Positions 1 to 64,000 of a DNA stretch of 64,000 nucleotides are shown here, one piece after another. The translations under genes and the position numbers were made by a program. The notes under the pieces are model-generated. The model made no database searches and was not told where the DNA came from. It saw only the letters and a list, made by a program, of their open reading frames with translations. This DNA is from Pseudomonadota bacterium. Its GTDB lineage: Bacteria; Pseudomonadota; Gammaproteobacteria; JAKAQQ01. Within the stretch, counting starts at the first letter, position 1, and each line of letters opens with the position of its first letter. The stretch covers positions 28,533-92,532 of the forward strand of contig DAHWSH010000052.1 of assembly GCA_027338645.1 (NCBI GenBank). The letters are read 5' to 3'.

Positions 1-28
1 GACACCTTGGTGGATCCATAACGCGACC

Positions 29-622
29 TCAGCGAGAGAGGCTGGGCGGTTTTTTGGAAATCGGGTTTCCGTTTTTTTCATGACTGATTTCATTCACGAT
101 CTGCTCAATGCCATAGTACACTTTGGGTGAAATCTGATCTTTTGGATAATAGGATTCCACGAGATCGTAGAGTTCGTCTTTTCCCCGGATGCCCACTTCT
201 GCAATCAATGACTTGATGTCGTCCACATCGGTTTTTCCGTCCGGCTCGTCAATACGCATGGCCATACATTTCATTGCCAACAAATAAGATGCGGTTGGGA
301 TAAAGACCCGGATCCCTCCGTTTTCATGCAGATATTCCTTATACAGCTCATGCTGGCCTTGTCGAGATGCAAAACCTTTTACCGCATCGTTTATCCAGTC
401 CGCAGGCCATCCCTGTTCCTCCGCAATTTTTCTGGCTACCTGGTGAACATAAGCAGCATCACCACTCATGATGATATCCACATCTCGGGTTGCGCGACGG
501 AATTCCCACCGGAGCGCGATGGCAGAGCCCCCATAGACGGCAAGATCAATTGTCACGCCATCCTCGTTTGCCAGTTCGCCCAATCTTTTCAGACCTTTCT
601 CAATCTCGTCTCTATCCATCAC
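29..622 (-). CDS. Nucleotidyltransferase-fold protein (minimal NTase / AbiEii-like family), function unknown
   Basis: 197 aa ORF with the NTase signature G-S ... D-x-D (YGGSAIAL...RDVDII). Sits in a clearly lower-GC stretch than the rest of the window. GGAG Shine-Dalgarno 5 nt before the GTG start (ATG 3 nt later). No partner ORF is visible upstream. Confidence 0.5.
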   Translation of the reverse strand: MMDRDEIEKGLKRLGELANEDGVTIDLAVYGGSAIALRWEFRRATRDVDIIMSGDAAYVHQVARKIAEEQGWPADWINDAVKGFASRQGQHELYKEYLHENGGIRVFIPTASYLLAMKCMAMRIDEPDGKTDVDDIKSLIAEVGIRGKDELYDLVESYYPKDQISPKVYYGIEQIVNEISHEKNGNPISKKPPSLSR

Positions 623-972
623 AATTCTCCGTCATGTTCGGCTAATTTCAGAGCCTCTCGACTCGCATATGGAAAAACAGAGACAGAACCGTTCCACATA
701 TTGGAGAACCACCGAAGTTTCTGGTGGGCAGGTTACCATCTTAATTTATTGTCCGGGTTTCAGGGGCTACTACAGTGGACCCGATGCCATGAATCCGTCA
801 CAAAGGAATGGCCAGCGGTCGCCGGCGCGCGGGTAATAACCACCTGACGACCCGCTGCAAGGGAGCCCTGCCAGAGGTGAGGTGCTTTTCCGATTGACCG
901 ACCAGCTGGTGACCCATCCGATACGATAAGAGCCCGATCCGTGGTCCCGTCTTGTTCTTAACTGATTGATTT

Positions 973-1048
<76 letters not shown>

Positions 1049-1140
1049 ATCCGTAAATATCATAGCAAAGGAACGACCCTGATCGGGTTGGTAGTGGAGG
1101 GCCCCGCCCCGTTTGCTGGCTCAACAGGCGGGTCTCTGCT

Positions 1141-2016
1141 TCAGAGGGTCTCCACTTCCTCGTTCGAAGTTTTCTCTGAGGATCGGGCCGTTGCCTCGAG
1201 CACCCGCCGGTAGCGACGAAGGTCATGCACTGAGGAAAAGTTTTCGCCCAACACGTTACCCAGCTTGCGAAGGATGCTTTCCCCGACCCGGCTTTCCTGT
1301 CCTTCATCAAAGCGGATCTGGTGATTGAGCCACCGTTCCATCCACTCCGGATCTGGCAGACGGCTTTGCACCGTATCTTCGGGATAGTGCTCCTGGCTCA
1401 CGTGCAGGTTGGTGGGATGCATCGCGCGACCCGTCTTGCGGCTCGTCATGAGCACGCCGATCCGGGCAAAAGCCAGCCGTGAAGCATCTCCTTCCCGTTC
1501 AATCGCCCGCCTCATGTAACGCATGTAACAGGACGCGTGACGGGCCTCATCACCGGCGAGAAGTTCGTAGATCGTCCGGATGACCGGCTCGGTATGCCAC
1601 TCGGCGGCACACCGATACCAGGCCGTCAGCCGGATTTCGCCGCAGAAATGAAGCATGAGGGTTTCATGGGGCGGGGCTGGATCGAAACGGAAACGGACGG
1701 CATGAAGTTCCTCCTCGCTGGGCACGAGATCCGGCCAGAACCGGCGCAGGTATTCCATGAGCACCAATGCGTGCTTTTGCTCCTCGTAAAACCAGACGGA
1801 CATGAAGGCGCAAAAATCAGAATCACCGCTATTGTCGCGCAGGAACATCTCGGTAGCGGGGAGGGCCGACCACTCGGTGATCCCGTTCATCTTGATGGTC
1901 CGTGCCTGTTCCTCGGTGAGCCGCGCGGCCTCGAAGCGATCCCACGGCACCTCCCGCTCGAGGTTCCATCGAGCCTGTTCAAGCTGGCGGAAAAGCTCCG
2001 GATAAAGCATGGTCAT
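1141..2016 (-). CDS. Ferritin-like di-iron protein resembling acyl-ACP desaturase
   Basis: 291 aa. Two E-E-x-x-H / D-E-x-R-H motifs (EEQKHA, DEARHA) typical of acyl-ACP desaturase-type di-iron carboxylate proteins. Confidence 0.55.
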   Translation of the reverse strand: MTMLYPELFRQLEQARWNLEREVPWDRFEAARLTEEQARTIKMNGITEWSALPATEMFLRDNSGDSDFCAFMSVWFYEEQKHALVLMEYLRRFWPDLVPSEEELHAVRFRFDPAPPHETLMLHFCGEIRLTAWYRCAAEWHTEPVIRTIYELLAGDEARHASCYMRYMRRAIEREGDASRLAFARIGVLMTSRKTGRAMHPTNLHVSQEHYPEDTVQSRLPDPEWMERWLNHQIRFDEGQESRVGESILRKLGNVLGENFSSVHDLRRYRRVLEATARSSEKTSNEEVETL

Positions 2017-2080
2017 TCCTCATCAGTGTTGTGGGATCACCGGGATCGATCCCGGCTTGATCCTTCATAGTGATTACGCA

Positions 2081-2123
2081 ACAAAAAAGCCAGTGGATGC
2101 ACCGGCAGACTGGCCCTCACTGG
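2081..2123 (-). terminator. Putative intrinsic terminator after the SDR gene
   Basis: On the minus strand, a 6-bp stem CCAGTG...CACTGG with extra internal pairing starts at the SDR stop codon and is followed by CTTTTTTGTT. Confidence 0.4.
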
Positions 2124-2860
2124 CCCATTTTTCCCATCAGTGACTGATAAACGCGGTTCGGCAAGATTCTAAGTAATTTCAAACTCATGACCATCGGCCA
2201 CGGGAAGGCAATTTCAAAGCTCCGCCGCGGCAAGGCCCGGACGATCCGTCGAGCCGCCTCGTCCGCTTCCATGAGGAAAGGCATGGGAAAGCGGTTTTTC
2301 GCCGTGAGGGGTGTGCGCACGAAACCCGGGTTGATGACCCGGATGCGGACGCCGGTCGGTTTGAGTTCAACCGCCAGCGTTTCAGCCAGGCTGATGAGCG
2401 CGGCTTTGGTGGGACCATACGCCCCGGCCTTGGGCAGCCCCCGGTACCCTGCAATCGAGGCGGTGATGAGAACCTGTCCCGAACCCGCCTGAATCATGGG
2501 CGGAAGGACCACAGCCAGACACTCGATCACTCCGAGATAGTTGACCCGGGTCACCTCTTCGTAGGCACGGGGATCGATGAGATCCCGGGAGAGTTCGTAC
2601 TTACCGACATTGAGAAAACAGTAGTCGAGCCCGGGCAGGCGGGAAAAAACCGTAGCGGCGGCAGCCTCGACGGAGCTACGGTCGCGGACGTCGATCGGAA
2701 CCGGGATAATCGCACCCGGCACCGGAGATTCACGCGCCAGAGTCTCAAGCTTGTCCACGCTCCGGGCGCTCACCACAACCGAATGCCCGGCACGGGCCAG
2801 CTTGTATGCGAGGGCAGCCCCGATCCCGGTACTCGCGCCGACGATCCACGTATGAGGCAT
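2117..2860 (-). CDS. Short-chain dehydrogenase/reductase (SDR) family oxidoreductase
   Basis: TGASTGIGAALA Rossmann motif right at the chosen ATG (MPHTWIVGASTGIG...). The ORF track extends the frame to 3232, but that N-terminal part has no SDR signal and would overlap the divergent gene. Confidence 0.75.
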   Translation of the reverse strand: MPHTWIVGASTGIGAALAYKLARAGHSVVVSARSVDKLETLARESPVPGAIIPVPIDVRDRSSVEAAAATVFSRLPGLDYCFLNVGKYELSRDLIDPRAYEEVTRVNYLGVIECLAVVLPPMIQAGSGQVLITASIAGYRGLPKAGAYGPTKAALISLAETLAVELKPTGVRIRVINPGFVRTPLTAKNRFPMPFLMEADEAARRIVRALPRRSFEIAFPWPMVMSLKLLRILPNRVYQSLMGKMGQ

Positions 2861-3004
2861 GGGTGCCCGATCTGGATGGACAGTGGCTATTCTACCCGCG
2901 GATCCGGCTCCAGGTGACCTGAACCCAAGCTCACTGACCTCAACCGGAATGCATCCAAACGAGCCTGGAGTGCGTACCGAACTTGTCCCACCTCCGGATC
3001 TCCC

Positions 3005-4372
3005 ATGACCGAGCCTGACCCGATCGCCCAACCCCAACGCATTGCCGTGATCGGAGGAGGGATCTCCGGACTCGCGACTGCCTGGATCTTGGCTCAACGG
3101 CACGAGGTCACGCTCTACGAGCGGGAACATCGCCTGGGAGGGCATAGCCAGACCCTCGCCTGGCCCACACCCCAGGGGCCACTCGGACTCGACTGCGGGT
3201 TCATGGTCTACAACACGCGGAACTACCCACATTTGACCCGGATCCTCGCGTGCTTGGGGATCGAGACCCAGCCCACGGACATGTCTTTCTCGGTCCGCTT
3301 CGCTGACAGCGGTTTCGAATGGGCCGGCTCGGGCTGGCGCACTTTTTTTAGCTCACCCCAAGGTCTCCTCGATCCGCTCCGCTGGAGGCTCCTTCGCGGG
3401 ATCCTCGCCTTCGGGCAGAAGGCACGGGGGGTGTTGGCCCAAAATACTCTCTCGGCTGACCTCACGCTGGGGGATTTTCTCGATGCGATCGGGACGGAGT
3501 CGGTCGTGACTGAACGCTACCTCTTGCCCATGGCGGCATCAATCTGGTCGGCCCCTTCGGCATCCCTTCTCGACCACCCCGCCCGGGCACTGATCCAGTT
3601 CCTGGACCATCACGGCCTCCTCAAACTCTGGGGCCGACCACGTTGGCGGTCCATCCCGGGAGGCTCCATCCGTTACGTGCAGGCGCTCCGGCGCGAGATC
3701 CGAGCTTCTTGGCGTCTAGGCGATGCCGTGACCCGTCTCGTTCCTCAGGGCCATGAGGTCACTCTCCTCACCGCGAAAGGCGGAAGTGAAACTTATGACC
3801 GGGTCGTTTTGGCCTGCCATGCGGATCAGGCATATACCCTCCTCGATCCGGCCTGTCGTGCCCGCAGTTGGCTCCAGCACTTCTCGACTGTCCGCAATCG
3901 GGCCTGGGTCCACCAGGACGGAAGCCTCATGCCGGCTCGGCGCACACTTTGGTCATCCTGGAATTTCTTTGCGGACACGCCCGATCTCGAAAGCCAGCCG
4001 ATCGCGATCACCTACTGGCTGAATCGCCTTCAGCGCCTGGCCACCCCCGAACCCTACTTTGTCACGTTGAACCGGGAGCCACGCTCCGGATCCATACTAT
4101 CGGAGATGGAGTTCGAACATCCCTGCTATCGTCTCGAGACCCTGCGTGCCCAAGCGGAGGCGGCCCACTGGCAGGGCCATGACCGGCTCTACTATGCCGG
4201 TGCCTGGCTGGGATCCGGCTTCCACGAAGACGGTGCCGCCTCAGCAGCCGCCCTCGCTTCCTGTTTCAGACTCCCCCTCCCGTGGAACCGGGAAACAGCG
4301 ATCCCGGTGACGATCTCCAACCCCCCCTTCACCCCGGCCCTACCTGGCCCAGCTGTCGATGCCGATGCCTGA
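3005..4372 (+). CDS. NAD(P)/FAD-dependent oxidoreductase (amine-oxidase-like flavoprotein)
   Basis: 455 aa. N-terminal dinucleotide-binding motif IAVIGGGISGLATA...LYERE.RLGG. Usual partner of DUF1365 and CFA synthase. Confidence 0.75.
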   Translation: MTEPDPIAQPQRIAVIGGGISGLATAWILAQRHEVTLYEREHRLGGHSQTLAWPTPQGPLGLDCGFMVYNTRNYPHLTRILACLGIETQPTDMSFSVRFADSGFEWAGSGWRTFFSSPQGLLDPLRWRLLRGILAFGQKARGVLAQNTLSADLTLGDFLDAIGTESVVTERYLLPMAASIWSAPSASLLDHPARALIQFLDHHGLLKLWGRPRWRSIPGGSIRYVQALRREIRASWRLGDAVTRLVPQGHEVTLLTAKGGSETYDRVVLACHADQAYTLLDPACRARSWLQHFSTVRNRAWVHQDGSLMPARRTLWSSWNFFADTPDLESQPIAITYWLNRLQRLATPEPYFVTLNREPRSGSILSEMEFEHPCYRLETLRAQAEAAHWQGHDRLYYAGAWLGSGFHEDGAASAAALASCFRLPLPWNRETAIPVTISNPPFTPALPGPAVDADA

Positions 4373-5162
4373 GGTCCCGCCCGCCGTCGCGCTCTACGAC
4401 TCCTGGGTCACCCATGAGCGCCGGACATCCCCCCGCAAACGCTTCCGCCATCATCTGCCCCGCCTGCTCATCGACCTCGACCGCCTTTCGGAACTGCCGG
4501 GCTACGGGATCCGTCTCAATGCCCGAGGTCCAGTCAGCTTCTCCGAGCGTGACCATGGTCCTCGCGACGGTCGCCCGCTCAAACCCTGGATCTTGGCCCG
4601 TCTCGCCGAAAACGGCCTCGCGATTCCGGGCGGTCGGGTCGAGCTCTGGACCTATCCTCGCATCTGGGGTTATGTGTTCAACCCGCTCAGCCTCTGGTAC
4701 TGCCATGACGCAGGCGGTCTACTTCGCACCGTGGTCCTTGAGGTCCGGAATACCTTCGGCGAAACCCATTTTTACCTGATCGGCAGTGGCGAACCCCTGC
4801 CTTCCCGGCTCCGCTACCAGGCAGCCAAATCCTTCCATGTCTCGCCCTTCCAACCCCTCTCCGGTCAGTACACTTTCACGCTCATCCACTCCCTCACCCG
4901 TCGGATGATCCGGATCGACTACAGAGGCACGGGAGGCTCCCGGCTCCTGGCCTTTGAGACGGCACGCCCGTCCCCGGTCCCGGTGGCCCGTGCACTCAGA
5001 AACTGGGCATGGTTTGCCCCGTGGACCACGATCGGGGTCACGCTCGCGATCCACAGTCATGCCCTAGACCTGTGGCGCAGAGGAGCCGAATTCTTCCACA
5101 AACCGCCGCCCCCGGAGTGGCCCTGGACCCGTGGAGTCGAACTTCGGAAAGGTGGAGACTGA
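4359..5162 (+). CDS. DUF1365 family protein
   Basis: 267 aa with the family's characteristic N-terminal region (RHHLPRLLIDLD, YPRIWGYVFNPLSLWYC). Overlaps the upstream gene by 14 nt and the downstream gene by 1 nt (TGATG). Confidence 0.7.
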   Translation: MPMPEVPPAVALYDSWVTHERRTSPRKRFRHHLPRLLIDLDRLSELPGYGIRLNARGPVSFSERDHGPRDGRPLKPWILARLAENGLAIPGGRVELWTYPRIWGYVFNPLSLWYCHDAGGLLRTVVLEVRNTFGETHFYLIGSGEPLPSRLRYQAAKSFHVSPFQPLSGQYTFTLIHSLTRRMIRIDYRGTGGSRLLAFETARPSPVPVARALRNWAWFAPWTTIGVTLAIHSHALDLWRRGAEFFHKPPPPEWPWTRGVELRKGGD

Positions 5163-6472
5163 TGGAGCCTGAGCGGAAGGAAAAGCGCCTGCCCTGGCTA
5201 CTGAGACCGCTCGGACGCTTCTTGGACTCGCTCTCGGCCGGTTCCCTCACCCTCTCCCTGCCGGACGGGCGGAGCTGGCACTATGGCCCGGCTTGGAAGT
5301 CCGAGCCCAAAGCCACGCTCCATATCCGGCATCCGGTTCGGTTCATGTCTCGTCTGACCCGGGGCAGTCTGGGACTTGCCGACGCTTATCTCGCCGCCGA
5401 CTGGGACTCCCCCGACCTTGCGGTCTTGCTTGAGCTTTTGGACCGTACCCAAACCGAAAAACCGCACGGCCGGGGCCGCCATCGTCCGTTTGCACTCCTG
5501 GATCGGATCGAGCTGGCACTCCGCGGCAATAGTCTGGCGGGTAGCCGACGTAACATCGGAGCCCACTATGACCTCGGCCTCGATTTTTTCGAATCCTGGC
5601 TCGACCCTACCCTCTGCTACTCCTGTGCCCATTTCGATCCCGACCGGCCGGACGAGGAACTCGAAACCGCCCAGCGACGCAAGATCCGCCACATCTTCGA
5701 ACGCCTGGATCCGGCTCCTGGCACACGGCTGCTCGAGATCGGATCCGGCTTCGGAGCCTTCGCGCTCGAAGCCGCCGAACGCGGCCTTTCGGTCGACAGT
5801 CTGACCCTCTCGAAGACCCAACTGGATTACGCCCAGAGGCAGGCCCGGGTGCGGGGACTCGAGGCGCGTGCGCACTTCGATTATCGCGACTACCGTCTCA
5901 GCCAGGGTGACTACGACGCCGTGGTCTCGATCGAAATGTTCGAGGCCGTGGGCGAGCACTACTGGCCCACCTATTTCCGGGTACTCCGGGATCGCCTGAA
6001 AGCGGGCGGCAAGGCCGTACTCCAGGTCATCACCATCGATTCTGCGGCCTACGCCGATTACCGGAGGCAACCGGATTTCATCCAGCTCCGGGTCTTCCCC
6101 GGAGGCATGCTCCCGACCTGGGGTCACCTCGAGCGCCTGGCAACCGAGACCGGCTTCAGCATCCGGGATCCCGACTTCCGGGGCGCGGACTACGCCCGCA
6201 CGCTTGGGTTCTGGCTCGAGTCCTTCGATCGCGCATGGCCCACTCTCGCCCGAAGGGGCTATCCTGCCCGGCTGGGACGGCTCTGGCGCTATTACCTGGC
6301 TTACTGCAGGGCCGGCTTTGAGACCCGGCGGGTCGATCTGGTCCAGTTCACCCTGGAGGCACAGTACTCCTCTCCAAAGGAAGCGGATCCGGTTCAGCCA
6401 GCCGGTACCCCACCCCGGATTCGGTTAAAAGATAGCGCGGCGCCCCCGGATCGACCTCGATCTTCTTCCTGA
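5162..6472 (+). CDS. cfa: Cyclopropane-fatty-acyl-phospholipid synthase family SAM-dependent methyltransferase
   Basis: 437 aa from the ATG that overlaps the DUF1365 stop. SAM-binding motif LLEIGSGFGAFALEAA. The CFA-synthase-like C-terminus (VDLVQFTL) is followed by an unusual ~40 aa tail. Confidence 0.8.
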   Translation: MEPERKEKRLPWLLRPLGRFLDSLSAGSLTLSLPDGRSWHYGPAWKSEPKATLHIRHPVRFMSRLTRGSLGLADAYLAADWDSPDLAVLLELLDRTQTEKPHGRGRHRPFALLDRIELALRGNSLAGSRRNIGAHYDLGLDFFESWLDPTLCYSCAHFDPDRPDEELETAQRRKIRHIFERLDPAPGTRLLEIGSGFGAFALEAAERGLSVDSLTLSKTQLDYAQRQARVRGLEARAHFDYRDYRLSQGDYDAVVSIEMFEAVGEHYWPTYFRVLRDRLKAGGKAVLQVITIDSAAYADYRRQPDFIQLRVFPGGMLPTWGHLERLATETGFSIRDPDFRGADYARTLGFWLESFDRAWPTLARRGYPARLGRLWRYYLAYCRAGFETRRVDLVQFTLEAQYSSPKEADPVQPAGTPPRIRLKDSAAPPDRPRSSS

Positions 6473-7079
6473 GCTGGGCCATGTAGATCCGGACGTAATG
6501 GTTGGCGCGCGCGTGATGCGGTCCCCATACCGCAGTCAGGAGCTGGCGATGGGTCATGACCTTGCCCCGCTCGTGGATCAGGACACAGAGGAGCCGGTAT
6601 TCGATCGGGGTCAGATGGACTTCCGCCCCCCGGACCCAGACGCGCCGGTGTTCAAGATCCACGCGCCATTCTGCCGTCGCAAAGGCGGTTTCCTGGCCCG
6701 TGGGATCGCGGTGAAGACGCCGCATGACGGAACGGATGCGAGCCATGAACTCGGCGACGCTGAACGGCTTGGTCAGATAGTCATCCGCACCCGCGTCCAA
6801 GGCCTGGATCTTGACCGACTCCGCGGTGCGTGCCGTGAGGACGATCAGGGGGACCTGGCTCCAGGCCCGAAGCTGCCCGAGGACCTCCATGCCATCCAGT
6901 CCCGGCAGGCCGAGATCCAGGATGACGAGATCCGGGCGCCAGTTCGCGGCGCGAACCAGACCCAGGTTTCCGTCCGGAGCCATCTCGACCTGCCACTGCT
7001 CCAGGGTCAGGCTGATCCGGATCAACCGGGCGATTTCCGGCTCGTCCTCAATGATGAGGCATCGGGGATGACCCGTCAT
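6348..7079 (-). CDS. kdpE: KdpE-like OmpR-family response regulator
   Basis: Receiver domain (CLIIEDEPEI...VILDLGLPGLDG...DDYLTKPF) plus winged-helix output domain. Start taken at MTGHPRCLIIEDE. Overlaps the 3' end of kdpD by 32 nt, as is typical. Confidence 0.8.
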   Translation of the reverse strand: MTGHPRCLIIEDEPEIARLIRISLTLEQWQVEMAPDGNLGLVRAANWRPDLVILDLGLPGLDGMEVLGQLRAWSQVPLIVLTARTAESVKIQALDAGADDYLTKPFSVAEFMARIRSVMRRLHRDPTGQETAFATAEWRVDLEHRRVWVRGAEVHLTPIEYRLLCVLIHERGKVMTHRQLLTAVWGPHHARANHYVRIYMAQLRKKIEVDPGAPRYLLTESGVGYRLAEPDPLPLERSTVPPG

Positions 7080-9798
7080 GGGCTTCTTGCTCCGCCAGAG
7101 GAAGAGGGGGTGAATCCGGGGTGGGCAGTGCGATCTCGAACTGAGCCCCCCCATCGGGTGCGGTCGCGGCGGTGATGAGGCCGCCATGGGCCTGAACGAT
7201 GGCTTGCACGATGGCCAGGCCAAGTCCCACCCCGCCATTCGTCTTCTGGGAATCACCTTGCACAAAGGTCGAAAAAATCCGGTTGCCGAGTGCGGAGGGG
7301 AGACCGGGACCCTGATCTCGTATCTCGATCCGGACCTCTTGCATCTCACGGATGGCATGGATCCGGACCGGAGTCCCGGCCGGGGTATGCCGGGCGACGT
7401 TCTCGAGCAAGTTGACGAAGACCTGTTCGAAGAGGCTCCCATCGACCGAGACCCAGAGCAGGGTCTGGGGCAGCACCACGCTCACCGGATGGTCCCCGAG
7501 ACGCTCCTTGAGGTGGGATAAAGCCGCTCCGATGATTTCCTCAAGGGGGAACCACTGGCGGTTCAACTCGACGGCCCCCGCCTGCCAGCGGGCCATCTCG
7601 AGGATGTTGTGGGCCCGTTCCGACATGCGACGTGCCTGGTCCCGGATGTCATGGGCGAGCCGGGTTCGGGTCTCGGGATCCAGGGTGGGTGTCGGTCCAG
7701 CCAGGATTTCCGCGGCACCGATAATCGAGGCCAAGGGGGTGCGGATATCGTGGGAGATGCTGCTCAGGAGCGAATTCCGGATTTTTTCCGTCTTGACCTC
7801 GAAACGCGAGAGCTCGGTCTCGTGGATCAGCTGGAAGCGCTCGAGCGCCAGGGCGACCTGTCCGGCACAGGTCCTGAGCAGACGTCGTTGTTCGGGCGCA
7901 TAAGCCCCACCTGGAGGGTCCGGCTCCACGGCCAAAACCCCGATGATGCGTGAGCTGCCGAGCGGCAGGTACAACACGGAAGAGCCCGGCAGCGTGTCGG
8001 TCCCGAAACCCGCCTCCTCACGGTGCCGGTACACCCACTGGGCCAGGGCGAGATCGGGATGTTGGAGGGAGCGTTCAGGCGGCAGCGGAGACAGGCGCAA
8101 GGTACGGCCCGTCTCCGAGCCGGCAATGAAAAAGGCGATACGGCTTCCGGTTTCCTGACCCAGATGGTGGGCCGCGAGTTCCAACACCTCCTGCTCACTG
8201 CGCGCAGCCGCGAGCGACTGACTCAGGGCATAAAGGGAGGCCATGCGCCGTTCCCGCTCGACTGATCGACTGGCCTGTTCCCGGGCATCGATCGTGAGCT
8301 GACTGATCACGAGTCCCACAATCAGCATGACACCAAAGGTGATCATGTACTGGACATCGCTCACCGCAAAGCTCAAAACCGGCGGCACGAAAAAGAAGTC
8401 AAAAGCCAAAACACCCAGAACCGAGGCCAAAATCGAGGGGCCCCGCCCGAAAAAAAGTGCCGTTGCAAGAACGGCCAGAAGATAAATCATCACGAGGTTG
8501 GACAGGTTGATCTGTCCGTAGAGCACCCCGGCCAGGATCGTGGACGCAAAAACCAGGAGAAAGGCCCCGAGGTACGGTCGTGAGAGGAGTTCCGGCTGCC
8601 GGGCACGGGTGTGAGCGGGTTTCTGAAACGATGAAGCCTCTCCTTTTCCGGATGGGATTTCCGCATTGACGACATGGATGCCGATGTTCCCGCTGCCTTG
8701 GACGATGGCATCCACCACCGATCCGAAAATCCAACGGCGCCAGCCCTGGCGGCGGGGCTTGCCCAAAACGATCTGGGTCACATTGCGGACCTGGGCGTAG
8801 GTCAGAACCTCCGCGCTGAAATGCCGGCCGCCCGGGATCGTGATGACCTCGGCCCCCAGGCTTTGAGCCAGCCGGAAAAGAGCGGACAAAGACTGCCGGT
8901 ACCGTGTCGGTGGCTCGGGTTCAGGGCCCTCCGGTTGGATGTGCACGACGATCCATTCGGCGCGCAAAGCGTCCGCCATGCGCTTGCCGACCCGGACCAG
9001 CCGCTCGCCGAGTTCACCGGGAGGCAGGCAAACCAAGATTCTCTCGCGCGCCGGCCAGATCTGGTCGATGGCATGATGTTCGCGGTATTCGCGCATTTCC
9101 ATATCGACGCGATCCGCCGCATAGCGCAGGGCGACTTCGCGGAGCGCAATGAGGTTCCCCTTGCGGAAAAAATGTTCACGGGCGGACTCGATCTGACCGG
9201 CCAGGTAGATCTTGCCCTCCTCAAGGCGTCTGAGCAGTTCATCGGGGGGCAGGTCAATGACCTCGATCTCATCCGCTTTCTCGAACACCGAATCCGGGAC
9301 CGTCTCGCGGACGCGGATACCCGTGATCTGTCGGATGATGTCGTTCAGGCTCTCCACATGTTGGACATTAACCGTCGTGAGGACGTCAATGCCGGCATTC
9401 AGTAGTTCGACCACATCCTGCCACCGCTTTGGGTGGCGTGATCCTGGCGCATTGTGATGCGCGAGTTCGTCGACCAATAAGAGATCCGGCGCCTGGGCGA
9501 GCGCGGCGTCCAGATCAAACTCGAGGAGACTGACCTCTTGATGACGGCGCGGACTCAAGGGCAGTCTCGGCAGGTCTTGCAGGAGGGTTTCCGTTTCCCC
9601 CCGTCCATGCGTCTCGACGATCCCGACCAGCACCCGCCGTCCCGATTTCTGGATCCCATGGGCCGCCTGGAGCATGGCATAGGTCTTTCCGACACCGGCT
9701 GCGGCACCCAGAAAGATCTTGAGCTGACCCCTCTCCTCGCGGGACTCGTCTTCCGTGACCCGTTTCAGGATCAGGTCCGGGTTGGGTCGATCGTTCAT
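7048..9798 (-). CDS. kdpD: KdpD-like sensor histidine kinase (KdpD N-terminal domain, Usp, 4 TM, GAF, HisKA, HATPase)
   Basis: 917 aa from MNDRPNPDL. Has the KdpD N-terminal P-loop region (LKIFLGAAAGVGKTYAML), H-box SISHDIRTPL, and G-boxes near the C-terminus. Confidence 0.85.
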   Translation of the reverse strand: MNDRPNPDLILKRVTEDESREERGQLKIFLGAAAGVGKTYAMLQAAHGIQKSGRRVLVGIVETHGRGETETLLQDLPRLPLSPRRHQEVSLLEFDLDAALAQAPDLLLVDELAHHNAPGSRHPKRWQDVVELLNAGIDVLTTVNVQHVESLNDIIRQITGIRVRETVPDSVFEKADEIEVIDLPPDELLRRLEEGKIYLAGQIESAREHFFRKGNLIALREVALRYAADRVDMEMREYREHHAIDQIWPARERILVCLPPGELGERLVRVGKRMADALRAEWIVVHIQPEGPEPEPPTRYRQSLSALFRLAQSLGAEVITIPGGRHFSAEVLTYAQVRNVTQIVLGKPRRQGWRRWIFGSVVDAIVQGSGNIGIHVVNAEIPSGKGEASSFQKPAHTRARQPELLSRPYLGAFLLVFASTILAGVLYGQINLSNLVMIYLLAVLATALFFGRGPSILASVLGVLAFDFFFVPPVLSFAVSDVQYMITFGVMLIVGLVISQLTIDAREQASRSVERERRMASLYALSQSLAAARSEQEVLELAAHHLGQETGSRIAFFIAGSETGRTLRLSPLPPERSLQHPDLALAQWVYRHREEAGFGTDTLPGSSVLYLPLGSSRIIGVLAVEPDPPGGAYAPEQRRLLRTCAGQVALALERFQLIHETELSRFEVKTEKIRNSLLSSISHDIRTPLASIIGAAEILAGPTPTLDPETRTRLAHDIRDQARRMSERAHNILEMARWQAGAVELNRQWFPLEEIIGAALSHLKERLGDHPVSVVLPQTLLWVSVDGSLFEQVFVNLLENVARHTPAGTPVRIHAIREMQEVRIEIRDQGPGLPSALGNRIFSTFVQGDSQKTNGGVGLGLAIVQAIVQAHGGLITAATAPDGGAQFEIALPTPDSPPLPLAEQEAHDGSSPMPHH

Positions 9799-9995
9799 GA
9801 CCGATTCCCGACTCCCGGCAGCGGCCGGTTCCGCATGAATACCCCCCACCCAAAGTTGATTGCCGATCCGTGGGCTTCCGCCCACCGTCAGGTCATGTCC
9901 CCCCTATTTTCCCTCAAAGTGACCCCGGCTGCGGTACAAGACTGGAAAACGTCCCAACCCCCTCCTCGGGTACATCCCACAGAGGGTCCGGGGAG

Positions 9996-10031
9996 CTTGG
10001 GTTTCGAGTGTGAGCGCGCTAGGCTATAATC
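9996..10031 (+). promoter_or_regulatory. Putative sigma-70 promoter for the adaptor/ABC operon
   Basis: Perfect TATAAT at about 10026-10031, with a weak -35 (TTCGAG) 16 nt upstream, roughly 55 nt before the adaptor ATG. Confidence 0.25.
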
Positions 10032-10084
10032 CACCCGCAACCCGACGGGAGCAGGTGTTCCCGCCCCCAGCCCAACCGGTGCCC

Positions 10085-11329
10085 ATGGATAAAGAAGAGG
10101 CCTTGGCGTCCCTCAGTTACAAAAGCCCGGCTCCGGCTCGCACCCCAGTCAAGCGCTCCGGCGCCCGGGGGCGGCTTTTTGCCCTGATCGCTGGAGTCCT
10201 GGCCGGTCTCGCACTCCTGGCCCTGGGTTTCCGGTGGATCCAACCCCCCTCCCCTCCCCTGCCTCCGGAGGTCCGGATCCTGGAAATCTCCTCCCCCCAT
10301 GCCCCGGGTACGGTCCTCCTCAGTGCCGCAGGCTACGTCGTGGCCCGGAGAGAAACCACCGTCTCCTCCCGGATCACCGGCATGATCCGTGCCGTCTATG
10401 TCCAGGAGGGTATGGCAGTCCGGCACCACCAGGTGCTGGCCCGGCTCGAATCGCATACGGCAACGGCTCAGGTCGCGCTCTCCCGGCGCCAGCTCGCAGC
10501 CGACCGGGCCCAGATGCTCTCGGTCGAGGCCCAGCTCCATCTCGACCGCAAAAACCTGGCCCGGATCCGTGCCATCTTCAACGAAGGGCTCGAAAGCCAT
10601 TCCGCACTCGATAGTGCGGAAGCCGCCGTGGCCATCGACCAGGCCACCCTCCGCGAGGATGGAGCCAATGCCGAGGCGGCCGCGGCCAGTCTGCGCCTGT
10701 CGCGGCTCGTCCTACGTCATACGGTGATCCGGGCTCCGTTCTCCGGGATCGTGACAGCCAAGTATGCCCATCGTGGGGAGATGATCTCGCCAGCTGCGGT
10801 CGGGGGCTTCACGAAGACCGGCATTTGCCAGCTGGTCGACATGCACTCTCTCGAGATGGACGTGGATGTCAACGAGTCGTTCATCAACCGGGTCAAAGCC
10901 GGCCAGCCGGCCCAGGTCGGACTCAGCGCCTACCCCAACTGGAAGATCCCGGCCCGGGTCATCAGCGTCGTACCCACGGCCAACAAGGACAAGGGAACCG
11001 TGAAGGTGCGGGTGGCCTTCGACCGGCTCGACCCCAAAATCCTGCCGGAGATGTCCGGCGAGGTCTATTTCCTTTCCCGGCCGACCGAAAGCCAGTCCCT
11101 GAAAGGGCCGGCCACGATCCTCCCGGCCGGCGCCGTCTCCGGTCTTCCGACCCACCCCACCGTCTTCCAGGTCGTCGATGGACGCGTCTTCCGGACACCG
11201 ATCCGGATTCTCGGCCATCCGGATCCCGGCCGGCTCGCGGTCACGGGATTGTCCCGGGGCGCAGATCTCGTGATCCAAAGCCCGGTCTCACTGCACAATG
11301 GCGAACGCGTCCGCGTGCGCCACTCCTAA
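10085..11329 (+). CDS. Efflux periplasmic adaptor subunit (HlyD/MacA family membrane fusion protein)
   Basis: N-terminal TM segment, biotinyl-lipoyl-like and coiled-coil regions, C-terminal beta-barrel. ATG at 10085 chosen inside the longer 10010 ORF. Confidence 0.7.
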   Translation: MDKEEALASLSYKSPAPARTPVKRSGARGRLFALIAGVLAGLALLALGFRWIQPPSPPLPPEVRILEISSPHAPGTVLLSAAGYVVARRETTVSSRITGMIRAVYVQEGMAVRHHQVLARLESHTATAQVALSRRQLAADRAQMLSVEAQLHLDRKNLARIRAIFNEGLESHSALDSAEAAVAIDQATLREDGANAEAAAASLRLSRLVLRHTVIRAPFSGIVTAKYAHRGEMISPAAVGGFTKTGICQLVDMHSLEMDVDVNESFINRVKAGQPAQVGLSAYPNWKIPARVISVVPTANKDKGTVKVRVAFDRLDPKILPEMSGEVYFLSRPTESQSLKGPATILPAGAVSGLPTHPTVFQVVDGRVFRTPIRILGHPDPGRLAVTGLSRGADLVIQSPVSLHNGERVRVRHS

Positions 11330-11353
11330 AGAATCCACCTGAGGATACCGGTC

Positions 11354-12058
11354 ATGAGCAGTGTTCCCCCTCCTGCCATCCAGATGACCGAAGTCAGCAA
11401 ACACTACCGGCGCGGGGATGAGACCGTCCACGTGCTCGATCACTTCACGCTGACCGTGGAACCGGAAGCCTTCGTGGCCCTGATGGCACCCTCCGGCTCC
11501 GGCAAATCGACCTTGCTCAACCTGGTGGGCGGGCTGGACCGACCCGATTCGGGGCGGATCGAGATTGCAGGGACCGACCTCGCGACCCTGAACGAGGCGG
11601 CGCTCACCCGCTGGCGTGCCCGCAACTTGGGGTTCATCTTTCAGCTTTATTACCTGATTCCGGTTTTATCCGCAGCCCGCAACGTCGAGCTCCCCCTCCT
11701 GCTTTTGCCCCTCAGCCGGGAGGAACGTCACCGTCGCGTCGAGGCGGCGCTCACCCTGGCGGGGCTCCCGGCGGAACGACACCGTTTCCGGCCGACCGAA
11801 CTCTCCGGCGGACAGCAACAGCGGGTGGCTATCGCCCGGGCCATCGTGACCGACCCTCCCCTGCTCCTCTGCGATGAGCCGACCGGTGACCTCGACCGCA
11901 GCGCCGGGGATGAGATCCTGAACCTCCTCCAGACCCTGAATGAGCGCCTCCGGAAGACCATCGTCATGGTGACCCACGATCCCCATGCCGCGACCTTTGC
12001 CAGCCGCCGGATCGATCTGGACAAGGGCCTCGTCGGCGAACGGCGGCCGGCCACATGA
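11354..12058 (+). CDS. ABC transporter ATP-binding protein (MacB/LolD-like ATPase)
   Basis: Walker A APSGSGKST, ABC signature LSGGQQQRV, Walker B LLLCDEPTGDLD. Confidence 0.85.
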   Translation: MSSVPPPAIQMTEVSKHYRRGDETVHVLDHFTLTVEPEAFVALMAPSGSGKSTLLNLVGGLDRPDSGRIEIAGTDLATLNEAALTRWRARNLGFIFQLYYLIPVLSAARNVELPLLLLPLSREERHRRVEAALTLAGLPAERHRFRPTELSGGQQQRVAIARAIVTDPPLLLCDEPTGDLDRSAGDEILNLLQTLNERLRKTIVMVTHDPHAATFASRRIDLDKGLVGERRPAT

Positions 12059-13221
12059 AATCCCCCCTTCGTTTCAGCCCGCTGGTGCTCTCGGCCCTGC
12101 GCCGTCACCGGCTCCGGACCTGGCTCACGATCCTCTCCGTACTCATCGCCTTTCTGCTCTTCGGACTGCTCCAGGCGCTCAACCAGGCCTTCTACGGCGG
12201 GATCAAAAGCGCGGGTCGCAGGATTCTGGTCTCGATGAGCGCCGAGTCGTTGGTCGAGCCGCTTCCCCGGGCCTATGCCGCCGAGGTCGCTGCCATGAAG
12301 CAGGTGCGCCGCGTGGCCTACGAGGTCTGGATGGGTGGCTATTACCAGCACCACAACCAGATTCTCTACGCGCTCGCCGTCTCACCGCGGCGCTGGCTGG
12401 CCGAGGAACGCCGATTCCTCATCCTGGCACCCCGGCGGGAATCCGCCTGGCTCAAGGATCGCTCGGGTGCCTTGATCGGCAACCTCGTGGCCCGGACCTA
12501 CGGCTGGAAGACGGGCGAGATCGTGCCCATGCGCTCCGACATCTGGATCCATCCGGACGGACGGAACACCTGGCCGGTCCGGATCGACGGCATTTTCAGT
12601 TCCACCAAAAAGGCCTTGGGAGAAGGCCTGCTCGTCCACTACCGCTACTGGAATGACGGCATGGGGAACCCGAACAATGTCAGTCTGCTCCGGATCGAGG
12701 TCTCCCATCTCCGGGATCTCGGCCATGTGGCGCGGTCCATCGACGCCCGTTTCGCGAACTCTCCCTATCCGACCCGTACCGCCAGCGCCCAGACTTTTAT
12801 CAAGGACTTCATCAACCAGACCGCCGATATCGGTGTCATCATCGAGGACATCCTGGCCGCCGTTTTCTTCACCATGCTGCTCGTCACCGCCAACACCCTG
12901 ACCCGCTCGGTCCGCGAGCGGAGCGGCGAGATCGCGGTGCTCCAGACGCAGGGCTACTCCCGTCCGCTCATCTTTTCCCTGATCCTGGCCGAAGCCCTGG
13001 TTCTGGTCATGGTCGGCGCACTCGCCGGAATCGGCCTTGCGGCCCTGATCGTCCAGGGCCTCCGGGGGGCGCTTGAAGCCTACCTCCCCTACCTGGCCCT
13101 GACGAGGCAGGCGATCCTCATGGCCCTGGGCCTGGCGCTCGGCTTTGCCGCCTTATCTTCGCTTCTTCCCGTTCTCCAGGTCCAAAGGCTCAGGACGGTC
13201 GACGCTTTGAGGCGGGGCTAG
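12055..13221 (+). CDS. ABC transporter permease, FtsX/MacB-type (TM, large periplasmic domain, 3 TM)
   Basis: 388 aa. Overlaps the ATPase stop by 4 nt. C-terminal FtsX-like TM bundle. Confidence 0.8.
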   Translation: MKSPLRFSPLVLSALRRHRLRTWLTILSVLIAFLLFGLLQALNQAFYGGIKSAGRRILVSMSAESLVEPLPRAYAAEVAAMKQVRRVAYEVWMGGYYQHHNQILYALAVSPRRWLAEERRFLILAPRRESAWLKDRSGALIGNLVARTYGWKTGEIVPMRSDIWIHPDGRNTWPVRIDGIFSSTKKALGEGLLVHYRYWNDGMGNPNNVSLLRIEVSHLRDLGHVARSIDARFANSPYPTRTASAQTFIKDFINQTADIGVIIEDILAAVFFTMLLVTANTLTRSVRERSGEIAVLQTQGYSRPLIFSLILAEALVLVMVGALAGIGLAALIVQGLRGALEAYLPYLALTRQAILMALGLALGFAALSSLLPVLQVQRLRTVDALRRG

Positions 13222-13224
13222 GCC

Positions 13225-14406
13225 ATGCGCTTTTTCCGCGAAATCTGGGCACTCCTCCGGATCAGCATCAAAAGCCTGCCGCGCCGGCTGGACGTGGTCC
13301 TGGTCGCCGTGGCCGGGTTTGCCGGCGTGGTCCTGGTCCTCGTGGCCGTGCTGTCGATCGGCCAGGGGTTCAAGCGGACCCTGACGGCAACCGGCGTCCC
13401 CGATGTCGCCCTGGTCCTCCGGAAGGGAACCGGGGCCGAGCTCTCGAGCAACCTCACCCTGAACGACACGGAAGTGATCGGCGGCGAGTCCGGGGTCGCC
13501 ATGGGCCCTCACGGTCCTCTGGTCTCACCCGAACTCCTGGTCGTGATCAATCGCCGCAAACGGGGGAGCCGGGTGGAAACGAACGTGCCCTTCCGCGGCG
13601 TGGGTCCCGCCGCATTCGTCCTCCACCCGCACGTCCATCTCGTGGCCGGCCGGCTGTTCCGCCCGGGACTGAACGAGGTCATCGTGGGCCGGAGCGCGTC
13701 CAGGAGCTTTGCAGGACTCGCACTCGGCGACCATTTCAGGAGCGGTCATCTGCTCTGGCATGTGGTCGGCATCTTCAGTGACAATGGGGGGATCCACAGT
13801 TCCGAGATCTGGACCGACCTGCCGACTCTCGAGGGGGCCTACCAGCGCGGAGACAACTACAGCGCGCTCTACGTCCGCCTCCGGAAGAGGTCGGATTACG
13901 CCCGCTTCCGCGCCGCCGTCGAACACGATCCCCGGCTCGATGTCCGGGTCGAACCCGAAATGAGGTACTTTGCCAAGCAGGCTGAAACTCTCTCGAAGTT
14001 TATCGATGTCGCAGGCACCATCCTCCTGGTCCTGATGGGCCTGGGCGCCATCTTCGCCGCCCTGAATACCATGTACGCCGTCGTGGCCGACCGCAGCCGG
14101 GAAATCGCCACCCTGCGTATCCTGGGTTATACCCGGCTTCCGGTTCTCGTGGCTGTTCTCCTGGAAAGCCTCCTCTTTGCCGCAGCCGGCGGCCTGGCCG
14201 GTGCCCTCCTCGCCTATTTCGCGTTCAACGGCTATGAGGCCTCGACCCTGGCCAACTTCTCCCAGATCGTCTTCCGTTTCCGGGTGAGCCCAAGCCTCAT
14301 GGGCACCGGCATCGTCGATGCCCTGATTCTGGGCTTCCTGGGCGGGATCGCCCCGGCCCTGCGCGCCGCCCGCCGGCCACCTGCAGAGGCCGTGAGAACC
14401 CTGTGA
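13225..14406 (+). CDS. Second ABC transporter permease, FtsX/MacB-type
   Basis: 393 aa paralogue immediately downstream, with the same architecture. Confidence 0.8.
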   Translation: MRFFREIWALLRISIKSLPRRLDVVLVAVAGFAGVVLVLVAVLSIGQGFKRTLTATGVPDVALVLRKGTGAELSSNLTLNDTEVIGGESGVAMGPHGPLVSPELLVVINRRKRGSRVETNVPFRGVGPAAFVLHPHVHLVAGRLFRPGLNEVIVGRSASRSFAGLALGDHFRSGHLLWHVVGIFSDNGGIHSSEIWTDLPTLEGAYQRGDNYSALYVRLRKRSDYARFRAAVEHDPRLDVRVEPEMRYFAKQAETLSKFIDVAGTILLVLMGLGAIFAALNTMYAVVADRSREIATLRILGYTRLPVLVAVLLESLLFAAAGGLAGALLAYFAFNGYEASTLANFSQIVFRFRVSPSLMGTGIVDALILGFLGGIAPALRAARRPPAEAVRTL

Positions 14407-15980
14407 ATACCCCGGCCACCCCATCTCCGGTGACGGTCAGCGACGAGGAGATGCTCGAGCGCAAGTACGACTACTTTCTTCCCCGGATGGTGGTTCCCCA
14501 GGTGGCGGTTCTCGCCATCGGCCTGCTCGAGGGCTTTTTGGTCTGGAACCTGGTACAGGCGCGATACCTGCTCTGGCTGACCCTGCTCATCCTGGTCACC
14601 GGTTACCGCTTCTCGCTCATCTACCGCTACCGCCACCAGACGCCCGAGTCCCGCTGGCCCACGGCCTTCTGGCATCGGCGGCTTCTGGTCGGAACCTTCG
14701 CCACCGGACTGGTCATCTCCATGGCCTGGTGGCTTACCTGGCCCCGCATCCACCCGTTCGTGGGCTTTGCGAACCTCCTCATCCTCTTCGGCCTCATCAC
14801 GGGGGCCTCGAGTTCCGACTTCTGGATGAAGTGGGGACTCCGCCTCTTTATCGCCCCAATCCTCGCGAGCGTCGAACTCATTTTTACCCTGCGGGTGATC
14901 CCCCATTTCTGGATCGATACCCTGCTCCTCCTCCTTTTCGCGGTCGGCATCGACCGGGTGGCCCGCTTCACCGACAAGGGTTATTGCCAGAACCTCCTGC
15001 TTACCCTCCAAACCGAGAAGATCACGGAAGACCTGAACGAAACCAATCGACTGCTTGAGACCGAGCTCAGCCTCCGCCAGGCGGCCGAGCAGCGGATCCG
15101 GCAAAACGAGCGCGAACTCACGGTTCTCTTTGACTCGATCCCCCTGTTCCTCGCCTATGTGACCCCGGAGCTGGAGTTCCGGCGGGTCAACCGAACACTC
15201 GCCGACCACCTCGGGGATCCGGCGGCCGGAATTCCGACGCCGGACCCGGTCCAGCTCTTCGGTGCCGAACAGTATGCCCGGCTCGAACCCCATTTCCGGC
15301 GAGTGGTCCAGGGGGAAACGGTCCAGGCGCTCCCGGTCGCGCTCACCGGAGGCGAATTCGAGGAGCGGCATTTCCTGGCCCAGTGCATCCCGGTCGACCC
15401 GGAACAGGTTCCGACCGAGTTCATCCTGGTCCTCACGGACGTGACCAGCCTCAAGACTTCCGAGTTGCGCCTGCGCGAGGAGGCTCACAAGGACCCACTC
15501 ACCGGACTCGGCAACCGGCGTTTCTTCACCCTCCTGTTCGAAGAAGTCTGCCGGAACAGCGACAGCGACCACCCCACCACCCTCCTGTTCCTCGACCTCG
15601 ATGGGTTCAAAGCCGTGAATGACCAGATCGGCCATGCGGGAGGGGATGCCATCCTTCAGGCACTCGCCACATTCCTCGTGCAGTCGGTCCGGAAGACCGA
15701 CCGGGTCTTTCGCCTCGGAGGTGACGAGCTTGCGATCCTTTTGGACGGGATCCGGACCGGACCCGCAGATCGCATCATCCAGACCATCCTCGCACAATCG
15801 ACCGAGATCCTGAAGCCACTCGCGGCGCCAGCCTTCCCGCCGACCCTGAGTATCGGTGCCGTCGTACTCGATGCGCCGGGATTCCCGGCCGCGCGGTGGA
15901 TGGAAGCGGCCGACCAGGCCCTCTACCGGGCCAAGCGGCTCGGGGGCCACCGCTGCGTCTGGAGCCCGGAGAGTTCATGA
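14403..15980 (+). CDS. Membrane-anchored PAS-GGDEF (diguanylate cyclase family) protein with variant GGDEL motif
   Basis: 525 aa with about 6 N-terminal TM helices, a PAS-like region and a GGDEF domain (LTGLGNRR...FLDLDGFKAVND...RLGGDELAILL). Start overlaps the preceding permease stop by 4 nt. Confidence 0.8.
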   Translation: MNTPATPSPVTVSDEEMLERKYDYFLPRMVVPQVAVLAIGLLEGFLVWNLVQARYLLWLTLLILVTGYRFSLIYRYRHQTPESRWPTAFWHRRLLVGTFATGLVISMAWWLTWPRIHPFVGFANLLILFGLITGASSSDFWMKWGLRLFIAPILASVELIFTLRVIPHFWIDTLLLLLFAVGIDRVARFTDKGYCQNLLLTLQTEKITEDLNETNRLLETELSLRQAAEQRIRQNERELTVLFDSIPLFLAYVTPELEFRRVNRTLADHLGDPAAGIPTPDPVQLFGAEQYARLEPHFRRVVQGETVQALPVALTGGEFEERHFLAQCIPVDPEQVPTEFILVLTDVTSLKTSELRLREEAHKDPLTGLGNRRFFTLLFEEVCRNSDSDHPTTLLFLDLDGFKAVNDQIGHAGGDAILQALATFLVQSVRKTDRVFRLGGDELAILLDGIRTGPADRIIQTILAQSTEILKPLAAPAFPPTLSIGAVVLDAPGFPAARWMEAADQALYRAKRLGGHRCVWSPESS

Positions 15981-16074
15981 CCTGAGCCGGTCGACTCCCG
16001 GACCGGTCCGGAGGTATCATCGGGATGCGTGCGGGAGCCCCCCGTCGTTTTGTGTTCCGCATCCGGAGACCGAC

Positions 16075-19000
16075 ATGCCGAAGCCGACCGTCCCCCACCG
16101 TCCCTCGCCGATCTCGAACCCGCTGGCCTTCCTGGCCGTGCTCCTGCTTCTTTCCGGGCCGGCCCTGGCCCCCGCCAAGGCTTCCCTCATGCCCCCGATC
16201 CTCTACAACCGCCTGCGCTGGCGTTTCGTCGGTCCCTACCGGGGCGGCTGGGTGACCACCGTGGCCGGCATCCCCGGACGGCGTAACACTTACTATATCG
16301 GGACGGCCGACGGAGGCCTGTTCGTCACCCACGACAGTGGACGAACCTGGCAGCCCCTCTTCCAGCACCAAGCGGTTTCCTCGATCGGGGCCATCGCGGT
16401 GGCGCCCTCCGACCCCAAAATCCTCTACGCCGGAACCGGCCAGGCAGGGCTTCGCTCCGACATGTCTTTCGGTGACGGCATCTACCGCTCGGACAATAGC
16501 GGCCGCACCTGGAAGTGGATTGGTCTCAAGTCGAGCCAGCATATCGCGGACATTTCGGTGGCACCCCACCACCCGAACCGGGTTTTGGTCGCGGTTTTGG
16601 GCCATGCCTTCGGTCCTAACCGGGAACGGGGGGTTTTTCTGACCACGAATGGGGGGCGGAGCTGGAAGAAAACCCTCTACGTGAACCCGAACCTCGGCGC
16701 CATCGATCTGATCCGTGATCCCTCCCGGCCGAATCTCGTCTATGCCGCACTCTGGAATTTCCGCTTCCCGTTCTACGGCCATTATGGCGTACTGAATGGT
16801 CCCGGGGGCGGACTCTGGCGCTCCGACAACGGCGGGGTGACCTGGAAGCGCCTGCCGGACCTCGGGCTGCCCCGGCGGGATCTCGGCCGCATCGGCCTCG
16901 CCATCGTTCCCGGCTCCAAGGGCCGGGAGCTCTACGCCCTGGTCGGTGCCCACCGGGGCGGGCTCTTCCGCTCGACCGATGGCGGCCGTCTTTGGTCGGT
17001 CGTCAACCGGGATCCCCGCCTCTGGGGCGGCGACTGGTATTTCGGGGAAATCAACTCGGATCCCGGTCATCCCGGAACCCTCTTCGTCATGAACACCGCC
17101 TTCTACGAGTCCACGGACGGTGGACGTCATTTCGTCTCCATCAAGGGGTCGCCGAGCGGGGATGACTTCCACACCCTGTGGATCGATCCCCAAAACCCGC
17201 GCCGGATGATCGTGGGCGCCGATCAGGGCGCATCGATCAGCGTGGATGGCGGACTGACCTGGAGCTCCTGGTACAACCAGCCGACCGCCCAGATCTACCA
17301 TGTGGCGACGGACAACCGTTTTCCCTTCCGGATCTACGGCACCCAGCAGGACTCCGGGAGCATCGGCATTCGCAGCCGTGATTTCCGCGGCTTCATCAGC
17401 AACCATTCCTGGTATTCGACGGCGGGGGGCGAAGCCGGCTATGTGCTGCCCGACCCCGCGAACCCCGACATCATCTATGGTTCGAGCATCGTGGGGAGCG
17501 TCTCTCGCGACAATCTCTACACCCACGAGTCCGTCAACATCTCGCCCTGGCCGGTACCCGCCTACGGGGTCCCCCCCTGGCGGCTGCGCTACCGCTTTCC
17601 CTTCAACACGGCCCTAGCCCTCTCGCCCCGTAACCCCGATGTGCTTTATGCCGGTGCCCAGGTGATTTTCCGCTCGTCCAACCAGGGACAGAGTTGGCGG
17701 GTGATCAGTCCGGATCTGGCCCGCACCCGGCGGCCGACCCGGCTGCCGCAAGATGCGGTGCCGGTCACTCTCAAGAACGCGACGGCCTTGGGATACGGGG
17801 TGGTCTACACGATCGATCCCTCCCCCATCCGCAAGGGTGAAATCTGGGCAGGGACCACGAATGGACGGGTCTGGGTCACCCAGGACGGCGGACGCCACTG
17901 GCGAGACGTGACACCGACGGGACTCCCGGCCTGGACCCGGATCGAAAACATCGCCCCCTCTCCCTTCAACCCCGCCGTGGCTTACCTCTCGGCCAATCGC
18001 CACCGGCTCGACGATTTCCGGCCCTTCCTCTATGTAACCCAGGATTTCGGCCGTCACTGGAAGAGCATCACGCAGGGCATCCCGGCTCCGGCTTACCTTC
18101 ACGTCATCCGACCCGACCCCATCCGCCGGGGGCTGCTTTATGCCGGAACCGAAACCGGCTTTTACCTCTCTTTTGACAATGGCCGCCATTGGCAACCCTT
18201 CCAGGAGAACCTGCCCACCGTTTCCGTCCGCGACATCGCGATCCACGGCAACTCGCTCGTGATCGCGACCCACGGACGGGGCTTCTGGATGATCGACGAT
18301 CTCGCTCCCCTGCGCGAGATCCGCTCGGAGTGGGTCCATCGTCCACTCGTCCTCGAAAAGCCGGCTCCGGCCTACCGACTCCGGCGCACCCTCTACCGCG
18401 ATGAGCCATTCCCGCCGGAGACTCCTCATGCCCGGAACCCGGCAACCGGGGTTGTGATCGATTACTTCCTCGGCCGCAAACCGACCGCTCCCCTCGTGCT
18501 CACGATCCGGACCCTCGACGGAAAACTGATCCGGCGCTACACGAGCACCATGCACTTTCCTGCTCCGCCACCTGCACCCTTTCCCAAACTCTGGATCGAG
18601 CGGCAAAAGGCTCCCACCGTCCGGGTCGGCCTGAACCGTTTCGTCTGGCACCTGAGAGCGACTCCCCCGGAAGCCATCCGGCACGCGTACCAGGGCCCGG
18701 GGCTCTACCACAACACGCCGATCACCCCTCGCGGGCCCATCGTTCCCCCCGGGCGATACCGGCTCAGCGTCCGCATCGGCGCCCTCCACGCCACCACCCG
18801 GTTTCTGGTGCTCGCCGACCCGCGCGTCCATCTCGGGGCGGCAGGCTACGCGATCCAGTACCGGGTCGCCCGGAGGCTCGCTCGCGATCTCACCCAAGAC
18901 ACCCGGGCGTTCCGGGCGGCCAAAAGCCGACTCCATGCGCTCGCTGCCCACGGGGCACCGGCCAAAAAGCAGCTCACGCTGCAGCACCTGATCCGGCATC

Positions 19001-19143
19001 TCGCGGTATTGAACGGAGAGTTCGGTTTCCTCATGGGGACCATCGAAGGAACGGATGCCGTTCCCACCCAGCCGGAAATGCAGGAGATGCACCGATCCGA
19101 GATCCGTTTGGAAAAAGTCCAGGCGGCGCTGCGCCGGGTCTGA
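16075..19143 (+). CDS. Secreted BNR/Asp-box repeat protein with two beta-propeller-like halves (Vps10/sortilin-like, GH74-like)
   Basis: 1022 aa from the ATG that precedes a signal peptide (LAFLAVLLLLSGPALAPAKA). Many S-x-D-G-G-x-T-W Asp-box repeats (SGRTW, GGRSW, GGVTW, GGRLW, GGRHW). Confidence 0.6.
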   Translation: MPKPTVPHRPSPISNPLAFLAVLLLLSGPALAPAKASLMPPILYNRLRWRFVGPYRGGWVTTVAGIPGRRNTYYIGTADGGLFVTHDSGRTWQPLFQHQAVSSIGAIAVAPSDPKILYAGTGQAGLRSDMSFGDGIYRSDNSGRTWKWIGLKSSQHIADISVAPHHPNRVLVAVLGHAFGPNRERGVFLTTNGGRSWKKTLYVNPNLGAIDLIRDPSRPNLVYAALWNFRFPFYGHYGVLNGPGGGLWRSDNGGVTWKRLPDLGLPRRDLGRIGLAIVPGSKGRELYALVGAHRGGLFRSTDGGRLWSVVNRDPRLWGGDWYFGEINSDPGHPGTLFVMNTAFYESTDGGRHFVSIKGSPSGDDFHTLWIDPQNPRRMIVGADQGASISVDGGLTWSSWYNQPTAQIYHVATDNRFPFRIYGTQQDSGSIGIRSRDFRGFISNHSWYSTAGGEAGYVLPDPANPDIIYGSSIVGSVSRDNLYTHESVNISPWPVPAYGVPPWRLRYRFPFNTALALSPRNPDVLYAGAQVIFRSSNQGQSWRVISPDLARTRRPTRLPQDAVPVTLKNATALGYGVVYTIDPSPIRKGEIWAGTTNGRVWVTQDGGRHWRDVTPTGLPAWTRIENIAPSPFNPAVAYLSANRHRLDDFRPFLYVTQDFGRHWKSITQGIPAPAYLHVIRPDPIRRGLLYAGTETGFYLSFDNGRHWQPFQENLPTVSVRDIAIHGNSLVIATHGRGFWMIDDLAPLREIRSEWVHRPLVLEKPAPAYRLRRTLYRDEPFPPETPHARNPATGVVIDYFLGRKPTAPLVLTIRTLDGKLIRRYTSTMHFPAPPPAPFPKLWIERQKAPTVRVGLNRFVWHLRATPPEAIRHAYQGPGLYHNTPITPRGPIVPPGRYRLSVRIGALHATTRFLVLADPRVHLGAAGYAIQYRVARRLARDLTQDTRAFRAAKSRLHALAAHGAPAKKQLTLQHLIRHLAVLNGEFGFLMGTIEGTDAVPTQPEMQEMHRSEIRLEKVQAALRRV

Positions 19144-19150
19144 AACGCTC

Positions 19151-19190
19151 GCCGCGCGCGGGGGGAGCCCATGCGATCCCGGCGCGCGGC
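19151..19190. terminator. GC-rich inverted repeat between convergent genes (possible bidirectional terminator)
   Basis: Arms GCCGCGCGCGGGG and CCCGGCGCGCGGC with one mismatch and a 14-nt loop. Lies between the stops of the BNR protein and the O-methyltransferase. No U-tract on either side. Confidence 0.3.
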
Positions 19191-19214
19191 GCGATCGGTG
19201 AGCTGCGCTGCGCG

Positions 19215-19889
19215 CTAGGGATCGGTGGGTAGTCGCTTACGGACGAGCGTCACGCCATCCCCGATGGGGACCAGGGTCAGGTCGACCCGCGGATCTCCCA
19301 AAAGCGTGGCGTTGAGCTCCCGGATGGCTTGGGTGTCTTCCGTCTCATCTCTCGGATCGGCGACCGCTCCTCCCCAAAGGACATTATCGATGGCCACGAG
19401 GCCGCCCGGACGGAGCAGGGTCAAAGATGCCTCGTAGTAATGACGGTAGTTGACCTTGTCGGCATCGATGAAGACCCAGTCATAGCTTCCGGCCTGCGTC
19501 CGGACGAGTTCGGCAAGATGATCCCGGGCCTTCCCCAGCCGAAGATCGATGCGCTCTTCCACGCCTGCGGCCCGCCAATAGCGACGGGCCACAGCCGTAT
19601 AATCCTCGCTGATATCCAGGGCGGTGAGCCGTCCATCGGCAGGCAGTGCCAAGGCGACCGCCAGGCTGCTGTAACCGGTGAAGACGCCGATTTCGAGGCA
19701 ACGCCGGGCTCCCATGAGACGCACCAGGAAAGCCAGGAACTGACCCTCCTCCGGCGCGATCTGCATCGAATGCCGGGGGTGACGTGCGGTTTCCTCGCGT
19801 AGCGCCCGGAGCAGCTCGGGCTCGCGCAGCGATTGATTTCTGAGGTATTGATAGAGCTCAGGGGTTAGGGCAAGGGTCTGGTTACTCAT
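19215..19889 (-). CDS. Class I SAM-dependent O-methyltransferase (caffeoyl-CoA OMT / YrrM-like)
   Basis: 224 aa with LEIGVFTGYSSLAVA SAM-binding motif and VFIDADK. Confidence 0.8.
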   Translation of the reverse strand: MSNQTLALTPELYQYLRNQSLREPELLRALREETARHPRHSMQIAPEEGQFLAFLVRLMGARRCLEIGVFTGYSSLAVALALPADGRLTALDISEDYTAVARRYWRAAGVEERIDLRLGKARDHLAELVRTQAGSYDWVFIDADKVNYRHYYEASLTLLRPGGLVAIDNVLWGGAVADPRDETEDTQAIRELNATLLGDPRVDLTLVPIGDGVTLVRKRLPTDP

Positions 19890-19990
19890 TCGGGCACCTC
19901 TCCGCTTGAGTCCATGCTCACGCCAACCCCCCGCCGGGTCCGGTCAATGGCTGCCCGGCACGCCTCCCCAGGGTGCCGTGATCGAGGACC

Positions 19991-20473
19991 TTAATGACAG
20001 GCACCCACCCAGGTCCCGGTTCCCCGCACGTGGACAACCTCCCGCATCGACGCGGCACCTGAAATGAGGGTCACCATGCGTCCATTGAGCGAGACCGAGA
20101 GATGATCCGGTGCGACGACGACCACATAACGCCCATGGGTCGAGGTCCGGACCGGTCCCTGGACCTGCGTGCAGGCGAAAGTATAGATCATCTGGTTGCC
20201 CGGACCGCTGGTCGCGTGTTCGTTCCGGAAACAGGCTCCGGCCGGTCCGGATTTCGCCCTCAGGAGATCGCTCGCCGATGCGGTCCGCATGCAGTGTGTC
20301 GAACTAAACACATGGGATCCCATCGAGCTCGATTCCCGGAAGGTCCATTTCCAAAGGCCCAGCTTGACCGGGACCGGCTTCGCCCAGACGGGGCCGGACA
20401 CTCCGATGACCACGATCCCGAACAGGATGCATGCCCGGGCGGCGCGCACCGCAAATCTCTTCTTTATCATCAC
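19991..20473 (-). CDS. Secreted DUF3617-like hypothetical protein
   Basis: Signal peptide followed by KLGLWKW, which resembles the PGLWE hallmark of DUF3617. Assignment is tentative. Confidence 0.45.
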   Translation of the reverse strand: MMIKKRFAVRAARACILFGIVVIGVSGPVWAKPVPVKLGLWKWTFRESSSMGSHVFSSTHCMRTASASDLLRAKSGPAGACFRNEHATSGPGNQMIYTFACTQVQGPVRTSTHGRYVVVVAPDHLSVSLNGRMVTLISGAASMREVVHVRGTGTWVGACH

Positions 20474-20616
20474 ATGATCTCCGTTGATACCATGAACTCC
20501 GGCCGAACTGGCCGAGCGCGGAAAAACTGTAGCAGAAAGAGATTACAGCCACAACAGGGCCGTCGGTGCAAATCGCGATTCGCACCCGGAAAAAACGCAG
20601 CGGCCGAAGGGATCGC

Positions 20617-21213
20617 TCAAGGAGTCTCGACACCCGGACCCAAGGTTTCCCCTCCGGGCAGAACGTAGATGGCCGGCAGATGACGGCCGGACCCGGCGAG
20701 GTCCATTCCCCAGCCCACGATCCAGTCCCGACCGGCCCGGAGGCCGAAATAATCCGGACCGGCCACAGGCACGATCCCTCCTGGACGTTCAGGCGGCTCC
20801 TTATGGACCAAAACGGCGCTCCGGACCTTGATCGCACCCTGCCCCACCGCCCATTCCACAAGTCCGGCCAGAGTGAGACCCTCGTCCCACACATCATCGA
20901 TGAAAAGCACACTGCGGCCAGCCAGCGGCAGACGGGGGGTCAACTGCCAGACGAGGCGGCCGGGTTCAGTCCCCGCCCCGTAGCGTGAAACCCGGACGAA
21001 GTCGATGTCGAGCGCAAAGGGCAGCCGTTGGGTCAAAGCCGCCCCGACGTACAGGCCACCCGTGAGCACGATGAGAACCAGCGGGCGGGATCCCTCAAAC
21101 TCCGGGCTGAGGGCCCGCGCCATCCGATCGAGCGCGTCCATGACCACCGGGGCCGGGTATAGGCAGGATGCACCAGGTGGCAGGATCCCGTCCCCGGCGG
21201 GTTCTTTGCTCAT
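20617..21213 (-). CDS. hpt: Hypoxanthine-guanine phosphoribosyltransferase
   Basis: PRPP-binding loop VLFIDDVWDEGLT and LDIDFVRVSRYG. Overlaps the nagZ stop by 4 nt. Confidence 0.75.
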   Translation of the reverse strand: MSKEPAGDGILPPGASCLYPAPVVMDALDRMARALSPEFEGSRPLVLIVLTGGLYVGAALTQRLPFALDIDFVRVSRYGAGTEPGRLVWQLTPRLPLAGRSVLFIDDVWDEGLTLAGLVEWAVGQGAIKVRSAVLVHKEPPERPGGIVPVAGPDYFGLRAGRDWIVGWGMDLAGSGRHLPAIYVLPGGETLGPGVETP

Positions 21214-22307
21214 CGAGGCTCCCCAAGGCCGGTGAAGAGTTCCCCCCCCTCCTGCACGGCCGCGAGGAGACGGACTGAGGCCTGCCAGGCCGGCCAGTCG
21301 GAGAGGGTTCCCGGCGGCCGTCGCGGAGTGCCGTGAAGGCGGAGCAGTCGCAGACGGCTGGGAGGGGACTGGGGGTGACGCAAGTTGCCCACCAGCCGGG
21401 CGGCCCCCCTACGGTCGTTACAAATGAGGACCACGTCCGAGCCGGCCTCAAGAGCCCGGAGGGTCCGGTCTTCAAGCCCACCCACCGGATCCAGCGCATG
21501 CATCGTGAGATCATCGCTCACGACGGCGCCCTCTGCGCCCAAGCGCCGGCGCAACACCTCCCCGATCCAGAACGCCGACAGGCTGGCCGGCTCGGGATCG
21601 AGTGCCGGAAAGCGGACATGGGCAGTCATGACCGAGATCTCAGGCAGACGGCTGATCAGGGTCCGGAACGGGACCAAGTCACGGCGTTCCAGGGTTGCCG
21701 CCTTCCGGGGATCGATGGCCGCTTCGTGATGGGTATCCCCTGCGACGCCACCGTGCCCCGGAAAATGCTTGATGGTCGCATGGACTCCACCACTCTCGAG
21801 ACCCCGAATCCAGTGCAGGGCCAACTCGGCGACCTGGGCGGGATCCGAACCGAAGGCCCGGTCCCCGATCACCGTGCTGTCGCGGTGAGCCAGATCGACG
21901 ACCGGCGCGAAACAAAGGTCGATACCCAAACGGTTGAGCTCGGCACCCGCTACAAAACCGGCCGCCCGGCAGAGCCGGCAGGCTGCCTCCCGGTCCTGGG
22001 CCCAGACCCTACCCAGAAACTGGGCCGAGGGTAGGGCCGTCAGTCCCTCCCGGAAGCGCTGGATGCGTCCCCCTTCGTGATCGACGGCAATGAGGAGTGG
22101 CGGGGTTCGAAGCGCATGCAGTTCATCACACAAGCGGATCATCGGCTCGGGCCCGACGTAGTTGCGGGCAAAGAGCACCACTCCGCCCACCATCGGCGAG
22201 GCCAAAAGCTCCCGGTCCTCGGCATCGAGTTCGACTCCGGCGAGATCAACGAAGAGCGGACCGAGATGGGTTATCGGTCGAGCGAACACCGTTCCTCCTG
22301 GGACCAT
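21210..22307 (-). CDS. nagZ: Beta-N-acetylhexosaminidase NagZ (GH3)
   Basis: LLIAVDHEGGRIQRF and KHFPGHG motifs; N-terminus aligns with E. coli NagZ. The true start may be the in-frame GTG at 22289. Confidence 0.85.
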   Translation of the reverse strand: MVPGGTVFARPITHLGPLFVDLAGVELDAEDRELLASPMVGGVVLFARNYVGPEPMIRLCDELHALRTPPLLIAVDHEGGRIQRFREGLTALPSAQFLGRVWAQDREAACRLCRAAGFVAGAELNRLGIDLCFAPVVDLAHRDSTVIGDRAFGSDPAQVAELALHWIRGLESGGVHATIKHFPGHGGVAGDTHHEAAIDPRKAATLERRDLVPFRTLISRLPEISVMTAHVRFPALDPEPASLSAFWIGEVLRRRLGAEGAVVSDDLTMHALDPVGGLEDRTLRALEAGSDVVLICNDRRGAARLVGNLRHPQSPPSRLRLLRLHGTPRRPPGTLSDWPAWQASVRLLAAVQEGGELFTGLGEPR

Positions 22308-22768
22308 TGTCCAAAGGGATGTTCGGCCAAAAACTGGTTGTAAAAGCGGGGATCGTCTGTCAACTCCCGACCTACCCAGTCGGGTAGAGGCACCCTCTCT
22401 CCCACGCTCCCGAGCTCGATTTCGGCGAGCACCAGTCCATCATTCCGGCCGGAGAACACATCGACCTCCCAGAGTCGCCCCTCGCAGGGCACGGCATGGC
22501 GGACCTTCTCCACCAGTCGTCCTCCGGCATAGGTCCCGAGCAACACGTGGGCTTCTTCGGGTGGGATCGCATACTCGAACTCCATCCGGGCGGGACCGGC
22601 AAGACGGCTTTTCAGGGTGAGCCGTCCCTCCCCTGCCGTGACCCGCACGCGGACGGTCAGATCCGCTCCTTGAGCGATATAGCCCTGGCGGAGAGGCCGG
22701 GCGGAGACGGCCAGCGCCCGCCAGCCATCGGTCCGGACCCAGTATTTGCGCTCGATTTCCTCCCTCAT
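22271..22768 (-). CDS. CYTH domain protein (class IV adenylyl cyclase / triphosphate tunnel metalloenzyme family)
   Basis: N-terminal EIERKYWV CYTH signature. 165 aa from MREEIERKY. Confidence 0.65.
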   Translation of the reverse strand: MREEIERKYWVRTDGWRALAVSARPLRQGYIAQGADLTVRVRVTAGEGRLTLKSRLAGPARMEFEYAIPPEEAHVLLGTYAGGRLVEKVRHAVPCEGRLWEVDVFSGRNDGLVLAEIELGSVGERVPLPDWVGRELTDDPRFYNQFLAEHPFGQWSQEERCSLDR

Positions 22769-24042
22769 GCGCGGACAAAAAGGGCCAGGCATTCGAGATG
22801 AGCCGTCTGCGGAAACATATCGTAGGTCCGCAAGCGAATGAATCGGTATCCCAAATCACGGACGAGGCGGGCCGCATCGCGGGCCAGAGTGGCCGGATGA
22901 CAGGAAACGTAAAGCAGGCGTTCCGGACGCCAACGGGAAAAAGCCTCGAGAACAGACGCCGCCCCCGACCGTGGCGGATCGAGCACAACCCCTTCCACGG
23001 ATCCCCCAACCGCGAGCCCCTCGAGCGGCCGGCTGAGGTCAGCCTGGGCGACGTGCACGTTGGGAAGGCCATTGCGCCGGATATTGTGCCGGAGGGTCTC
23101 GCAGGATCCCGGGTGACCTTCGACGGCAATCACGGATCCGGCACGCCGGGCCAGGGGAAGGGAAAAATTGCCGACTCCAGCGTAAAGATCCAGCCAGCCT
23201 CCGGCTGGAGACGGATCCGCCCACACCACGAGATCACGCACGAGCGACCGGTTGACCCCTTCGTGGACCTGGATGAAATCGGCGACCCGGAAAGCGATCT
23301 CGCAATCGAACTCGTCGAGCCGGTAGCTCTGGCGCAGGGTCACAGCTCCCGATGAACCCTCCACCGGCCCCTCCTCTTCGACCGGAAGGCCAAGGGCGGC
23401 GAGTCGGGCTCCCAAAGCCCGCCACCCGGCGGGTCTCAAACCGGGTCGGGCAAAAAGTCGTGCGGCCGGTCCCTGGTCGCCGGAGGCGAGTTCGATCCCC
23501 GAAAGCGCCCGGCGATCGGGAATCGGATCCAGGAGTTCGCCCAGCCGGGTCACCCATTCGGCCAGTGCCGGAACCAGGATCGGGCATTGCCTGAGCGCGA
23601 AGACACTTCGCCCCCCCCGGGTCCGGTAGCCGATCTCAAGACGGCCGCCGGAGGCGACCTCACAGTGGAGTCGGGCACGCCGCCGGTAGGACCAGGACTG
23701 ACCCGTGACGGGCAGATCCACCTGTTCCGGGCAAAGCTGCCCGATCCGCTCGAGGACTTCAAGCGTGGCTGCGGTCTTGTGCCGAATCTGGGCTGCGGGA
23801 TCGAGCATCTGGAGCGCGCATCCCCCGCAGCTCCCGAAATGCGGACAAACCGGCTCCTTTCGGTCGACGGAACGCCGGAGGTAGCGCCGGGGTCTCGCCT
23901 CGTCATAACGGGCATGACGCCGGCCCATCGCCACCTCCACGCGCTCGCCAGGCAGGGCGTCAGGGACGAAAAGTGTCTTGCCCTCGTGGTGCGCCACTCC
24001 GAGACCCTCGAGCGTAAGTCTTTCGATCTCGACCGATATCAT
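22765..24042 (-). CDS. rlmD: 23S rRNA (uracil1939-C5)-methyltransferase RlmD
   Basis: TRAM domain, Fe-S cysteine cluster CPHFGSCGGCALQ, SAM-methyltransferase motifs. Start taken at MISVEIERL. Confidence 0.8.
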   Translation of the reverse strand: MISVEIERLTLEGLGVAHHEGKTLFVPDALPGERVEVAMGRRHARYDEARPRRYLRRSVDRKEPVCPHFGSCGGCALQMLDPAAQIRHKTAATLEVLERIGQLCPEQVDLPVTGQSWSYRRRARLHCEVASGGRLEIGYRTRGGRSVFALRQCPILVPALAEWVTRLGELLDPIPDRRALSGIELASGDQGPAARLFARPGLRPAGWRALGARLAALGLPVEEEGPVEGSSGAVTLRQSYRLDEFDCEIAFRVADFIQVHEGVNRSLVRDLVVWADPSPAGGWLDLYAGVGNFSLPLARRAGSVIAVEGHPGSCETLRHNIRRNGLPNVHVAQADLSRPLEGLAVGGSVEGVVLDPPRSGAASVLEAFSRWRPERLLYVSCHPATLARDAARLVRDLGYRFIRLRTYDMFPQTAHLECLALFVRA

Positions 24043-24851
24043 GCAGGATCCGCGGGCAACTCCCAGAAGCGCCGGTCCCACTGCGCGAGGAATTCCTGCC
24101 AGTGGGGTTCCGGATGAGCGACCAAGAACGCTTCGACCTCCCGGATTGCGGCTTGAAAGCGATCGCCCGCCAGGCGGCCGCGCATCCGTTCCAGACGGAG
24201 AAACAGAAGGTACGTGGTGAGCGCATCGACCTCGCAATAACGGTCGATGCGGTCCCGTTCGCCGGCGAGATAGGACGCGAGCACCTCGGATCCGGACAGG
24301 TCCAGCTTGCCGGGCAGCCCGACCAGGCGCGCGGCCTCATCGAGGCGGACGGCGTTGCGCCCGGACTGGTAGCCCCCCAAGACGTCCATGAGGTCCGTGT
24401 GGCGCCAGTGGTAGCGGGACCGGTAGTGGTTGAAGCGGAACTCCGGCAGATGGTCTCCGGTTTCCCAATAGGTGGCCGCCGGAATCGCGTACCGGAAAGC
24501 CCGGTACTGAAGGACCGGGAGATCGAAGGCGTTTCCATTCCAGCTGACGAGACGAGGCTTGTGGCGGTCCAGGCCGGAAAAAAAACGTTTGATCCGCTCG
24601 TGTTCGCTGTCAAGACGGGCGCCCAGGGAAAAACACTTGAGTTCGTGATCGGTCCGGAGGACCATGCCGATCACGAGCACGGCATGGAGATGGATCGGCA
24701 TGAACTCACTCCCGCCGGTGTCCTGCCGACGCTTCTGCAGCATGGCCTCCATCTGCTCCGCTTCCGAGAGATCCTCGAGCCCCCACAGGCGGGATCCCAG
24801 CGCAGTATCCGGAATGGTTTCGATATCAAAGGCCAGTATCGGCTCGCTCAA
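24039..24851 (-). CDS. Predicted 3'-5' exonuclease (PolB-exonuclease-like, RNase H fold; COG3298 type)
   Basis: ILAFDIET exo motif I at the N-terminus. 270 aa. Overlaps the rlmD start by 4 nt. Confidence 0.55.
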   Translation of the reverse strand: MSEPILAFDIETIPDTALGSRLWGLEDLSEAEQMEAMLQKRRQDTGGSEFMPIHLHAVLVIGMVLRTDHELKCFSLGARLDSEHERIKRFFSGLDRHKPRLVSWNGNAFDLPVLQYRAFRYAIPAATYWETGDHLPEFRFNHYRSRYHWRHTDLMDVLGGYQSGRNAVRLDEAARLVGLPGKLDLSGSEVLASYLAGERDRIDRYCEVDALTTYLLFLRLERMRGRLAGDRFQAAIREVEAFLVAHPEPHWQEFLAQWDRRFWELPADPA

Positions 24852-24897
24852 ACCCCCCCCTGTTCCGGTCGCACCGCTCTTGCTAGAATCTCATTCT

Positions 24898-25869
24898 ATG
24901 CGTAAAACCCTGATCGGGGGCCTCCTGGCGCTAGTGGCTGGCTTGGGGATGACCCCGGCACACGGAGCCCGACCGACCGCCCCGGAACTCACCCTCATCG
25001 AGCGGGCGGGTCAACCGGTTTACCAGGCGTTCGGCCGTGACCTCAAGGCCGCCTTGTCCCGGCGGGGCGTGACCCGCATCGAGATTTTCAAGCGACAATC
25101 GGGAACCCGAATGGACCCGCTGGAGATCGGTCGCCTCGACCGGTCGGTGCTCATCGTGACCGTGGGACCCGGGAGCCTCGCCTGGCTTCTCGCTCAACAT
25201 CCCACGACACCGGTTCTGGCCCTGTACGTGACCCGCGAAACGTTCCGCCGACTGACCCGATCCGTACACGCTTCCGTGACGGCCATCTACTTGAACCAGC
25301 CCTTCGGACGCTTTCTCGATCTGGCCGTGACCCTGATCCCGCGCCTGCACGCGATCTCCGCGGTTTTGAGCCAGAATCAGAAATGGCGACGCCGAAGCAT
25401 TGAACGGATCGCCCATGCCCACGGTTATACCGCCCATGTCATCGTGACGCCACCCGAACCGCGAGCCATTTTCAGCGCATTCCGATTTGCCCTGCCCGGC
25501 ACCGATGCCCTGATCGAACTCCCCGATGCCACAGTCTACAATGCGCTCACCCTTCCAGAAATCTTCCTGCGGGCCTTCCGCTATGGCGTTCCGGTGATCG
25601 GCTACGCACCCGAGTACGTCCATGACGGTGCCCTAGCCGGCCTCTATTCCACACCCGACCAGTTCAGTCGCCAGGCCCTGCCGATCGTGCTCGCGGCAGC
25701 AAGTCACAGGCTCTCCCGACTGCCCGCCCCGGCCTATCCCCGGCGATTCACGGTGTTGCTCAACCGTTCGGTCGCCGGCACGCTGGGCATTCCGCTTCCG
25801 TCCCTGTCACAGATTCTCAAGGCCTTGCATCGCCACGTCCGACCGAAACCGGTCGAGTTTGGGATATGA
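24898..25869 (+). CDS. Periplasmic substrate-binding-like protein (ABC-type uncharacterized transport system periplasmic component, COG2984-like)
   Basis: Signal peptide MRKTLIGGLLALVAGLGMTPAHG. 323 aa. Stop overlaps the hybrid kinase start (ATGA). Confidence 0.5.
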   Translation: MRKTLIGGLLALVAGLGMTPAHGARPTAPELTLIERAGQPVYQAFGRDLKAALSRRGVTRIEIFKRQSGTRMDPLEIGRLDRSVLIVTVGPGSLAWLLAQHPTTPVLALYVTRETFRRLTRSVHASVTAIYLNQPFGRFLDLAVTLIPRLHAISAVLSQNQKWRRRSIERIAHAHGYTAHVIVTPPEPRAIFSAFRFALPGTDALIELPDATVYNALTLPEIFLRAFRYGVPVIGYAPEYVHDGALAGLYSTPDQFSRQALPIVLAAASHRLSRLPAPAYPRRFTVLLNRSVAGTLGIPLPSLSQILKALHRHVRPKPVEFGI

Positions 25870-28583
25870 ATCTCGGAATCCGCGGCCGGGTGCTCCTGAT
25901 CGCCTGGGGCCCCGCCGCATTGATCGCCATCGCCCTGGCCGTCTATTTCGTCTCGAGCAACCTGGCCGCCCTACGGGCTTCCCGCCGGATCCTGGGACAG
26001 ACCGTGTCCCGACAGCTGGCACCCGCCGCCCAGTACGGCGTGCTGTCGAACAACGCCACGATCCTCCGCCGGCTGATCGATCCGGCACTGGCCCAATCGG
26101 CTATCTCCTCGATCGTGATCGAAAACCATTCCGGTCGAATTCTGGCCAGTGGATTCCGCAAGCGGGAGCCGATGAACTGGGTCGAACGCAGTGGCCAACT
26201 CATCGCCAACCTCATTTCCGGATCGCCCGGCAATGCCAGGACCTTTTCCTCTCCGGTCACGATCCGGCCGCTTCCGGTGGGCCCGGTGTACGGACTCTTC
26301 CACCACCGAAGTAAAAAGCTCTCCGCACCCGAGGAGACCCTGGGCACCGTCCGGGTCACGCTCTCCGCCGAGCACCTGGGCGACCAGGAAAGTCGGATCC
26401 TGATCGAGGGTCTGGTCCTCATGATGCTGGGACTGCTCGCGACCTTTGTGCTGGCCGAGCGAATGAGCCGCTCGATCACCCACCCGGTGCTCCGCATGCT
26501 GCAATCGGTGAGTAAACTGTCCGAAGGGCAGATGTCGATCCGTCTGCCGGAAAGTTCCTACGGGGAACTGGGGCGACTCGAGCACGGCATCAACCAGCTC
26601 GCGGAGCAGATCGGGCACAGCACCCGGCAGCTCGAGGCCGAGGTCATCCAGGCCACCCAGGAACTCCGGGAAACCCTGGAGGAGGTGGAAAGCAAAAATG
26701 TCGCCCTGGATCTCGCGCGCAAGCAGGCCGTAGCCGCCAACCGCGCCAAAACGACGTTTCTGGCCAACATCAACCACGAGATCCGCACCCCGATGAACAC
26801 CATTCTGGGCTACGCCGATTTCCTCACGGCCACGCCCCTCGATGCGGATCAACAGGAGTACCTCGGGTGGATCCAGCGCTCCGGGCAGCACCTGCTCAGC
26901 CTCATCGACGAAGTCCTGCATTTCTCCCGGATCGAGGCGGGACACCTGGACCTCTCGCACGCGCCCTGCGATGTCCACATCCTGCTCGAGGAAGTCATTG
27001 CCGCCCTCGCCCCACAGGCTTTGCAGAAGGGCTTGGATTTCCTGCCGGACCTCTATGAGGAACCGCCGCTCCAGGTGCTGGCGGATGCCGGCCGCCTGCG
27101 CCAGATCCTGAACAACCTGATCGGCAATGCGATCAAATTCACCGAGCATGGCTTGATCCGTGTCCGGGCACGGCAGGAGATTCTGGCGGACCGGATCACG
27201 TTCCATCTCGACGTGGAGGATGAGGGCATCGGCCTGTCTCCCGAGGATCGGGCACGCATCTTCGAGCCCTTCGCCCAAGCCGACAGTTCAACCTCCCGCC
27301 GGTTCGGCGGCGTCGGACTGGGGCTTGCGATCTGCCGGCGCATCGTCGAAGCCATGAAAGGAAGCATCCGGGTGGAGGGCCTGCCCGGAGTGGGGACCCG
27401 TTTCGGAGTCTGCCTCAGCTTTTCACCGGTTCCCGAAGCGCTTCCCGTTCCGGTCACGAGTTTCCCGTATCCGATCCGCCTTTCGGGCCCTCCCGCCTAC
27501 CGTGACTGTTTCGAACGACGTTTCGCGGCCTGGGGTTTTGAGATCATTCCTCCGGCCGAAGGACCTCCCGGGCCGGACGCCAGCCCACCGGCTCTCGAGG
27601 TCGAGATTCTCGGGCTCGCGGAGCTGACCCGGGAGTTACCCGCGCCGGGCCCGGAGGGGCTGCGGCGGCTGGTTCTGGCCGCCACCGCCGACCGTCGGGA
27701 GCATCGGCGGATTGGTCAGGTTCGGAATGCCATCTGCCTGCCTGTCCATGCCACCGTCCGCGACCTCAAACAGGCGCTTGTCGAACTGCTCCAAGCCACG
27801 CCTTCTGCACCGGCGCCGAAGCGACGCGACTCGGAGGCGGATTTCTGGAATCTCTTCCGTCAGGAACTGCCCCGCCAGGTAGAGGTCCTGCGCAACGCCT
27901 GGACAATCCATCCGGATCCACAGAAAATCCGGGAAGCCCTGCATCAGCTCGAAGGCACGGCCCGCTTCTGCAAACTACCCGCCCTGCAGGTGGCCATCTC
28001 GCGTCTCCGCAGCCACGGACAGACCCACCCGGACGATCATGGCCTCGACTCCGCTGCCTGGCAGGATCTTGAGCAGGCCGTCACGGCGATCCTTGAAGAC
28101 CCGACGACCCGTATCCCGACGCCCGCCCGTCCGTCTCAGGCGAACCCCTCAGGGCTCCTTGCCGGGATCCGCATGCTGGTGGCCGAGGACAACGCCATCA
28201 ACCGAACCCTGATCGGTCGCATGCTGGAACAGCAGGGGGCCCGGGTGTGGCTCTGCCCGAACGGGGTTGGCCTGGTCGGCATGATCGAGAGCGTGGAACC
28301 GGACGTCGTGCTCCTCGATATCCACATGCCCGAAATGGACGGCATCGAAACCGCACGCCAAATTACGGCCAACCACCCGGCTCTCCCGCTCGTCGCGATC
28401 AGCGCCGACATTCTCCCGGAGACCCGGATCCGCGCCCTCAACTCCGGAATCCGCGAGTATCTGGTCAAACCGATCCGGGCGATTACGCTGGCCGAAACCA
28501 TCCAGCGGGTACTCAGCCGTTCGTCCCGCGTCCAAAGGCCACCGCAAAGGCCAGTGCCCAGTCCAACTCGTCCGCCAAGCTGA
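25866..28583 (+). CDS. Hybrid sensor histidine kinase (TM sensor, HAMP, HisKA, HATPase, Hpt-like, receiver)
   Basis: 905 aa. H-box NINHEIRTPMNTILGYADFL, G-boxes GVGLGLAICRRIVE, and a C-terminal REC domain (MLVAEDN...VVLLDIHMPEMDG...LVKPI). Confidence 0.85.
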   Translation: MNLGIRGRVLLIAWGPAALIAIALAVYFVSSNLAALRASRRILGQTVSRQLAPAAQYGVLSNNATILRRLIDPALAQSAISSIVIENHSGRILASGFRKREPMNWVERSGQLIANLISGSPGNARTFSSPVTIRPLPVGPVYGLFHHRSKKLSAPEETLGTVRVTLSAEHLGDQESRILIEGLVLMMLGLLATFVLAERMSRSITHPVLRMLQSVSKLSEGQMSIRLPESSYGELGRLEHGINQLAEQIGHSTRQLEAEVIQATQELRETLEEVESKNVALDLARKQAVAANRAKTTFLANINHEIRTPMNTILGYADFLTATPLDADQQEYLGWIQRSGQHLLSLIDEVLHFSRIEAGHLDLSHAPCDVHILLEEVIAALAPQALQKGLDFLPDLYEEPPLQVLADAGRLRQILNNLIGNAIKFTEHGLIRVRARQEILADRITFHLDVEDEGIGLSPEDRARIFEPFAQADSSTSRRFGGVGLGLAICRRIVEAMKGSIRVEGLPGVGTRFGVCLSFSPVPEALPVPVTSFPYPIRLSGPPAYRDCFERRFAAWGFEIIPPAEGPPGPDASPPALEVEILGLAELTRELPAPGPEGLRRLVLAATADRREHRRIGQVRNAICLPVHATVRDLKQALVELLQATPSAPAPKRRDSEADFWNLFRQELPRQVEVLRNAWTIHPDPQKIREALHQLEGTARFCKLPALQVAISRLRSHGQTHPDDHGLDSAAWQDLEQAVTAILEDPTTRIPTPARPSQANPSGLLAGIRMLVAEDNAINRTLIGRMLEQQGARVWLCPNGVGLVGMIESVEPDVVLLDIHMPEMDGIETARQITANHPALPLVAISADILPETRIRALNSGIREYLVKPIRAITLAETIQRVLSRSSRVQRPPQRPVPSPTRPPS

Positions 28584-28908
28584 GTTCCACGCCAGCCACC
28601 CCCATCTCGCGCAGACGGTCCGCCAGCGGACCCGGTGCAAAGTGCACGACCGGCTTGCCTCTTGAATCGGCCAGGATGCTCATGGACTGAAGTGAAACCC
28701 CGGCGGAAAAACCGGTCCCCAGAGCTTTCGCGACCGCCTCCTTGGCCGCGAAGCGCAGGGCCAGGTAGCGGGCCGGCTCACGCCGGCGGCCCAGTTCCTG
28801 CTGCTCGGATAGAGTCAGGATGCGCTGGACGGCTCGCGCTCCATGTCGCCTCCAGAGGCCGTCCATCCGCGGAATGGAGACGAGATCGGTCCCGACCCCG
28901 TAAATCAC
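28513..28908 (-). CDS. acpS: Holo-ACP synthase (4'-phosphopantetheinyl transferase)
   Basis: MIYGVGTDLV ... FAAKEAVAKALGTG; aligns end to end with E. coli AcpS. Confidence 0.85.
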   Translation of the reverse strand: MIYGVGTDLVSIPRMDGLWRRHGARAVQRILTLSEQQELGRRREPARYLALRFAAKEAVAKALGTGFSAGVSLQSMSILADSRGKPVVHFAPGPLADRLREMGVAGVELSLADELDWALAFAVAFGRGTNG

Positions 28909-29642
28909 ACCGCCCCGCCCCGGCGGGCTTCCACCATCCGCTCCTTCATGAGACGGGTGGCGGACTCCAGTCCGATGAACACCGCCCGGCTCACGATGGA
29001 ATGTCCGATATTCAAGGTCTCGATCTCGGGAATCGCCGCCACCCCACCGACCGAGTCGTAATCCAACCCATGACCGGCATGCACCATAAGCCCCCGGGAG
29101 CGGGCCAGGCGGGCGGCGTTCCGGAGGCGCTCGAGGCGATGGGCGCGGGACGCAGCATCCCGGGATTCGGCATAGGCGCCCGTGTGGAGTTCGACGGTAC
29201 TGACCCCAAGCTCGCTTGCCGCCTCGATCTCGTCGGCCACAGGATCGACGAACAGGGCCACCCGGATCCCGAACTCCGTGAGTCGACGCACCACCGGAAA
29301 CAGGCGGTGTGCCAGGAAACGAACCGCGAGCCCGCTTTCCGTGGTCCGTTCCGCCCGCCGTTCCGGCACAAAACAGACCTCGGCCGGCCGGAGTGATTCC
29401 GCGAACTCGACGATGATCGAGTTCAGGCTCATCTCCAGGTTGATCGGGAGTGGCAGCTCCCGGACGAGACGGGTCACGTCGGATTCCTGGATATGGCGAC
29501 GATCCTCGCGCAGATGGACCGTGATGTTGTCCGCCCCGCCGCGGAGTGCCAGACGGGCCGCCTCCATCGGGTCCGGGTAGCGGGTCTGTCGGGCTTCGCG
29601 GAGGGTCGCCACATGATCGACATTGACCCCGAGCCGGATCAT
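28905..29642 (-). CDS. pdxJ: Pyridoxine 5'-phosphate synthase
   Basis: MIRLGVNVDHVATLREAR, the canonical PdxJ N-terminus. Confidence 0.9.
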   Translation of the reverse strand: MIRLGVNVDHVATLREARQTRYPDPMEAARLALRGGADNITVHLREDRRHIQESDVTRLVRELPLPINLEMSLNSIIVEFAESLRPAEVCFVPERRAERTTESGLAVRFLAHRLFPVVRRLTEFGIRVALFVDPVADEIEAASELGVSTVELHTGAYAESRDAASRAHRLERLRNAARLARSRGLMVHAGHGLDYDSVGGVAAIPEIETLNIGHSIVSRAVFIGLESATRLMKERMVEARRGGAV

Positions 29643-29664
29643 CGGGCCGCCACGCTCGGCCACA

Positions 29665-30384
29665 TCAGGCGCCATGGCGCTTTGCGAAGACTAAAAGCGA
29701 CTCCATCCAGGGTCGCACGCCCGGGCTCTGCCCCTTCCCATGAAAGGTATAGACCCCTTCGAGCAGGGAGCGGCTGGCCTTGAGCGAGACTTCATTACTC
29801 AAGGTCCCGTGGGCCAGGTCCAAAAGCACACGTCCCTCGATGCCGGACACCCCGGCCGGCAGTCGCCGGGCGCCGGAGCAGGGATCAAACGCGTAGTGAG
29901 CCGCCGGATGGATCGGCTCGCGGCTCCCCGCTTCTTCAAGGAGATTGAGGCCATAGCCGAGCTCGACCAGAAGGTCCCGTTCGAACAGACACACCACCTG
30001 AGCCGGCGGGACCCCCTCCCCCAGGGCATCCAGCGCACCGGTATAGCGGGCATAAAGCGAAATCAGCGGTTCAAAGCGTTCGGTCAAGCGGAGGATCAGT
30101 TCATGGAGGTGGAAGCCGGCCCAGAGGGCATCCCCCTTTAGGTGGACTGGAGGACCGGCCCGTTCCGCGCCTCTCAGGGTCGGCAGGCGATTCTCGCCTC
30201 CGCTCCAGGAAACACTCCAGGGCGTAAAGGGCTCGAGACGCGAAGTCCTTCGGGAGCGTCGGGTTCCGCGGGCGAGGACACCGATGCGGCCCTCACGTCC
30301 CGTGAGCAGTTCGACGATCTGGCTCGTCTCCCCGTAGTCCCAGGTATGCAAGACCCAGGCCGGTTCATCCCAGACCCGGATCAT
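29665..30384 (-). CDS. recO: DNA repair protein RecO
   Basis: N-terminal OB-fold region (VLHTWDYGETSQIVELLT) and conserved position downstream of era. Confidence 0.8.
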   Translation of the reverse strand: MIRVWDEPAWVLHTWDYGETSQIVELLTGREGRIGVLARGTRRSRRTSRLEPFTPWSVSWSGGENRLPTLRGAERAGPPVHLKGDALWAGFHLHELILRLTERFEPLISLYARYTGALDALGEGVPPAQVVCLFERDLLVELGYGLNLLEEAGSREPIHPAAHYAFDPCSGARRLPAGVSGIEGRVLLDLAHGTLSNEVSLKASRSLLEGVYTFHGKGQSPGVRPWMESLLVFAKRHGA

Positions 30385-31298
30385 CCGCCCGTCTCCGGAG
30401 CCCGTGGCACCGAAGCCGACTGGGACTCGCGGGGATGATGGAGGGTCCAATCGGGGTCGACCTCGACCCGGCTATGCAACAGGACCGGACGGCCGAGACG
30501 CGCTTCGAGTGTATGGCGGACCCGCGTGCCTGCCATCTTGAGCCGCTGCCCGCCGGAGCCGATCACGATCCCCTTCTGGCCCGGACGTTCCACCCAGACC
30601 CGGAGATCCACCTCCACTCCTCGCCCGGTCTCCTGCCACGACTCGCAGACCACATGCAGGGCGTAGGGCAACTCCGCCGTGAGATCCAGCATGAGCTGTT
30701 CCCGGAAAAGCTCGGCCGCCTGGTCGGGCCAGGCGAGCCCGGTGCCTCTCGTTCCGGAAGTCGGCCGGGTCGGGGCGGGACACGAAGAGCGGATCTGGTC
30801 GGCGAGTACCGTGAGGTTCTCACCCCGGCGGGCGGAGACCGGCACCAGAAATGAAAAGGAAGAGCGGTTCGCGAGTTGTTCAAGAAACGGCAGAAGCGCC
30901 GTTCGTGGCTTGATGCGGTCAATCTGGTTGACCACAACCCCGATCGGCTTGCCGAGCGCGAGAGACCGTTCGAGCAGACGATCTTCCTCATCCCGCCACT
31001 CGAGACCGGCCACCACGATCAAGAGGAGATCCGACTCGAGCGCCGCATTCCAGACCAGCTCGTTCAGCCGGCGCTGAAGACGATGCTGGGGACGGTCCAA
31101 GACGCCGGGTGTGTCCCAGATCCGGATCTCGGCCCCGGCCCCAGGCAGGGGCACGGCCACCACGAGGCGGGTGGTCGCCGGTTTCGGGGTGACGATGCTG
31201 AGCCGGCTGCCCACCAGGGCGTTGAAAAGGGTCGACTTGCCGACATTGGGCCGGCCCAAGAGAACGGCCGCCCTCGCGCTTCCGGTCGTCTCAGTCAT
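30381..31298 (-). CDS. era: GTPase Era
   Basis: G1 GRPNVGKSTL, G3 DTPG, C-terminal KH domain. Start ATG overlaps the rnc stop (ATGACTGA). Confidence 0.9.
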   Translation of the reverse strand: MTETTGSARAAVLLGRPNVGKSTLFNALVGSRLSIVTPKPATTRLVVAVPLPGAGAEIRIWDTPGVLDRPQHRLQRRLNELVWNAALESDLLLIVVAGLEWRDEEDRLLERSLALGKPIGVVVNQIDRIKPRTALLPFLEQLANRSSFSFLVPVSARRGENLTVLADQIRSSCPAPTRPTSGTRGTGLAWPDQAAELFREQLMLDLTAELPYALHVVCESWQETGRGVEVDLRVWVERPGQKGIVIGSGGQRLKMAGTRVRHTLEARLGRPVLLHSRVEVDPDWTLHHPRESQSASVPRAPETGG

Positions 31299-31956
31299 GC
31301 CCAATCCGGTCGAGCAGGGCAGCCGCCGCGGCCTGCTCGGCGAGGCGCACACTGGAACCGAGTCCCTGTTCGGCCCACCCTCGCGCCGGGACTTCGCAAC
31401 GAACCAGAAACGATCGGTGGTGGCTCGGCCCGACCGCCGACTGCAGGACATATGCCGGTGGCGGCAGTCCATCACCCTGCAAAAGTTCCTGCAGACGGGT
31501 TTTCGGGTCCTTCTGGTCTGCCAGTCGTTCCACGACCGGCCAGCGCTGTGACAGCAAGCGCTCGACGGCGGCCCGCGCCGCCTCCGCGCCCGCTTCGCAG
31601 GCGATCGCACCGATCACGGCTTCGAGGGTCGAGGCGAGTGCGCGCTCCTGGGCCGCGGGTTCGGACAACGCCCCGGGACCCGCCCGCAACGCGGCCCCCA
31701 GGTCGATCTCCCGGGCCAGCTCGGCCAGAACCGACCGACTGACGAGTCTCGCACGGGCCCGGGTCAGCCGGCCCTCGTCCCAGTCGCCGAAGCGGCGATA
31801 GAGTCCGTCGGCCACGGCCCAACCGAGCACGGCATCTCCCAGAAACTCGAGCCGCTCGTTATGGCCCCCCCCCCGACTGCGGTGGGTCAGCGCCTGGGTG
31901 CACAGCACACGGTCACGGAAGACATGGCCCAGTCCGGTTTCGAACGGCTCCGGCAA
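31291..31956 (-). CDS. rnc: Ribonuclease III
   Basis: RNase III signature ERLEFLGDAVLG plus a dsRBD. The track ORF runs to 32028 but would overlap the upstream DUF4845 gene by 67 nt. An in-frame TTG at 31956 preceded by GGAG gives an E. coli-like N-terminus. Confidence 0.75.
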   Translation of the reverse strand: MPEPFETGLGHVFRDRVLCTQALTHRSRGGGHNERLEFLGDAVLGWAVADGLYRRFGDWDEGRLTRARARLVSRSVLAELAREIDLGAALRAGPGALSEPAAQERALASTLEAVIGAIACEAGAEAARAAVERLLSQRWPVVERLADQKDPKTRLQELLQGDGLPPPAYVLQSAVGPSHHRSFLVRCEVPARGWAEQGLGSSVRLAEQAAAAALLDRIGHD

Positions 31957-31960
31957 GAAC

Positions 31961-32347
31961 CTACTCCGAACCGGGCGGGGGCACCGGCACGTTGACGCTG
32001 TGATGGAAATGGACGATGAATCCGACATTGCCGATGAACGGAGTCTTTTCCGAATAATCGACGGTCAACACCAGGTGATGGTGAACCCGGGTGATTTCCA
32101 CATTACGGGAATGGATGGCATCGATCTGGTTGACCACGAACTGCCGGACGACGGCGCGGAAAATCTGGTGACGGCTGATCGTGGGCTCGTTGTGTGCCGC
32201 TGCATCGACCGCCGACCGGATCGTGAGATATTCGAGATAGACGGGAATCAGGCGGACGGCCGCCAGTGCAAAAATCGTGAACAGGCACAACGACAGTACC
32301 CATCCCACGAAACTCATCCCCCGCTGCTTTCGTTTGAACTTCGGCAT
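31961..32347 (-). CDS. DUF4845 domain protein (conserved lepB-rnc spacer gene)
   Basis: 128 aa with one N-terminal TM helix, in the conserved position between lepB and rnc. Confidence 0.65.
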   Translation of the reverse strand: MPKFKRKQRGMSFVGWVLSLCLFTIFALAAVRLIPVYLEYLTIRSAVDAAAHNEPTISRHQIFRAVVRQFVVNQIDAIHSRNVEITRVHHHLVLTVDYSEKTPFIGNVGFIVHFHHSVNVPVPPPGSE

Positions 32348-32361
32348 GCTGCAATCCTCGC

Positions 32362-33126
32362 TTAGCGGATTATACGGCCGATCCGGCTCCAGATCGGCAT
32401 CCGGGAAAAGGCATCCCAGTTGAACCAGATGACCACTGCGCGCCCGATCAGATCCCGGTTGGGAACGCTACCCCAGTAGCGGCTGTCATCGCTGTCGTCC
32501 CGGTTGTCCCCCATCATGAAGTAGTGCCGGGGAGGGACGAGGTAACCGCCCGTGGGGGCCGTGAGACCGGGCGTGATGAGAATCTCGTGCTCGATCTGTC
32601 CCAGCCGCTCCACACAGAGCAGGGATCCCGACTCCCCGTCCGGCCCCCGGTAGGGGCCCTTGCAGACGTGAGGGACTAAACGATGATTGATCCACAACCG
32701 GTTGCCCTGGTAGCGGACCCAGTCCCCCGGCACTCCGACCACCCGCTTGATGTAATCGACGGAGGGGTTGAGCGGGTAGCGGAACACCACCACCTGACCC
32801 ACCCGGGGGTGGCCGGTCGGGATGATCACCGTGTTGGTCACCGGCAGCCGGATCCCGTAGTCGAACTTGTTGACCAGGATGAAATCACCGATGAGCAGGG
32901 TCGGAACCATGGATCCCGAGGGGATCCGGAAGGGCTCGAAAAGAAAGGAGCGGATGAGCACCAGAACCAAGAGAATGGGAAAGAAGGACCGGGCATACTC
33001 GACCAGGCTCCGGGTTGGCAGTCCCGTGCCCCGCCGTTTCCGCCAGACGACATCGGCGAGCCAGATCAGGCCGGACACCGCAAGGATGATCAGAAAGACT
33101 GCCGAATATCCGAAAACTGCCATCAC
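32362..33126 (-). CDS. lepB: Signal peptidase I
   Basis: Catalytic Ser/Lys boxes (IPSGSMVPTL, GDNRDDSDDSRYWG). Confidence 0.9.
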   Translation of the reverse strand: MMAVFGYSAVFLIILAVSGLIWLADVVWRKRRGTGLPTRSLVEYARSFFPILLVLVLIRSFLFEPFRIPSGSMVPTLLIGDFILVNKFDYGIRLPVTNTVIIPTGHPRVGQVVVFRYPLNPSVDYIKRVVGVPGDWVRYQGNRLWINHRLVPHVCKGPYRGPDGESGSLLCVERLGQIEHEILITPGLTAPTGGYLVPPRHYFMMGDNRDDSDDSRYWGSVPNRDLIGRAVVIWFNWDAFSRMPIWSRIGRIIR

Positions 33127-33277
33127 AGGGCCTCAGTCAGAAGGGGTCAATCGAATGGGCCAGGACCCGGTCGCCCACCGGGCGGGGGCGCTCCCCGAGG
33201 CCGCGCGACGATCGCCTGCATTATATAGTGTCCCCAGACCCGCAAGGAATGGCCGGGCCGTGGGGCGCCTCACGGAC

Positions 33278-35077
33278 TCAGTCCACCGCCGAGTGCTTGA
33301 GCACGGCCAAAAACGCCTCCTGAGGAATCTCGACCTTGCCGAGCCGCTTCATACGTTTTTTTCCCTCTTTCTGCTTCTCGAGCAGCTTGCGTTTCCGGGT
33401 CACATCCCCCCCGTAGCACTTGGCGATGACATTTTTTCGCAAGGCCTTGACGGTGGCCCGGGCGATGACCTGGGTGCCGATCGTGGCCTGCAGGGCCACC
33501 TCGAACATCTGACGCGGGATCAACTGTTGCAGGCGATCCACGAGTTCCCGGCCCCGGGCATAAGCCACGTCCCGGTGCACAATCGTGGAAAAGGCATCGA
33601 CTGCCTCCCCATTGACCAGGAAATCCAGCCGGACCAGCCGGGAGGGGCGGAATCCCACAAAACGGTAATCGAAGGAGGCATAACCCCGGGAGGCGGACTT
33701 CAGGCGATCGAAGAAATCCAGAACCACCTCGCTCAGCGGAAGCTCGTATTCAAGGGCCACCTGCCGCGCGTAGTAGTGCAGGCCGGTCTGCCGACCGCGT
33801 TTTTCCTGGCACAAGGCGATCAGCGCGCCCAGGTGATCCGGGGGCGTCAGCATCCGGGCCAGGATGATTGGCTCGCGGATCTCCCGGATTTGCGAGATGG
33901 CCGGCAGGCCGCTTGGATTGTTCACCATGAGGGTCTGCCCATCCAGCTCAACCACCTCGTAATGCACGGTTGGCACGGTCGTGATCAGGCTCAGGTGATA
34001 TTCCCGCTCGAGCCGTTCCTGGACGATTTCCATGTGGAGCAGGCCGAGAAAGCCGCACCGGAATCCGAATCCGAGGGCAACCGAGGTCTCCGGTTCGTAA
34101 CTCAGGGCGGAGTCATTGAGACGGAGCTTGGAGAGGGCATCGCGGAAGGCTTCGTACTGCTCCGAATCGGTGGGGAACAGTCCGGCATAGACCCGGGGAT
34201 GAACCGGTTCGAACCCCGCGAGTGGCACCGATGCCGGATGGTCCGCCTGCGTCACCGTATCGCCCACCGGTGCGCCCTCGACCTCCTTGATGCCGGCAAT
34301 GAGATAGCCGACCTCGCCGGCTTCCAATGCCGGGCAATCCTCCATCTGGAGTGGCCGGAAGAGTCCGACCCGATCGGCCTGGTGAACCCGGCGCGTCGAA
34401 AAGAGTTCGATCCGGGAGTGGGCCGCCAAGCGGCCCTCCTGGACCCGGATCAGTGAAACCACCCCGACATAGTTGTCGAAACGGGAATCGATGATGAGGG
34501 CACGGAGCGGATCCGTGGAGCGACCAGACGGCGGACGGATCCGATGGATCACCGCCTCGAGGAGTTCATGCACCCCGGCCCCCGTTTTGGCACTGACCCG
34601 AAGTGCCGAGTGGGCCTCGATCCCGATCACGTCCTCGATTTCCGCGATGACGCGGTCCGGATCCGCAGCCGGCAGATCGATCTTGTTGATGACCGGGATG
34701 ATCTCGAGTCCCTGCTCGATGGCCTGGTAACAGTTCGCGACGCTCTGTGCCTCCACGCCCTGAACCGCATCCACCACGAGGAGCGCCCCTTCGCAGGCGG
34801 CCAGCGATCGGGACACCTCATAGGAAAAATCCACGTGTCCGGGTGTATCGATGAGGTTGAAGCGGAAGAGCTGACCACTGTTCGAGCGGTAGTCGAGGGC
34901 GACGCTCTGCGCCTTGATGGTGATTCCTCGCTCGCGTTCGATTTCCATCGAATCGAGCACCTGGTCCATCATGGCCCGCTTGGGAAGACCGCCGCAGAGC
35001 TCGATGAAACGGTCGGCCAGAGTGGACTTCCCGTGATCGACATGGGCCAGGATGCAGAAGTTACGGATCCGATCCAT
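33278..35077 (-). CDS. lepA: Elongation factor 4
   Basis: [25 protein letters not shown], and the LepA C-terminal domain. Confidence 0.95.
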
Positions 35078-35198
35078 GCCGGGTCAGTGCTCCCACCCAT
35101 AACCCGTCCGGACCGGTCTCCTGCTTCCGGTCACAACCGGCACGCTGTCATTCACGCTCGGGGATTCCGTCTTCGGGGCGAGGCTACATTCTACGGGT

Positions 35199-35474
35199 TC
35201 AAGACCGTCCACGGGGCCGGAGGGGCGGCGGGGGTAGTGCCGGGTCCAGGGTCTCCCGGTTCCAGCAGCCCTCGACGATCACCTGGTTGTCCTTGAGAAG
35301 GACCGGAACCCGCAATCCATACTGGTCGACCAGATGAGGCGCACTGTCCACATCCAGCACATCGAGCCAGGCATCGGCGGATTCGCCGAAATATCCCCGA
35401 AGGTATTGTTCCAGCCGCTCGCAGGGAGGGCAGTTCCGGCGGCGGATGAGCCGCCAGGGAGGGACGGGCTTCAC
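35199..35474 (-). CDS. Glutaredoxin-like thioredoxin-fold protein (DUF836 type), CPPC motif
   Basis: 91 aa with C-P-P-C redox motif. Start overlaps the rseB stop (ATGA). Confidence 0.55.
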   Translation of the reverse strand: MKPVPPWRLIRRRNCPPCERLEQYLRGYFGESADAWLDVLDVDSAPHLVDQYGLRVPVLLKDNQVIVEGCWNRETLDPALPPPPLRPRGRS

Positions 35475-36445
35475 TGGGAAAAGACCAGCCGGGCCTGCTC
35501 GGCAATGAAGCGGACCGTGCGAAGCGGCACCTCGCCGATGACCGTGAAGGAGAAGCCACCGATCTTCCGGCCGAAAGCCGAAACCGGTCCCATCCGGGCC
35601 GGGCCGGTCAGGATGGGGAAGCGAGCACCCAGCGGGTGGATGAACACGGAGACCGTGGCCAGACCATCACTCAGGAGGACATGTCGGACCGGACCGGGAG
35701 CGAGCGTCGTCGTATTCTCGATTACGCGGAATCCCGGCGGGACACGCTGGAACTCGCACTGCGGGATTACGGCCCCGCGCGCGTTCGGAAGCGGAATGGG
35801 TGGGATTTTAGGGGGCTCGAGGTGCCAAGCCGCCGGTGGATACCAGTGAATGGTCACGAACATCATCTGCTCGATGACCTGTCCTTCCGCGTTGAGCAGG
35901 TCGGAGCGCAGGGGGAAACCGTTACGGGAATCAATCCAGAGTCGGTAACCGTAACGGTAGCGGTCCAGGGGTCGAACGACGATGATCCGGGCCATATGGC
36001 CGGCCACCCGGCCCACGCGCGGCACCGGGATAAACCGGTACTCCCGGGCCAGATCCCGGCGGAAGTGCTTGCGGAATCCGATCCAGTTCTGCGGCAGGCC
36101 GGTATAGCTGCCGAGGACGTGCATCATACGCACCGGGTGACCACGGAACAGAAACTGGAGACGGTGGCCGTTTTTGAGAAGCTGGCGCGGTGGCCCATTC
36201 AGCGTCCGGATCCGCTCCCAGCCGCCATTTCGGGCCACCCCATGCTCGACCGCGATGGATTTGAGCATGCTGTTGTGCTGGAAGACCAGAATCCCTCGAT
36301 AGTTGACCGAGAGCAGAACCTGCTGCATGCGGAGCAGGGCTTGTTCCGGCCTGAACGGGGGTAGCGGCCGGGCCACGGCCGTGCCCAGCGCGAGGAGCCC
36401 GAGGCCGAATCCGCCCCACCAGCGGGTGTGGGCAGACGCGGTCAC
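35471..36445 (-). CDS. rseB: Sigma-E regulatory protein RseB/MucB
   Basis: MucB/RseB family body. Proposed GTG start gives the signal peptide TASAHTRWWGGFGLGLLALGTAVA and overlaps the rseA stop (GTGA). The longer track ORF would overlap rseA extensively. Confidence 0.75.
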   Translation of the reverse strand: MTASAHTRWWGGFGLGLLALGTAVARPLPPFRPEQALLRMQQVLLSVNYRGILVFQHNSMLKSIAVEHGVARNGGWERIRTLNGPPRQLLKNGHRLQFLFRGHPVRMMHVLGSYTGLPQNWIGFRKHFRRDLAREYRFIPVPRVGRVAGHMARIIVVRPLDRYRYGYRLWIDSRNGFPLRSDLLNAEGQVIEQMMFVTIHWYPPAAWHLEPPKIPPIPLPNARGAVIPQCEFQRVPPGFRVIENTTTLAPGPVRHVLLSDGLATVSVFIHPLGARFPILTGPARMGPVSAFGRKIGGFSFTVIGEVPLRTVRFIAEQARLVFSQ

Positions 36446-37038
36446 GGGTGCCGGTGCCGCCACCGTTGCCCCCGACCCGAAACGGCATAGTTGTAGGCCG
36501 CGATCCTCGGATAAGCCATGGTCGAGGTGGCCGAGATGGAGGCGGCATGCAGCATCCAGTACGTCGTGAGCTCGCGGCGCAGCGCCCGAGAGGGCACGCT
36601 CCACGAAACCGAGCGGACTCGGCCATAGGGCGCGGCTGCAGGCGCCATGCGGCGGATCGTCAGCACGCCCGGCGGCGGATGGGACAACCCGGTCCGCGAC
36701 CCATCGTAACGCAGTCCGACGGCCAGGAGGAAGACAAAAGACAGGGCGAAAGCCCCCCGCCAGGACCAGATTCCGGCCCCCGATCTTCCCTGCTTGGGTT
36801 GCCGACCTGCCGGCGACGGAACGCGCACCGTCTCGCTCATCCAGTCGCAGAGCCGCCATTCCTCGCTTTGCAGGACTTCACGGATGAGACTGTAGCGGGA
36901 CAGTGCCCGACCCACCCCCGGATGCACCCGGACGGTCTCGATCAGCTCGGCGCAGTCGACCTCCGAGAGTTCACCATCCAGGAAGGCGGACAAGGACTCC
37001 CCGCCCGGGGGTCCGATTTCAGGTTGCAGTGATTCCAT
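36442..37038 (-). CDS. rseA: Anti-sigma-E factor RseA
   Basis: N-terminal anti-sigma domain (LSAFLDGELSE), a central TM helix, a periplasmic C-terminal region. Start MESLQPE lies 2 nt after the rpoE stop. Confidence 0.7.
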   Translation of the reverse strand: MESLQPEIGPPGGESLSAFLDGELSEVDCAELIETVRVHPGVGRALSRYSLIREVLQSEEWRLCDWMSETVRVPSPAGRQPKQGRSGAGIWSWRGAFALSFVFLLAVGLRYDGSRTGLSHPPPGVLTIRRMAPAAAPYGRVRSVSWSVPSRALRRELTTYWMLHAASISATSTMAYPRIAAYNYAVSGRGQRWRHRHP

Positions 37039-37040
37039 AA

Positions 37041-37643
37041 TCAGTTTCCTCCTCCGCTCAGAAGCGGTTCCAAACGACTGTTGATGGCCTCGCGCGCCCG
37101 GAAGATCCGGGAACGGACCGTCCCAATCGGACAATTCATGGTCTCGGCAATATCCTCGTAGCTGAACCCTTCGACCTCCCGGAGCAGGATCGCCATCCGC
37201 AGGTCGGGGGCGAGTTCTTGAATGGCGTGAACGATCACTTGGCGCATCTCCTCGGAGATCAAGAGTGCTTCAGGCGTCTCGAGTGACTGCAAGCCTTCCA
37301 GGCTGTTGGCCGCGTCATGGTCGCCGTTTTCCATGAACGCAGACTCCTGGCGCTTGGCTTCGAGTGCCAGGTGGTTTTTTGCGACATTGATGGCAATCCG
37401 GTACAACCAGGTATAAAACGCGCTGTCTCCCCGGAAGGACCGGATCGACCGGTAAGCCCGCAGGAAGGTTTCCTGGGTAATGTCAAACGCCAGATTGGCA
37501 TCGTGCACATATCGGGTGATGAATTTGCAGATCCGGTACTGGTACTTGCGGACCAAAAGATCAAAGGCCGTCCGATCTCCCGCTTGGACCCGCCCCACCA
37601 GGACCTGATCATTGTCGGCGCTCGCCCCCGGCCCAGGACTCAT
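37041..37643 (-). CDS. rpoE: RNA polymerase sigma factor RpoE (ECF sigma-24)
   Basis: Sigma-70 regions 2 and 4 (FDLLVRKYQYRI..., EDIAETMNCPIGTVRSRIFRAR). 200 aa from MSPGPGAS. Confidence 0.85.
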   Translation of the reverse strand: MSPGPGASADNDQVLVGRVQAGDRTAFDLLVRKYQYRICKFITRYVHDANLAFDITQETFLRAYRSIRSFRGDSAFYTWLYRIAINVAKNHLALEAKRQESAFMENGDHDAANSLEGLQSLETPEALLISEEMRQVIVHAIQELAPDLRMAILLREVEGFSYEDIAETMNCPIGTVRSRIFRAREAINSRLEPLLSGGGN

Positions 37644-37663
37644 GACGGGAGAACCTCGGTCAC

Positions 37664-37696
37664 GTAATATGACCTTCGGGAAGCGAAAGAGTTCGA
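37664..37696 (-). promoter_or_regulatory. Putative sigma-E-type (autoregulated) promoter of rpoE
   Basis: On the minus strand, GAACTC, a 16-nt spacer, then TCATA about 25 nt upstream of the rpoE ATG. This resembles the GGAACTT-N16-TCAAA consensus. Weak, read by eye. Confidence 0.25.
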
Positions 37697-37995
37697 TGTT
37701 CCTCCCTCCGGCCGAGCCCACAGCGACGGGGGCAAGCGAAGCTTTGCAGAACCCGCGCGAAGGAAAACGGAGGAATAATGGATTTCATATGGAAAATCAG
37801 TCACTTGATAAGATACCGCGACCTTCTCCGAATGACCCGTGCGGACTGTCGCAACCGGCACCCGCTGGATTATAGAACGGCGCGGGGATACCCATCACGC
37901 TTCAGGGGACGGGATGAAAGCAAAGTTGACCGGATGGGTGTCGACTTCCCCGAGCGCTCGGTGAGGTATCGCAGAACCGGGGCCTGCAACCGGCC

Positions 37996-38571
37996 TCAGG
38001 ATTTCCAGAGGGTTTTCCGATAATAAGCAAGTTCCGCGATCGAGTCGAGGACGTCGGCCAAGGCCGTGTGCCGGCTTTCCTTGCTCAAGGCGCCAAGCGC
38101 GGCCGGATTCCAGCGCCGGGCCAGTTCCTTGAGGGTCGATACGTCCAGGTTGCGGTAGTGGAAATAGGCCTCGAGCCGGGGCATCCAGCGGACCAGGAAA
38201 CGGCGATCCTGGCAAACGCTGTTGCCGCACATGGGAGAGGCCCCGTCCGGGACCAGATCGGACAGGAAATCCAGGGTCAGGCGTTCGGCCTCCGCCTCCG
38301 TGCACCGGCTACCCCGAACCCGCTCGGTGAGACCCGAGGAGCCGTGATGCTGGCGACACCAGGTTCCCATCCCGGCGAGCACGGACTCCGGCTGGGTAAT
38401 GGCCAGAACCGGCCCCTGTGCAAGGATCTCAAGATCCGGTCCGGTCACGACGGTCGCGATTTCGAGAATGCGATCCTCAAGTGGATTGAGTCCGGTCATC
38501 TCGAGGTCAATCCAGACGAGACGAAGCGATCGGTGGCTCGCGGCCGGCCCCACTCCGGCAGGCTCGCTCAT
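37996..38571 (-). CDS. orn: Oligoribonuclease
   Basis: [11 protein letters not shown]...[12 protein letters not shown]...[19 protein letters not shown], near-identical in motifs to E. coli Orn. Confidence 0.85.
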
Positions 38572-38912
38572 CCCGGCGGCCATTTGAGCAAACGCCCAGC
38601 CAGAAGATGGAGATGCAGGTGGGCCACGGTCTGCCCTCCCCACTCGCCGGTATTGATCACCAGGCGGTAGCCGCTTGGGGCGAGACCGGATCTCGCCGCG
38701 AGGTCACGGGCCCGGAGCAACCACCGGCCGGCCAGATCGGGTTCCACCTCGGTCCATTCGGCCAAGGAGGCCACATGTCGCTTGGGGATGAGCAGGAGGT
38801 GCACGGGCGCCACGGGGTGCGCATCGTGGAAGGCGATGAAGTCGGGGTCTTCGTCCACGATTTGCGCATCCAACTCATGCTGGGCAATCCGGCAGAACAC
38901 ACATTCAATCAT
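38568..38912 (-). CDS. HIT-family (histidine triad) nucleotide hydrolase
   Basis: HLHLHLL histidine-triad motif. 114 aa. Confidence 0.8.
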
Positions 38913-38945
38913 GGCGCAAAATCCCCCCGTCGGCTCCTCTCCCGG

Positions 38946-39548
38946 TCATTCATAGTTCCGCCTGCCCTGGATGGCTTGGATCAGTGTATGACCATCCAGA
39001 TACTCGAGTTCGCCACCCATCGGGATCCCCTGGGCAATCCGCGTCGACGGGATGGACCGACTCCGGCACAGGTTGGCGATGAAGTGGGCAGTGGCCTCCC
39101 CTTCCACGGTGGCATTGGTCGCGAGGATGACCTCACGGACTCGTCCTGAGGCCAGGTGCTCGACGAGAAGGTCAAGCCCGATGTCATCCGGCCCCACCTG
39201 GTCGAGCGGGGACAGGTGCCCATAAAGGACAAAATAGGTACCGCGGTAGCTCGCGGTGTTCTCGAGCGCAATCACGTCCGCCGGCGTCTCCACCACGCAG
39301 ACCTGGCTCCGATCGCGCGATTCCGATCGGCAGATCGTACAAAGCGCTTCTTCGGCGTACATCCGGCACGACTGGCACAACTGCAGTCGGTCGAGGGCCT
39401 CACCCAAGGCATGGGCCAGCCGCCGAGCCCGCCCCCCCTGGTCATTGATCAGGGCGAGGGTCAGCCGCTGCGCCGTACGGGGTCCCACGCCCGGGAGCTG
39501 CCTCAGGGCTTCGGTCAAATGCTCAAGCGGCGGGGGCATCACTTTCAT
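38946..39548 (-). CDS. recR: Recombination protein RecR
   Basis: HhH motif LPGVGPRTAQRL, C4 zinc finger, Toprim domain. Confidence 0.9.
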   Translation of the reverse strand: MKVMPPPLEHLTEALRQLPGVGPRTAQRLTLALINDQGGRARRLAHALGEALDRLQLCQSCRMYAEEALCTICRSESRDRSQVCVVETPADVIALENTASYRGTYFVLYGHLSPLDQVGPDDIGLDLLVEHLASGRVREVILATNATVEGEATAHFIANLCRSRSIPSTRIAQGIPMGGELEYLDGHTLIQAIQGRRNYE

Positions 39549-39581
39549 GACGGGGACTGGATCCGGAGGTCCCGACCGTTC

Positions 39582-41216
39582 CTACTCATGGTCCGCTTCC
39601 GCATCCGCCCCATCGCCTGTCACCGAGCCGGGTTGGATCACAAAGCCCGCTGCGAAAAGCTTCTGCACGCCGGGATCCTGTTCCAAGGTCTTTTGGGCCT
39701 GCTGTCGCTTGACTTCAAGAAGCGCTTCCTCGTGACGGGCGGGCGTCGGACCTTCCCCCAAGCCCGACTCGAAAAGCACCTTCACGGCCTCCCCTTGTGT
39801 CTCCTGGAGCGCGGCTTCGATCCGGCCCTTGAGCTGTTCGGTGAGCAGGGCCTCCATCCCCAAAGGCAGGCCAAGCACAAGCTCACCGTTTGTAAACTTT
39901 CTGCAGACCGACTGGTTGAGCACCTGCCGGGCAGCCCCGCCCAAGGTCAGCCGGGACACATAGAGGGGCCAGTTTTCCGGAGACAGGGCAAGAGCGGATC
40001 CGATCGGAGACGGATCGGTCGAGCCCGCCGCGGGGATATCCGGTGCGGGGGCGCGCTCCCGAGGAGGGGGAGAGACCGGCCCGGGTGGGCGTCCGGACGA
40101 TGCCGGCCGGAAACTCAGCAAGCGGATGCACGTCATGTCGAACGTCATCCGCGGATCATCGATCACCCGGATTTCTTCCAACCCACGGCGGACGATCTCG
40201 TAGTCCAGCTGGAGATCAAGCGGATCGACCCGTTTCAAAAGATCCTCCCACCGCGCCATTTCCCCGGCACGGACCCTGAGGCCGGCTCCCCATTCGAGCC
40301 GGGCCGCCAAATCGACGAAACGACGGCCCATGGCCTCGAGAATTCCCGCATAATCGGGCTCGAGCGCATGCAGGGTCTCGAGGAGTGCCCCCAGACGGAC
40401 CGGGTCGCGTTCCAGGACCGCACCCACCAGCGCATCGAGTTGCTCCGGGCCAAGGGTTCCCAGGATTTCCACCACGTCCTTTTCCCGGATACACCCTCCC
40501 CCATAGGACAGGGCGAGATCCAAGAGGCTCAGTGCATCCCGTACGCTGCCGCCCGCTGCACCGGCCAAAAGATCGAGAACCAAAGGATCGGCATCGACGC
40601 CTTCCGCCCGGACCACCTCCGCGAGATGTCCGGCGATCCGATCCGCCGGGACACGCCGCAGGGCAAAACGCAAGGCGCGGGACTGGATCGTCGGCGGAAC
40701 CTTCTCCGGTTCCGTCGTCGCCAGGAGAAAGTAGACATGGGGAGGGGGTTCTTCCAGCGTCTTCAGGAGGGCATTGAATGAGTGGGCCGACAGCATGTGC
40801 ACTTCATCGATCAGGTAAACCCGGAAGCGCCCCCGGGTCGGCAGGTAGGGAACGTTCGCGAGGAGTTCCCGGGTCTCTTCGACCCGGGTCCGCGAGGCGG
40901 CGTCGATTTCGAGAAAATCCGGAAAAGAGCCGGCATCGATCTCCCGGCAATGGGCACAGACTCCACAGGGCTCCGGGGTCACTCCCTGCTCGCAGTTGAG
41001 TGCCTTGGCGACCAGCCGACCGAGGGTCGTCTTCCCGACCCCCCGGGTGCCCGAGAATAATAGGACCGGATGCAGCTGGTTTTTCCGCAGGGCATTCTGC
41101 AGGGCGCGCACCACGGGTTCCTGGCCGATCAGCGCCGGAAAGGAACGGGGTCTCCACTTGCGGGCCAGGGGCTGGTGGGTCACCAGGGGGGACAAGGGAG
41201 GCTCCGTCGGACTCAC
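39582..41216 (-). CDS. dnaX: DNA polymerase III subunit gamma/tau
   Basis: AAA+ motifs ([17 protein letters not shown]) and zinc module CxxC...CxxC. Confidence 0.9.
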
Positions 41217-41256
41217 GCCCCCCCCTCGCTGACGGGGGAGGGACCGCCGCGCTCCA

Positions 41257-41346
41257 TGGCGGAGAGGGTGGGATTCGAACCCACGATACGGTTACCCGTA
41301 TACACACTTTCCAGGCGTGCTCCTTCGACCGCTCGGACACCTCTCC
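41257..41346 (-). tRNA. tRNA-Ser (anticodon GGA)
   Basis: 90-nt class II tRNA read from the reverse complement. Acceptor GGAGAGG/CCTCTCC, anticodon loop CTGGAAA, long variable arm TATACGGGTAACCGTATC, T-arm GTGGGTTCGAATCCCAC, discriminator G and CCA. Confidence 0.9.
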
Positions 41347-41468
41347 GCATAACCGCTGTCGGGGAACCGGTGCGCTCCGGGGCTCCCCTTCCCCTCTCAC
41401 CCGGAGCCATGAAGCCACCGGGCGCCGGACTTTGAGACCGGGATTCCACCCTCACGGGACTCCGTGAC

Positions 41469-41732
41469 TCAACCGCCCCCCGCTCCCGGGTGGGCCGGCC
41501 TGAGTCCGGGGGGGACAATCGGGCATTCCCCACCGGACAGGGGACTTTTGGCCTTGATCTCCGGGATGCGATAACGCCCGGACGGCAAGACAGAAACCCC
41601 GTTGGTGCGGGGCGCCTGCGCCGGAAGAACCTGGGGTGGATGGTGCGGCACGGGACAGGCGACGCCTGCGCAACCCGCAAGGAGGACCAGACAACCCAGA
41701 ACGATCAGACTTTTCGAAACACGGTCAGGCAA
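41469..41732 (-). CDS. Small predicted lipoprotein in the position normally held by bamC (possible short or remnant BamC)
   Basis: A TTG start 5 nt after the dapA stop gives the lipoprotein signal (M)PDRVSKSLIVLGCLVLLAG-C. Only about 87 aa and rich in Pro/Gly. An alternative ATG at 41774 would overlap dapA. Confidence 0.35.
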   Translation of the reverse strand: MPDRVSKSLIVLGCLVLLAGCAGVACPVPHHPPQVLPAQAPRTNGVSVLPSGRYRIPEIKAKSPLSGGECPIVPPGLRPAHPGAGGG

Positions 41733-41736
41733 TGCA

Positions 41737-42636
41737 TCATCTCCCGGCGCTGGATCCGGACCGGCCGATGGCAAGCCGTTCCAGAGTGATACGGACCGTC
41801 TCCCGGTTCCTTTCGGAGAGGGGGACCAGCGGCAACCGGATGCCCCCGGGGATCCACCCCATCTCTTCCAAGGCCCATTTGACCGGGATCGGGTTCGACT
41901 CGATGAACAAAACTTCGTGGAGCGGCGCGAGCGAGTCTTGCATCGCCCGCGCCGCGGACCACTCGCCCCGGAGCGCGTGACCCACCCACCGGGCCATCCG
42001 CTCGGGGGCCACGTTCGCGGTGACCGAGATCACTCCGCCACCACCCGCCTCGATGAAATCGAGCGCCGTCCCGTCATCACCGCTCCAGTAGCCGAAATCA
42101 GGCCGGCAGAGCTCGCAAAGCGCCCGCAGGCGCTCGACTCCCGGTATAGCTTCCTTGATGCCGACGATGCCGGGAACCCGGCTCAGACGGGCCACCGTCT
42201 CCGGCAGGAGGTCACAGGCCGTCCGGCTCGGCACATTGTACAGGATGATCGGGACCGAAACCGACCGGGCTACCGCTTCGAAGTGGCGGAACTGCCCTTC
42301 GGGACCCGGCTTGTTGTAGTAGGGAGCCACGAGCAGGCAGGCATCGACCCCGAGTTCCGCCATGCGGCGGGTCAGCTTAAGGGTCTCGTCGGTGGCATGG
42401 GTGCCGCTGCCGGCAATCACCGGGATTCGACCCCGTACACGCCTCAGGACCGCCTCGACCAGGGCTACTTTCTCGACCGGCCGGAGCGTTGCGCTTTCCC
42501 CCGTGGTACCACCGATCACCAACCCTTGCGTGCCGGATGCGAGATGCCATTCAACCAAATGGTCAAGACTTGTATAATCAATCTGGCCGTCTTGGGCCAT
42601 GGGGGTGACCAGAGCCACCAAACTACCCTGAAACAT
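41737..42636 (-). CDS. dapA: 4-hydroxy-tetrahydrodipicolinate synthase
   Basis: Canonical DapA N-terminus MFQGSLVALVTPM...GTTGESATL. Confidence 0.9.
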   Translation of the reverse strand: MFQGSLVALVTPMAQDGQIDYTSLDHLVEWHLASGTQGLVIGGTTGESATLRPVEKVALVEAVLRRVRGRIPVIAGSGTHATDETLKLTRRMAELGVDACLLVAPYYNKPGPEGQFRHFEAVARSVSVPIILYNVPSRTACDLLPETVARLSRVPGIVGIKEAIPGVERLRALCELCRPDFGYWSGDDGTALDFIEAGGGGVISVTANVAPERMARWVGHALRGEWSAARAMQDSLAPLHEVLFIESNPIPVKWALEEMGWIPGGIRLPLVPLSERNRETVRITLERLAIGRSGSSAGR

Positions 42637-42747
42637 GGCTCACACACGCCTAGGGGGCACGCTGTTGAACTATCTTAATCGTTTACGGAGAGAGCGCTCA
42701 AGTCCCACCGGATCGGCGTTGCCCCGCAGGGCCGAGAAGCCGCATCC

Positions 42748-43278
42748 ATGAAGCAGGTCTTGGTGTTGAACGCCATGGGCCCCAACCAATCCGCCCTCCT
42801 ACCGGATCTGACCCGCTATATCCTCGAGTGCGGCTGTAACATCCTGGAAAGTCGCATGTCGGTGCTGGGCACCGAGTTCGCCTGCTTTCTCCTGATTTCG
42901 GGACCGTGGGATGCGATCGCCCGGCTGGAAAGCGGTAGCAAAAAGATGGAACGTAAGCTCCAGGTGACGCTCACCCTGCAGCGCACGACCGAGCGTTCGC
43001 TCGTCAAGGAAATGACCCCGTATGCCGTCGACGTGGTCTCCCTAGACCAGGAGGGAACCTTGTTCAACCTGACGAGCTTTTTCACCGAACGGGAAATCAC
43101 CGTCTGCGAACTCAGTTCCCGAACCTATGTGGCGAGCTACACGGGGGCTACCATGATGGCTTTCCAGATGACGATCCTGGTTCCCGCCTCACAACCCATT
43201 GCCCACCTCCGGGAGGAGTTCACCGATTTCTGTGACAAACTGAACCTGGATGCCATCATGGAACCCGTGAAATCCTGA
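42748..43278 (+). CDS. gcvR: ACT-domain regulator, GcvR-like (glycine cleavage system transcriptional repressor family)
   Basis: Two ACT domains. 176 aa. Conserved dapA-gcvR-bcp neighbourhood. Confidence 0.65.
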   Translation: MKQVLVLNAMGPNQSALLPDLTRYILECGCNILESRMSVLGTEFACFLLISGPWDAIARLESGSKKMERKLQVTLTLQRTTERSLVKEMTPYAVDVVSLDQEGTLFNLTSFFTEREITVCELSSRTYVASYTGATMMAFQMTILVPASQPIAHLREEFTDFCDKLNLDAIMEPVKS

Positions 43279-43284
43279 AGCCCC

Positions 43285-43755
43285 ATGCCCGACCCGCTTC
43301 TGATCCCCGCCTTCGACCTCCCCGCCTACCCGGGTGGCCACCTCCGCTCCGGCGCCCTTCAGGGTCACCCGACCGTTCTCTACTTCTATCCCAAGGACAG
43401 CACCTCCGGGTGCACGGTGGAGGCTGTCGAGTTCACGGCACTCCATCCCCGGTTCCGGCAGCTCGGCATTGGGATTGTGGGTGTCTCACGGGACTCGCTC
43501 CGTTCCCATGAAAAATTTGCGCTGAAGTATGCGATCCCCTTCCCGCTCGTAGCCGATACGGAATCCACGCTCTGCCGGGCCTGCGATGTGATCCGCGAAA
43601 AATCGCTTTATGGCCGTAAATACCTCGGGATCGACCGCAGTACTTTCTTTTTCGACGCCGAAGGGCGGCTTCGTGCGGTCTGGCACAACGTCAAGGCACG
43701 GGGGCACGCCCAAGTTGTTCTCGAGCGGGTGATGACGACCCGGATGGCTCCCTGA
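43285..43755 (+). CDS. bcp: Thiol peroxidase Bcp (peroxiredoxin)
   Basis: YFYPKDSTSGCT peroxidatic-Cys motif. Confidence 0.85.
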   Translation: MPDPLLIPAFDLPAYPGGHLRSGALQGHPTVLYFYPKDSTSGCTVEAVEFTALHPRFRQLGIGIVGVSRDSLRSHEKFALKYAIPFPLVADTESTLCRACDVIREKSLYGRKYLGIDRSTFFFDAEGRLRAVWHNVKARGHAQVVLERVMTTRMAP

Positions 43756-43762
43756 ACGATCC

Positions 43763-45190
43763 ATGACGAGACCGGGCAAGCGTCTCTGCGTCCTGGATAC
43801 GAATGTCCTGATGCATGATCCGGCGGCCCTCTTCCGCTTCCACGGGGACGACCTGTTCTTGCCCATGGTGGTGATCGAGGAACTCGACGCCGCGAAGAAA
43901 GGATTGAGCGAGGTGGCACAGAATGCGCGTCAGGCCAGCCGCTTCCTCGAACAGATGATCCACGGCGCAACCCGGGACGCGATCCACCAGGGATTGCCGC
44001 TCGAACCCTTCTCCCTGAAGTCGGGGCCATCCGCCTCCAATGGAACCCGGACCGGCGGCGCTCAGGGACGGCTGTTCCTCCAAACCGAAACCCTCCTCGA
44101 GCCGTTGCCCCTCGAACTGCCGGGCCATCATCCCGACCATGCGATCCTTTCAGTTTGTCTGGCGCTGGGCCAACGCCAGATTGAGCATGTGGTCACGCTC
44201 ATCACCAAGGATGTCAACCTGCGCATCAAGGCGGCCGTGCTCGGCGTCCGCGCGGAAGACTACGCGAGCGACCAGGTGCTCGAGGACCTGAGCCTTTTGG
44301 AAAGCGGCATGCGGAACCTGCCTGTGGATTTCTGGCAGACCCACGGCGAACGGGTCCAGTCGTGGAATCGCGAGGGCCTGACCTACTACGCCGTGGAAGG
44401 CCCTCTCGTTTCCGGGTGGTTCCCCAACCTCTGCCTGTATGGAGCCGGGGAAACCCCGATCGAGGCCCTGGTCCGCGAGACGGATGGACAGCGTGCGGTT
44501 CTCGAGCTGGTCCGGGATTTCCGCGCCCCCCACGCGCCCGTCTGGGGCATCCACGCCCGCAACCGGGAACAGAACTTTGCCTTGAACCTCCTCCTGCATC
44601 CTGATCTCGATTTCGTGACCCTGCTGGGTCCGGCCGGGACCGGCAAGACGCTCATGACGCTCGCAGCCGGTCTCCAGGAAACCCTGGAGCACAATCGGTT
44701 CCGGGAAATCATCATGACCCGCATCACCGTCCCCCTGGGCGAGGACATCGGCTTCCTGCCCGGGACGGAGGAAGAGAAAATGACACCCTGGATGGGTGCC
44801 CTCCTGGATAACCTGGAGGTCCTGAGCGGCTCTTCGGGGAGCGGCAGCTGGGGACGAGCCGCCACCCAGGATCTACTCGCCCAACGCATCAAGATCCGTT
44901 CCCTGAACTACATGCGCGGTCGGACCTTTCTCAACCGTTATGTCATCATCGACGAAGCCCAGAACCTGACACCCAAGCAGATGCGGGCGCTCATCACCCG
45001 GGCTGGCCCGCACAGCAAGATGATCTGCGTCGGCAACATTGCCCAGATCGACACTCCCTATCTCACCGAAACGACCTCCGGTCTCACCTATGTGGTCGAT
45101 CGCTTCAAAAACTGGCCCTATTCAGGCCACATCACCCTGTCCCGTGGCGAACGGTCCCGCCTCGCCGATTTCGCCAGTCAGTCGCTATGA
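43763..45190 (+). CDS. PhoH-family ATPase with N-terminal PIN domain (YlaK-like)
   Basis: PIN acidic residues (LDTNVLMHD...VVIEELD) and Walker A GPAGTGKT. Confidence 0.8.
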   Translation: MTRPGKRLCVLDTNVLMHDPAALFRFHGDDLFLPMVVIEELDAAKKGLSEVAQNARQASRFLEQMIHGATRDAIHQGLPLEPFSLKSGPSASNGTRTGGAQGRLFLQTETLLEPLPLELPGHHPDHAILSVCLALGQRQIEHVVTLITKDVNLRIKAAVLGVRAEDYASDQVLEDLSLLESGMRNLPVDFWQTHGERVQSWNREGLTYYAVEGPLVSGWFPNLCLYGAGETPIEALVRETDGQRAVLELVRDFRAPHAPVWGIHARNREQNFALNLLLHPDLDFVTLLGPAGTGKTLMTLAAGLQETLEHNRFREIIMTRITVPLGEDIGFLPGTEEEKMTPWMGALLDNLEVLSGSSGSGSWGRAATQDLLAQRIKIRSLNYMRGRTFLNRYVIIDEAQNLTPKQMRALITRAGPHSKMICVGNIAQIDTPYLTETTSGLTYVVDRFKNWPYSGHITLSRGERSRLADFASQSL

Positions 45191-45360
45191 GCTGCAAGAT
45201 CCCCAGGCGGCCCCTTGGTTGTGCCAAGAGGCGCATGTGTTACCATAAAAGTGGACATAACGGAACGATTGCATTGCGATCACGCGATGTTTCAGGGGGA
45301 ATCCGGAGGTCCGGCTCCCCGTCAACGACCCAACAATGAGCCTGCGCAGGAGCGACGAAC

Positions 45361-46728
45361 ATGCTGACGATGACCCGTCTGTCCGCCAAGAAAACTGCCC
45401 GGAATCTTTACCTGTTTGCCCTACTGGCTGTGGCGGGGCTGGGCACCGCCCTCACCCCTCCGGCATGGGGGTCGGGATTCGCACTGAACGAAACCAGCGC
45501 CCGTGAGATGGGAAAAGCCTATGCCGGCAGCGCCGCGAACCCGGACGGAGCAACCGCCGTTTACTTCAACCCGGCCCTCTTGACCCTCCTCAAGAAACCG
45601 ACCCTCAACCTGACCGCCACCATTATCAAGCTCTATGGTGAGTTCACCCCAACCTCGGCCATCGACGCCATCGGGGAACCCCTATCCGGGAATAATGGCG
45701 GCAACGCCGGCCGGAAACTTAACTTCGTCCCCTCGGGGTTCTTTGCCGCGCCCATCAACCACCACTGGTCGTGGGGCATCGGTATCTACGTCCCCTTCGG
45801 GCTCAGCACCGATTACAACGCCTCGTCGATTCTCCGCTACGAGGCCATCTACACCTCCCTGGACGTCATCAACATCAACCCGTCTTTGGCCTACCGTCTG
45901 TCCCCTCACTTTTCCATCGGTCTCGGGTTGGATATCTCGAAAGCCTACGCCAAGTTCACGAACGCGGTCGATGCCGGCGCGGTCTGTTTCGCAAAACTGG
46001 GACCCTTGAATTGCGAGAGCCTGAACCTCACCCCCCAGTCGCACGACATCTTTTCAGAGGTGCAAGGGAGCGACACGGCTTTTGGCTGGAACATCGGCTT
46101 CTTGTGGCATGACTCGGGAACTCGGATCGGTCTCACCTACCGGAGCCGGATTACCCACAATCTTGTCGGAACCGCCTCCTTCAACAACGTGCCGGCCCTC
46201 TTTACGCAAAGTGCCCTCTTCTCCCCGACCGACGCCAGCGCCAACCTCGAAACGCCGGACACGGCGACTCTGAGCTTCAACCAGCAGCTGTCCCATGCAT
46301 GGTCGATCGGTGCAACGGCCAGCTACACCCGTTGGGACTCCTTCCAGCAGATCCAGATTCTCTTTGCGAACCCCAACCAGCCGACAGCCACCACGCCCGA
46401 GGATTATCACAATACCTGGTACGGCAGCGTGGGAACCAGCTGGCGCTACAACAAGCACTGGACTTTCCGGGGTGGCCTCGGCTGGGACCAGAGCCCGGTC
46501 CCGGACTCGACCCGCAACGCCCGTCTGCCCGACGGCAACCGGGATTGGCTGGCCGTAGGCTTCACCTACCTGGTCAACCCGGCCACCAGTTTGTCGTTTG
46601 GTTATGCGCACCTGTTCCTGAACAGTCATATCCCGATGAACAACATCAGTCCATCGGGTGACCAGGTGGTCGGAACCTGGAACCTGGCTGCCAATCTCTA
46701 TGCCCTGGAGTTTGGCTACCAGTTCTGA
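45361..46728 (+). CDS. Outer-membrane long-chain fatty acid / hydrophobic compound transporter (FadL/TodX/OmpP1 family)
   Basis: Signal peptide, GSGFALNETSAREMGKAYAG N-terminal hatch motif, C-terminal ...EFGYQF ending in Phe. Confidence 0.8.
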   Translation: MLTMTRLSAKKTARNLYLFALLAVAGLGTALTPPAWGSGFALNETSAREMGKAYAGSAANPDGATAVYFNPALLTLLKKPTLNLTATIIKLYGEFTPTSAIDAIGEPLSGNNGGNAGRKLNFVPSGFFAAPINHHWSWGIGIYVPFGLSTDYNASSILRYEAIYTSLDVININPSLAYRLSPHFSIGLGLDISKAYAKFTNAVDAGAVCFAKLGPLNCESLNLTPQSHDIFSEVQGSDTAFGWNIGFLWHDSGTRIGLTYRSRITHNLVGTASFNNVPALFTQSALFSPTDASANLETPDTATLSFNQQLSHAWSIGATASYTRWDSFQQIQILFANPNQPTATTPEDYHNTWYGSVGTSWRYNKHWTFRGGLGWDQSPVPDSTRNARLPDGNRDWLAVGFTYLVNPATSLSFGYAHLFLNSHIPMNNISPSGDQVVGTWNLAANLYALEFGYQF

Positions 46729-46879
46729 ACCGGAAACCGGCGGACCGCGAAGCCATCGCGTCCGCCATCCCCGGTCCTGCTGAAGCGGGCTTTAGGGGTC
46801 CCGGCGCCCACCGGCGACCCGACGGGAACCTGCTTGTGCCTGACTCCTCACCTGAACCGAACGGAGCCCGAAACCGATC

Positions 46880-47752
46880 ATGCTTTTACCCAGACGCCAG
46901 ACCGATGGAATCCTCCCCCCACACTGCCGACCCACACGGATTCGATCGGAGATCCTCGTTGCCGGACGCCGGGTGGTCGCGGTCACCGGAATCCTTGGGC
47001 TGACCCTGACGCTCGGCGCCTGTGCGAGTTTGTCCGGCCATGGCCCGGGACCTTTTCACGACATCAACCGCGCGAACTTTGCCCTGAACGAGGCGGTGGA
47101 TCAGGCGGTTCTCCGCCCGACTGCCCATGCCTACGTGGCAGTCGTGCCCCATCCCATCCGGATCGGCATCCACAATGTCTTTTCGAACCTGTCGGATCCG
47201 ATGGTGGTCGTGAACGAGTTCCTGGAAGGCCGACCCCGGCAGGGACTTGAGGAAAGCGGCCGCTTTCTGGCCAACTCGACCTTTGGGGTTTTGGGTCTCT
47301 TCAACGTGGCCTCCGCCATGGGCCTCGAGCGCCATCATGCCGATTTCGGACTGACCCTGGCGCACTGGGGCGTGCCGCGGGGACCGTACCTCTATCTGCC
47401 CCTCTTCGGCCCGAGCAGCCTGCGCGGCCTCACGGGGCGCATCGTGGACAGTTATCTCGGAAATCCGGTCCAGTACATTTCATCCGTCCCCATCCGCAAC
47501 AGTCTCACGATCCTCAACCTGATCGAGATCCGGGCCCAGCTCATCGGCCAGGTCCGTCTCATCTACTCTGCACCCGACCCGTATCTGATGATGAAGGACG
47601 CCTACCAGCAACACCAGCGCTACCGCCTCTACCATGGCCATCCGCCCATCGTCTACCCGGGTCTGCCGGGCGGCCCGGCACCGGGAACGGATGCGCCGCC
47701 CACCCCGGCCCCCCAGCCGGCCGGAAAGCCCCGCCTGCCTTCAAAGCGCTGA
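46880..47752 (+). CDS. mlaA: MlaA/VacJ family outer-membrane lipoprotein
   Basis: Lipobox LTLGAC followed by the MlaA core (FNVASAMGL, GPYLYLPLFGPSSLRG). Confidence 0.8.
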   Translation: MLLPRRQTDGILPPHCRPTRIRSEILVAGRRVVAVTGILGLTLTLGACASLSGHGPGPFHDINRANFALNEAVDQAVLRPTAHAYVAVVPHPIRIGIHNVFSNLSDPMVVVNEFLEGRPRQGLEESGRFLANSTFGVLGLFNVASAMGLERHHADFGLTLAHWGVPRGPYLYLPLFGPSSLRGLTGRIVDSYLGNPVQYISSVPIRNSLTILNLIEIRAQLIGQVRLIYSAPDPYLMMKDAYQQHQRYRLYHGHPPIVYPGLPGGPAPGTDAPPTPAPQPAGKPRLPSKR

Positions 47753-47754
47753 CT

Positions 47755-48084
47755 TCAGGAAAGCCGGGACGCGTCTTCCAGGAGGAGATCTTCGACCTGG
47801 CAAAGCCGGGCAATGGCCCGGGCCTGGTCGGGCAGGTTCTGGATGCCGAGTGACCGGCCCTGCTCGAGGGCCAGCCGCTTCCATTCGATGAGCTGGGCCA
47901 CCCCCGCACTGTCCATGAAAGGAACCTCACCTAAATCCACCGTCCTGATCCGGGCAAAGGCACGCCGGGTCTTCCGGTCCGGCCGGACCAGGGTCGCAGC
48001 CGTGAGCGGACCGGTCACGGTCATCCGGTCACCCGTGATCCGGACCCCCATCCGGCCTGATCGGGACTCAGGCACCGTCGTCAT
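47755..48084 (-). CDS. mlaB: STAS-domain protein MlaB
   Basis: 109 aa STAS fold (DLGEVPFMDSAGVAQLIE) directly downstream of mlaC. Confidence 0.7.
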   Translation of the reverse strand: MTTVPESRSGRMGVRITGDRMTVTGPLTAATLVRPDRKTRRAFARIRTVDLGEVPFMDSAGVAQLIEWKRLALEQGRSLGIQNLPDQARAIARLCQVEDLLLEDASRLS

Positions 48085-48737
48085 CCGGACGGGGCATGCA
48101 CGGCGGGATGGATCGTCTTGTCCTGGAGTTCGCGAATGAGTCCGGCCACACCCACCCGTTCCAGGATCGGTTCAAACTGTTTCCGGAAACTCATGACGTA
48201 GGAAATCCCCTCGACACTCACGTCAAAAATCCTCCAGCCACGAGCCGTGCGGTAGAGCGCATAAGTGACACCCACCGACTGGCCTCCCTGCGTGTGAATC
48301 TCGCTCATCACCTGCACATAGTGCCCCGAAAGGGAACCCTGGTAGGGCTTGACCTGGACCCGGGCCCCCCGGTAGTGCCTGAGGGCCGTTGCGAAGGTAT
48401 GGATCAGGTAATGGTAGAAGAAGCGCTCAAAGTGTTTCTGTTCCGCCGGGGTCGTCGACCGCCAGTAGCGGCCCAGCACGTATTCCGCGGTCAGGGAGAA
48501 ATCGAAGTAAGGCAACAACTGGCCCGCCAGGAGGAGGGCCGTCTGGCGGGGATCTTGGCGGAGCCCCGGCCGGTGGGTCTTGAGAAAGACCAAGACCTTT
48601 CCGGTCGCCTGTTTGATCAGAGCGGTGGGCGTGGCCTGCGGATTGTCCACGAGGGGCGTAGGGGTCACGGGTGTGGCCTGAACCGGAAGCATAACCAAGA
48701 GGGCCAGGAGCGCGGAGGCGGGAAGGAGGCTTTTCAT
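48081..48737 (-). CDS. mlaC: Phospholipid-binding periplasmic protein MlaC (Ttg2D)
   Basis: Signal peptide MKSLLPASALLALLVMLPVQA and the MlaC/Tgt2 family body. Confidence 0.8.
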   Translation of the reverse strand: MKSLLPASALLALLVMLPVQATPVTPTPLVDNPQATPTALIKQATGKVLVFLKTHRPGLRQDPRQTALLLAGQLLPYFDFSLTAEYVLGRYWRSTTPAEQKHFERFFYHYLIHTFATALRHYRGARVQVKPYQGSLSGHYVQVMSEIHTQGGQSVGVTYALYRTARGWRIFDVSVEGISYVMSFRKQFEPILERVGVAGLIRELQDKTIHPAVHAPSG

Positions 48738-48820
48738 GTCGGAACACCAGTAGGACCGCGGATTTCGCGGCAGGGATCGGATCCGGTAGGGGGGCATGGT
48801 CCAAAAAGCGGGGGCTTTCC

Positions 48821-49285
48821 TCATTTGCCGGAATGGCCCCCGTGGGTCAGGAGTTGACCCAGCAGGTTTTCCAGGATAATCGCGGACTGGGTGAAATGAA
48901 TCGTACTGCCATTGCGGAGGAAGGTCGGCGCCCCTCCCGGACTCACGCCGATGTATTGCTCCCCAAGGACTCCCTGGGTCAGGATGGCGGCAGTCGAATC
49001 GGCGGGAATCTTGTCATAGTGATCCGAGATGAGAAGATCGACCTCGGCCTGGTACCGCTTCATGCTGTAACGGATCACGGTCACCCGCCCGACCGTCACG
49101 CCGCCCATGCGGACGGGTGCTCCCACGTGCAATCCGCCGACATTGTTGAAAAACGCCTTGACCTCATAACTCTGCCCGCCATAGGTGCGGTAGTTGGTGG
49201 TTTGCGTGGCCAAGTAGAACAGGGCCGCGACCCCCAGGAGCACAAAGAGACCGGTGATGACTTCCAGTGTGCGGATCGGACGCAT
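48821..49285 (-). CDS. mlaD: MCE-domain protein MlaD
   Basis: N-terminal TM anchor plus MCE domain. Confidence 0.85.
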   Translation of the reverse strand: MRPIRTLEVITGLFVLLGVAALFYLATQTTNYRTYGGQSYEVKAFFNNVGGLHVGAPVRMGGVTVGRVTVIRYSMKRYQAEVDLLISDHYDKIPADSTAAILTQGVLGEQYIGVSPGGAPTFLRNGSTIHFTQSAIILENLLGQLLTHGGHSGK

Positions 49286-49307
49286 AAAACCCTCTTGGCA
49301 ATACCCG

Positions 49308-50078
49308 TCAATACATGAATGAGGTTAGCAGAAAATCAAGGGCCAATATCGCCATGGAACTGATGACCACGGATCGGGTTGTCGCCTGGCCGACGCCTTC
49401 GGCGGTGGGTCGCGCATGGAAACCCTCATAGAGGGAAATCAGGCTACAGGCCACCCCAAAAATCAGACTCTTCACCATGCCATTCACCAAATCGGCATGA
49501 AATCGGACCTCGTGCCGCATGCTCGACCAGAAGACTCCGGGATCGAGTCCCATCATCTTGATACCGATCAGGTAGGACCCGAGGACGCCCATGGCACTGA
49601 AAATAGCCGCCAAGAGGGGCATGGCCAGAATCCCGGCCAGAAAGCGCGGGGCCACCACCCGCCGCATGGGATCAACGGCCATCACCTCCATGGCATCGAT
49701 CTGGCGGGTGGCGCGCATGAGTCCGAGTTCGGATGCGAGGGAGGTTCCGGCCCGGCCGGCGAACAGGAGCGCGGTCAGCACGGGACCGAGCTCGCGCAAC
49801 AAGGCCAGGGCCACGAGTCCTCCCAGGGAACTCGTGGCGCCGAAACGGGATAAGGCGGTGTAGAACTGCAAAGCCAGGACCAGGCCCACAAACAGCCCTC
49901 CCACCGCGATCAGGATGACGGAGACGGAACCCACGTAAAAAAGCTGTTCGACGAACTGACGCGGCCGGGCCAAGGTGGAGGGAATCAGGGTCAGACTGGT
50001 CACCAGAAAATGCAGACGGCGCCCAAGGGCTGCGCAGAACTCCAGAATCGGCCGGACGAGGGATCCGAGCTGCCTCAT
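49308..50078 (-). CDS. mlaE: ABC permease MlaE
   Basis: 256 aa MlaE family permease with 5 TM helices. Confidence 0.9.
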   Translation of the reverse strand: MRQLGSLVRPILEFCAALGRRLHFLVTSLTLIPSTLARPRQFVEQLFYVGSVSVILIAVGGLFVGLVLALQFYTALSRFGATSSLGGLVALALLRELGPVLTALLFAGRAGTSLASELGLMRATRQIDAMEVMAVDPMRRVVAPRFLAGILAMPLLAAIFSAMGVLGSYLIGIKMMGLDPGVFWSSMRHEVRFHADLVNGMVKSLIFGVACSLISLYEGFHARPTAEGVGQATTRSVVISSMAILALDFLLTSFMY

Positions 50079-50941
50079 GCCGGCCGGACCTTGCCGAACA
50101 GATCGGCTGTGTACTCGCGGCTGGGATAATGGAACGGTACCGGTCCCTCAGCGCTCCCGCTCACGAACTGGCGAACCCACGGGCTTTCCATCTCCCGGAT
50201 GACGGCGGGAGATCCGGCTCCCTGCACACGGCCTTCCGCAATGAGATAGCACCAGTCCGCCACCTCGAGCATCTCGGTCACATCATGGCTCACAATGACA
50301 CTCGTGATGCCGAGGCTCCGGTTGAGATGGACGATGAGTCGCAGGATCATGCCCATGGCGATCGGATCCAGCCCGACCAAGGGCTCATCGTAGAACATGA
50401 TCAGGGGATCCAGGACAATCGAGCGCGCCAAGGCCACTCGACGGGCCATGCCTCCGGACAGTTCTGACGGGTAAAGCGAGTGGGCCCCCCGCAACCCCAC
50501 CGCCTCGAGCTTCATGAACACCAGATGGTGAATCAGCGCTTCCGCGAGGTGTGTGTGTTCCCGGACCGGAAAGGCGACATTTTCGAAAACCGAAAGATCC
50601 GTGAAGAGGGCGCCGTCCTGAAACAGGACCCCCATCCGCCGTCTCAGGCGGTAAAGCGCTTGGCGGGACAGCGCGCCCACTTCTTCGCCCCCCACCTCGA
50701 CCTGCCCCCGGAGGGCCTTCTTCTGCCCGGTCATGAGTTCGATCAGGGTACTCTTGCCGGATCCGCTCGGGCCCAGAATCGCCGTGATCTGCCCTTCCGG
50801 AACGGTGAGATCCAGGCCGGAAAAAACGACACGCGAACCGTAGCCGAAATCGACATCCTGGACGCGGATCGTATTCCGGCCCGAGGGCAATATGAAATCC
50901 GCCGAACCAGTCAACTGTCGGGAGGATGAGGGCGTCGTCAT
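50075..50941 (-). CDS. mlaF: ABC ATPase MlaF
   Basis: Walker A GPSGSGKST, signature LSGGMARRV, Walker B MFYDEP. Confidence 0.9.
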   Translation of the reverse strand: MTTPSSSRQLTGSADFILPSGRNTIRVQDVDFGYGSRVVFSGLDLTVPEGQITAILGPSGSGKSTLIELMTGQKKALRGQVEVGGEEVGALSRQALYRLRRRMGVLFQDGALFTDLSVFENVAFPVREHTHLAEALIHHLVFMKLEAVGLRGAHSLYPSELSGGMARRVALARSIVLDPLIMFYDEPLVGLDPIAMGMILRLIVHLNRSLGITSVIVSHDVTEMLEVADWCYLIAEGRVQGAGSPAVIREMESPWVRQFVSGSAEGPVPFHYPSREYTADLFGKVRPA

Positions 50942-50972
50942 GGGGATCTCGGGACGTGATGCCAGGTCGGCT

Positions 50973-51995
50973 TCAGGCCACTTTTTCCAGGTCCGGATGG
51001 TAGCGCCCCATGCTCGCCAGGCTGTTCAGGCGAACGCGTTGACTGAACAGCTCCTGCGCCTGCCGGATCCGGTCTTCCTTACCGGCCCACATGCGGAGCG
51101 GGGGTTCCTGGAGCGCCCGCGAGAAGGAAAAGGTGAGACGCCAGGGCAGGCGGGTGGCCAGCCGGTTGATGGCATCGAGATGCTGGGTGGCTTGTTCCGG
51201 GGACTGCCCCCCGGAAAGGAAAGCAATCCCGGGAACAGCCGCCGGCACCGTCCGGGCCAGGGTTTGCACCGTGGCCTGAGCCACGGTCTCCACGGATGCG
51301 GGCCGGTTGCATTGCGTTCCTGAAACCACCATGTTGGGCTTGAGGACCAGTGCCTCGAGCCGGACCCGGTAGGCCTTGAGGGCCATAAACAGCTGATCGA
51401 GGGCAGCCGTGGTCACGGTCTCGCAGCGATCCAGATCGTGACTGCCCTCCATGAGGACTTCCGGCTCCACAATCGGAACCATGCCGGCTTCCTGCACCAG
51501 TCCGGCATAACGGGCCAGAACCTCGGCATTGGCCTTGAGGGCCAGAGATGAGGGACGCTCTTCATCCACGCGAATCACGGCCCGCCACTTGGTAAAACGT
51601 GCACCTTGCCCCCGGTAGGCAGCCAGCCGCTCGTGCAGGCCGTCCAGTCCCTCGGTCACGGACTCATCGGGCTGCCCCGGCAGCGGTTTGATCCCCCGGT
51701 CCACCTTGATGCCGGGCAGGATGCCGCGATCCTCGAGAATCTGGACGAGCCGCCGGCCGTCCCGACCGATCTGGCTCAAGGTCTCTTCGTAAAGGATCAC
51801 GCCGGAGAGGTATTGGTCGATCCCCGGGCTCGAAAACAAGAGTTCGCGGTAATCCCGCCGCGTGATCTCCGTGGACGGAATCCCCACGGCCTGGAAGCGT
51901 TTTTCGATGGTTCCTGAACTTTCATCAGCCGCCAGGATACCCCGGTCCGGTGCCACCAACTGTTGCGCAAGAGCATCGAGCGGATGGGACTTCAT
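50973..51995 (-). CDS. Fructose-bisphosphate aldolase, class I
   Basis: GILAADES and Schiff-base lysine region LEALVLKPNMV. 340 aa from MKSHPLDAL. Confidence 0.8.
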   Translation of the reverse strand: MKSHPLDALAQQLVAPDRGILAADESSGTIEKRFQAVGIPSTEITRRDYRELLFSSPGIDQYLSGVILYEETLSQIGRDGRRLVQILEDRGILPGIKVDRGIKPLPGQPDESVTEGLDGLHERLAAYRGQGARFTKWRAVIRVDEERPSSLALKANAEVLARYAGLVQEAGMVPIVEPEVLMEGSHDLDRCETVTTAALDQLFMALKAYRVRLEALVLKPNMVVSGTQCNRPASVETVAQATVQTLARTVPAAVPGIAFLSGGQSPEQATQHLDAINRLATRLPWRLTFSFSRALQEPPLRMWAGKEDRIRQAQELFSQRVRLNSLASMGRYHPDLEKVA

Positions 51996-52312
51996 GGACG
52001 GGATCGGCGACCTTGGGGAAAAATCGGAGTGAGGATTATGATAACAGAAGTACTTCCGGCACTCCGAACCGGCCAAGGCGGGTGAGCTTCTGGCCAGGAC
52101 TCATGGTTTATGAGCGATCCGCGGTAGAGACCCGCAAAGGGTGGTTCTTTGCGGCGCTGGATTGCGCCATTGAAACCGACAGATTCGACGACTGCGCGGA
52201 TCGGTTCCGGAAACCTCACGCAGTGCCGAGCTCGGTCCGCACGGCGGATTCGGGACAGGGGTCCTTTCGCACGGGCGGGTGAGCCCGTCGACGTCGGGCA
52301 TTCCCACACCTG

Positions 52313-52675
52313 CTACAACGTATGCGTCGGCCCGACACCGGGAAGTTTTCCGGTCAACAGTTTTTCGAGCTTGAGTTGGGCGCCTTTGGCAGACTCCCCC
52401 ATGAACTGGACGCCGATCCCCTGGTTCGAGCCTTGGGCACGAAAGCGGTTTCCCGCACCCACCGGCGTGACCCAGACGACCTTTCCTTCGACTCCGACCG
52501 GCTGTGCTTCCCGGGGCAGTTCGATCAACAAATACACCGACTCCCCCAAATGAAAACCGGTCTCCATGGACAGGAAAAGCCCCCCCCCGCTGATGAACGG
52601 CATGTAGCAGCGATAGAGTTCATCCAGATCGGTGAAGGCGCGCTTGATGAGGCGGTTAGTCGAGTTTTGAGGCAT
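52313..52675 (-). CDS. pilZ: Type IV pilus assembly PilZ protein
   Basis: DELYRCYMPFISGGGLFL matches P. aeruginosa PA2960-type PilZ. Conserved pilZ-holB-tmk order. Confidence 0.7.
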   Translation of the reverse strand: MPQNSTNRLIKRAFTDLDELYRCYMPFISGGGLFLSMETGFHLGESVYLLIELPREAQPVGVEGKVVWVTPVGAGNRFRAQGSNQGIGVQFMGESAKGAQLKLEKLLTGKLPGVGPTHTL

Positions 52676-53582
52676 GCCGATTGACCTCCCGGGTAATACC
52701 CACCACCAGCGCTTCCAGGGCGAGCCGCTGATTGATGCCGGCCTGCGCCATGCGCTCGGTCTCGCGGGCCCGAGTATACAGGAGCTCGAGACTTTCCACG
52801 GGCAGGGCGCCCAGTCGACGTTCGAGGATTTGGGGCAACCGGGTCCGGACCGGCCAGCCCAGGCGCGCGCGACTTGTCGTCCACAGGCATTGGGACCAGA
52901 GACGGGCCTGGTCAGCCCATGTCAAAGGTGGGCGTTCCCGGACCCAGACCAAGGGACTCGTTTCCCCCTGAAACATCCGCTCGCATTCGCTCGCCCATTC
53001 CCCGACCAGCGCTTCCCACTCCGGGGTTCCAAGCCCGGAGCCGGTCTCTGGTGCGTGCAAGGTCCAGCGCTGGCAACGGCTCCTGAGCGTGGCCTTGAGG
53101 GCGCGGGGCCGACCGGATTCCATGAGGTAGAAGGCATGCGGGGGCGGTTCCTCCAGGGTCTTGAGAAAAGCATTCGCCGCCCCTTCCGTCAACCGGTTGG
53201 CGCGCGGAATCCAGCCCACTTTCCATCCACCACGATGGGCGGTCAGCGCCAGCGCGTCTTCCAGACTACGGATCTCGTCGATCCCGATCTGCTCGGGTTC
53301 CTCCGCGATGATCCGGAGATCGGGATGGGCATGACCCGCCTTCCGCTGCCGGCATGACCAGCAGCGACCACAGGGCGGTTCGTCGGATTCCGCCTCGCAT
53401 AAGAGCCGCTCGATGAGATGGGCTGCCAAAAGCCATCGCCGGGATTCGGTCGCTCCCGTGAGGAGGATCGCACCGGAATCCACCGTCCGGCCCCGTGCCG
53501 GGCCCAGCGTAGCCAACAACGCCTGAGGGATTCCCCAGTCGATCGGCTCGTCAGGAGTGCGCGCCGCTCCAGCCGGACTCAT
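52656..53582 (-). CDS. holB: DNA polymerase III subunit delta'
   Basis: AAA+-like P-loop region with zinc module CGRCWSCRQ. Confidence 0.8.
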   Translation of the reverse strand: MSPAGAARTPDEPIDWGIPQALLATLGPARGRTVDSGAILLTGATESRRWLLAAHLIERLLCEAESDEPPCGRCWSCRQRKAGHAHPDLRIIAEEPEQIGIDEIRSLEDALALTAHRGGWKVGWIPRANRLTEGAANAFLKTLEEPPPHAFYLMESGRPRALKATLRSRCQRWTLHAPETGSGLGTPEWEALVGEWASECERMFQGETSPLVWVRERPPLTWADQARLWSQCLWTTSRARLGWPVRTRLPQILERRLGALPVESLELLYTRARETERMAQAGINQRLALEALVVGITREVNRHASKLD

Positions 53583-54250
53583 CCCGATGGCTCCTCAGGC
53601 CGGATTGACGCCTGACTCTGCCAGGTCGCAAATCGATGGGTCAAGGCGGCTTCCAAAATCGCCCGGACCTCATCCGGAGGACGGCCACCCTCGATCCGGA
53701 TGAAGCGTTCGGGATCGGCCTCCCAGCGGGATCGATAAGCCGATCGCACCTGCTCATGCCAGTCGGGGCCCTCCCGTTCCATCCGGTTCAAATGCCCGCG
53801 CTGACGGACTCGCTCCAGTGCCTGATCGACGGGCGTGTCGAAGTAAAGCGTGAGGTCGGGCCGCCCGCCCGGTCCCAGCACCCAGTGTTCCAGTGTGGCG
53901 ATCCAGGCGAGAGGCAGGCCCCGCCCTCCCCCTTGGTAGGCATAGGTGGAATCGATGAAACGGTCACACAGCACCCAGATCCCGGACTCCAGTGCCGGCT
54001 CGATCCGTCGCACCCAGTGTTGCCGACGCGCGGCAAACACGAGCAAAAGCTCGGCCAGGCCGTCCGGTTCCTCGGCGGTCGGGGACAGCACCCATTCCCG
54101 GATCGTCTCGGCGAGTGGGGTTCCCCCCGGCTCGCGCGTCTCGACGAGCAGGACACCTTGGGCACGGATGAGATCACGGATCCACCCGGCCTGGGTGGTC
54201 TTTCCTGCACCGTCACCGCCCTCCAAGGTGATCAGGCGCCCCCGGCTCAC
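53579..54250 (-). CDS. tmk: Thymidylate kinase
   Basis: ITLEGGDGAGKTT P-loop, DRF motif. Confidence 0.9.
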   Translation of the reverse strand: MSRGRLITLEGGDGAGKTTQAGWIRDLIRAQGVLLVETREPGGTPLAETIREWVLSPTAEEPDGLAELLLVFAARRQHWVRRIEPALESGIWVLCDRFIDSTYAYQGGGRGLPLAWIATLEHWVLGPGGRPDLTLYFDTPVDQALERVRQRGHLNRMEREGPDWHEQVRSAYRSRWEADPERFIRIEGGRPPDEVRAILEAALTHRFATWQSQASIRPEEPSG

Positions 54251-55284
54251 GGTTTCTTCCCCTTCTTCCGCAGGAGATAGCGGGCAATGTGACGGTCCTG
54301 CTGACTCAGGGTGCGGGCAAAAATATGTCGCCCATTGCCCATCGCAACGAAGTAGAGATTCCGTCCGATCCGGGGATGGAGCGCGGCCAGAAGGGCGTTG
54401 CGGCTGGGATAGCAGATCGGCGAAGGTGGCAAGCCGCGATGACGATAGGTATTCCAGGGACTCGCCACCGCCATGTCACGCGCGGTCAACGCGCCCCGAA
54501 ACCGGGGGCCCAGTGCGTAGATGACCGTGGGATCACTCTCGAGCGGCATGCCGAGCTCCAGCCGACGAATAAAGACCCCGGCGATTTCCGGCCGCTCCTT
54601 CCGGTACGCCGATTCTTTTTCGATCAAGGAAGCCAGGATCAGGGCCTGGTAGGCGGTCTTGATGACCGGGTTCCGTTCACGATGGGCCCAAGCGCCTCCG
54701 AGGAAATCCGCCATCCGGTGATAGGCCCTCGCGAGGAGGGCGGCAACCGGTGTCTTCCCGGGAAAGAAGTAGGTTTCCGGCGCGAAAACCCCCTCCGGGC
54801 TCTCGTTGGGATGACCGACCTGCTCCATGGTCCAGGACGCCGAGAACCGGTGGTGCTTCGGCTTTTGGAGTTCGGGATCCGCAATCAGGGCCGCCCTGAG
54901 TTCGGAGAAGGTCTCCCCGGGAATGATCGTAAAGCGATGCAGGATGACCCGGCCGGCGACCAGGCGGCGCAGAAGCCCGACCTGGCTCATCCCAGACTGG
55001 ACCCGGTACTGTCCGGCCTCGAGCTTTCGCGCCACACCCGAAAGGCGTCCCAGGAGGTCGAAGGTCCACCACTCCGGCAGGATCCCTCGCGCTTCCAGGC
55101 GGTGACTCAGGCGATCGAGGGTCTCGGCCCGGTGCAGCGTCACCGTTTCGGCCTGCGGGAGATCGAGGGGGGTATTCACCGCCCAGAGCCAAAGACCCGC
55201 GGCGCCGGCAAAAGCCAAAAGCACCACGACGAATCCGGCCAAGAGAAGCCCTCGGAGGCTGCTCATTCCACCCATTTTTTTCAT
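54247..55284 (-). CDS. mltG: Endolytic murein transglycosylase MltG (YceG-like)
   Basis: N-terminal TM helix and YceG domain. Confidence 0.85.
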   Translation of the reverse strand: MKKMGGMSSLRGLLLAGFVVVLLAFAGAAGLWLWAVNTPLDLPQAETVTLHRAETLDRLSHRLEARGILPEWWTFDLLGRLSGVARKLEAGQYRVQSGMSQVGLLRRLVAGRVILHRFTIIPGETFSELRAALIADPELQKPKHHRFSASWTMEQVGHPNESPEGVFAPETYFFPGKTPVAALLARAYHRMADFLGGAWAHRERNPVIKTAYQALILASLIEKESAYRKERPEIAGVFIRRLELGMPLESDPTVIYALGPRFRGALTARDMAVASPWNTYRHRGLPPSPICYPSRNALLAALHPRIGRNLYFVAMGNGRHIFARTLSQQDRHIARYLLRKKGKKP

Positions 55285-55383
55285 CTGGCAGTGCTCGCTT
55301 CACGATACCGTCCCGCACCGCACCGGGGACATCCGGGCCGGAACCCCCCGGGAGGGCAGCCGGAGCAGGATGCCATCACGCGT

Positions 55384-56631
55384 TCAACGATACGCCTTGA
55401 AGACGAGAGTGCCGTTGGTACCGCCGAACCCAAAGGAGTTCGACAGGACGATATCCAGACGGGCCGGTCGGGACTCCTGGGGGACATAGTCCAGAATACA
55501 TCCCTCACCGGGCTGGTCCAGGTTGAATGTCGCCGGGATGACCTGATCGCGCAGTGCGAGCAGGCAGAAAATGGCCTCGATGGCCCCGGCTGCCCCCAGG
55601 AGGTGCCCGGTCACCGATTTGGTGGAACTCACGGCGACGTGTCGCGAGGCCGCTCCCCAGACGGCCTCGATCGCCCGGGATTCGGCGAGATCACCGACCA
55701 CGGTCGAGGTCCCGTGGGCATTGATGTAGTCGACATCGCCGGGTGCCAAGTGCGCATCTTTGAGGGCAAGCCGCATGCAGAGCGCCGCGCCTGCCCCATC
55801 TTCGGGAGGCGCAGTGATGTGGAAGGCATCGGCACTGACGCCAAAGCCGATGAGTTCCCCCCAGATCCGGGCTCCCCGGGCCCGCGCATGCTCGAGCGAT
55901 TCCAGAATCAGGACAGCGGCCCCGTCCGACAGCACGAAACCATCGCGATCCCGGTCCCAGGGCCGGCTGGCCCGGCCGGGATCTTCATTCCGGGTCGACA
56001 AGGCACGCGCCGCGCAAAAACCGGAGACCCCGCCGGGCGAGATGGCCATCTCGGCACCGCCCGCGAGCATCACATCCGCATCGCCCCGTTCAATGATCCG
56101 CGCCGCATAACCGATACAGTGGGTTCCCGTGGTACAGGCGGTGGCCAGTCCCAGGTTGGGGCCTCTCAGCTGATAGAGGATCGACAGATGTCCCGAGACC
56201 ATGTTGATGATGGAACTCGGTACGAAAAACGGTGAAACCTTTTTGGGTCCGTCGTAATCCCGGACCAGGTCACGGATCTTCTCGATGCTGAGGATCCCCC
56301 CGATCCCGGCACCGATGATCACGCCCCGACGTTCTGAAGCCGCTCCCTCGGCCACCTCCAGCCCGGCCGACTCGAAGGCCAACCGTCCCGCCGCCACCCC
56401 GTACTGCATGAAAGGGTCCATTTTGCGGGCCTCTTTCGGAACCAGGTACCGGTTGGGATCGAAATCCTTGACCTCACCGGCAAAACGGGTGGGATAGTTC
56501 GCGGCATCAAAATGAGTGATGGTGGAGAAACCGTGGCGTCCCTCGAGGACATTCTTCCACGCCGTCTCCACATCGACTCCGACCGGCGAGATCAGACCCG
56601 CGCCGGTGACCACGACCCGCGTGCCGGTCAC
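55384..56631 (-). CDS. fabF: Beta-ketoacyl-ACP synthase II
   Basis: Active-site Cys region ATACTTG and His/His motifs. 415 aa. Confidence 0.95.
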   Translation of the reverse strand: MTGTRVVVTGAGLISPVGVDVETAWKNVLEGRHGFSTITHFDAANYPTRFAGEVKDFDPNRYLVPKEARKMDPFMQYGVAAGRLAFESAGLEVAEGAASERRGVIIGAGIGGILSIEKIRDLVRDYDGPKKVSPFFVPSSIINMVSGHLSILYQLRGPNLGLATACTTGTHCIGYAARIIERGDADVMLAGGAEMAISPGGVSGFCAARALSTRNEDPGRASRPWDRDRDGFVLSDGAAVLILESLEHARARGARIWGELIGFGVSADAFHITAPPEDGAGAALCMRLALKDAHLAPGDVDYINAHGTSTVVGDLAESRAIEAVWGAASRHVAVSSTKSVTGHLLGAAGAIEAIFCLLALRDQVIPATFNLDQPGEGCILDYVPQESRPARLDIVLSNSFGFGGTNGTLVFKAYR

Positions 56632-56707
56632 GGCCCGACCCCCTTTTCAAGAGCCCGTCCCGGCACCCGCCTCCCGCCTCCGGACTGTCTGGATCTCCTA
56701 CCCCTGT

Positions 56708-56950
56708 TCAATGGGCCTCGGTATGGGCCTTGATGTAATCCACGGCCTGCTGGACAGTTGTGATCTTTTCGGCCTCCTCATCCGGAATCTCGCACTCGAA
56801 CTCCTCTTCCAGGGCCATCACCAGTTCCACATTATCCAGCGAATCGGCACCCAGATCGTCGACGAATGAGGCCTCAGGCTTGACCTGCTCTTCCTTGACG
56901 CCCAACTGCTCCACGATAATTTTCTTGACTCGCTCTTCAATATTGCTCAT
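56708..56950 (-). CDS. acpP: Acyl carrier protein
   Basis: LGADSLD phosphopantetheine attachment motif. 80 aa. Confidence 0.95.
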
Positions 56951-57082
56951 GTGTCTCGAGTCCTCATCAGATTGACAAAATGACGCCGCGGCGCCGGAAG
57001 GGCAATTGTAGCTAAAAAAAATCCCCGATCCGCAACTCGGTTATGAAGTCCATAAGATTCATGACCTTTGACATGAAAGTGT

Positions 57083-57832
57083 TCATGACATGTACATGCC
57101 GCCATTGACCTGCAGGGTTTCTCCCGTGATGTATCCGGCCCCCTCCGAGGCCAAAAAGCCGACACAGGCGGCCACATCCTCGGGGGTGCCGAGCCGCCCC
57201 AGGGGAATCCGCTCCCTCAGCCGCTCCCGCTGTTGCGGGTTGAGCGTGCGGGTCATGTCGGTCTCGATGAAGCCCGGCGCCACAGCGTTGACCGTGATGC
57301 CCCGCGACCCCACTTCCTGGGCCAAAGAGCGCGTGAGGCCCAATAATCCCCCCTTCGCGGCCGCGTAGTTGACCTGGCCGGGATTGCCGGACAGAGCCAC
57401 CACGGAAGCCATGTTGATGATGCGGCCCCGCCGCTCCTTGAGCATGGTCCGCAGGCAGATCCGGGTGAGGCGGAAGACGGCGTTGAGGTCGACCTCGAGC
57501 ACCGTCTGCCAGGCGTCCTCGCCCATCCGGAGCATGAGGTCGTCGCGGGCGATCCCGGCGTTGTTGACCAGCACCCGGACTGGCCCGAAGCGACCTTCGA
57601 ATTCCCGCACGCTCTCCTCCAGCGCCCGCGCATCCGTCCGGCCGAGGTCGAGTGCCCAACCGACACCAGCCCAGCCGTGACGGGACAATAGTTCACCGAC
57701 CCGCGTGGCCCCAGACTCGGTCGTTGCCGTCCCGACCACGGTCAACCCGTCGGCGCCCAGGCGTTCGAGGATCGCCTGTCCGATTCCCCGGCTGGCCCCG
57801 GTGACTAAAGCAAAACCTGACTTTCCGTTCAT
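57083..57832 (-). CDS. fabG: 3-oxoacyl-ACP reductase
   Basis: TGASRGIG, NNAG, YAAAK catalytic motifs. Confidence 0.95.
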   Translation of the reverse strand: MNGKSGFALVTGASRGIGQAILERLGADGLTVVGTATTESGATRVGELLSRHGWAGVGWALDLGRTDARALEESVREFEGRFGPVRVLVNNAGIARDDLMLRMGEDAWQTVLEVDLNAVFRLTRICLRTMLKERRGRIINMASVVALSGNPGQVNYAAAKGGLLGLTRSLAQEVGSRGITVNAVAPGFIETDMTRTLNPQQRERLRERIPLGRLGTPEDVAACVGFLASEGAGYITGETLQVNGGMYMS

Positions 57833-57844
57833 GGATCTCCCCGG

Positions 57845-58774
57845 TCAACGGATTTCGGCATATTGAAGGATCGTCTCGCGGTTCTCAAGGCCCACATGCC
57901 CGAGCTCGGGCGCGATGCGCCGATTGAGACCGATGAGGACCCGTCCCGGGCCGCATTCCACGATGCGGGAAACCCCATACCGGTCCCGCAGATGCCGGAC
58001 CGTTTCCGTCCAGCGCACCGGACTTGCAAGCTGGGCCACCAGGGCTTCGCGGATGGACGCGGCTTCGAGATGCTCCTCGAGGTCGGCATTATGCACAACC
58101 GGCAGGACCGGTGGCTTGAGATCGACCTGGGCCAGTTCCTGAGCGTAGGCGCAGGATGCTTTCTTCATGAGCGAACTGTGGGCCGGCACGCTCACGGGCA
58201 GGAGGAGGGCCCTTTTCGCACCGGCGGCCCGGGCAGCCCCGATGGCCTGTTCCACGGCCACCCGCTCGCCCGCAATCACGACCTGGCCGGGGCAGTTGTA
58301 GTTGACGGCCTCGACGATCCCAGCGGTCACCGTCCGGCAGACCTCCTCGATGACGCCATCATCCAGGCCCAGAACGGCCGCCATGGCACCGGTGCCCGGC
58401 ACCACGGCCTCCTGCATGAGCCGCGCGCGCACCGCAACCAGGCGGGCCAGGGCCGGGATCTCGAGCACACCGGCCGCGTAGAGCGCCGCATATTCACCCA
58501 GGCTGTGACCGGCTACCGCGACCGGCATCATCCCCCCCTGGGCACGCTGGAGGGCATAAAAGGCGATGTCCGTCGCGAGCATGAGCGGTTGGGTCACGGT
58601 CGTGACATCCAAGGCCTCGGGGGGGCCCTCGATCGCGAGGCGCCTGAGATCCTGGCCGGCCGCCTGTGAAACCGTTTCAAAAATACCCACCAGAATGGGA
58701 TCGTGGGCGAGGTCCGCCAACATGCCGACCTTCTGCGATCCTTGACCCGGAAAAACCATGGCGATCTGGTTCAT
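57845..58774 (-). CDS. fabD: Malonyl-CoA-ACP transacylase
   Basis: FPGQGSQ and GHSLGEY active-site motifs. 310 aa from MNQIAMV. Confidence 0.9.
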   Translation of the reverse strand: MNQIAMVFPGQGSQKVGMLADLAHDPILVGIFETVSQAAGQDLRRLAIEGPPEALDVTTVTQPLMLATDIAFYALQRAQGGMMPVAVAGHSLGEYAALYAAGVLEIPALARLVAVRARLMQEAVVPGTGAMAAVLGLDDGVIEEVCRTVTAGIVEAVNYNCPGQVVIAGERVAVEQAIGAARAAGAKRALLLPVSVPAHSSLMKKASCAYAQELAQVDLKPPVLPVVHNADLEEHLEAASIREALVAQLASPVRWTETVRHLRDRYGVSRIVECGPGRVLIGLNRRIAPELGHVGLENRETILQYAEIR

Positions 58775-59463
58775 GGATGATCTCCAACGGGCGCTGAGGG
58801 AACTGGAGCTGCGGCTCTGGCCTGCCGGCGGTCCCTCCTGCGATCGAGGGCGATCCACAGGATGCCCAGAAGAGTCCCGGCGATCGCGCCATAGAGGTGG
58901 GCGATGGTGAGAATGGGACCGCCGATGGCCCAGTGCGAAGTCGGCAACGGTCCGAACAGCCGTTCGTAAGTCAGCTTGAGGATCAGGAAGGCCAAAAGCC
59001 AGCGCCCGCCCCACTCACGGCGGTAGACGGCGAGGAGCGCACCGGCGGCCCAGTAGGTATGGAGGACCCCCGAGATGCCATCGAACCAGAAAACCCCCGG
59101 CGAGAACAGGAAAACGCCAAGACCGACCGCCAAGGCGCCCACGGCCGTTGCGACCCAGAAACGCCGTACGCCGAGGATGGCACCAAAAAGCAGCCAGAGA
59201 AGGACGAATCCGGACAGGTCGAGTCCGAGATGCGCCCAGCTCGAGTGGATGAAATTCGCCGTGACGAGCCGCCACCACTGGCCCGCCAAGACCTTCCCTC
59301 GATCATAGCGGAGCGCATGCCGCATGGCCGCACCGCCGAACTGCAGGAAGGTACAGACCAGAACGATCACGATGGCCGGCCACGCTTCCCGGCCGGCCCG
59401 ACGGAGCCACTCGCGGACGGGAGGGCGGCGAGTTCGCCGGTGGGTTGCGGGAGAGGAAACCAT
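58771..59463 (-). CDS. Rhomboid-family intramembrane serine protease, rhombosortase-like
   Basis: 230 aa, about 6 TM helices. YDR...GQWWRLVTANFIHSSWAHL matches the rhombosortase N-terminal signature. Catalytic GISG serine and AHLYG histidine. Start overlaps the fabD stop. Confidence 0.6.
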   Translation of the reverse strand: MVSSPATHRRTRRPPVREWLRRAGREAWPAIVIVLVCTFLQFGGAAMRHALRYDRGKVLAGQWWRLVTANFIHSSWAHLGLDLSGFVLLWLLFGAILGVRRFWVATAVGALAVGLGVFLFSPGVFWFDGISGVLHTYWAAGALLAVYRREWGGRWLLAFLILKLTYERLFGPLPTSHWAIGGPILTIAHLYGAIAGTLLGILWIALDRRRDRRQARAAAPVPSAPVGDHP

Positions 59464-59475
59464 GCCTGACCTGTT

Positions 59476-59580
59476 TCAACTAGTGCTATGATGAGAACCG
59501 TACCCCGCCGCTTCAGGCACGATCCTTGCGGACGGTTGCAGGGTACAGGTTCTTCGCGTGTCGCTACAGGAACTAGTGTA
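59476..59580. promoter_or_regulatory. Low-GC divergent intergenic region with a repeated AACTAGTG motif
   Basis: The 127-nt spacer between rhombosortase and gspG is AT-richer than its surroundings. It carries two copies of AACTAGTG, each containing the ACTAGT palindrome, at 59479-59484 and 59572-59577, 93 nt apart. Confidence 0.2.
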
Positions 59581-59590
59581 ACCGATCCCC

Positions 59591-60061
59591 ATGGCCCCCC
59601 GATCTCTCAGCCGACGACTTGACCGGATTTTCCGGGCCGGACACCGTCCGGACCCCGGGTTCACCCTGATCGAAATCATGGTCGTGGTCGTGATTTTGGC
59701 CATTCTCGCGACCATCATCGTGCCCAACGTGATCAACAAGCCCGAAGAGGCCCGGATCACCAAAGCCAAAGCCGACATCCGATCCATCGTGGCGGCTCTC
59801 GACATGTACAAACTCGACAACTATCAGTATCCGACCACCTCCCAGGGGCTCAAGGCACTCGTGGTCAAACCGAGCTCTTCCCCGATACCGCCTCATTGGC
59901 ATCACTATCTGAACCAGATCCCGATCGATCCCTGGGGCCATCCCTACAAGTACCTCTACCCCGGGGTCCATGGCACTTTCGATGTCTGGACCGACGGCCC
60001 CCCGGGGTCGTCCAGCCATCATCGGGTGATCGGCAACTGGAACCTCGACCGGTCCCGATGA
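59591..60061 (+). CDS. gspG: Type II secretion system major pseudopilin GspG
   Basis: Prepilin motif G|FTLIEIMVVV with Glu+5 and the GspG core (KAKADIRSIVAALDMYKLDN...DPWGHPY). The 23-residue leader is unusually long. Confidence 0.85.
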   Translation: MAPRSLSRRLDRIFRAGHRPDPGFTLIEIMVVVVILAILATIIVPNVINKPEEARITKAKADIRSIVAALDMYKLDNYQYPTTSQGLKALVVKPSSSPIPPHWHHYLNQIPIDPWGHPYKYLYPGVHGTFDVWTDGPPGSSSHHRVIGNWNLDRSR

Positions 60062-60645
60062 TCCGGCATCAGGCGCCGGGGGCGCGCGGATTCACCCTGA
60101 TCGAGATCCTGGTCGTCCTGCTCATCGTGGGCATCCTGACCGGTATCGCGGTCCTTTCGCTCAGCTCACTGGGCCAGGCCTCGCGACGCGAACAGGCGGC
60201 ACGGCGACTGGCCGGCCTCATCGAACTGGCCTCCCAGCAGGCCGTGATCCAGGGCGAGACCTATGGGCTGTGCCTGGAAACCCACCGCTACTGGTTCCTT
60301 CGGGACGAGCACGGCCAGTGGGTGCATTTCGCCCACGGCTCGATTTATCGTCGACGAAGCCTGCCCCGGGCTCTCACGATCAGCGTGGACTTGACGGGAA
60401 CCCGACTCCACCTGCCGACCCGGCAACCCTCCAAAACCACGGTCCGACACAAGGCCCACGCCTCGGGCCACCGAGAGCCCCTTCGGGTCGCCCACCGCCC
60501 ACCGGACATCCTGATCCTGCCGAACGGCGAGCTCAGCGCTTTCGAGATCGGCATCTCGGCACGTGGCCACCAGCGGTCCTACCGCATCCGGGGCACGGCC
60601 ACGGGACACCTCTCGCTGATCCCGCTGCATCACGCCTCGACATGA
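60058..60645 (+). CDS. gspH: T2SS minor pseudopilin GspH
   Basis: GFTLIEILVVLLIVGIL prepilin N-terminus. Start overlaps the gspG stop. Confidence 0.7.
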   Translation: MIRHQAPGARGFTLIEILVVLLIVGILTGIAVLSLSSLGQASRREQAARRLAGLIELASQQAVIQGETYGLCLETHRYWFLRDEHGQWVHFAHGSIYRRRSLPRALTISVDLTGTRLHLPTRQPSKTTVRHKAHASGHREPLRVAHRPPDILILPNGELSAFEIGISARGHQRSYRIRGTATGHLSLIPLHHAST

Positions 60646-61124
60646 GGATGTCTGGACAACGCGCATTCACGCTGCTTGAAGTCCTGATCGCCCTCGCCAT
60701 CGTCGGCATCGGACTGCTCGCCCTGCTCGGAACCACGATCGAAAACACGCGCGTGGCGCATGGACTCGAGGCCCGCACTCTGGCCGGGTACGTCGCCGCC
60801 AATGAGATCGAAGAACTGCGCCTTGCCCCGAGCTGGCCCACACTGGGCCGGAGTACGGGCCACGCCCGTCTCGGGGGCATCCGCTGGCGGTGGACGGTCC
60901 ATGCCGACCATACCGCCGCCCCCGGGATCCTCCGGGTCAAAGTCGGCGTCCGTCCGGTCGGCAGCCGCACGGGCGCACTCGTCACCCTGACCGGATTTTT
61001 GGGCCGTTCGCTCCTCAACCGGCCGAGCCCCCTGACCAGCACCCCTCCCCCTCCCGGGGTCATGCCGAGCCCGATCGGGCCGGGACTGCCGGGTCCCCCA
61101 CTCCCGGGAGGCCCGGGCACCTGA
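60642..61124 (+). CDS. gspI: T2SS minor pseudopilin GspI (with Pro-rich C-terminal tail)
   Basis: AFTLLEVLIALAIVGIGL prepilin N-terminus. Body is about 120 aa plus a ~35-aa P/G-rich extension. Confidence 0.65.
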   Translation: MRMSGQRAFTLLEVLIALAIVGIGLLALLGTTIENTRVAHGLEARTLAGYVAANEIEELRLAPSWPTLGRSTGHARLGGIRWRWTVHADHTAAPGILRVKVGVRPVGSRTGALVTLTGFLGRSLLNRPSPLTSTPPPPGVMPSPIGPGLPGPPLPGGPGT

Positions 61125-61128
61125 ACCC

Positions 61129-61734
61129 ATGGACCGCTCCCGCGCCTTCACCCTGATCGAGATCCTGGTCGCCACCGCGATCCTGGCCCTGCTCGCGATC
61201 ATGGCTTACGGATCGCTCGAAACCATTATCCGGGAACGGACCATCACCCGTCGCCGGGGACACGAACTCGAAGCACTCCAGATGACCATGCTGCTCATGA
61301 GCCAGGATCTCGCGGAAGCCGCCCCGCGCCCGATCCGTGCCTCAAGCGGGATCCTCAAACCGGCACTGCACGGCGGGCGGGGCGAACCGGGCCCGCTCCT
61401 GGTCCTCACGCGGGATGGCGATGCCGACCCGGCCGATGCCCACCGATCAGACCTCGAACGGGTGGGTTACGGATTAGTCGGCCACCATCTCGTCCGCTTC
61501 ACCTGGCCGGTCCTCGACCGCGCCGTACCGGCCCCACCGCAGCGGGATACCCTGCTCCACGGCGTCCGCTCGTTCCGCGTCCGCTTTCTCGGCCCGGCGG
61601 GCCACTGGCATCACCACTGGCCACCGCTCGATGTGCCTCCGGCGGCCGATCTCAACCATCGCCCCCTGGCCGTCGAGATCCGGCTCCGGACCCGGGCCTG
61701 GGGGCGGATCCAGCGCATTTTCGAGTTGCCATGA
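61129..61734 (+). CDS. gspJ: T2SS minor pseudopilin GspJ
   Basis: AFTLIEILVATAILAL prepilin N-terminus. 201 aa. Confidence 0.75.
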   Translation: MDRSRAFTLIEILVATAILALLAIMAYGSLETIIRERTITRRRGHELEALQMTMLLMSQDLAEAAPRPIRASSGILKPALHGGRGEPGPLLVLTRDGDADPADAHRSDLERVGYGLVGHHLVRFTWPVLDRAVPAPPQRDTLLHGVRSFRVRFLGPAGHWHHHWPPLDVPPAADLNHRPLAVEIRLRTRAWGRIQRIFELP

Positions 61735-62645
61735 AACGGGTCTCGCAGCGGGGAGTCGCCATCCTGATCGCCCTCGTGGTCATCGCCATCGCGGCCGGCA
61801 TCGCCGCCCGCATGATCTGGGATCGCAACCTGGAGTTGCACCGGACCGAAAACCTGCTGCGCTTCCAGCAAAACTATGAGTACGCATTGGGTGCCGAATC
61901 CTGGATCGACAGCCTGATGCACGAAGAGCTGGGCACCGGGCCCACGGTCAGCCTGACCCAGACCTGGGCCCAAAAGCTCCCGCCCTTTCCCATCCCGCAC
62001 GGTGCCATCGTCGGACAAATCACCGACCTCCAAGGATTTTTCAATCTCAACAACCTCTCGGCCCAGGGAGGAGGAATCGATCCTAACCAGCTCGGGGTTT
62101 TCGAACGGCTCCTCGTCGAACTCCGGATCAACCCGGAGGTCGCGCAGGCTGTGGCCAGCTGGGTCGCGAGTTCACCCGGCGGATCGATGTCCTCGATGAA
62201 CAGCACCTATGCCGCGGAAGACCCGCCCTACCGGGCTCCCATGGCCCCCATGGCCAGCACCACTGAGTTGCGCTTGATCGCCGGCCTCACGATCAACCAG
62301 TACCAGCGCCTGCGGCTGTGGGTCGTCGCCCTGCCGGTTCCCACCGCCATCAATGTCAATACCGCTCCGCTCGAGGTGCTGGACGCCCTGGTCCCCGGCA
62401 TCACCCCCTCGGCGCTCGAGGCGATTCTCAAGCAGCAGCGCGCCGGTGGGTTCGGGAGCGTGGGTGAGTTCGAGGGGCTCTTGGGACAGACGGTGACCGT
62501 TCCGATCGGCACTGACAGCAGCTTCTTTAGGCTCCACCTGGATATCCATTTTGCCGGGACCCGCTTCCACTTGAGCAGCCTGCTGTACCGCGAGCCCAGC
62601 GGTTCTTTCCGGGTCTACACCCAGACCCTGGGCTCGGGGGGCTAG
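61731..62645 (+). CDS. gspK: T2SS minor pseudopilin GspK
   Basis: GVAILIALVVIAIAAG N-terminus without Glu+5, as in GspK. 304 aa. Confidence 0.8.
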   Translation: MKRVSQRGVAILIALVVIAIAAGIAARMIWDRNLELHRTENLLRFQQNYEYALGAESWIDSLMHEELGTGPTVSLTQTWAQKLPPFPIPHGAIVGQITDLQGFFNLNNLSAQGGGIDPNQLGVFERLLVELRINPEVAQAVASWVASSPGGSMSSMNSTYAAEDPPYRAPMAPMASTTELRLIAGLTINQYQRLRLWVVALPVPTAINVNTAPLEVLDALVPGITPSALEAILKQQRAGGFGSVGEFEGLLGQTVTVPIGTDSSFFRLHLDIHFAGTRFHLSSLLYREPSGSFRVYTQTLGSGG

Positions 62646-62787
62646 CCCTCACGATCCCGGATCCGCTACGCCAGATGCGCAAAGCGGGTGAGATCAGGTA
62701 TGATCACCGGGGGGTGAAAAGTCTGCACATCTTTCGCGTCTCCTCCCCACTCACCGATCACGTCATGGATTCCGCAGCGAGCCCGAG

Positions 62788-64000
62788 ATGGTGGAACAGA
62801 TCCTGATCCGACTAGAGCAGGACGCAAGCGCTGCGGACTGGTGGGTCCTCGACACCCAGGGGCACCGCCGCGGCGGCATCGGTCACGCGCCTCTTAACGA
62901 GATCGCCCGCCACACGCCCTCGCGCCGCGTCGTGGTAGCCATCCCCAGCCGCGAGATCACGCTCACCCGCCTCCGGCTGCCCATGCGATCCCGTCGGCAA
63001 TGGGCGGAAGCCATCCCGTTTGCCCTGGAGGAGCAGGTCGCCGGGGATCTCGACACCCTGCATTTCGCTTCCGGCAACCCGGACCAGAACGGGAATATCC
63101 CCGTCGCCATCGTCGAACGGGCCTGCCTCGAGAAATGGCTCGCCATCCTCTTCGAGGCTGGCCTTCATCCCGACGAACTCTGGCCGGACCTCTTTCTCCT
63201 CCCCGCCTCCCCCTCCGCCTGGAACATCGCCCGCAGCACCGATCTTTTGATCCGTGGGCCGGGCTTGCCGGGCTGCGCGGTGGCGGACCGACTGGCGCCG
63301 GAAATCCTGAAACGGATCCTCCGTGACCTCCCTGAAGTCGCCCGACCCCGAGAAATCGCGTTCTGGGGAGAACCGACTGATCCGGCAGTCCCCATCCTCG
63401 AGCCCATGGCGACCCAGCTGGGTTGCTCCTTCAGGTTTAGCGATGGGTTTTGGTACGAAGAGGCCAGCCGCGCTCCCATCCAGGGCCTCAATCTCCTGCA
63501 GGGTGCGTTTGCTCCCGGCCACCAGCGGCAGGCCCGCTGGGCCCGCTGGAAACCTGTCGCCCGGCTCGGCAGTGTCGTCCTGGCAGTGGCACTTGCCCTC
63601 CTCATCATCCAGCGCATCCGTCTCGCATCGACCGCCCAGACGTGGCAAACGCGGGTCCATCAGATTTTCCATCGGGTACTGCCGGGTCAGCCCTACGTGT
63701 CCCCACGCGCACAGATCGAACAGGCACTCCGGCTCCGGTCCGCCGGTCCGGCCGGGACGCTGCGCTTTCTCCACTTGCTGGTCCGGATGTCCAAGAACCG
63801 CCCGACCACGATCCATCTTCTCACCCTGAGCTATCGTGCGCGGGCAATCGGCCTCCAGTTCACCGCACCCAGTCTGACGGCGGCCCGGGATTTCGAGCAA
63901 TCGATCGTCCGGAGAGCCCACTGGCTCCGCCAGCACCAGAAAGTGGAGAAGGATCCGGGCGGTATCAGGATCCAGGTCGTCTACCGGGCGCGAGGTCCGT
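62788..64000 (+). CDS. gspL: T2SS protein GspL (cytoplasmic domain, TM, periplasmic domain), 3' end beyond window
   Basis: Open frame from the ATG at 62788 through the window end; absent from the ORF track because it has no stop. Cytoplasmic GspL-like region, TM helix LGSVVLAVALALLIIQ around residue 255, then a periplasmic region. Confidence 0.55.
   Translation, partial: MVEQILIRLEQDASAADWWVLDTQGHRRGGIGHAPLNEIARHTPSRRVVVAIPSREITLTRLRLPMRSRRQWAEAIPFALEEQVAGDLDTLHFASGNPDQNGNIPVAIVERACLEKWLAILFEAGLHPDELWPDLFLLPASPSAWNIARSTDLLIRGPGLPGCAVADRLAPEILKRILRDLPEVARPREIAFWGEPTDPAVPILEPMATQLGCSFRFSDGFWYEEASRAPIQGLNLLQGAFAPGHQRQARWARWKPVARLGSVVLAVALALLIIQRIRLASTAQTWQTRVHQIFHRVLPGQPYVSPRAQIEQALRLRSAGPAGTLRFLHLLVRMSKNRPTTIHLLTLSYRARAIGLQFTAPSLTAARDFEQSIVRRAHWLRQHQKVEKDPGGIRIQVVYRARGP

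Follow-up and report, generated by a model that had tools for sequence, protein, structure and literature searches.

The region from 10085 to 15980 of the window (the whole 64,000-nucleotide stretch of DNA that was analysed) is filled by five open reading frames on the plus strand, whose coordinates and junctions were read directly from the sequence. The first gene encodes a MacA-like adaptor (10085-11329, 414 aa) and is followed after a 24-nt gap by an ABC ATPase gene (11354-12058, 234 aa), whose stop codon is overlapped by the start codon of an FtsX/MacB-type permease gene (permease 1, P1; 12055-13221, 388 aa) in the four nucleotides ATGA. A 3-nt gap separates P1 from a second FtsX/MacB-type permease gene (permease 2, P2; 13225-14406, 393 aa), and the GTG start of the fifth gene, which encodes a 6TM-PAS-GGDEF protein (14403-15980, 525 aa), lies on the P2 stop codon in a second 4-nt overlap, GTGA. 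The first-pass annotation had described these genes as a single translationally coupled operon, and this description holds: they run in one direction as a closely packed unit, the evidence for an operon is good and the packing suggests co-transcription. The adaptor reading frame opens upstream, at a GTG at 10010, whereas on identical contigs gene callers choose the ATG start that yields 414 aa. The ATPase ATG has a GAGGA Shine-Dalgarno sequence 8 nt upstream. Two observations support the GTG start at which the GGDEF gene overlaps P2: orthologues conserve the residues before the first internal Met, and that Met is replaced by Ile in one related lineage (L009).

The intergenic region at 9886-10084, which the operon shares with the divergent kdpD gene (7048-9885, minus strand; KdpD match of 886.7 bits), presumably holds the operon promoter, and no sigma-70 consensus site was detected within it. 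Across 9500-16500 the single promoter-like site lies at 15991-16020, past the stop codon of the GGDEF gene. Neither a terminator nor a promoter consensus was detected between P2 and the GGDEF gene, where the start-stop overlap leaves no space for a terminator, and the fifth gene is thus not set apart from the other four by any such element.

The first four genes encode the parts of an ABC exporter. The adaptor matches HlyD_D23 (9.9e-22) and TIGR01730 (162.8 bits, cutoff 94.9), carries one N-terminal TM helix (residues 31-49) and is MacA-like, with a long helical hairpin; its nearest solved structures are the TriA/TriB fusion 6VEJ and MacA 5NIK. The ATPase (ABC_tran, 1.2e-30) is of the MacB-NBD/LolD type and carries Walker A, signature, Walker B and H-switch motifs; its top NCBIfam matches are the MacB NBD, LolD and DarD, each under its equivalog cutoff. 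Both permeases score above the FtsX cutoff of 25.5 bits (PF02687; P1 40.2 bits, P2 54.9 bits), and both show the features of type VII ABC (MacB/FtsX-fold) transporters, namely a C-terminal FtsX-type TM domain and four TM helices in all, the first two of which are joined by a large periplasmic domain (an insert of ~215 aa in P1, a domain of ~220 aa in P2). For MacB_PCD (PF12704, cutoff 27), P2 scores above the threshold at 54.9 bits and P1 below it at 21.1 bits, while the P1 orthologues of L095 and L101 have MacB_PCD matches on record. The closest solved structure to P2 is MacB 5LIL, in an alignment that spans residues 26-389, whereas P1 finds only LolC and LolE, with marginal E-values. P1 and P2 can scarcely be aligned with each other (E 8e-4 over 68 residues) and the pair is therefore old, as an obligate heterodimer would be.

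These features bear on whether the transporter might instead extract lipoproteins or lipids in the manner of a Lol system rather than act as an efflux pump. As in LolCDE, which belongs to the same type VII superfamily, one ATPase gene serves two unlike FtsX-type permeases (PMC5985334), and P1 has LolC and LolE as its sole solved relatives. Set against these likenesses are the scores, which fall far under the Lol cutoffs (TIGR02212, lolCE, 29.5 and 38.4 bits versus 362; TIGR02211, LolD, 198.7 versus 307.75), a gene order unlike lolC-lolD-lolE and the MacA-like adaptor with its long hairpin as the first gene of the operon. Lol systems have, to our knowledge, no adaptor, and we regard a Lol-like function as very improbable. 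A DevBCA glycolipid exporter was also considered and rejected (DevC 20.6 and 25.9 bits versus 290; DevA 183.3 versus 295.8; DevB 46.7 versus 129).

The transporter is best read as a type VII ABC efflux pump, probably heterodimeric, that resembles VarACDEF of Vibrio cholerae, a TolC-dependent efflux pump that combines an adaptor and two MacB-like permeases with an ATPase on a subunit of its own (PMC5595328). The match is one of architecture and description: an MFP, an ATPase subunit not fused to the permeases, and two separate permeases, each of four TM helices with a sizeable periplasmic domain. Unlike the operon in the window, the Var cluster encodes its outer-membrane channel, VarC, has a divergent LysR regulator and a link to a metallo-beta-lactamase, and carries no GGDEF gene. 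The MacAB-TolC systems of E. coli, A. baumannii and A. actinomycetemcomitans share with the window the FtsX-type 4-TM domain, the MacB periplasmic core, a MacA-like adaptor encoded with the transporter and an operon that contains no gene for an outer-membrane factor, in keeping with the structural matches of P2 to MacB 5LIL and of the adaptor to MacA 5NIK. MacB itself differs in being a homodimer with a fused N-terminal NBD, whereas the window has a separate 234-aa NBD and two highly divergent permease genes, and the MacB equivalog model NF007826 is matched at 207 bits against a cutoff of 966. The first-pass annotation had also remarked that no outer-membrane factor is encoded nearby. No TolC-type gene was found adjoining the operon or among the ten further ORFs of 400-600 aa scanned in the window; the observation is accurate and of little note, since such absence is normal for the cassette. 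The macAB genes of E. coli likewise rely on an unlinked tolC.

Among the 65 informative loci, which come from Acidobacteriota, Verrucomicrobiota and Gammaproteobacteria, 57 preserve all four genes in the order seen here (MFP-ATPase-P1-P2). With VarACDEF already characterised (PMC5595328), the earlier impression that split MacB-like systems with two permeases and an adaptor are uncommon does not survive. The adaptor-ATPase-P1-P2 cassette constitutes a large family of soil and sediment phyla that would include an obligately heterodimeric MacB-type permease. No characterised member was found beyond VarACDEF, which is similar in architecture, and no flanking gene of any kind is conserved beside the cassette elsewhere.

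The fifth gene sets the window apart. Its product has six hydrophobic segments within residues 29-189, a PAS_4 domain at residues 243-350 and a GGDEF domain at residues 361-515 (PF00990, 130.9 bits, cutoff 23.8; TIGR00254, 117.5 bits, cutoff 37.4). By TM prediction and inspection the loops on the periplasmic side would be ~4 residues long, and the protein has no periplasmic domain. The 6TM module matched no Pfam or NCBIfam model, and weakly similar modules stand at the head of many histidine kinases and GGDEF proteins; it looks like an uncatalogued membrane sensor domain common to histidine kinases. In AdrA/DgcC (MASE2-GGDEF) and YfiN/DgcN a polytopic N-terminal membrane module likewise precedes a cytoplasmic GGDEF domain that bears an RxxD I-site, and the protein in the window differs from these in its unmodelled 6TM module, in the PAS domain interposed between membrane module and GGDEF domain, in its A-site and in the position of its gene at the end of an efflux operon.

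The I-site (RKTD, 15690-15701) and, five residues on, the A-site (GGDEL, 15717-15731) together span 15690-15731 on the plus strand. RxxD is retained in all eight orthologues. The A-site reads GGDEL, rather than the canonical GG(D/E)EF, in the window, L006, L007 and L009, and remains GGDEF in L091, L093, L095 and L097. The label of diguanylate-cyclase family given by the first-pass annotation is therefore right as to the domain and needs qualifying as to the motif, and with GGDEL beside an intact RxxD cyclase activity is uncertain. Degenerate GGDEF receptors such as PelD bind c-di-GMP made elsewhere, and the protein of the window clade may, from its motifs, act as such a receptor. In its strong form, in which the domain is catalytically dead in this clade and its RxxD binds c-di-GMP made elsewhere and modulates the pump or other targets, we hold this to be fairly unlikely. 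It is favoured by the occurrence of GGDEL in all four lineages of the window clade with RxxD intact, and by the parallel case of an Acidithiobacillus caldus GGDEL/RxxD protein, for which PMC4331095 argues likewise, citing WspR mutagenesis in which the F to L change abolished activity (Malone et al. 2007). It is opposed by the conservative nature of the F to L change, which affects a non-catalytic residue, by the intact DLDGFKAVND and GHAGGD motifs, whose residues we take to be metal- or GTP-binding, by the retention of GGDEF in the outgroup orthologues, by GGDEL in 3 of 116 matches outside the clade and by a Pantoea MASE2-GGDEL protein that is counted among the cyclases of that organism.

The 6TM-PAS-GGDEF gene follows P2 in all eight lineages whose P2 is at least 60% identical to that of the window (the window, L006, L007, L009, L091/L099, L093, L095 and L097), so that its place at the operon end, which the first-pass annotation had proposed to check in relatives, is conserved in every related lineage found. 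It is absent from two further lineages at 55-58% P2 identity, and an HMM search (E <= 0.01) that reached 8 kb from the cassette in 80 more distant loci found no GGDEF domain; the pump can therefore do without the GGDEF protein. The gene is thus a lineage-restricted addition in uncultured mine-drainage Gammaproteobacteria, a real but modest variation on a known theme. The GGDEF protein evolves far faster than the pump subunits, its identity to that of the window dropping to 24-28% where P2 holds 60-61%. The CCCTGTGA junction between P2 and the GGDEF gene, with its GTGA overlap, is identical in four lineages, and the spacing elsewhere is 1 nt (L093), 30 nt, 80 nt or, in L091/L092, 669 nt; translational coupling is therefore not universal.

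Whether this linkage reflects function or descent has to be weighed, since the neighbourhood as a whole is largely syntenic in the clade (amine oxidase, DUF1365 and CFA synthase genes upstream, a BNR gene downstream) and part of the conservation may hence stem from common descent and not from selection. GGDEF genes are found in many genomic settings unrelated to one another, and this one could have landed once in the ancestor of the clade and been kept by ancestry and harmless read-through, functionally unrelated to the pump. The restriction of the linkage to one clade, the syntenic flanks, the variable spacing with its tolerated 669-nt insertion and the fast divergence of the protein would all fit such a history. 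Against it, the P2-GGDEF pairing holds down to ~25% GGDEF-protein identity and through at least three local rearrangements: the window clade has kdpDE inserted upstream, L091 has IS and integrase genes on that side, and L097 has trehalose genes in place of the downstream BNR gene. The two genes are parted solely by the insertion in L091/L092, which is missing from L099, a contig of the same lineage, and four lineages keep the start-stop overlap entirely unchanged. On balance we consider a functionally unrelated passenger rather unlikely, though deserving of appreciable weight.

The account that we favour, with somewhat better than even confidence, is that an ancient type VII pump cassette has acquired, in one lineage, a co-made c-di-GMP signalling protein that couples pump expression to c-di-GMP. 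The older layer would be the widespread four-gene cassette, a tripartite-type type VII ABC exporter in which the ATPase supplies both nucleotide-binding domains, the very different P1 and P2 pair as a heterodimer and, by analogy with MacB and its family, a periplasmic or outer-leaflet substrate is expelled by mechanotransmission. The younger layer would be the 6TM-PAS-GGDEF gene, added in a mine-drainage lineage and read from the same mRNA, its start overlapping the P2 stop in GTGA, so that the signalling protein would appear at every time and place at which the pump is synthesized. This protein could read a membrane or a cytoplasmic (PAS) signal and link the expression of the pump with local c-di-GMP signalling: in the outgroup lineages, which have GGDEF, as a cyclase subject to feedback at its I-site, and in the window clade, where GGDEL stands beside an intact RxxD, as a weakened cyclase or a c-di-GMP-binding receptor. 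Co-regulation of the GGDEF protein with export is plausible from co-transcription; functional coupling of the signalling protein to the pump is an inference.

A more intimate association can be imagined from BceAB-BceRS, in which a type VII-fold ABC transporter also lies beside a membrane signalling protein that has no extracytoplasmic sensor domain. By this analogy the 6TM domain would dock on P1/P2 and read their conformational cycle, so that transport flux is turned into c-di-GMP output, as BceS reads BceAB. The two transporters are members of one superfamily, that of the MacB/FtsX fold (PMC5985334), BceAB-BceS is an established case of flux sensing (PMC4513084, PMC10314905), loops of the predicted ~4 residues are typical of partner-dependent intramembrane-sensing proteins, and overlapping start and stop codons favour synthesis in equal amounts and in one place. 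The docking itself is purely hypothetical, however, what is seen being neighbouring genes and a protein without a periplasmic domain; the PAS domain could be the true sensor, weakly similar 6TM modules stand at the head of many histidine kinases and GGDEF proteins, and the 669-nt insertion in L091/L092 speaks against strict stoichiometric coupling. The Bce modules also differ in being Gram-positive, in having no adaptor, in their fused 10-TM permease BceB and in their output through a histidine kinase and response regulator instead of a GGDEF protein. We find docking on these grounds improbable, and we give equally little credence to its extension, again by analogy, in which a complex of the 6TM-PAS-GGDEF protein with the heterodimeric permease would convert transport activity into a c-di-GMP signal and, in the GGDEL clade, c-di-GMP would gate the pump.

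The locus is at present a lineage-specific gene-neighbourhood variant, and, since the organism is uncultured, experiments have no ready access to it. Should the link favoured here prove functional, c-di-GMP signalling in acid-mine-drainage bacteria, where biofilm formation drives the community, would be directly connected with an envelope export machine, and transporter-coupled sensing would gain a new type of output. Were the complex and its flux sensing to hold true, a Gram-negative tripartite pump would have its own second-messenger equivalent of BceAB-BceS.

Downstream of the GGDEF gene, after 94 nt, lies a gene for a secreted BNR/sortilin-repeat protein (16075-19143, plus strand, 1022 aa; Sortilin-Vps10 and BNR matches), which scores 132.7 bits against the F510_1955-family glycosylhydrolase model, under the cutoff of 175. 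The 94-nt spacer folds no better than its shuffles (z 0.08), and the BNR gene may be part of the transcript of the five-gene operon; it follows the GGDEF gene in all members of the clade but L097/L098.

Five tightly packed genes on the plus strand at 10085-15980, proposed in a first-pass annotation, form a single operon-like unit, and the reading frames, domains and junctions as read here bear that proposal out. Gene 1 (10085-11329) encodes a periplasmic adaptor with a single N-terminal transmembrane (TM) helix (HlyD_D23, 9.9e-22; TIGR01730, 162.8 bits against a cutoff of 94.9); its frame opens at a GTG at 10010, and the ATG start, giving 414 aa, is the one used by gene callers on identical public contigs. 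The source of these and of near-identical contigs is uncultured Gammaproteobacteria of mine-drainage metagenomes. Gene 2 (11354-12058) encodes an ABC ATPase of 234 aa with Walker A, signature, Walker B and H-switch motifs, that matches the MacB nucleotide-binding domain, LolD and DarD best, in each case under the equivalog cutoff. Genes 3 (12055-13221) and 4 (13225-14406) encode the FtsX-type permeases P1 (388 aa, MacB_PCD just under cutoff) and P2 (393 aa, MacB_PCD over cutoff), each containing four hydrophobic segments, the first two of which (TM1 and TM2) flank an insert of ~215-220 aa. The product of gene 5 (14403-15980; 525 aa) has six hydrophobic segments within residues 29-189, followed by PAS_4 (243-350) and GGDEF (361-515) domains. 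Genes 1 and 2 are separated by 24 nt, which include a GAGGA Shine-Dalgarno sequence; genes 2 and 3 overlap at ATGA, 3 nt separate genes 3 and 4, and genes 4 and 5 overlap at GTGA. The overlapping GTG is the best supported start of gene 5, because the residues ahead of its first internal methionine at residue 17 (VSDEEML) are kept in orthologues, this methionine is isoleucine in L009, a lineage of the window's own clade, and the P2/gene 5 junction DNA, CCCTGTGA, is identical in the window, L009 and two further lineages of the clade, L006 and L007.

With this overlap, P2 and gene 5 have no space between them for a terminator, and the sole promoter-like site in a scan of 9500-16500 lies at 15991-16020, 3' of the GGDEF stop; hence neither the internal promoter nor the terminator that the first-pass annotation had raised as an argument against its own operon was detected ahead of the GGDEF gene. 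A consensus scan for terminators gave 8 matches, where 3.9 +/- 2.2 were expected; with a single exception they lie within coding sequence, none is at a gene junction, and they were treated as chance. An Rfam scan of the window returned two tRNAs only, so that neither a c-di-GMP riboswitch nor any other known RNA element lies near the operon; the window holds no rRNA gene. Upstream of the operon, kdpD is divergent.

The first four genes form a cassette (adaptor-ATPase-P1-P2) that is widespread, and the window copy is an ordinary one. Searching one genome per bacterial or archaeal species with a P2 alignment gave 483 confirmed relatives, of which the best 80 were examined; these span Acidobacteriota, Verrucomicrobiota, Gammaproteobacteria and further groups, with P2 identities of 40-56%. 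Exactly the window order is found at 57 of the 65 loci among these 80 that have enough upstream sequence. The first-pass statement that split two-permease MacB-like systems are uncommon was thus wrong, and the absence of a nearby outer-membrane factor, which it had singled out, proves to be the norm, as no such factor accompanies the cassette across the best 80 of the 483 loci. Nor is any other neighbour, upstream or downstream, conserved across them. Among the window ORFs scanned, the sole outer-membrane protein is a FadL/TodX-family transporter (45361-46728, 322 bits), which is not a TolC-type channel. Two Steroidobacter MAGs (L032 and L067, about 400-9700) carry two cassette copies back to back on opposite strands, and six loci (L011, L012, L046, L069, L076 and L101) have P1-P2 pairs next to which neither an adaptor nor an ATPase gene was detected, the pair in L011 being followed by a penicillin-amidase-family gene.

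The one characterised counterpart of the cassette found in this analysis is VarACDEF of V. cholerae, a TolC/VarC-dependent macrolide efflux pump with adaptor VarA, permeases VarD and VarE and ATPase VarF (PMC5595328); its make-up of adaptor, two permeases and separate ATPase is that of the window pump, a likeness in architecture. The window's P1 and P2 are barely alignable with each other, indicating that the pair is ancient and fitting an obligate heterodimer, and a review of MacB includes heterodimers such as LolCE among the permitted arrangements of the superfamily (PMC5985334). Among solved structures, P2 is closest to MacB (5LIL), P1, marginally, to LolC/LolE, and the adaptor to TriAB and MacA. 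Assignments to LolCDE, DevBCA, FtsEX and, as a family, the ADOP duplicated permeases were each rejected, with scores far under the cutoffs. A Lol-like function of the transporter was likewise rejected as very improbable: the family scores and the gene order speak against it, and the operon encodes an adaptor.

The GGDEF/GGDEL gene at the operon end is a variant specific to this lineage, and its linkage to P2 is real, clade-wide and clade-restricted. Among 5.8 billion protein clusters there are only three full-length representatives of the GGDEF protein (82, 81 and 74% identity), all encoded behind P2 with the identical 4-nt overlap. P2 homologues at 74-61% identity add four outgroup lineages (L091/L092, L093/L094, L095/L096 and L097/L098), in which a 6TM-PAS-GGDEF gene directly follows P2, and a metagenome scan gave one further locus, L099, of the same lineage as L091. 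The GGDEF proteins of these four lineages have the architecture of the window protein, yet are 41, 39, 25 and 24% identical to it; their pump subunits show 48-79% identity. The spacing between P2 and the GGDEF gene varies among lineages from an overlap to 1, 30 and 80 nt, and reaches 669 nt in L091/L092. This 669-nt non-coding stretch (L091 9183-9851, also in L092) has no match in the other loci and is missing from L099, which points to a strain-specific insertion; the L091 contig that carries it also carries transposase and integrase genes. At P2 identities of 58% or less the GGDEF gene is missing (L100, L101, L011, L012), and a profile search of the 80 distant loci (the best 80 of 483) detected no GGDEF domain up to 8 kb from the cassette. 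The first-pass interpretation, which had called for this comparison of homologous neighbourhoods, therefore holds for the five-gene unit and for a GGDEF linkage kept clade-wide, though confined to the clade, and fails in its uncommon pump and conspicuous lack of an outer-membrane factor.

Part of this conservation may be inherited gene order, since the surrounding genes are also mostly syntenic in the clade (amine oxidase, DUF1365 and CFA synthase upstream, a BNR protein downstream), and the GGDEF gene could then be a passenger functionally unrelated to the pump. We regard this as possible but somewhat unlikely, because several rearrangements have left the P2-GGDEF pair intact: the insertion of kdpDE in the window clade, the IS and integrase genes in L091, and, in L097, trehalose genes in place of the BNR gene. 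In L093, L095 and L097 the pump is immediately preceded by the cluster of amine-oxidase, DUF1365 and cyclopropane-fatty-acid-synthase genes, and photolyase and SDR genes are close by; in the window clade an opposite-strand kdpD-kdpE is inserted between that cluster and the pump (window 3005-6472, 6348-9885).

The 6TM module of the GGDEF protein (residues 1-235, window 14403-15107) matched no Pfam or NCBIfam model. Hydrophobic-segment prediction and inspection give periplasmic loops of ~4 residues, so that the module would have no extracytoplasmic sensor domain. An exhaustive HMMER search with the module against 1.84 billion cluster representatives returned two strong matches, both from this clade, and 77 weak ones (E 4e-8 to 1e-3); in nine weak matches scanned with Pfam, the similar region is N-terminal, ahead of histidine-kinase or GGDEF output domains. 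This similarity, though weak, suggests a MASE-like membrane sensor module not yet catalogued. That the 6TM domain reads the transporter in a sensory complex of the Bce kind seems to us improbable.

The A-site of the GGDEF domain reads GGDEL in the window (15717-15731), L006, L007 and L009 and GGDEF in L091, L093, L095 and L097, and the RxxD I-site is kept in all eight lineages. Judged from these motifs, a switch from cyclase to c-di-GMP receptor may have occurred inside one orthologous group. GGDEL is also found in 3 of 116 GGDEF matches from outside the clade, and its precedents conflict: a GGDEL/RxxD protein of Acidithiobacillus caldus was argued to be an effector and not a cyclase (PMC4331095), and WspR activity is described as lost on an F to L substitution (Malone et al. 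2007, as cited in PMC4331095), whereas a Pantoea MASE2-GGDEL protein is listed among the cyclases of that organism. Whether the window protein acts as a cyclase is therefore uncertain, and a dead-cyclase receptor in the GGDEL clade is an unlikely, though not far-fetched, alternative.

The best supported reading of the locus is a type VII ABC exporter, heterodimeric and equipped with a MacA-like adaptor, which would work through an unlinked outer-membrane channel and whose mRNA would, in this clade, also encode an intramembrane- or PAS-sensing c-di-GMP protein. The analysis establishes the operon structure and the class of pump, whereas the substrate, the heterodimer and any cross-talk between this protein and the pump are inferences, and the added gene would gain significance only if a physical or regulatory link between the two existed. 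A loose parallel is found in P. gingivalis, where PG_0686, a non-GGDEF cyclase, is next in locus numbering after the ABC-transporter genes PG_0682-0685 (PMC10101095).

The co-directional block extends beyond the GGDEF gene. A gene for a secreted BNR/sortilin-repeat protein of 1022 aa (16075-19143, plus strand), which scores under the cutoff of the F510_1955 glycosylhydrolase family, begins 94 nt after gene 5 and lies 3' of the GGDEF gene in all clade members except L097/L098. The 94-nt spacer shows no convincing terminator and folds no better than shuffles (z 0.08), hence the BNR gene could share the transcript of gene 5. Directly 3' of the BNR stop, where the next gene, on the minus strand, converges on it (stop 19215), a long GC-rich hairpin (19168-19230; about -47 to -57 kcal/mol, z -2.1) may be a bidirectional terminator that closes the block.

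What the first reader, a model, noticed from the sequence alone, without database searches (positions are those of the whole stretch)
58771..64000. Rhombosortase-like protease transcribed divergently from a T2SS pseudopilin operon (gspGHIJKL) that lacks gspCDEF upstream
The rhomboid carries the rhombosortase signature YDR...WWRL.T..F.H, and rhombosortases process GlyGly-CTERM cargo. In Vibrio cholerae such cargo (VesB) is exported by the T2SS. Here the protease shares a 127-nt low-GC control region with gspG, which argues for a coupled secretion-and-sorting module. No GlyGly-CTERM substrate is encoded in this window. The operon starts at gspG, so the secretin, ATPase and platform genes must be elsewhere (split T2SS).
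Basis: partly seen in the sequence, partly recalled or inferred. Interest (0 to 1): 0.55.

Follow-up and report, generated by a model that had tools for sequence, protein, structure and literature searches.

The report
Rhombosortase gene beside type II secretion operon
A membrane protease of a known family (rhombosortase) sits head-to-head with a type II secretion operon and leads a fatty-acid synthesis operon; many related bacteria keep this layout, which adds gene-order support to a protease-secretion partnership already shown in Vibrio cholerae.

Summary
Window 58771-59463(-) encodes a rhombosortase: TIGR03902 scores 120 bits against a cutoff of 84, while the GlpG models score about 20 bits. 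It has the catalytic Ser131/His189, the Ser+4 His, WRxxT and AHxxGxxxG. A 127-nt spacer separates it from an intact gspG-H-I-J-K-L operon. On longer contigs the operon continues with gspM and gspN.

No gspC/D/E/F/O and no GlyGly-CTERM cargo lies in the window or in the extra flank I could reach.

The protease is therefore the first gene of a fabD-fabG-acpP-fabF operon.

In 80 species-level relatives, 58 keep gspG divergent from the protease and 52 also keep fab downstream. Fab was seen without gsp only once, at a contig end where gsp could not be assessed. One relative has the protease inside a complete gspCDEF/gspG-N cluster, with a GlyGly-CTERM-like protein nearby. A promoter-like TGcTATnnT motif faces gspG in 39 of 58 spacers.

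This is a new member of a known system. The conserved gene linkage appears unreported and is modestly interesting. Cargo and co-regulation remain untested.

The parts
58771..59463 (-). Rhombosortase (rhomboid-family intramembrane serine protease, 230 aa).
   Evidence: TIGR03902 at 120.2 bits against a cutoff of 84, and Pfam Rhomboid. Ser131, His135 and His189 are invariant in a 37-sequence alignment. The exact protein is on record on 24 or more contigs.
58771..58774 (-). ATGA overlap of the rhombosortase stop codon and the fabD start codon.
   Evidence: Sequence read directly and coordinates computed. The same junction appears in the called genes of L001-L006.
57845..58774 (-). fabD (malonyl-CoA:ACP transacylase).
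   Evidence: TIGR00128 at 300 bits against a cutoff of 260.9.
57083..57832 (-). fabG (3-oxoacyl-ACP reductase).
   Evidence: ORF. Pfam adh_short/KR on the identical called gene.
56708..56950 (-). acpP (acyl carrier protein).
   Evidence: ORF. Pfam PP-binding.
55384..56631 (-). fabF (3-oxoacyl-ACP synthase II).
   Evidence: ORF. Pfam ketoacyl-synt N and C domains.
59464..59590 (.). 127-nt divergent intergenic region between the rhombosortase and gspG.
   Evidence: GC is 0.567 against 0.638 for the window. The generic sigma-70 scan finds nothing. Blocks conserved with L007 and L008 are visible in the alignment.
59484..59492 (+). TGCTATGAT, an extended -10-like element facing gspG, 21 nt from the rhombosortase ATG.
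   Evidence: TG[CT]TA[TA]nnT faces gspG in 39 of 58 relatives' spacers and faces the other way in 6 of 58. TGCTAT occurs in 27 spacers against 2.1 in shuffles, with no reverse-complement occurrences. Promoter function is inferred, not shown.
59575..59580 (-). TACACT, a candidate -10 for the rhombosortase-fab transcript (weak).
   Evidence: Conserved only in the two nearest relatives, L007 and L008. Inferred.
59591..60061 (+). gspG, the major pseudopilin, with a 22-residue leader before G|FTLIE.
   Evidence: TIGR01710 at 151 bits against a cutoff of 88.85. Pfam T2SSG and N_methyl.
60058..60645 (+). gspH, a minor pseudopilin.
   Evidence: TIGR01708 at 101 bits against a cutoff of 80.
60642..61124 (+). 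gspI, a minor pseudopilin with a Pro-rich C-terminal extension.
   Evidence: TIGR01707 at 67 bits against a cutoff of 44.35, covering residues 9-104 of 160. Translation.
61129..61734 (+). gspJ, a minor pseudopilin.
   Evidence: TIGR01711 at 126 bits against a cutoff of 64.85.
61731..62645 (+). gspK, a minor pseudopilin.
   Evidence: NF037980 at 263 bits against a cutoff of 130.
62788..64000 (+). gspL, cut by the window end (404 of 406 codons). gspM and gspN follow on longer contigs.
   Evidence: TIGR01709 at 220 bits against a cutoff of 65. Called genes of L001.

Best explanation
The gene at 58771-59463(-) encodes a catalytically intact rhombosortase. By analogy with V. cholerae RssP, it cuts the C-terminal GlyGly-CTERM membrane anchor off exported proteins in the inner membrane. 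The new C-terminal glycine is then joined to a glycerophosphoethanolamine-containing lipid. The lipid-tagged protein is passed to the type II secretion system and displayed on the cell surface.

In this organism the protease gene is physically wedged between two operons. It is head-to-head with gspGHIJKLMN, the pseudopilus and inner-membrane half of a split T2SS that includes the lipid-cargo helper GspN. It is also translationally coupled to fabD-fabG-acpP-fabF. Cargo genes and gspCDEF/O lie elsewhere in the genome.

Shown: family identity, gene order, conservation of that order, and a conserved promoter-like element facing gspG.

Inferred: the substrate, the lipid modification, export through this T2SS, and any co-regulation.
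For: - Identity: TIGR03902 is above its cutoff and the GlpG models are far below theirs. The features listed by Haft & Varghese 2011 (PMC3237569) are all present: catalytic Ser, Ser+4 His, WRxxS/T and AHxxGxxxG.
- Intact T2SS genes: gspG-L pass their equivalog cutoffs. gspM and gspN follow on longer contigs.
- Conserved linkage: of 80 species-level loci, 58 have gspG divergent and immediately upstream of the protease, and 52 also have fab downstream. Fab without gsp appeared only once, at a contig end where gsp could not be assessed.
- The gspG-protease pair persists with different downstream neighbours: gspF in L019, recG in L048, DUF2063/DUF692-like genes in L075.
- L019 has gspC-D-E-F, the protease on the opposite strand, then gspG-N. 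A 524-aa protein with a GGSGGG + hydrophobic + RNRGRK tail lies about 1 kb beyond gspN.
- In two loci not linked to gsp (L044, L060), a GlyGly-CTERM-like protein lies next to the protease. This matches the known rule for 'dedicated' single-cargo systems and shows that my tail search works.
- An extended -10-like TGcTATnnT faces gspG in 39 of 58 spacers.
- Mechanistic precedent: PMC6219818. GspN is needed for lipidated T2SS cargo in Acinetobacter baumannii: PMC12802150. gspN is detectable in 36 relatives' loci.
Against: - No GlyGly-CTERM cargo was found in the window or within 10 kb of 57 of the 58 gsp-linked loci. The source genome could not be searched as a whole.
- Three genomes with a rhombosortase but no recognisable GlyGly-CTERM are on record.
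- NCBIfam did not report TIGR03501 on the three cargo-like tails at E<=0.1, so they are called by architecture only.
- The 58 linked loci belong to related gammaproteobacterial lineages (Steroidobacteraceae, Woeseiaceae, Granulosicoccaceae, Cocleimonas, unclassified MAGs). Part of the conservation is therefore shared ancestry.
- The tight coupling to fabD gives an alternative transcriptional context.
- No expression data exist.
Confidence: 0.7

Rival explanations
1. Frozen synteny. The protease is a normal rhombosortase serving scattered cargo. Its position next to gspG is a historical accident, kept because both neighbours (an essential fab operon and a T2SS operon) are rarely rearranged. There is no regulatory or assembly coupling.
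For: - All linked loci come from one broad gammaproteobacterial group.
- The spacer sequence is not alignable beyond the closest relatives.
- In V. cholerae the functional partnership works without any reported gene linkage, and Haft & Varghese found no T2SS subclass marked by rhombosortase.
- 19 of the 80 relatives have the protease away from both gsp and fab.
Against: - The gspG-protease pair survives changes of the downstream neighbour to fabD, fabG, gspF, recG or DUF2063.
- Fab adjacency was never found in a locus where gsp adjacency was shown to be lost.
- Protease identity falls to 30-40% while the pair stays within a short spacer.
Confidence: 0.25
2. The protease is primarily a fab-operon gene. 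It is co-transcribed and co-translated with fabD-fabG-acpP-fabF, and its level follows membrane-lipid synthesis. This would suit an enzyme whose product is thought to be joined to a phosphoethanolamine lipid. The gspG neighbour matters only because it shares the promoter region.
For: - ATGA overlap with fabD in the window.
- The gap from the protease stop to the fabD/fabG start has a median of 30 nt and is <=60 nt in 43 of 53 loci. In 10 loci that lack fabD at this position, the protease sits directly before fabG.
- The usual plsX-fabH genes are absent upstream of fabD here.
- The lipid modification of VesB is documented in PMC6219818.
Against: - Fab genes are housekeeping and often have internal promoters (general knowledge, not tested here).
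- At least three loci keep the gspG pairing without fab.
- No terminator or promoter evidence either way.
Confidence: 0.35
3. In this clade the protease has a non-canonical substrate. This could be a T2SS component or a cargo class with a divergent tail, as in the few genomes that have a rhombosortase but no recognisable GlyGly-CTERM.
For: - No cargo is seen near 57 of 58 linked loci.
- Three 'rhombosortase but no GlyGly-CTERM' genomes are reported.
- A few gsp-linked proteases replace the Ser+4 His with Tyr or Asp.
Against: - Genomes with several cargo proteins never place them next to the protease, so absence nearby is expected.
- Active-site-proximal motifs are the same in linked and unlinked proteases.
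- L019 has a cargo-like tail beside a linked protease.
- Pseudopilins have the opposite membrane orientation to GlyGly-CTERM anchors (general knowledge).
Confidence: 0.08

Closest known systems
Vibrio cholerae RssP (rhombosortase) with VesB and the Eps type II secretion system.
   Same: Same protease family (TIGR03902) with the same catalytic and signature residues. A T2SS that includes GspN is encoded in the same genome. The expected pathway is the same: cleavage of the GlyGly-CTERM anchor, lipid attachment, then T2SS-dependent surface display (PMC6219818).
   Different: Here the protease gene is head-to-head with gspG and leads the fab operon. No such linkage is described in the papers I could search. 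Cargo was not identified. There is no experimental evidence for this organism.
Dedicated rhombosortase/GlyGly-CTERM pairs (Haft & Varghese 2011, Table 3).
   Same: Same enzyme family. Two relatives in my set (L044, L060) show this layout, with a cargo-like gene next to the protease.
   Different: In the window the neighbours are gspG and fabD, not a cargo gene. By the published rule this points to several dispersed cargo genes.
E. coli GlpG rhomboid protease.
   Same: Same superfamily and Ser-His dyad. GlpG chains are the only solved structures that a profile of this family matches.
   Different: The GlpG models score about 20 bits against cutoffs of 250-335. The Ser+4 residue is His rather than Tyr.
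Split type II secretion loci, for example Legionella lsp and Acinetobacter gsp genes (from my own knowledge).
   Same: The pseudopilin and assembly-platform genes are separated from the secretin, ATPase and platform genes.
   Different: The break point here is occupied by the rhombosortase. One relative (L019) still has both halves flanking it.

Membership tests
Rhombosortase (TIGR03902) | Scores above the curated cutoff of the family model and well above the GlpG models. | tested here: met
   120.2 bits against a cutoff of 84. GlpG models score 20.5 and 15.9 bits against cutoffs of 335 and 250.
Rhombosortase (TIGR03902) | Catalytic Ser in TM4 and His in TM6 (AHxxGxxxG). | tested here: met
   GISGVLH with Ser131 and AHLYGAIAG with His189. 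Both are invariant in 37 homologues and in all 81 locus sequences.
Rhombosortase (TIGR03902) | His at Ser+4 in place of the Tyr/Phe of other rhomboids (SIMBAL signature; PMC3237569). | tested here: met
   His135. The feature is defined. Most relatives share it; a few have Tyr, Phe or Asp.
Rhombosortase (TIGR03902) | WRxxS/T motif in loop L1. | tested here: met
   WWRLVT at residues 63-68.
Rhombosortase / GlyGly-CTERM system | At least one GlyGly-CTERM protein in the same genome. | not testable with these tools
   None in the 64-kb window or in about 20 kb of extra flank. The whole genome could not be searched.
Rhombosortase / GlyGly-CTERM system | Cleavage of the GlyGly-CTERM tail and lipid attachment. 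| not testable with these tools
   Known only from V. cholerae experiments (PMC6219818).
Type II secretion system (Gsp) | Major and minor pseudopilins GspG-K with a prepilin cleavage/methylation motif. | tested here: met
   Equivalog hits above cutoff for G, H, I, J and K. Pfam N_methyl matches G-J only, not K.
Type II secretion system (Gsp) | Assembly-platform proteins GspL and GspM (plus GspN in some systems). | tested here: met
   GspL at 220 bits against a cutoff of 65. T2SSM and T2SSN Pfam domains on the next two genes of contigs with identical sequence.
Type II secretion system (Gsp) | Secretin GspD, ATPase GspE, platform GspF, GspC and the prepilin peptidase in the same genome. | tested here: inconclusive
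   Absent from the window and the reachable flanks. Present next to the protease in relative L019.

The most novel reading that the evidence does not exclude
In a large group of mostly uncultured Gammaproteobacteria (Woeseiaceae, Steroidobacteraceae and relatives), the rhombosortase has become a built-in accessory of the type II secretion gene cluster. It is kept head-to-head with gspG through a conserved promoter region and is paired with GspN. Together they would form a dedicated route for C-terminally lipid-anchored surface proteins. Placement at the head of the fab operon would tie the sorting step to membrane-lipid supply. Haft & Varghese looked for a T2SS subclass marked by rhombosortase in 2011 and did not find one; this would be the first.
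Probability: 0.3. Interest if true: 0.5.

Novelty: new member of a known kind. Interest (0 to 1): 0.3.

Why it matters
The rhombosortase-T2SS partnership rests on experiments in one organism, Vibrio cholerae, and on co-occurrence statistics. A gene linkage conserved across dozens of species, including one cluster where the protease sits inside a complete gsp locus, is independent support that the two act in one pathway.

It also points to abundant sediment and soil bacteria (Woeseiaceae, Steroidobacteraceae) as users of lipid-anchored, T2SS-exported surface enzymes. It suggests a concrete test of whether GspN carries rhombosortase products.

For this window alone, the result is a correct but ordinary annotation.

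Tried and rejected
- The generic sigma-70 scan of 58600-59800 found no promoter.
- The AACTAGTG direct repeat in the spacer (2 copies against 0.17 expected) is absent from all relatives. I do not treat it as a conserved operator.
- Folding the putative gspG leader and the 142-nt gspK-gspL gap gave no structure better than shuffles (z = -0.64 and +1.37).
- Rfam found only two tRNAs in the window.
- NCBIfam did not report the GlyGly-CTERM model on cargo-like tails, so I relied on tail architecture. My first regex also picked up the last helix of rhombosortases themselves as false positives; these were filtered out.
- The 1022-aa Sortilin/BNR protein in the window was checked as possible cargo. 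It has a signal peptide but no sorting tail.
- I looked 10 kb beyond the window start for the missing gsp genes and found none.
- Linked and unlinked proteases do not differ in active-site motifs. I dropped the idea of a distinct catalytic subclass.
- The neighbour-joining tree is too weakly resolved to count independent gains or losses.
Full report
**What is there.**
The minus-strand ORF at 58771-59463 (230 aa) is a rhomboid-family protease. It scores 120.2 bits on the NCBIfam rhombosortase model TIGR03902 (cutoff 84). The two GlpG models score only 20.5 and 15.9 bits against cutoffs of 335 and 250. Pfam sees a Rhomboid domain.

These are the features Haft & Varghese used to define the family (PMC3237569). 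No rhombosortase structure is solved. The only PDB matches are weak hits to GlpG.

On the plus strand, gspG, H, I, J, K and L follow a 127-nt spacer. Each passes its equivalog cutoff and has the expected Pfam domains. gspL is cut by the window end. On contigs that carry the identical protease, the operon continues with gspM and gspN, then a UDP-glucose dehydrogenase gene.

The spacer GC is 0.567 against 0.638 for the window, which is unremarkable.

More important, the protease TGA overlaps the fabD ATG (ATGA at 58771-58774), and fabG, acpP and fabF follow. The protease is therefore the first gene of a fab operon that lacks the usual plsX-fabH upstream.

**Missing parts.**
tblastn with E. coli K-12 GspC, D, E, F and O finds nothing in the window. 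Pfam tables for the rest of the window and for 10 kb beyond each end show housekeeping genes only.

No coding-frame ORF in the window ends in a Gly/Ser motif, hydrophobic helix and basic cluster. A 1022-aa secreted Sortilin/BNR protein in the window has no such tail.

The whole source genome could not be searched. The existence of cargo and of gspCDEF elsewhere therefore remains an inference.

**Conservation.**
A scan of one genome per species returned 555 relatives, of which the best 80 were kept. I ran tblastn with the window's proteins and scored the context of each locus.
- 52 loci have gspG divergent and fabD or fabG downstream.
- 3 loci have gspG only.
- 3 loci have gspG with the downstream side missing.
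- 1 locus has fab downstream, but the contig ends before gsp could be seen.
- 19 loci have neither, and 3 more show no fab but are cut upstream.

Fab adjacency was never seen in a locus where gsp adjacency was shown to be lost. The linked loci include Steroidobacteraceae, Woeseiaceae (including a Woeseia sp.), Granulosicoccaceae, Cocleimonas and many unclassified MAGs. Protease identity to the window falls to 30-40%.

The gspG-protease pair survives different downstream neighbours: recG in L048 and DUF2063/DUF692-like genes in L075. In L019 the downstream neighbour is gspF. That locus reads gspC-D-E-F, then the protease on the opposite strand, then gspG-N. L019 therefore looks like the unsplit state, with the protease at the later break point. 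It also carries a 524-aa tandem-95-repeat protein ending in GGSGGGAFNPLFLSLFALAGLVRNRGRKSA about 1 kb beyond gspN.

In two unlinked loci, L044 and L060, a protein with a similar tail lies next to the protease. That is the published pattern for single-cargo systems. The published rule also says multi-cargo genomes never place cargo next to the protease, so the lack of nearby cargo in linked loci is expected.

**Control region.**
The generic promoter scan finds nothing. Comparison across relatives does show a TG[CT]TA[TA]nnT element, which resembles an extended -10. It faces gspG in 39 of 58 spacers and faces the other way in 6 of 58. TGCTAT is the most enriched non-coding hexamer: 27 spacers against 2.1 in shuffles, with none on the other strand.

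In the window this element is TGCTATGAT at 59484-59492, only 21 nt from the protease start codon. Any promoter for the protease must therefore lie within or beyond the gspG promoter, so the two transcription units probably overlap or compete. This is inference. A TACACT candidate at 59575-59580(-) is conserved only in the two closest relatives.

On the other side, the gap between the protease stop and the fabD/fabG start has a median of 30 nt and is at most 60 nt in 43 of 53 loci. That is operon spacing.

**Mechanism.**
In V. cholerae, rhombosortase cleaves the GlyGly-CTERM anchor of VesB. The exposed glycine receives a glycerophosphoethanolamine-containing group. The T2SS then places VesB on the cell surface (PMC6219818).

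GspN, an AsmA-like protein with a hydrophobic groove, is needed for lipidated T2SS cargo in Acinetobacter baumannii (PMC12802150). gspN is part of this operon and is detectable in 36 relatives' loci.

The simplest reading is the same pathway here, with cargo encoded elsewhere. Identity and gene order are shown. Substrate, modification, export route and co-regulation are inferred.

**Rivals.**
- The linkage may be frozen synteny without functional meaning.
- The protease may be mainly a fab-operon gene whose level follows lipid synthesis.
- The substrate may be non-canonical. Three genomes with a rhombosortase but no recognisable GlyGly-CTERM are on record.

Linked and unlinked proteases share the same active-site motifs, which argues against a separate catalytic subclass.

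**Novelty.**
Both families and their partnership are known. Haft & Varghese wrote that they could not find a T2SS subclass marked by rhombosortase. None of the 29 papers in the library that mention rhombosortase, as far as I checked them, describes this gene linkage.

The window itself is a new member of a known system. The conserved three-way layout is a modest, apparently unreported, comparative observation.

Noticed in passing
window 61017-61121: GspI carries a C-terminal extension of about 35 residues that is rich in Pro and Gly (RPSPLTSTPPPPGVMPSPIGPGLPGPPLPGGPGT), beyond the region covered by the GspI model. Its length differs (158 or 160 aa) between otherwise near-identical contigs.
   Followed up: partly
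window 62646-62787: There is a 142-nt non-coding gap between gspK and gspL inside an otherwise tightly packed operon. Several relatives also have 140-200 nt here. No stable RNA fold (z = +1.37) and no Rfam hit.
   Followed up: partly
window 59478-59485 and 59571-59578: The direct repeat AACTAGTG occurs twice in the spacer and nowhere else in the 64 kb (0.17 expected). It is not present in any relative's spacer.
   Followed up: yes
L019 1594-16447: A complete cluster: gspC-D-E-F, the rhombosortase on the opposite strand, gspG-N, a small gene on the opposite strand that I guessed by eye to be HNH-like (not tested against any family), then a 524-aa tandem-95-repeat protein with a GlyGly-CTERM-like tail.
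   Followed up: partly
L044 889-1719; L060 10267-12957: A cyclophilin-type peptidyl-prolyl isomerase (L044) and an SBBP-repeat beta-propeller protein (L060) each carry a GlyGly-CTERM-like tail and lie directly next to a rhombosortase that is not linked to gsp.
   Followed up: partly
L078 18826-19632 (-): A protein ending in PEPGVLGLLGFGIAGVAFLRRRA, which is a PEP-CTERM-type (exosortase) tail, lies in a genome that also has the gsp-linked rhombosortase.
   Followed up: no
L048, L075, L077, L060 and others (rhombosortase ORFs): A few proteins that score as rhombosortase replace the signature Ser+4 His with Tyr, Phe or Asp. One of them (L060, Phe) still sits next to a cargo-like gene.
   Followed up: partly
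window 16075-19143 (+): A 1022-aa Sortilin-Vps10/BNR repeat protein with a clear signal peptide and no C-terminal sorting tail. It could be a soluble secreted protein.
   Followed up: partly
L001 1992-2587 versus L003 752-1422: Beyond gspN and the UDP-glucose dehydrogenase gene, contigs with otherwise identical genes differ in the partner of a PhdYeFM antitoxin gene: an unannotated 121-aa gene in L001 and a PIN-domain toxin in L003. This suggests a variable toxin-antitoxin spot.
   Followed up: no
window 55384-59463 (-): The fab cluster lacks plsX-fabH upstream of fabD. In 10 relatives fabD is also missing from this position and the protease sits directly before fabG.
   Followed up: partly
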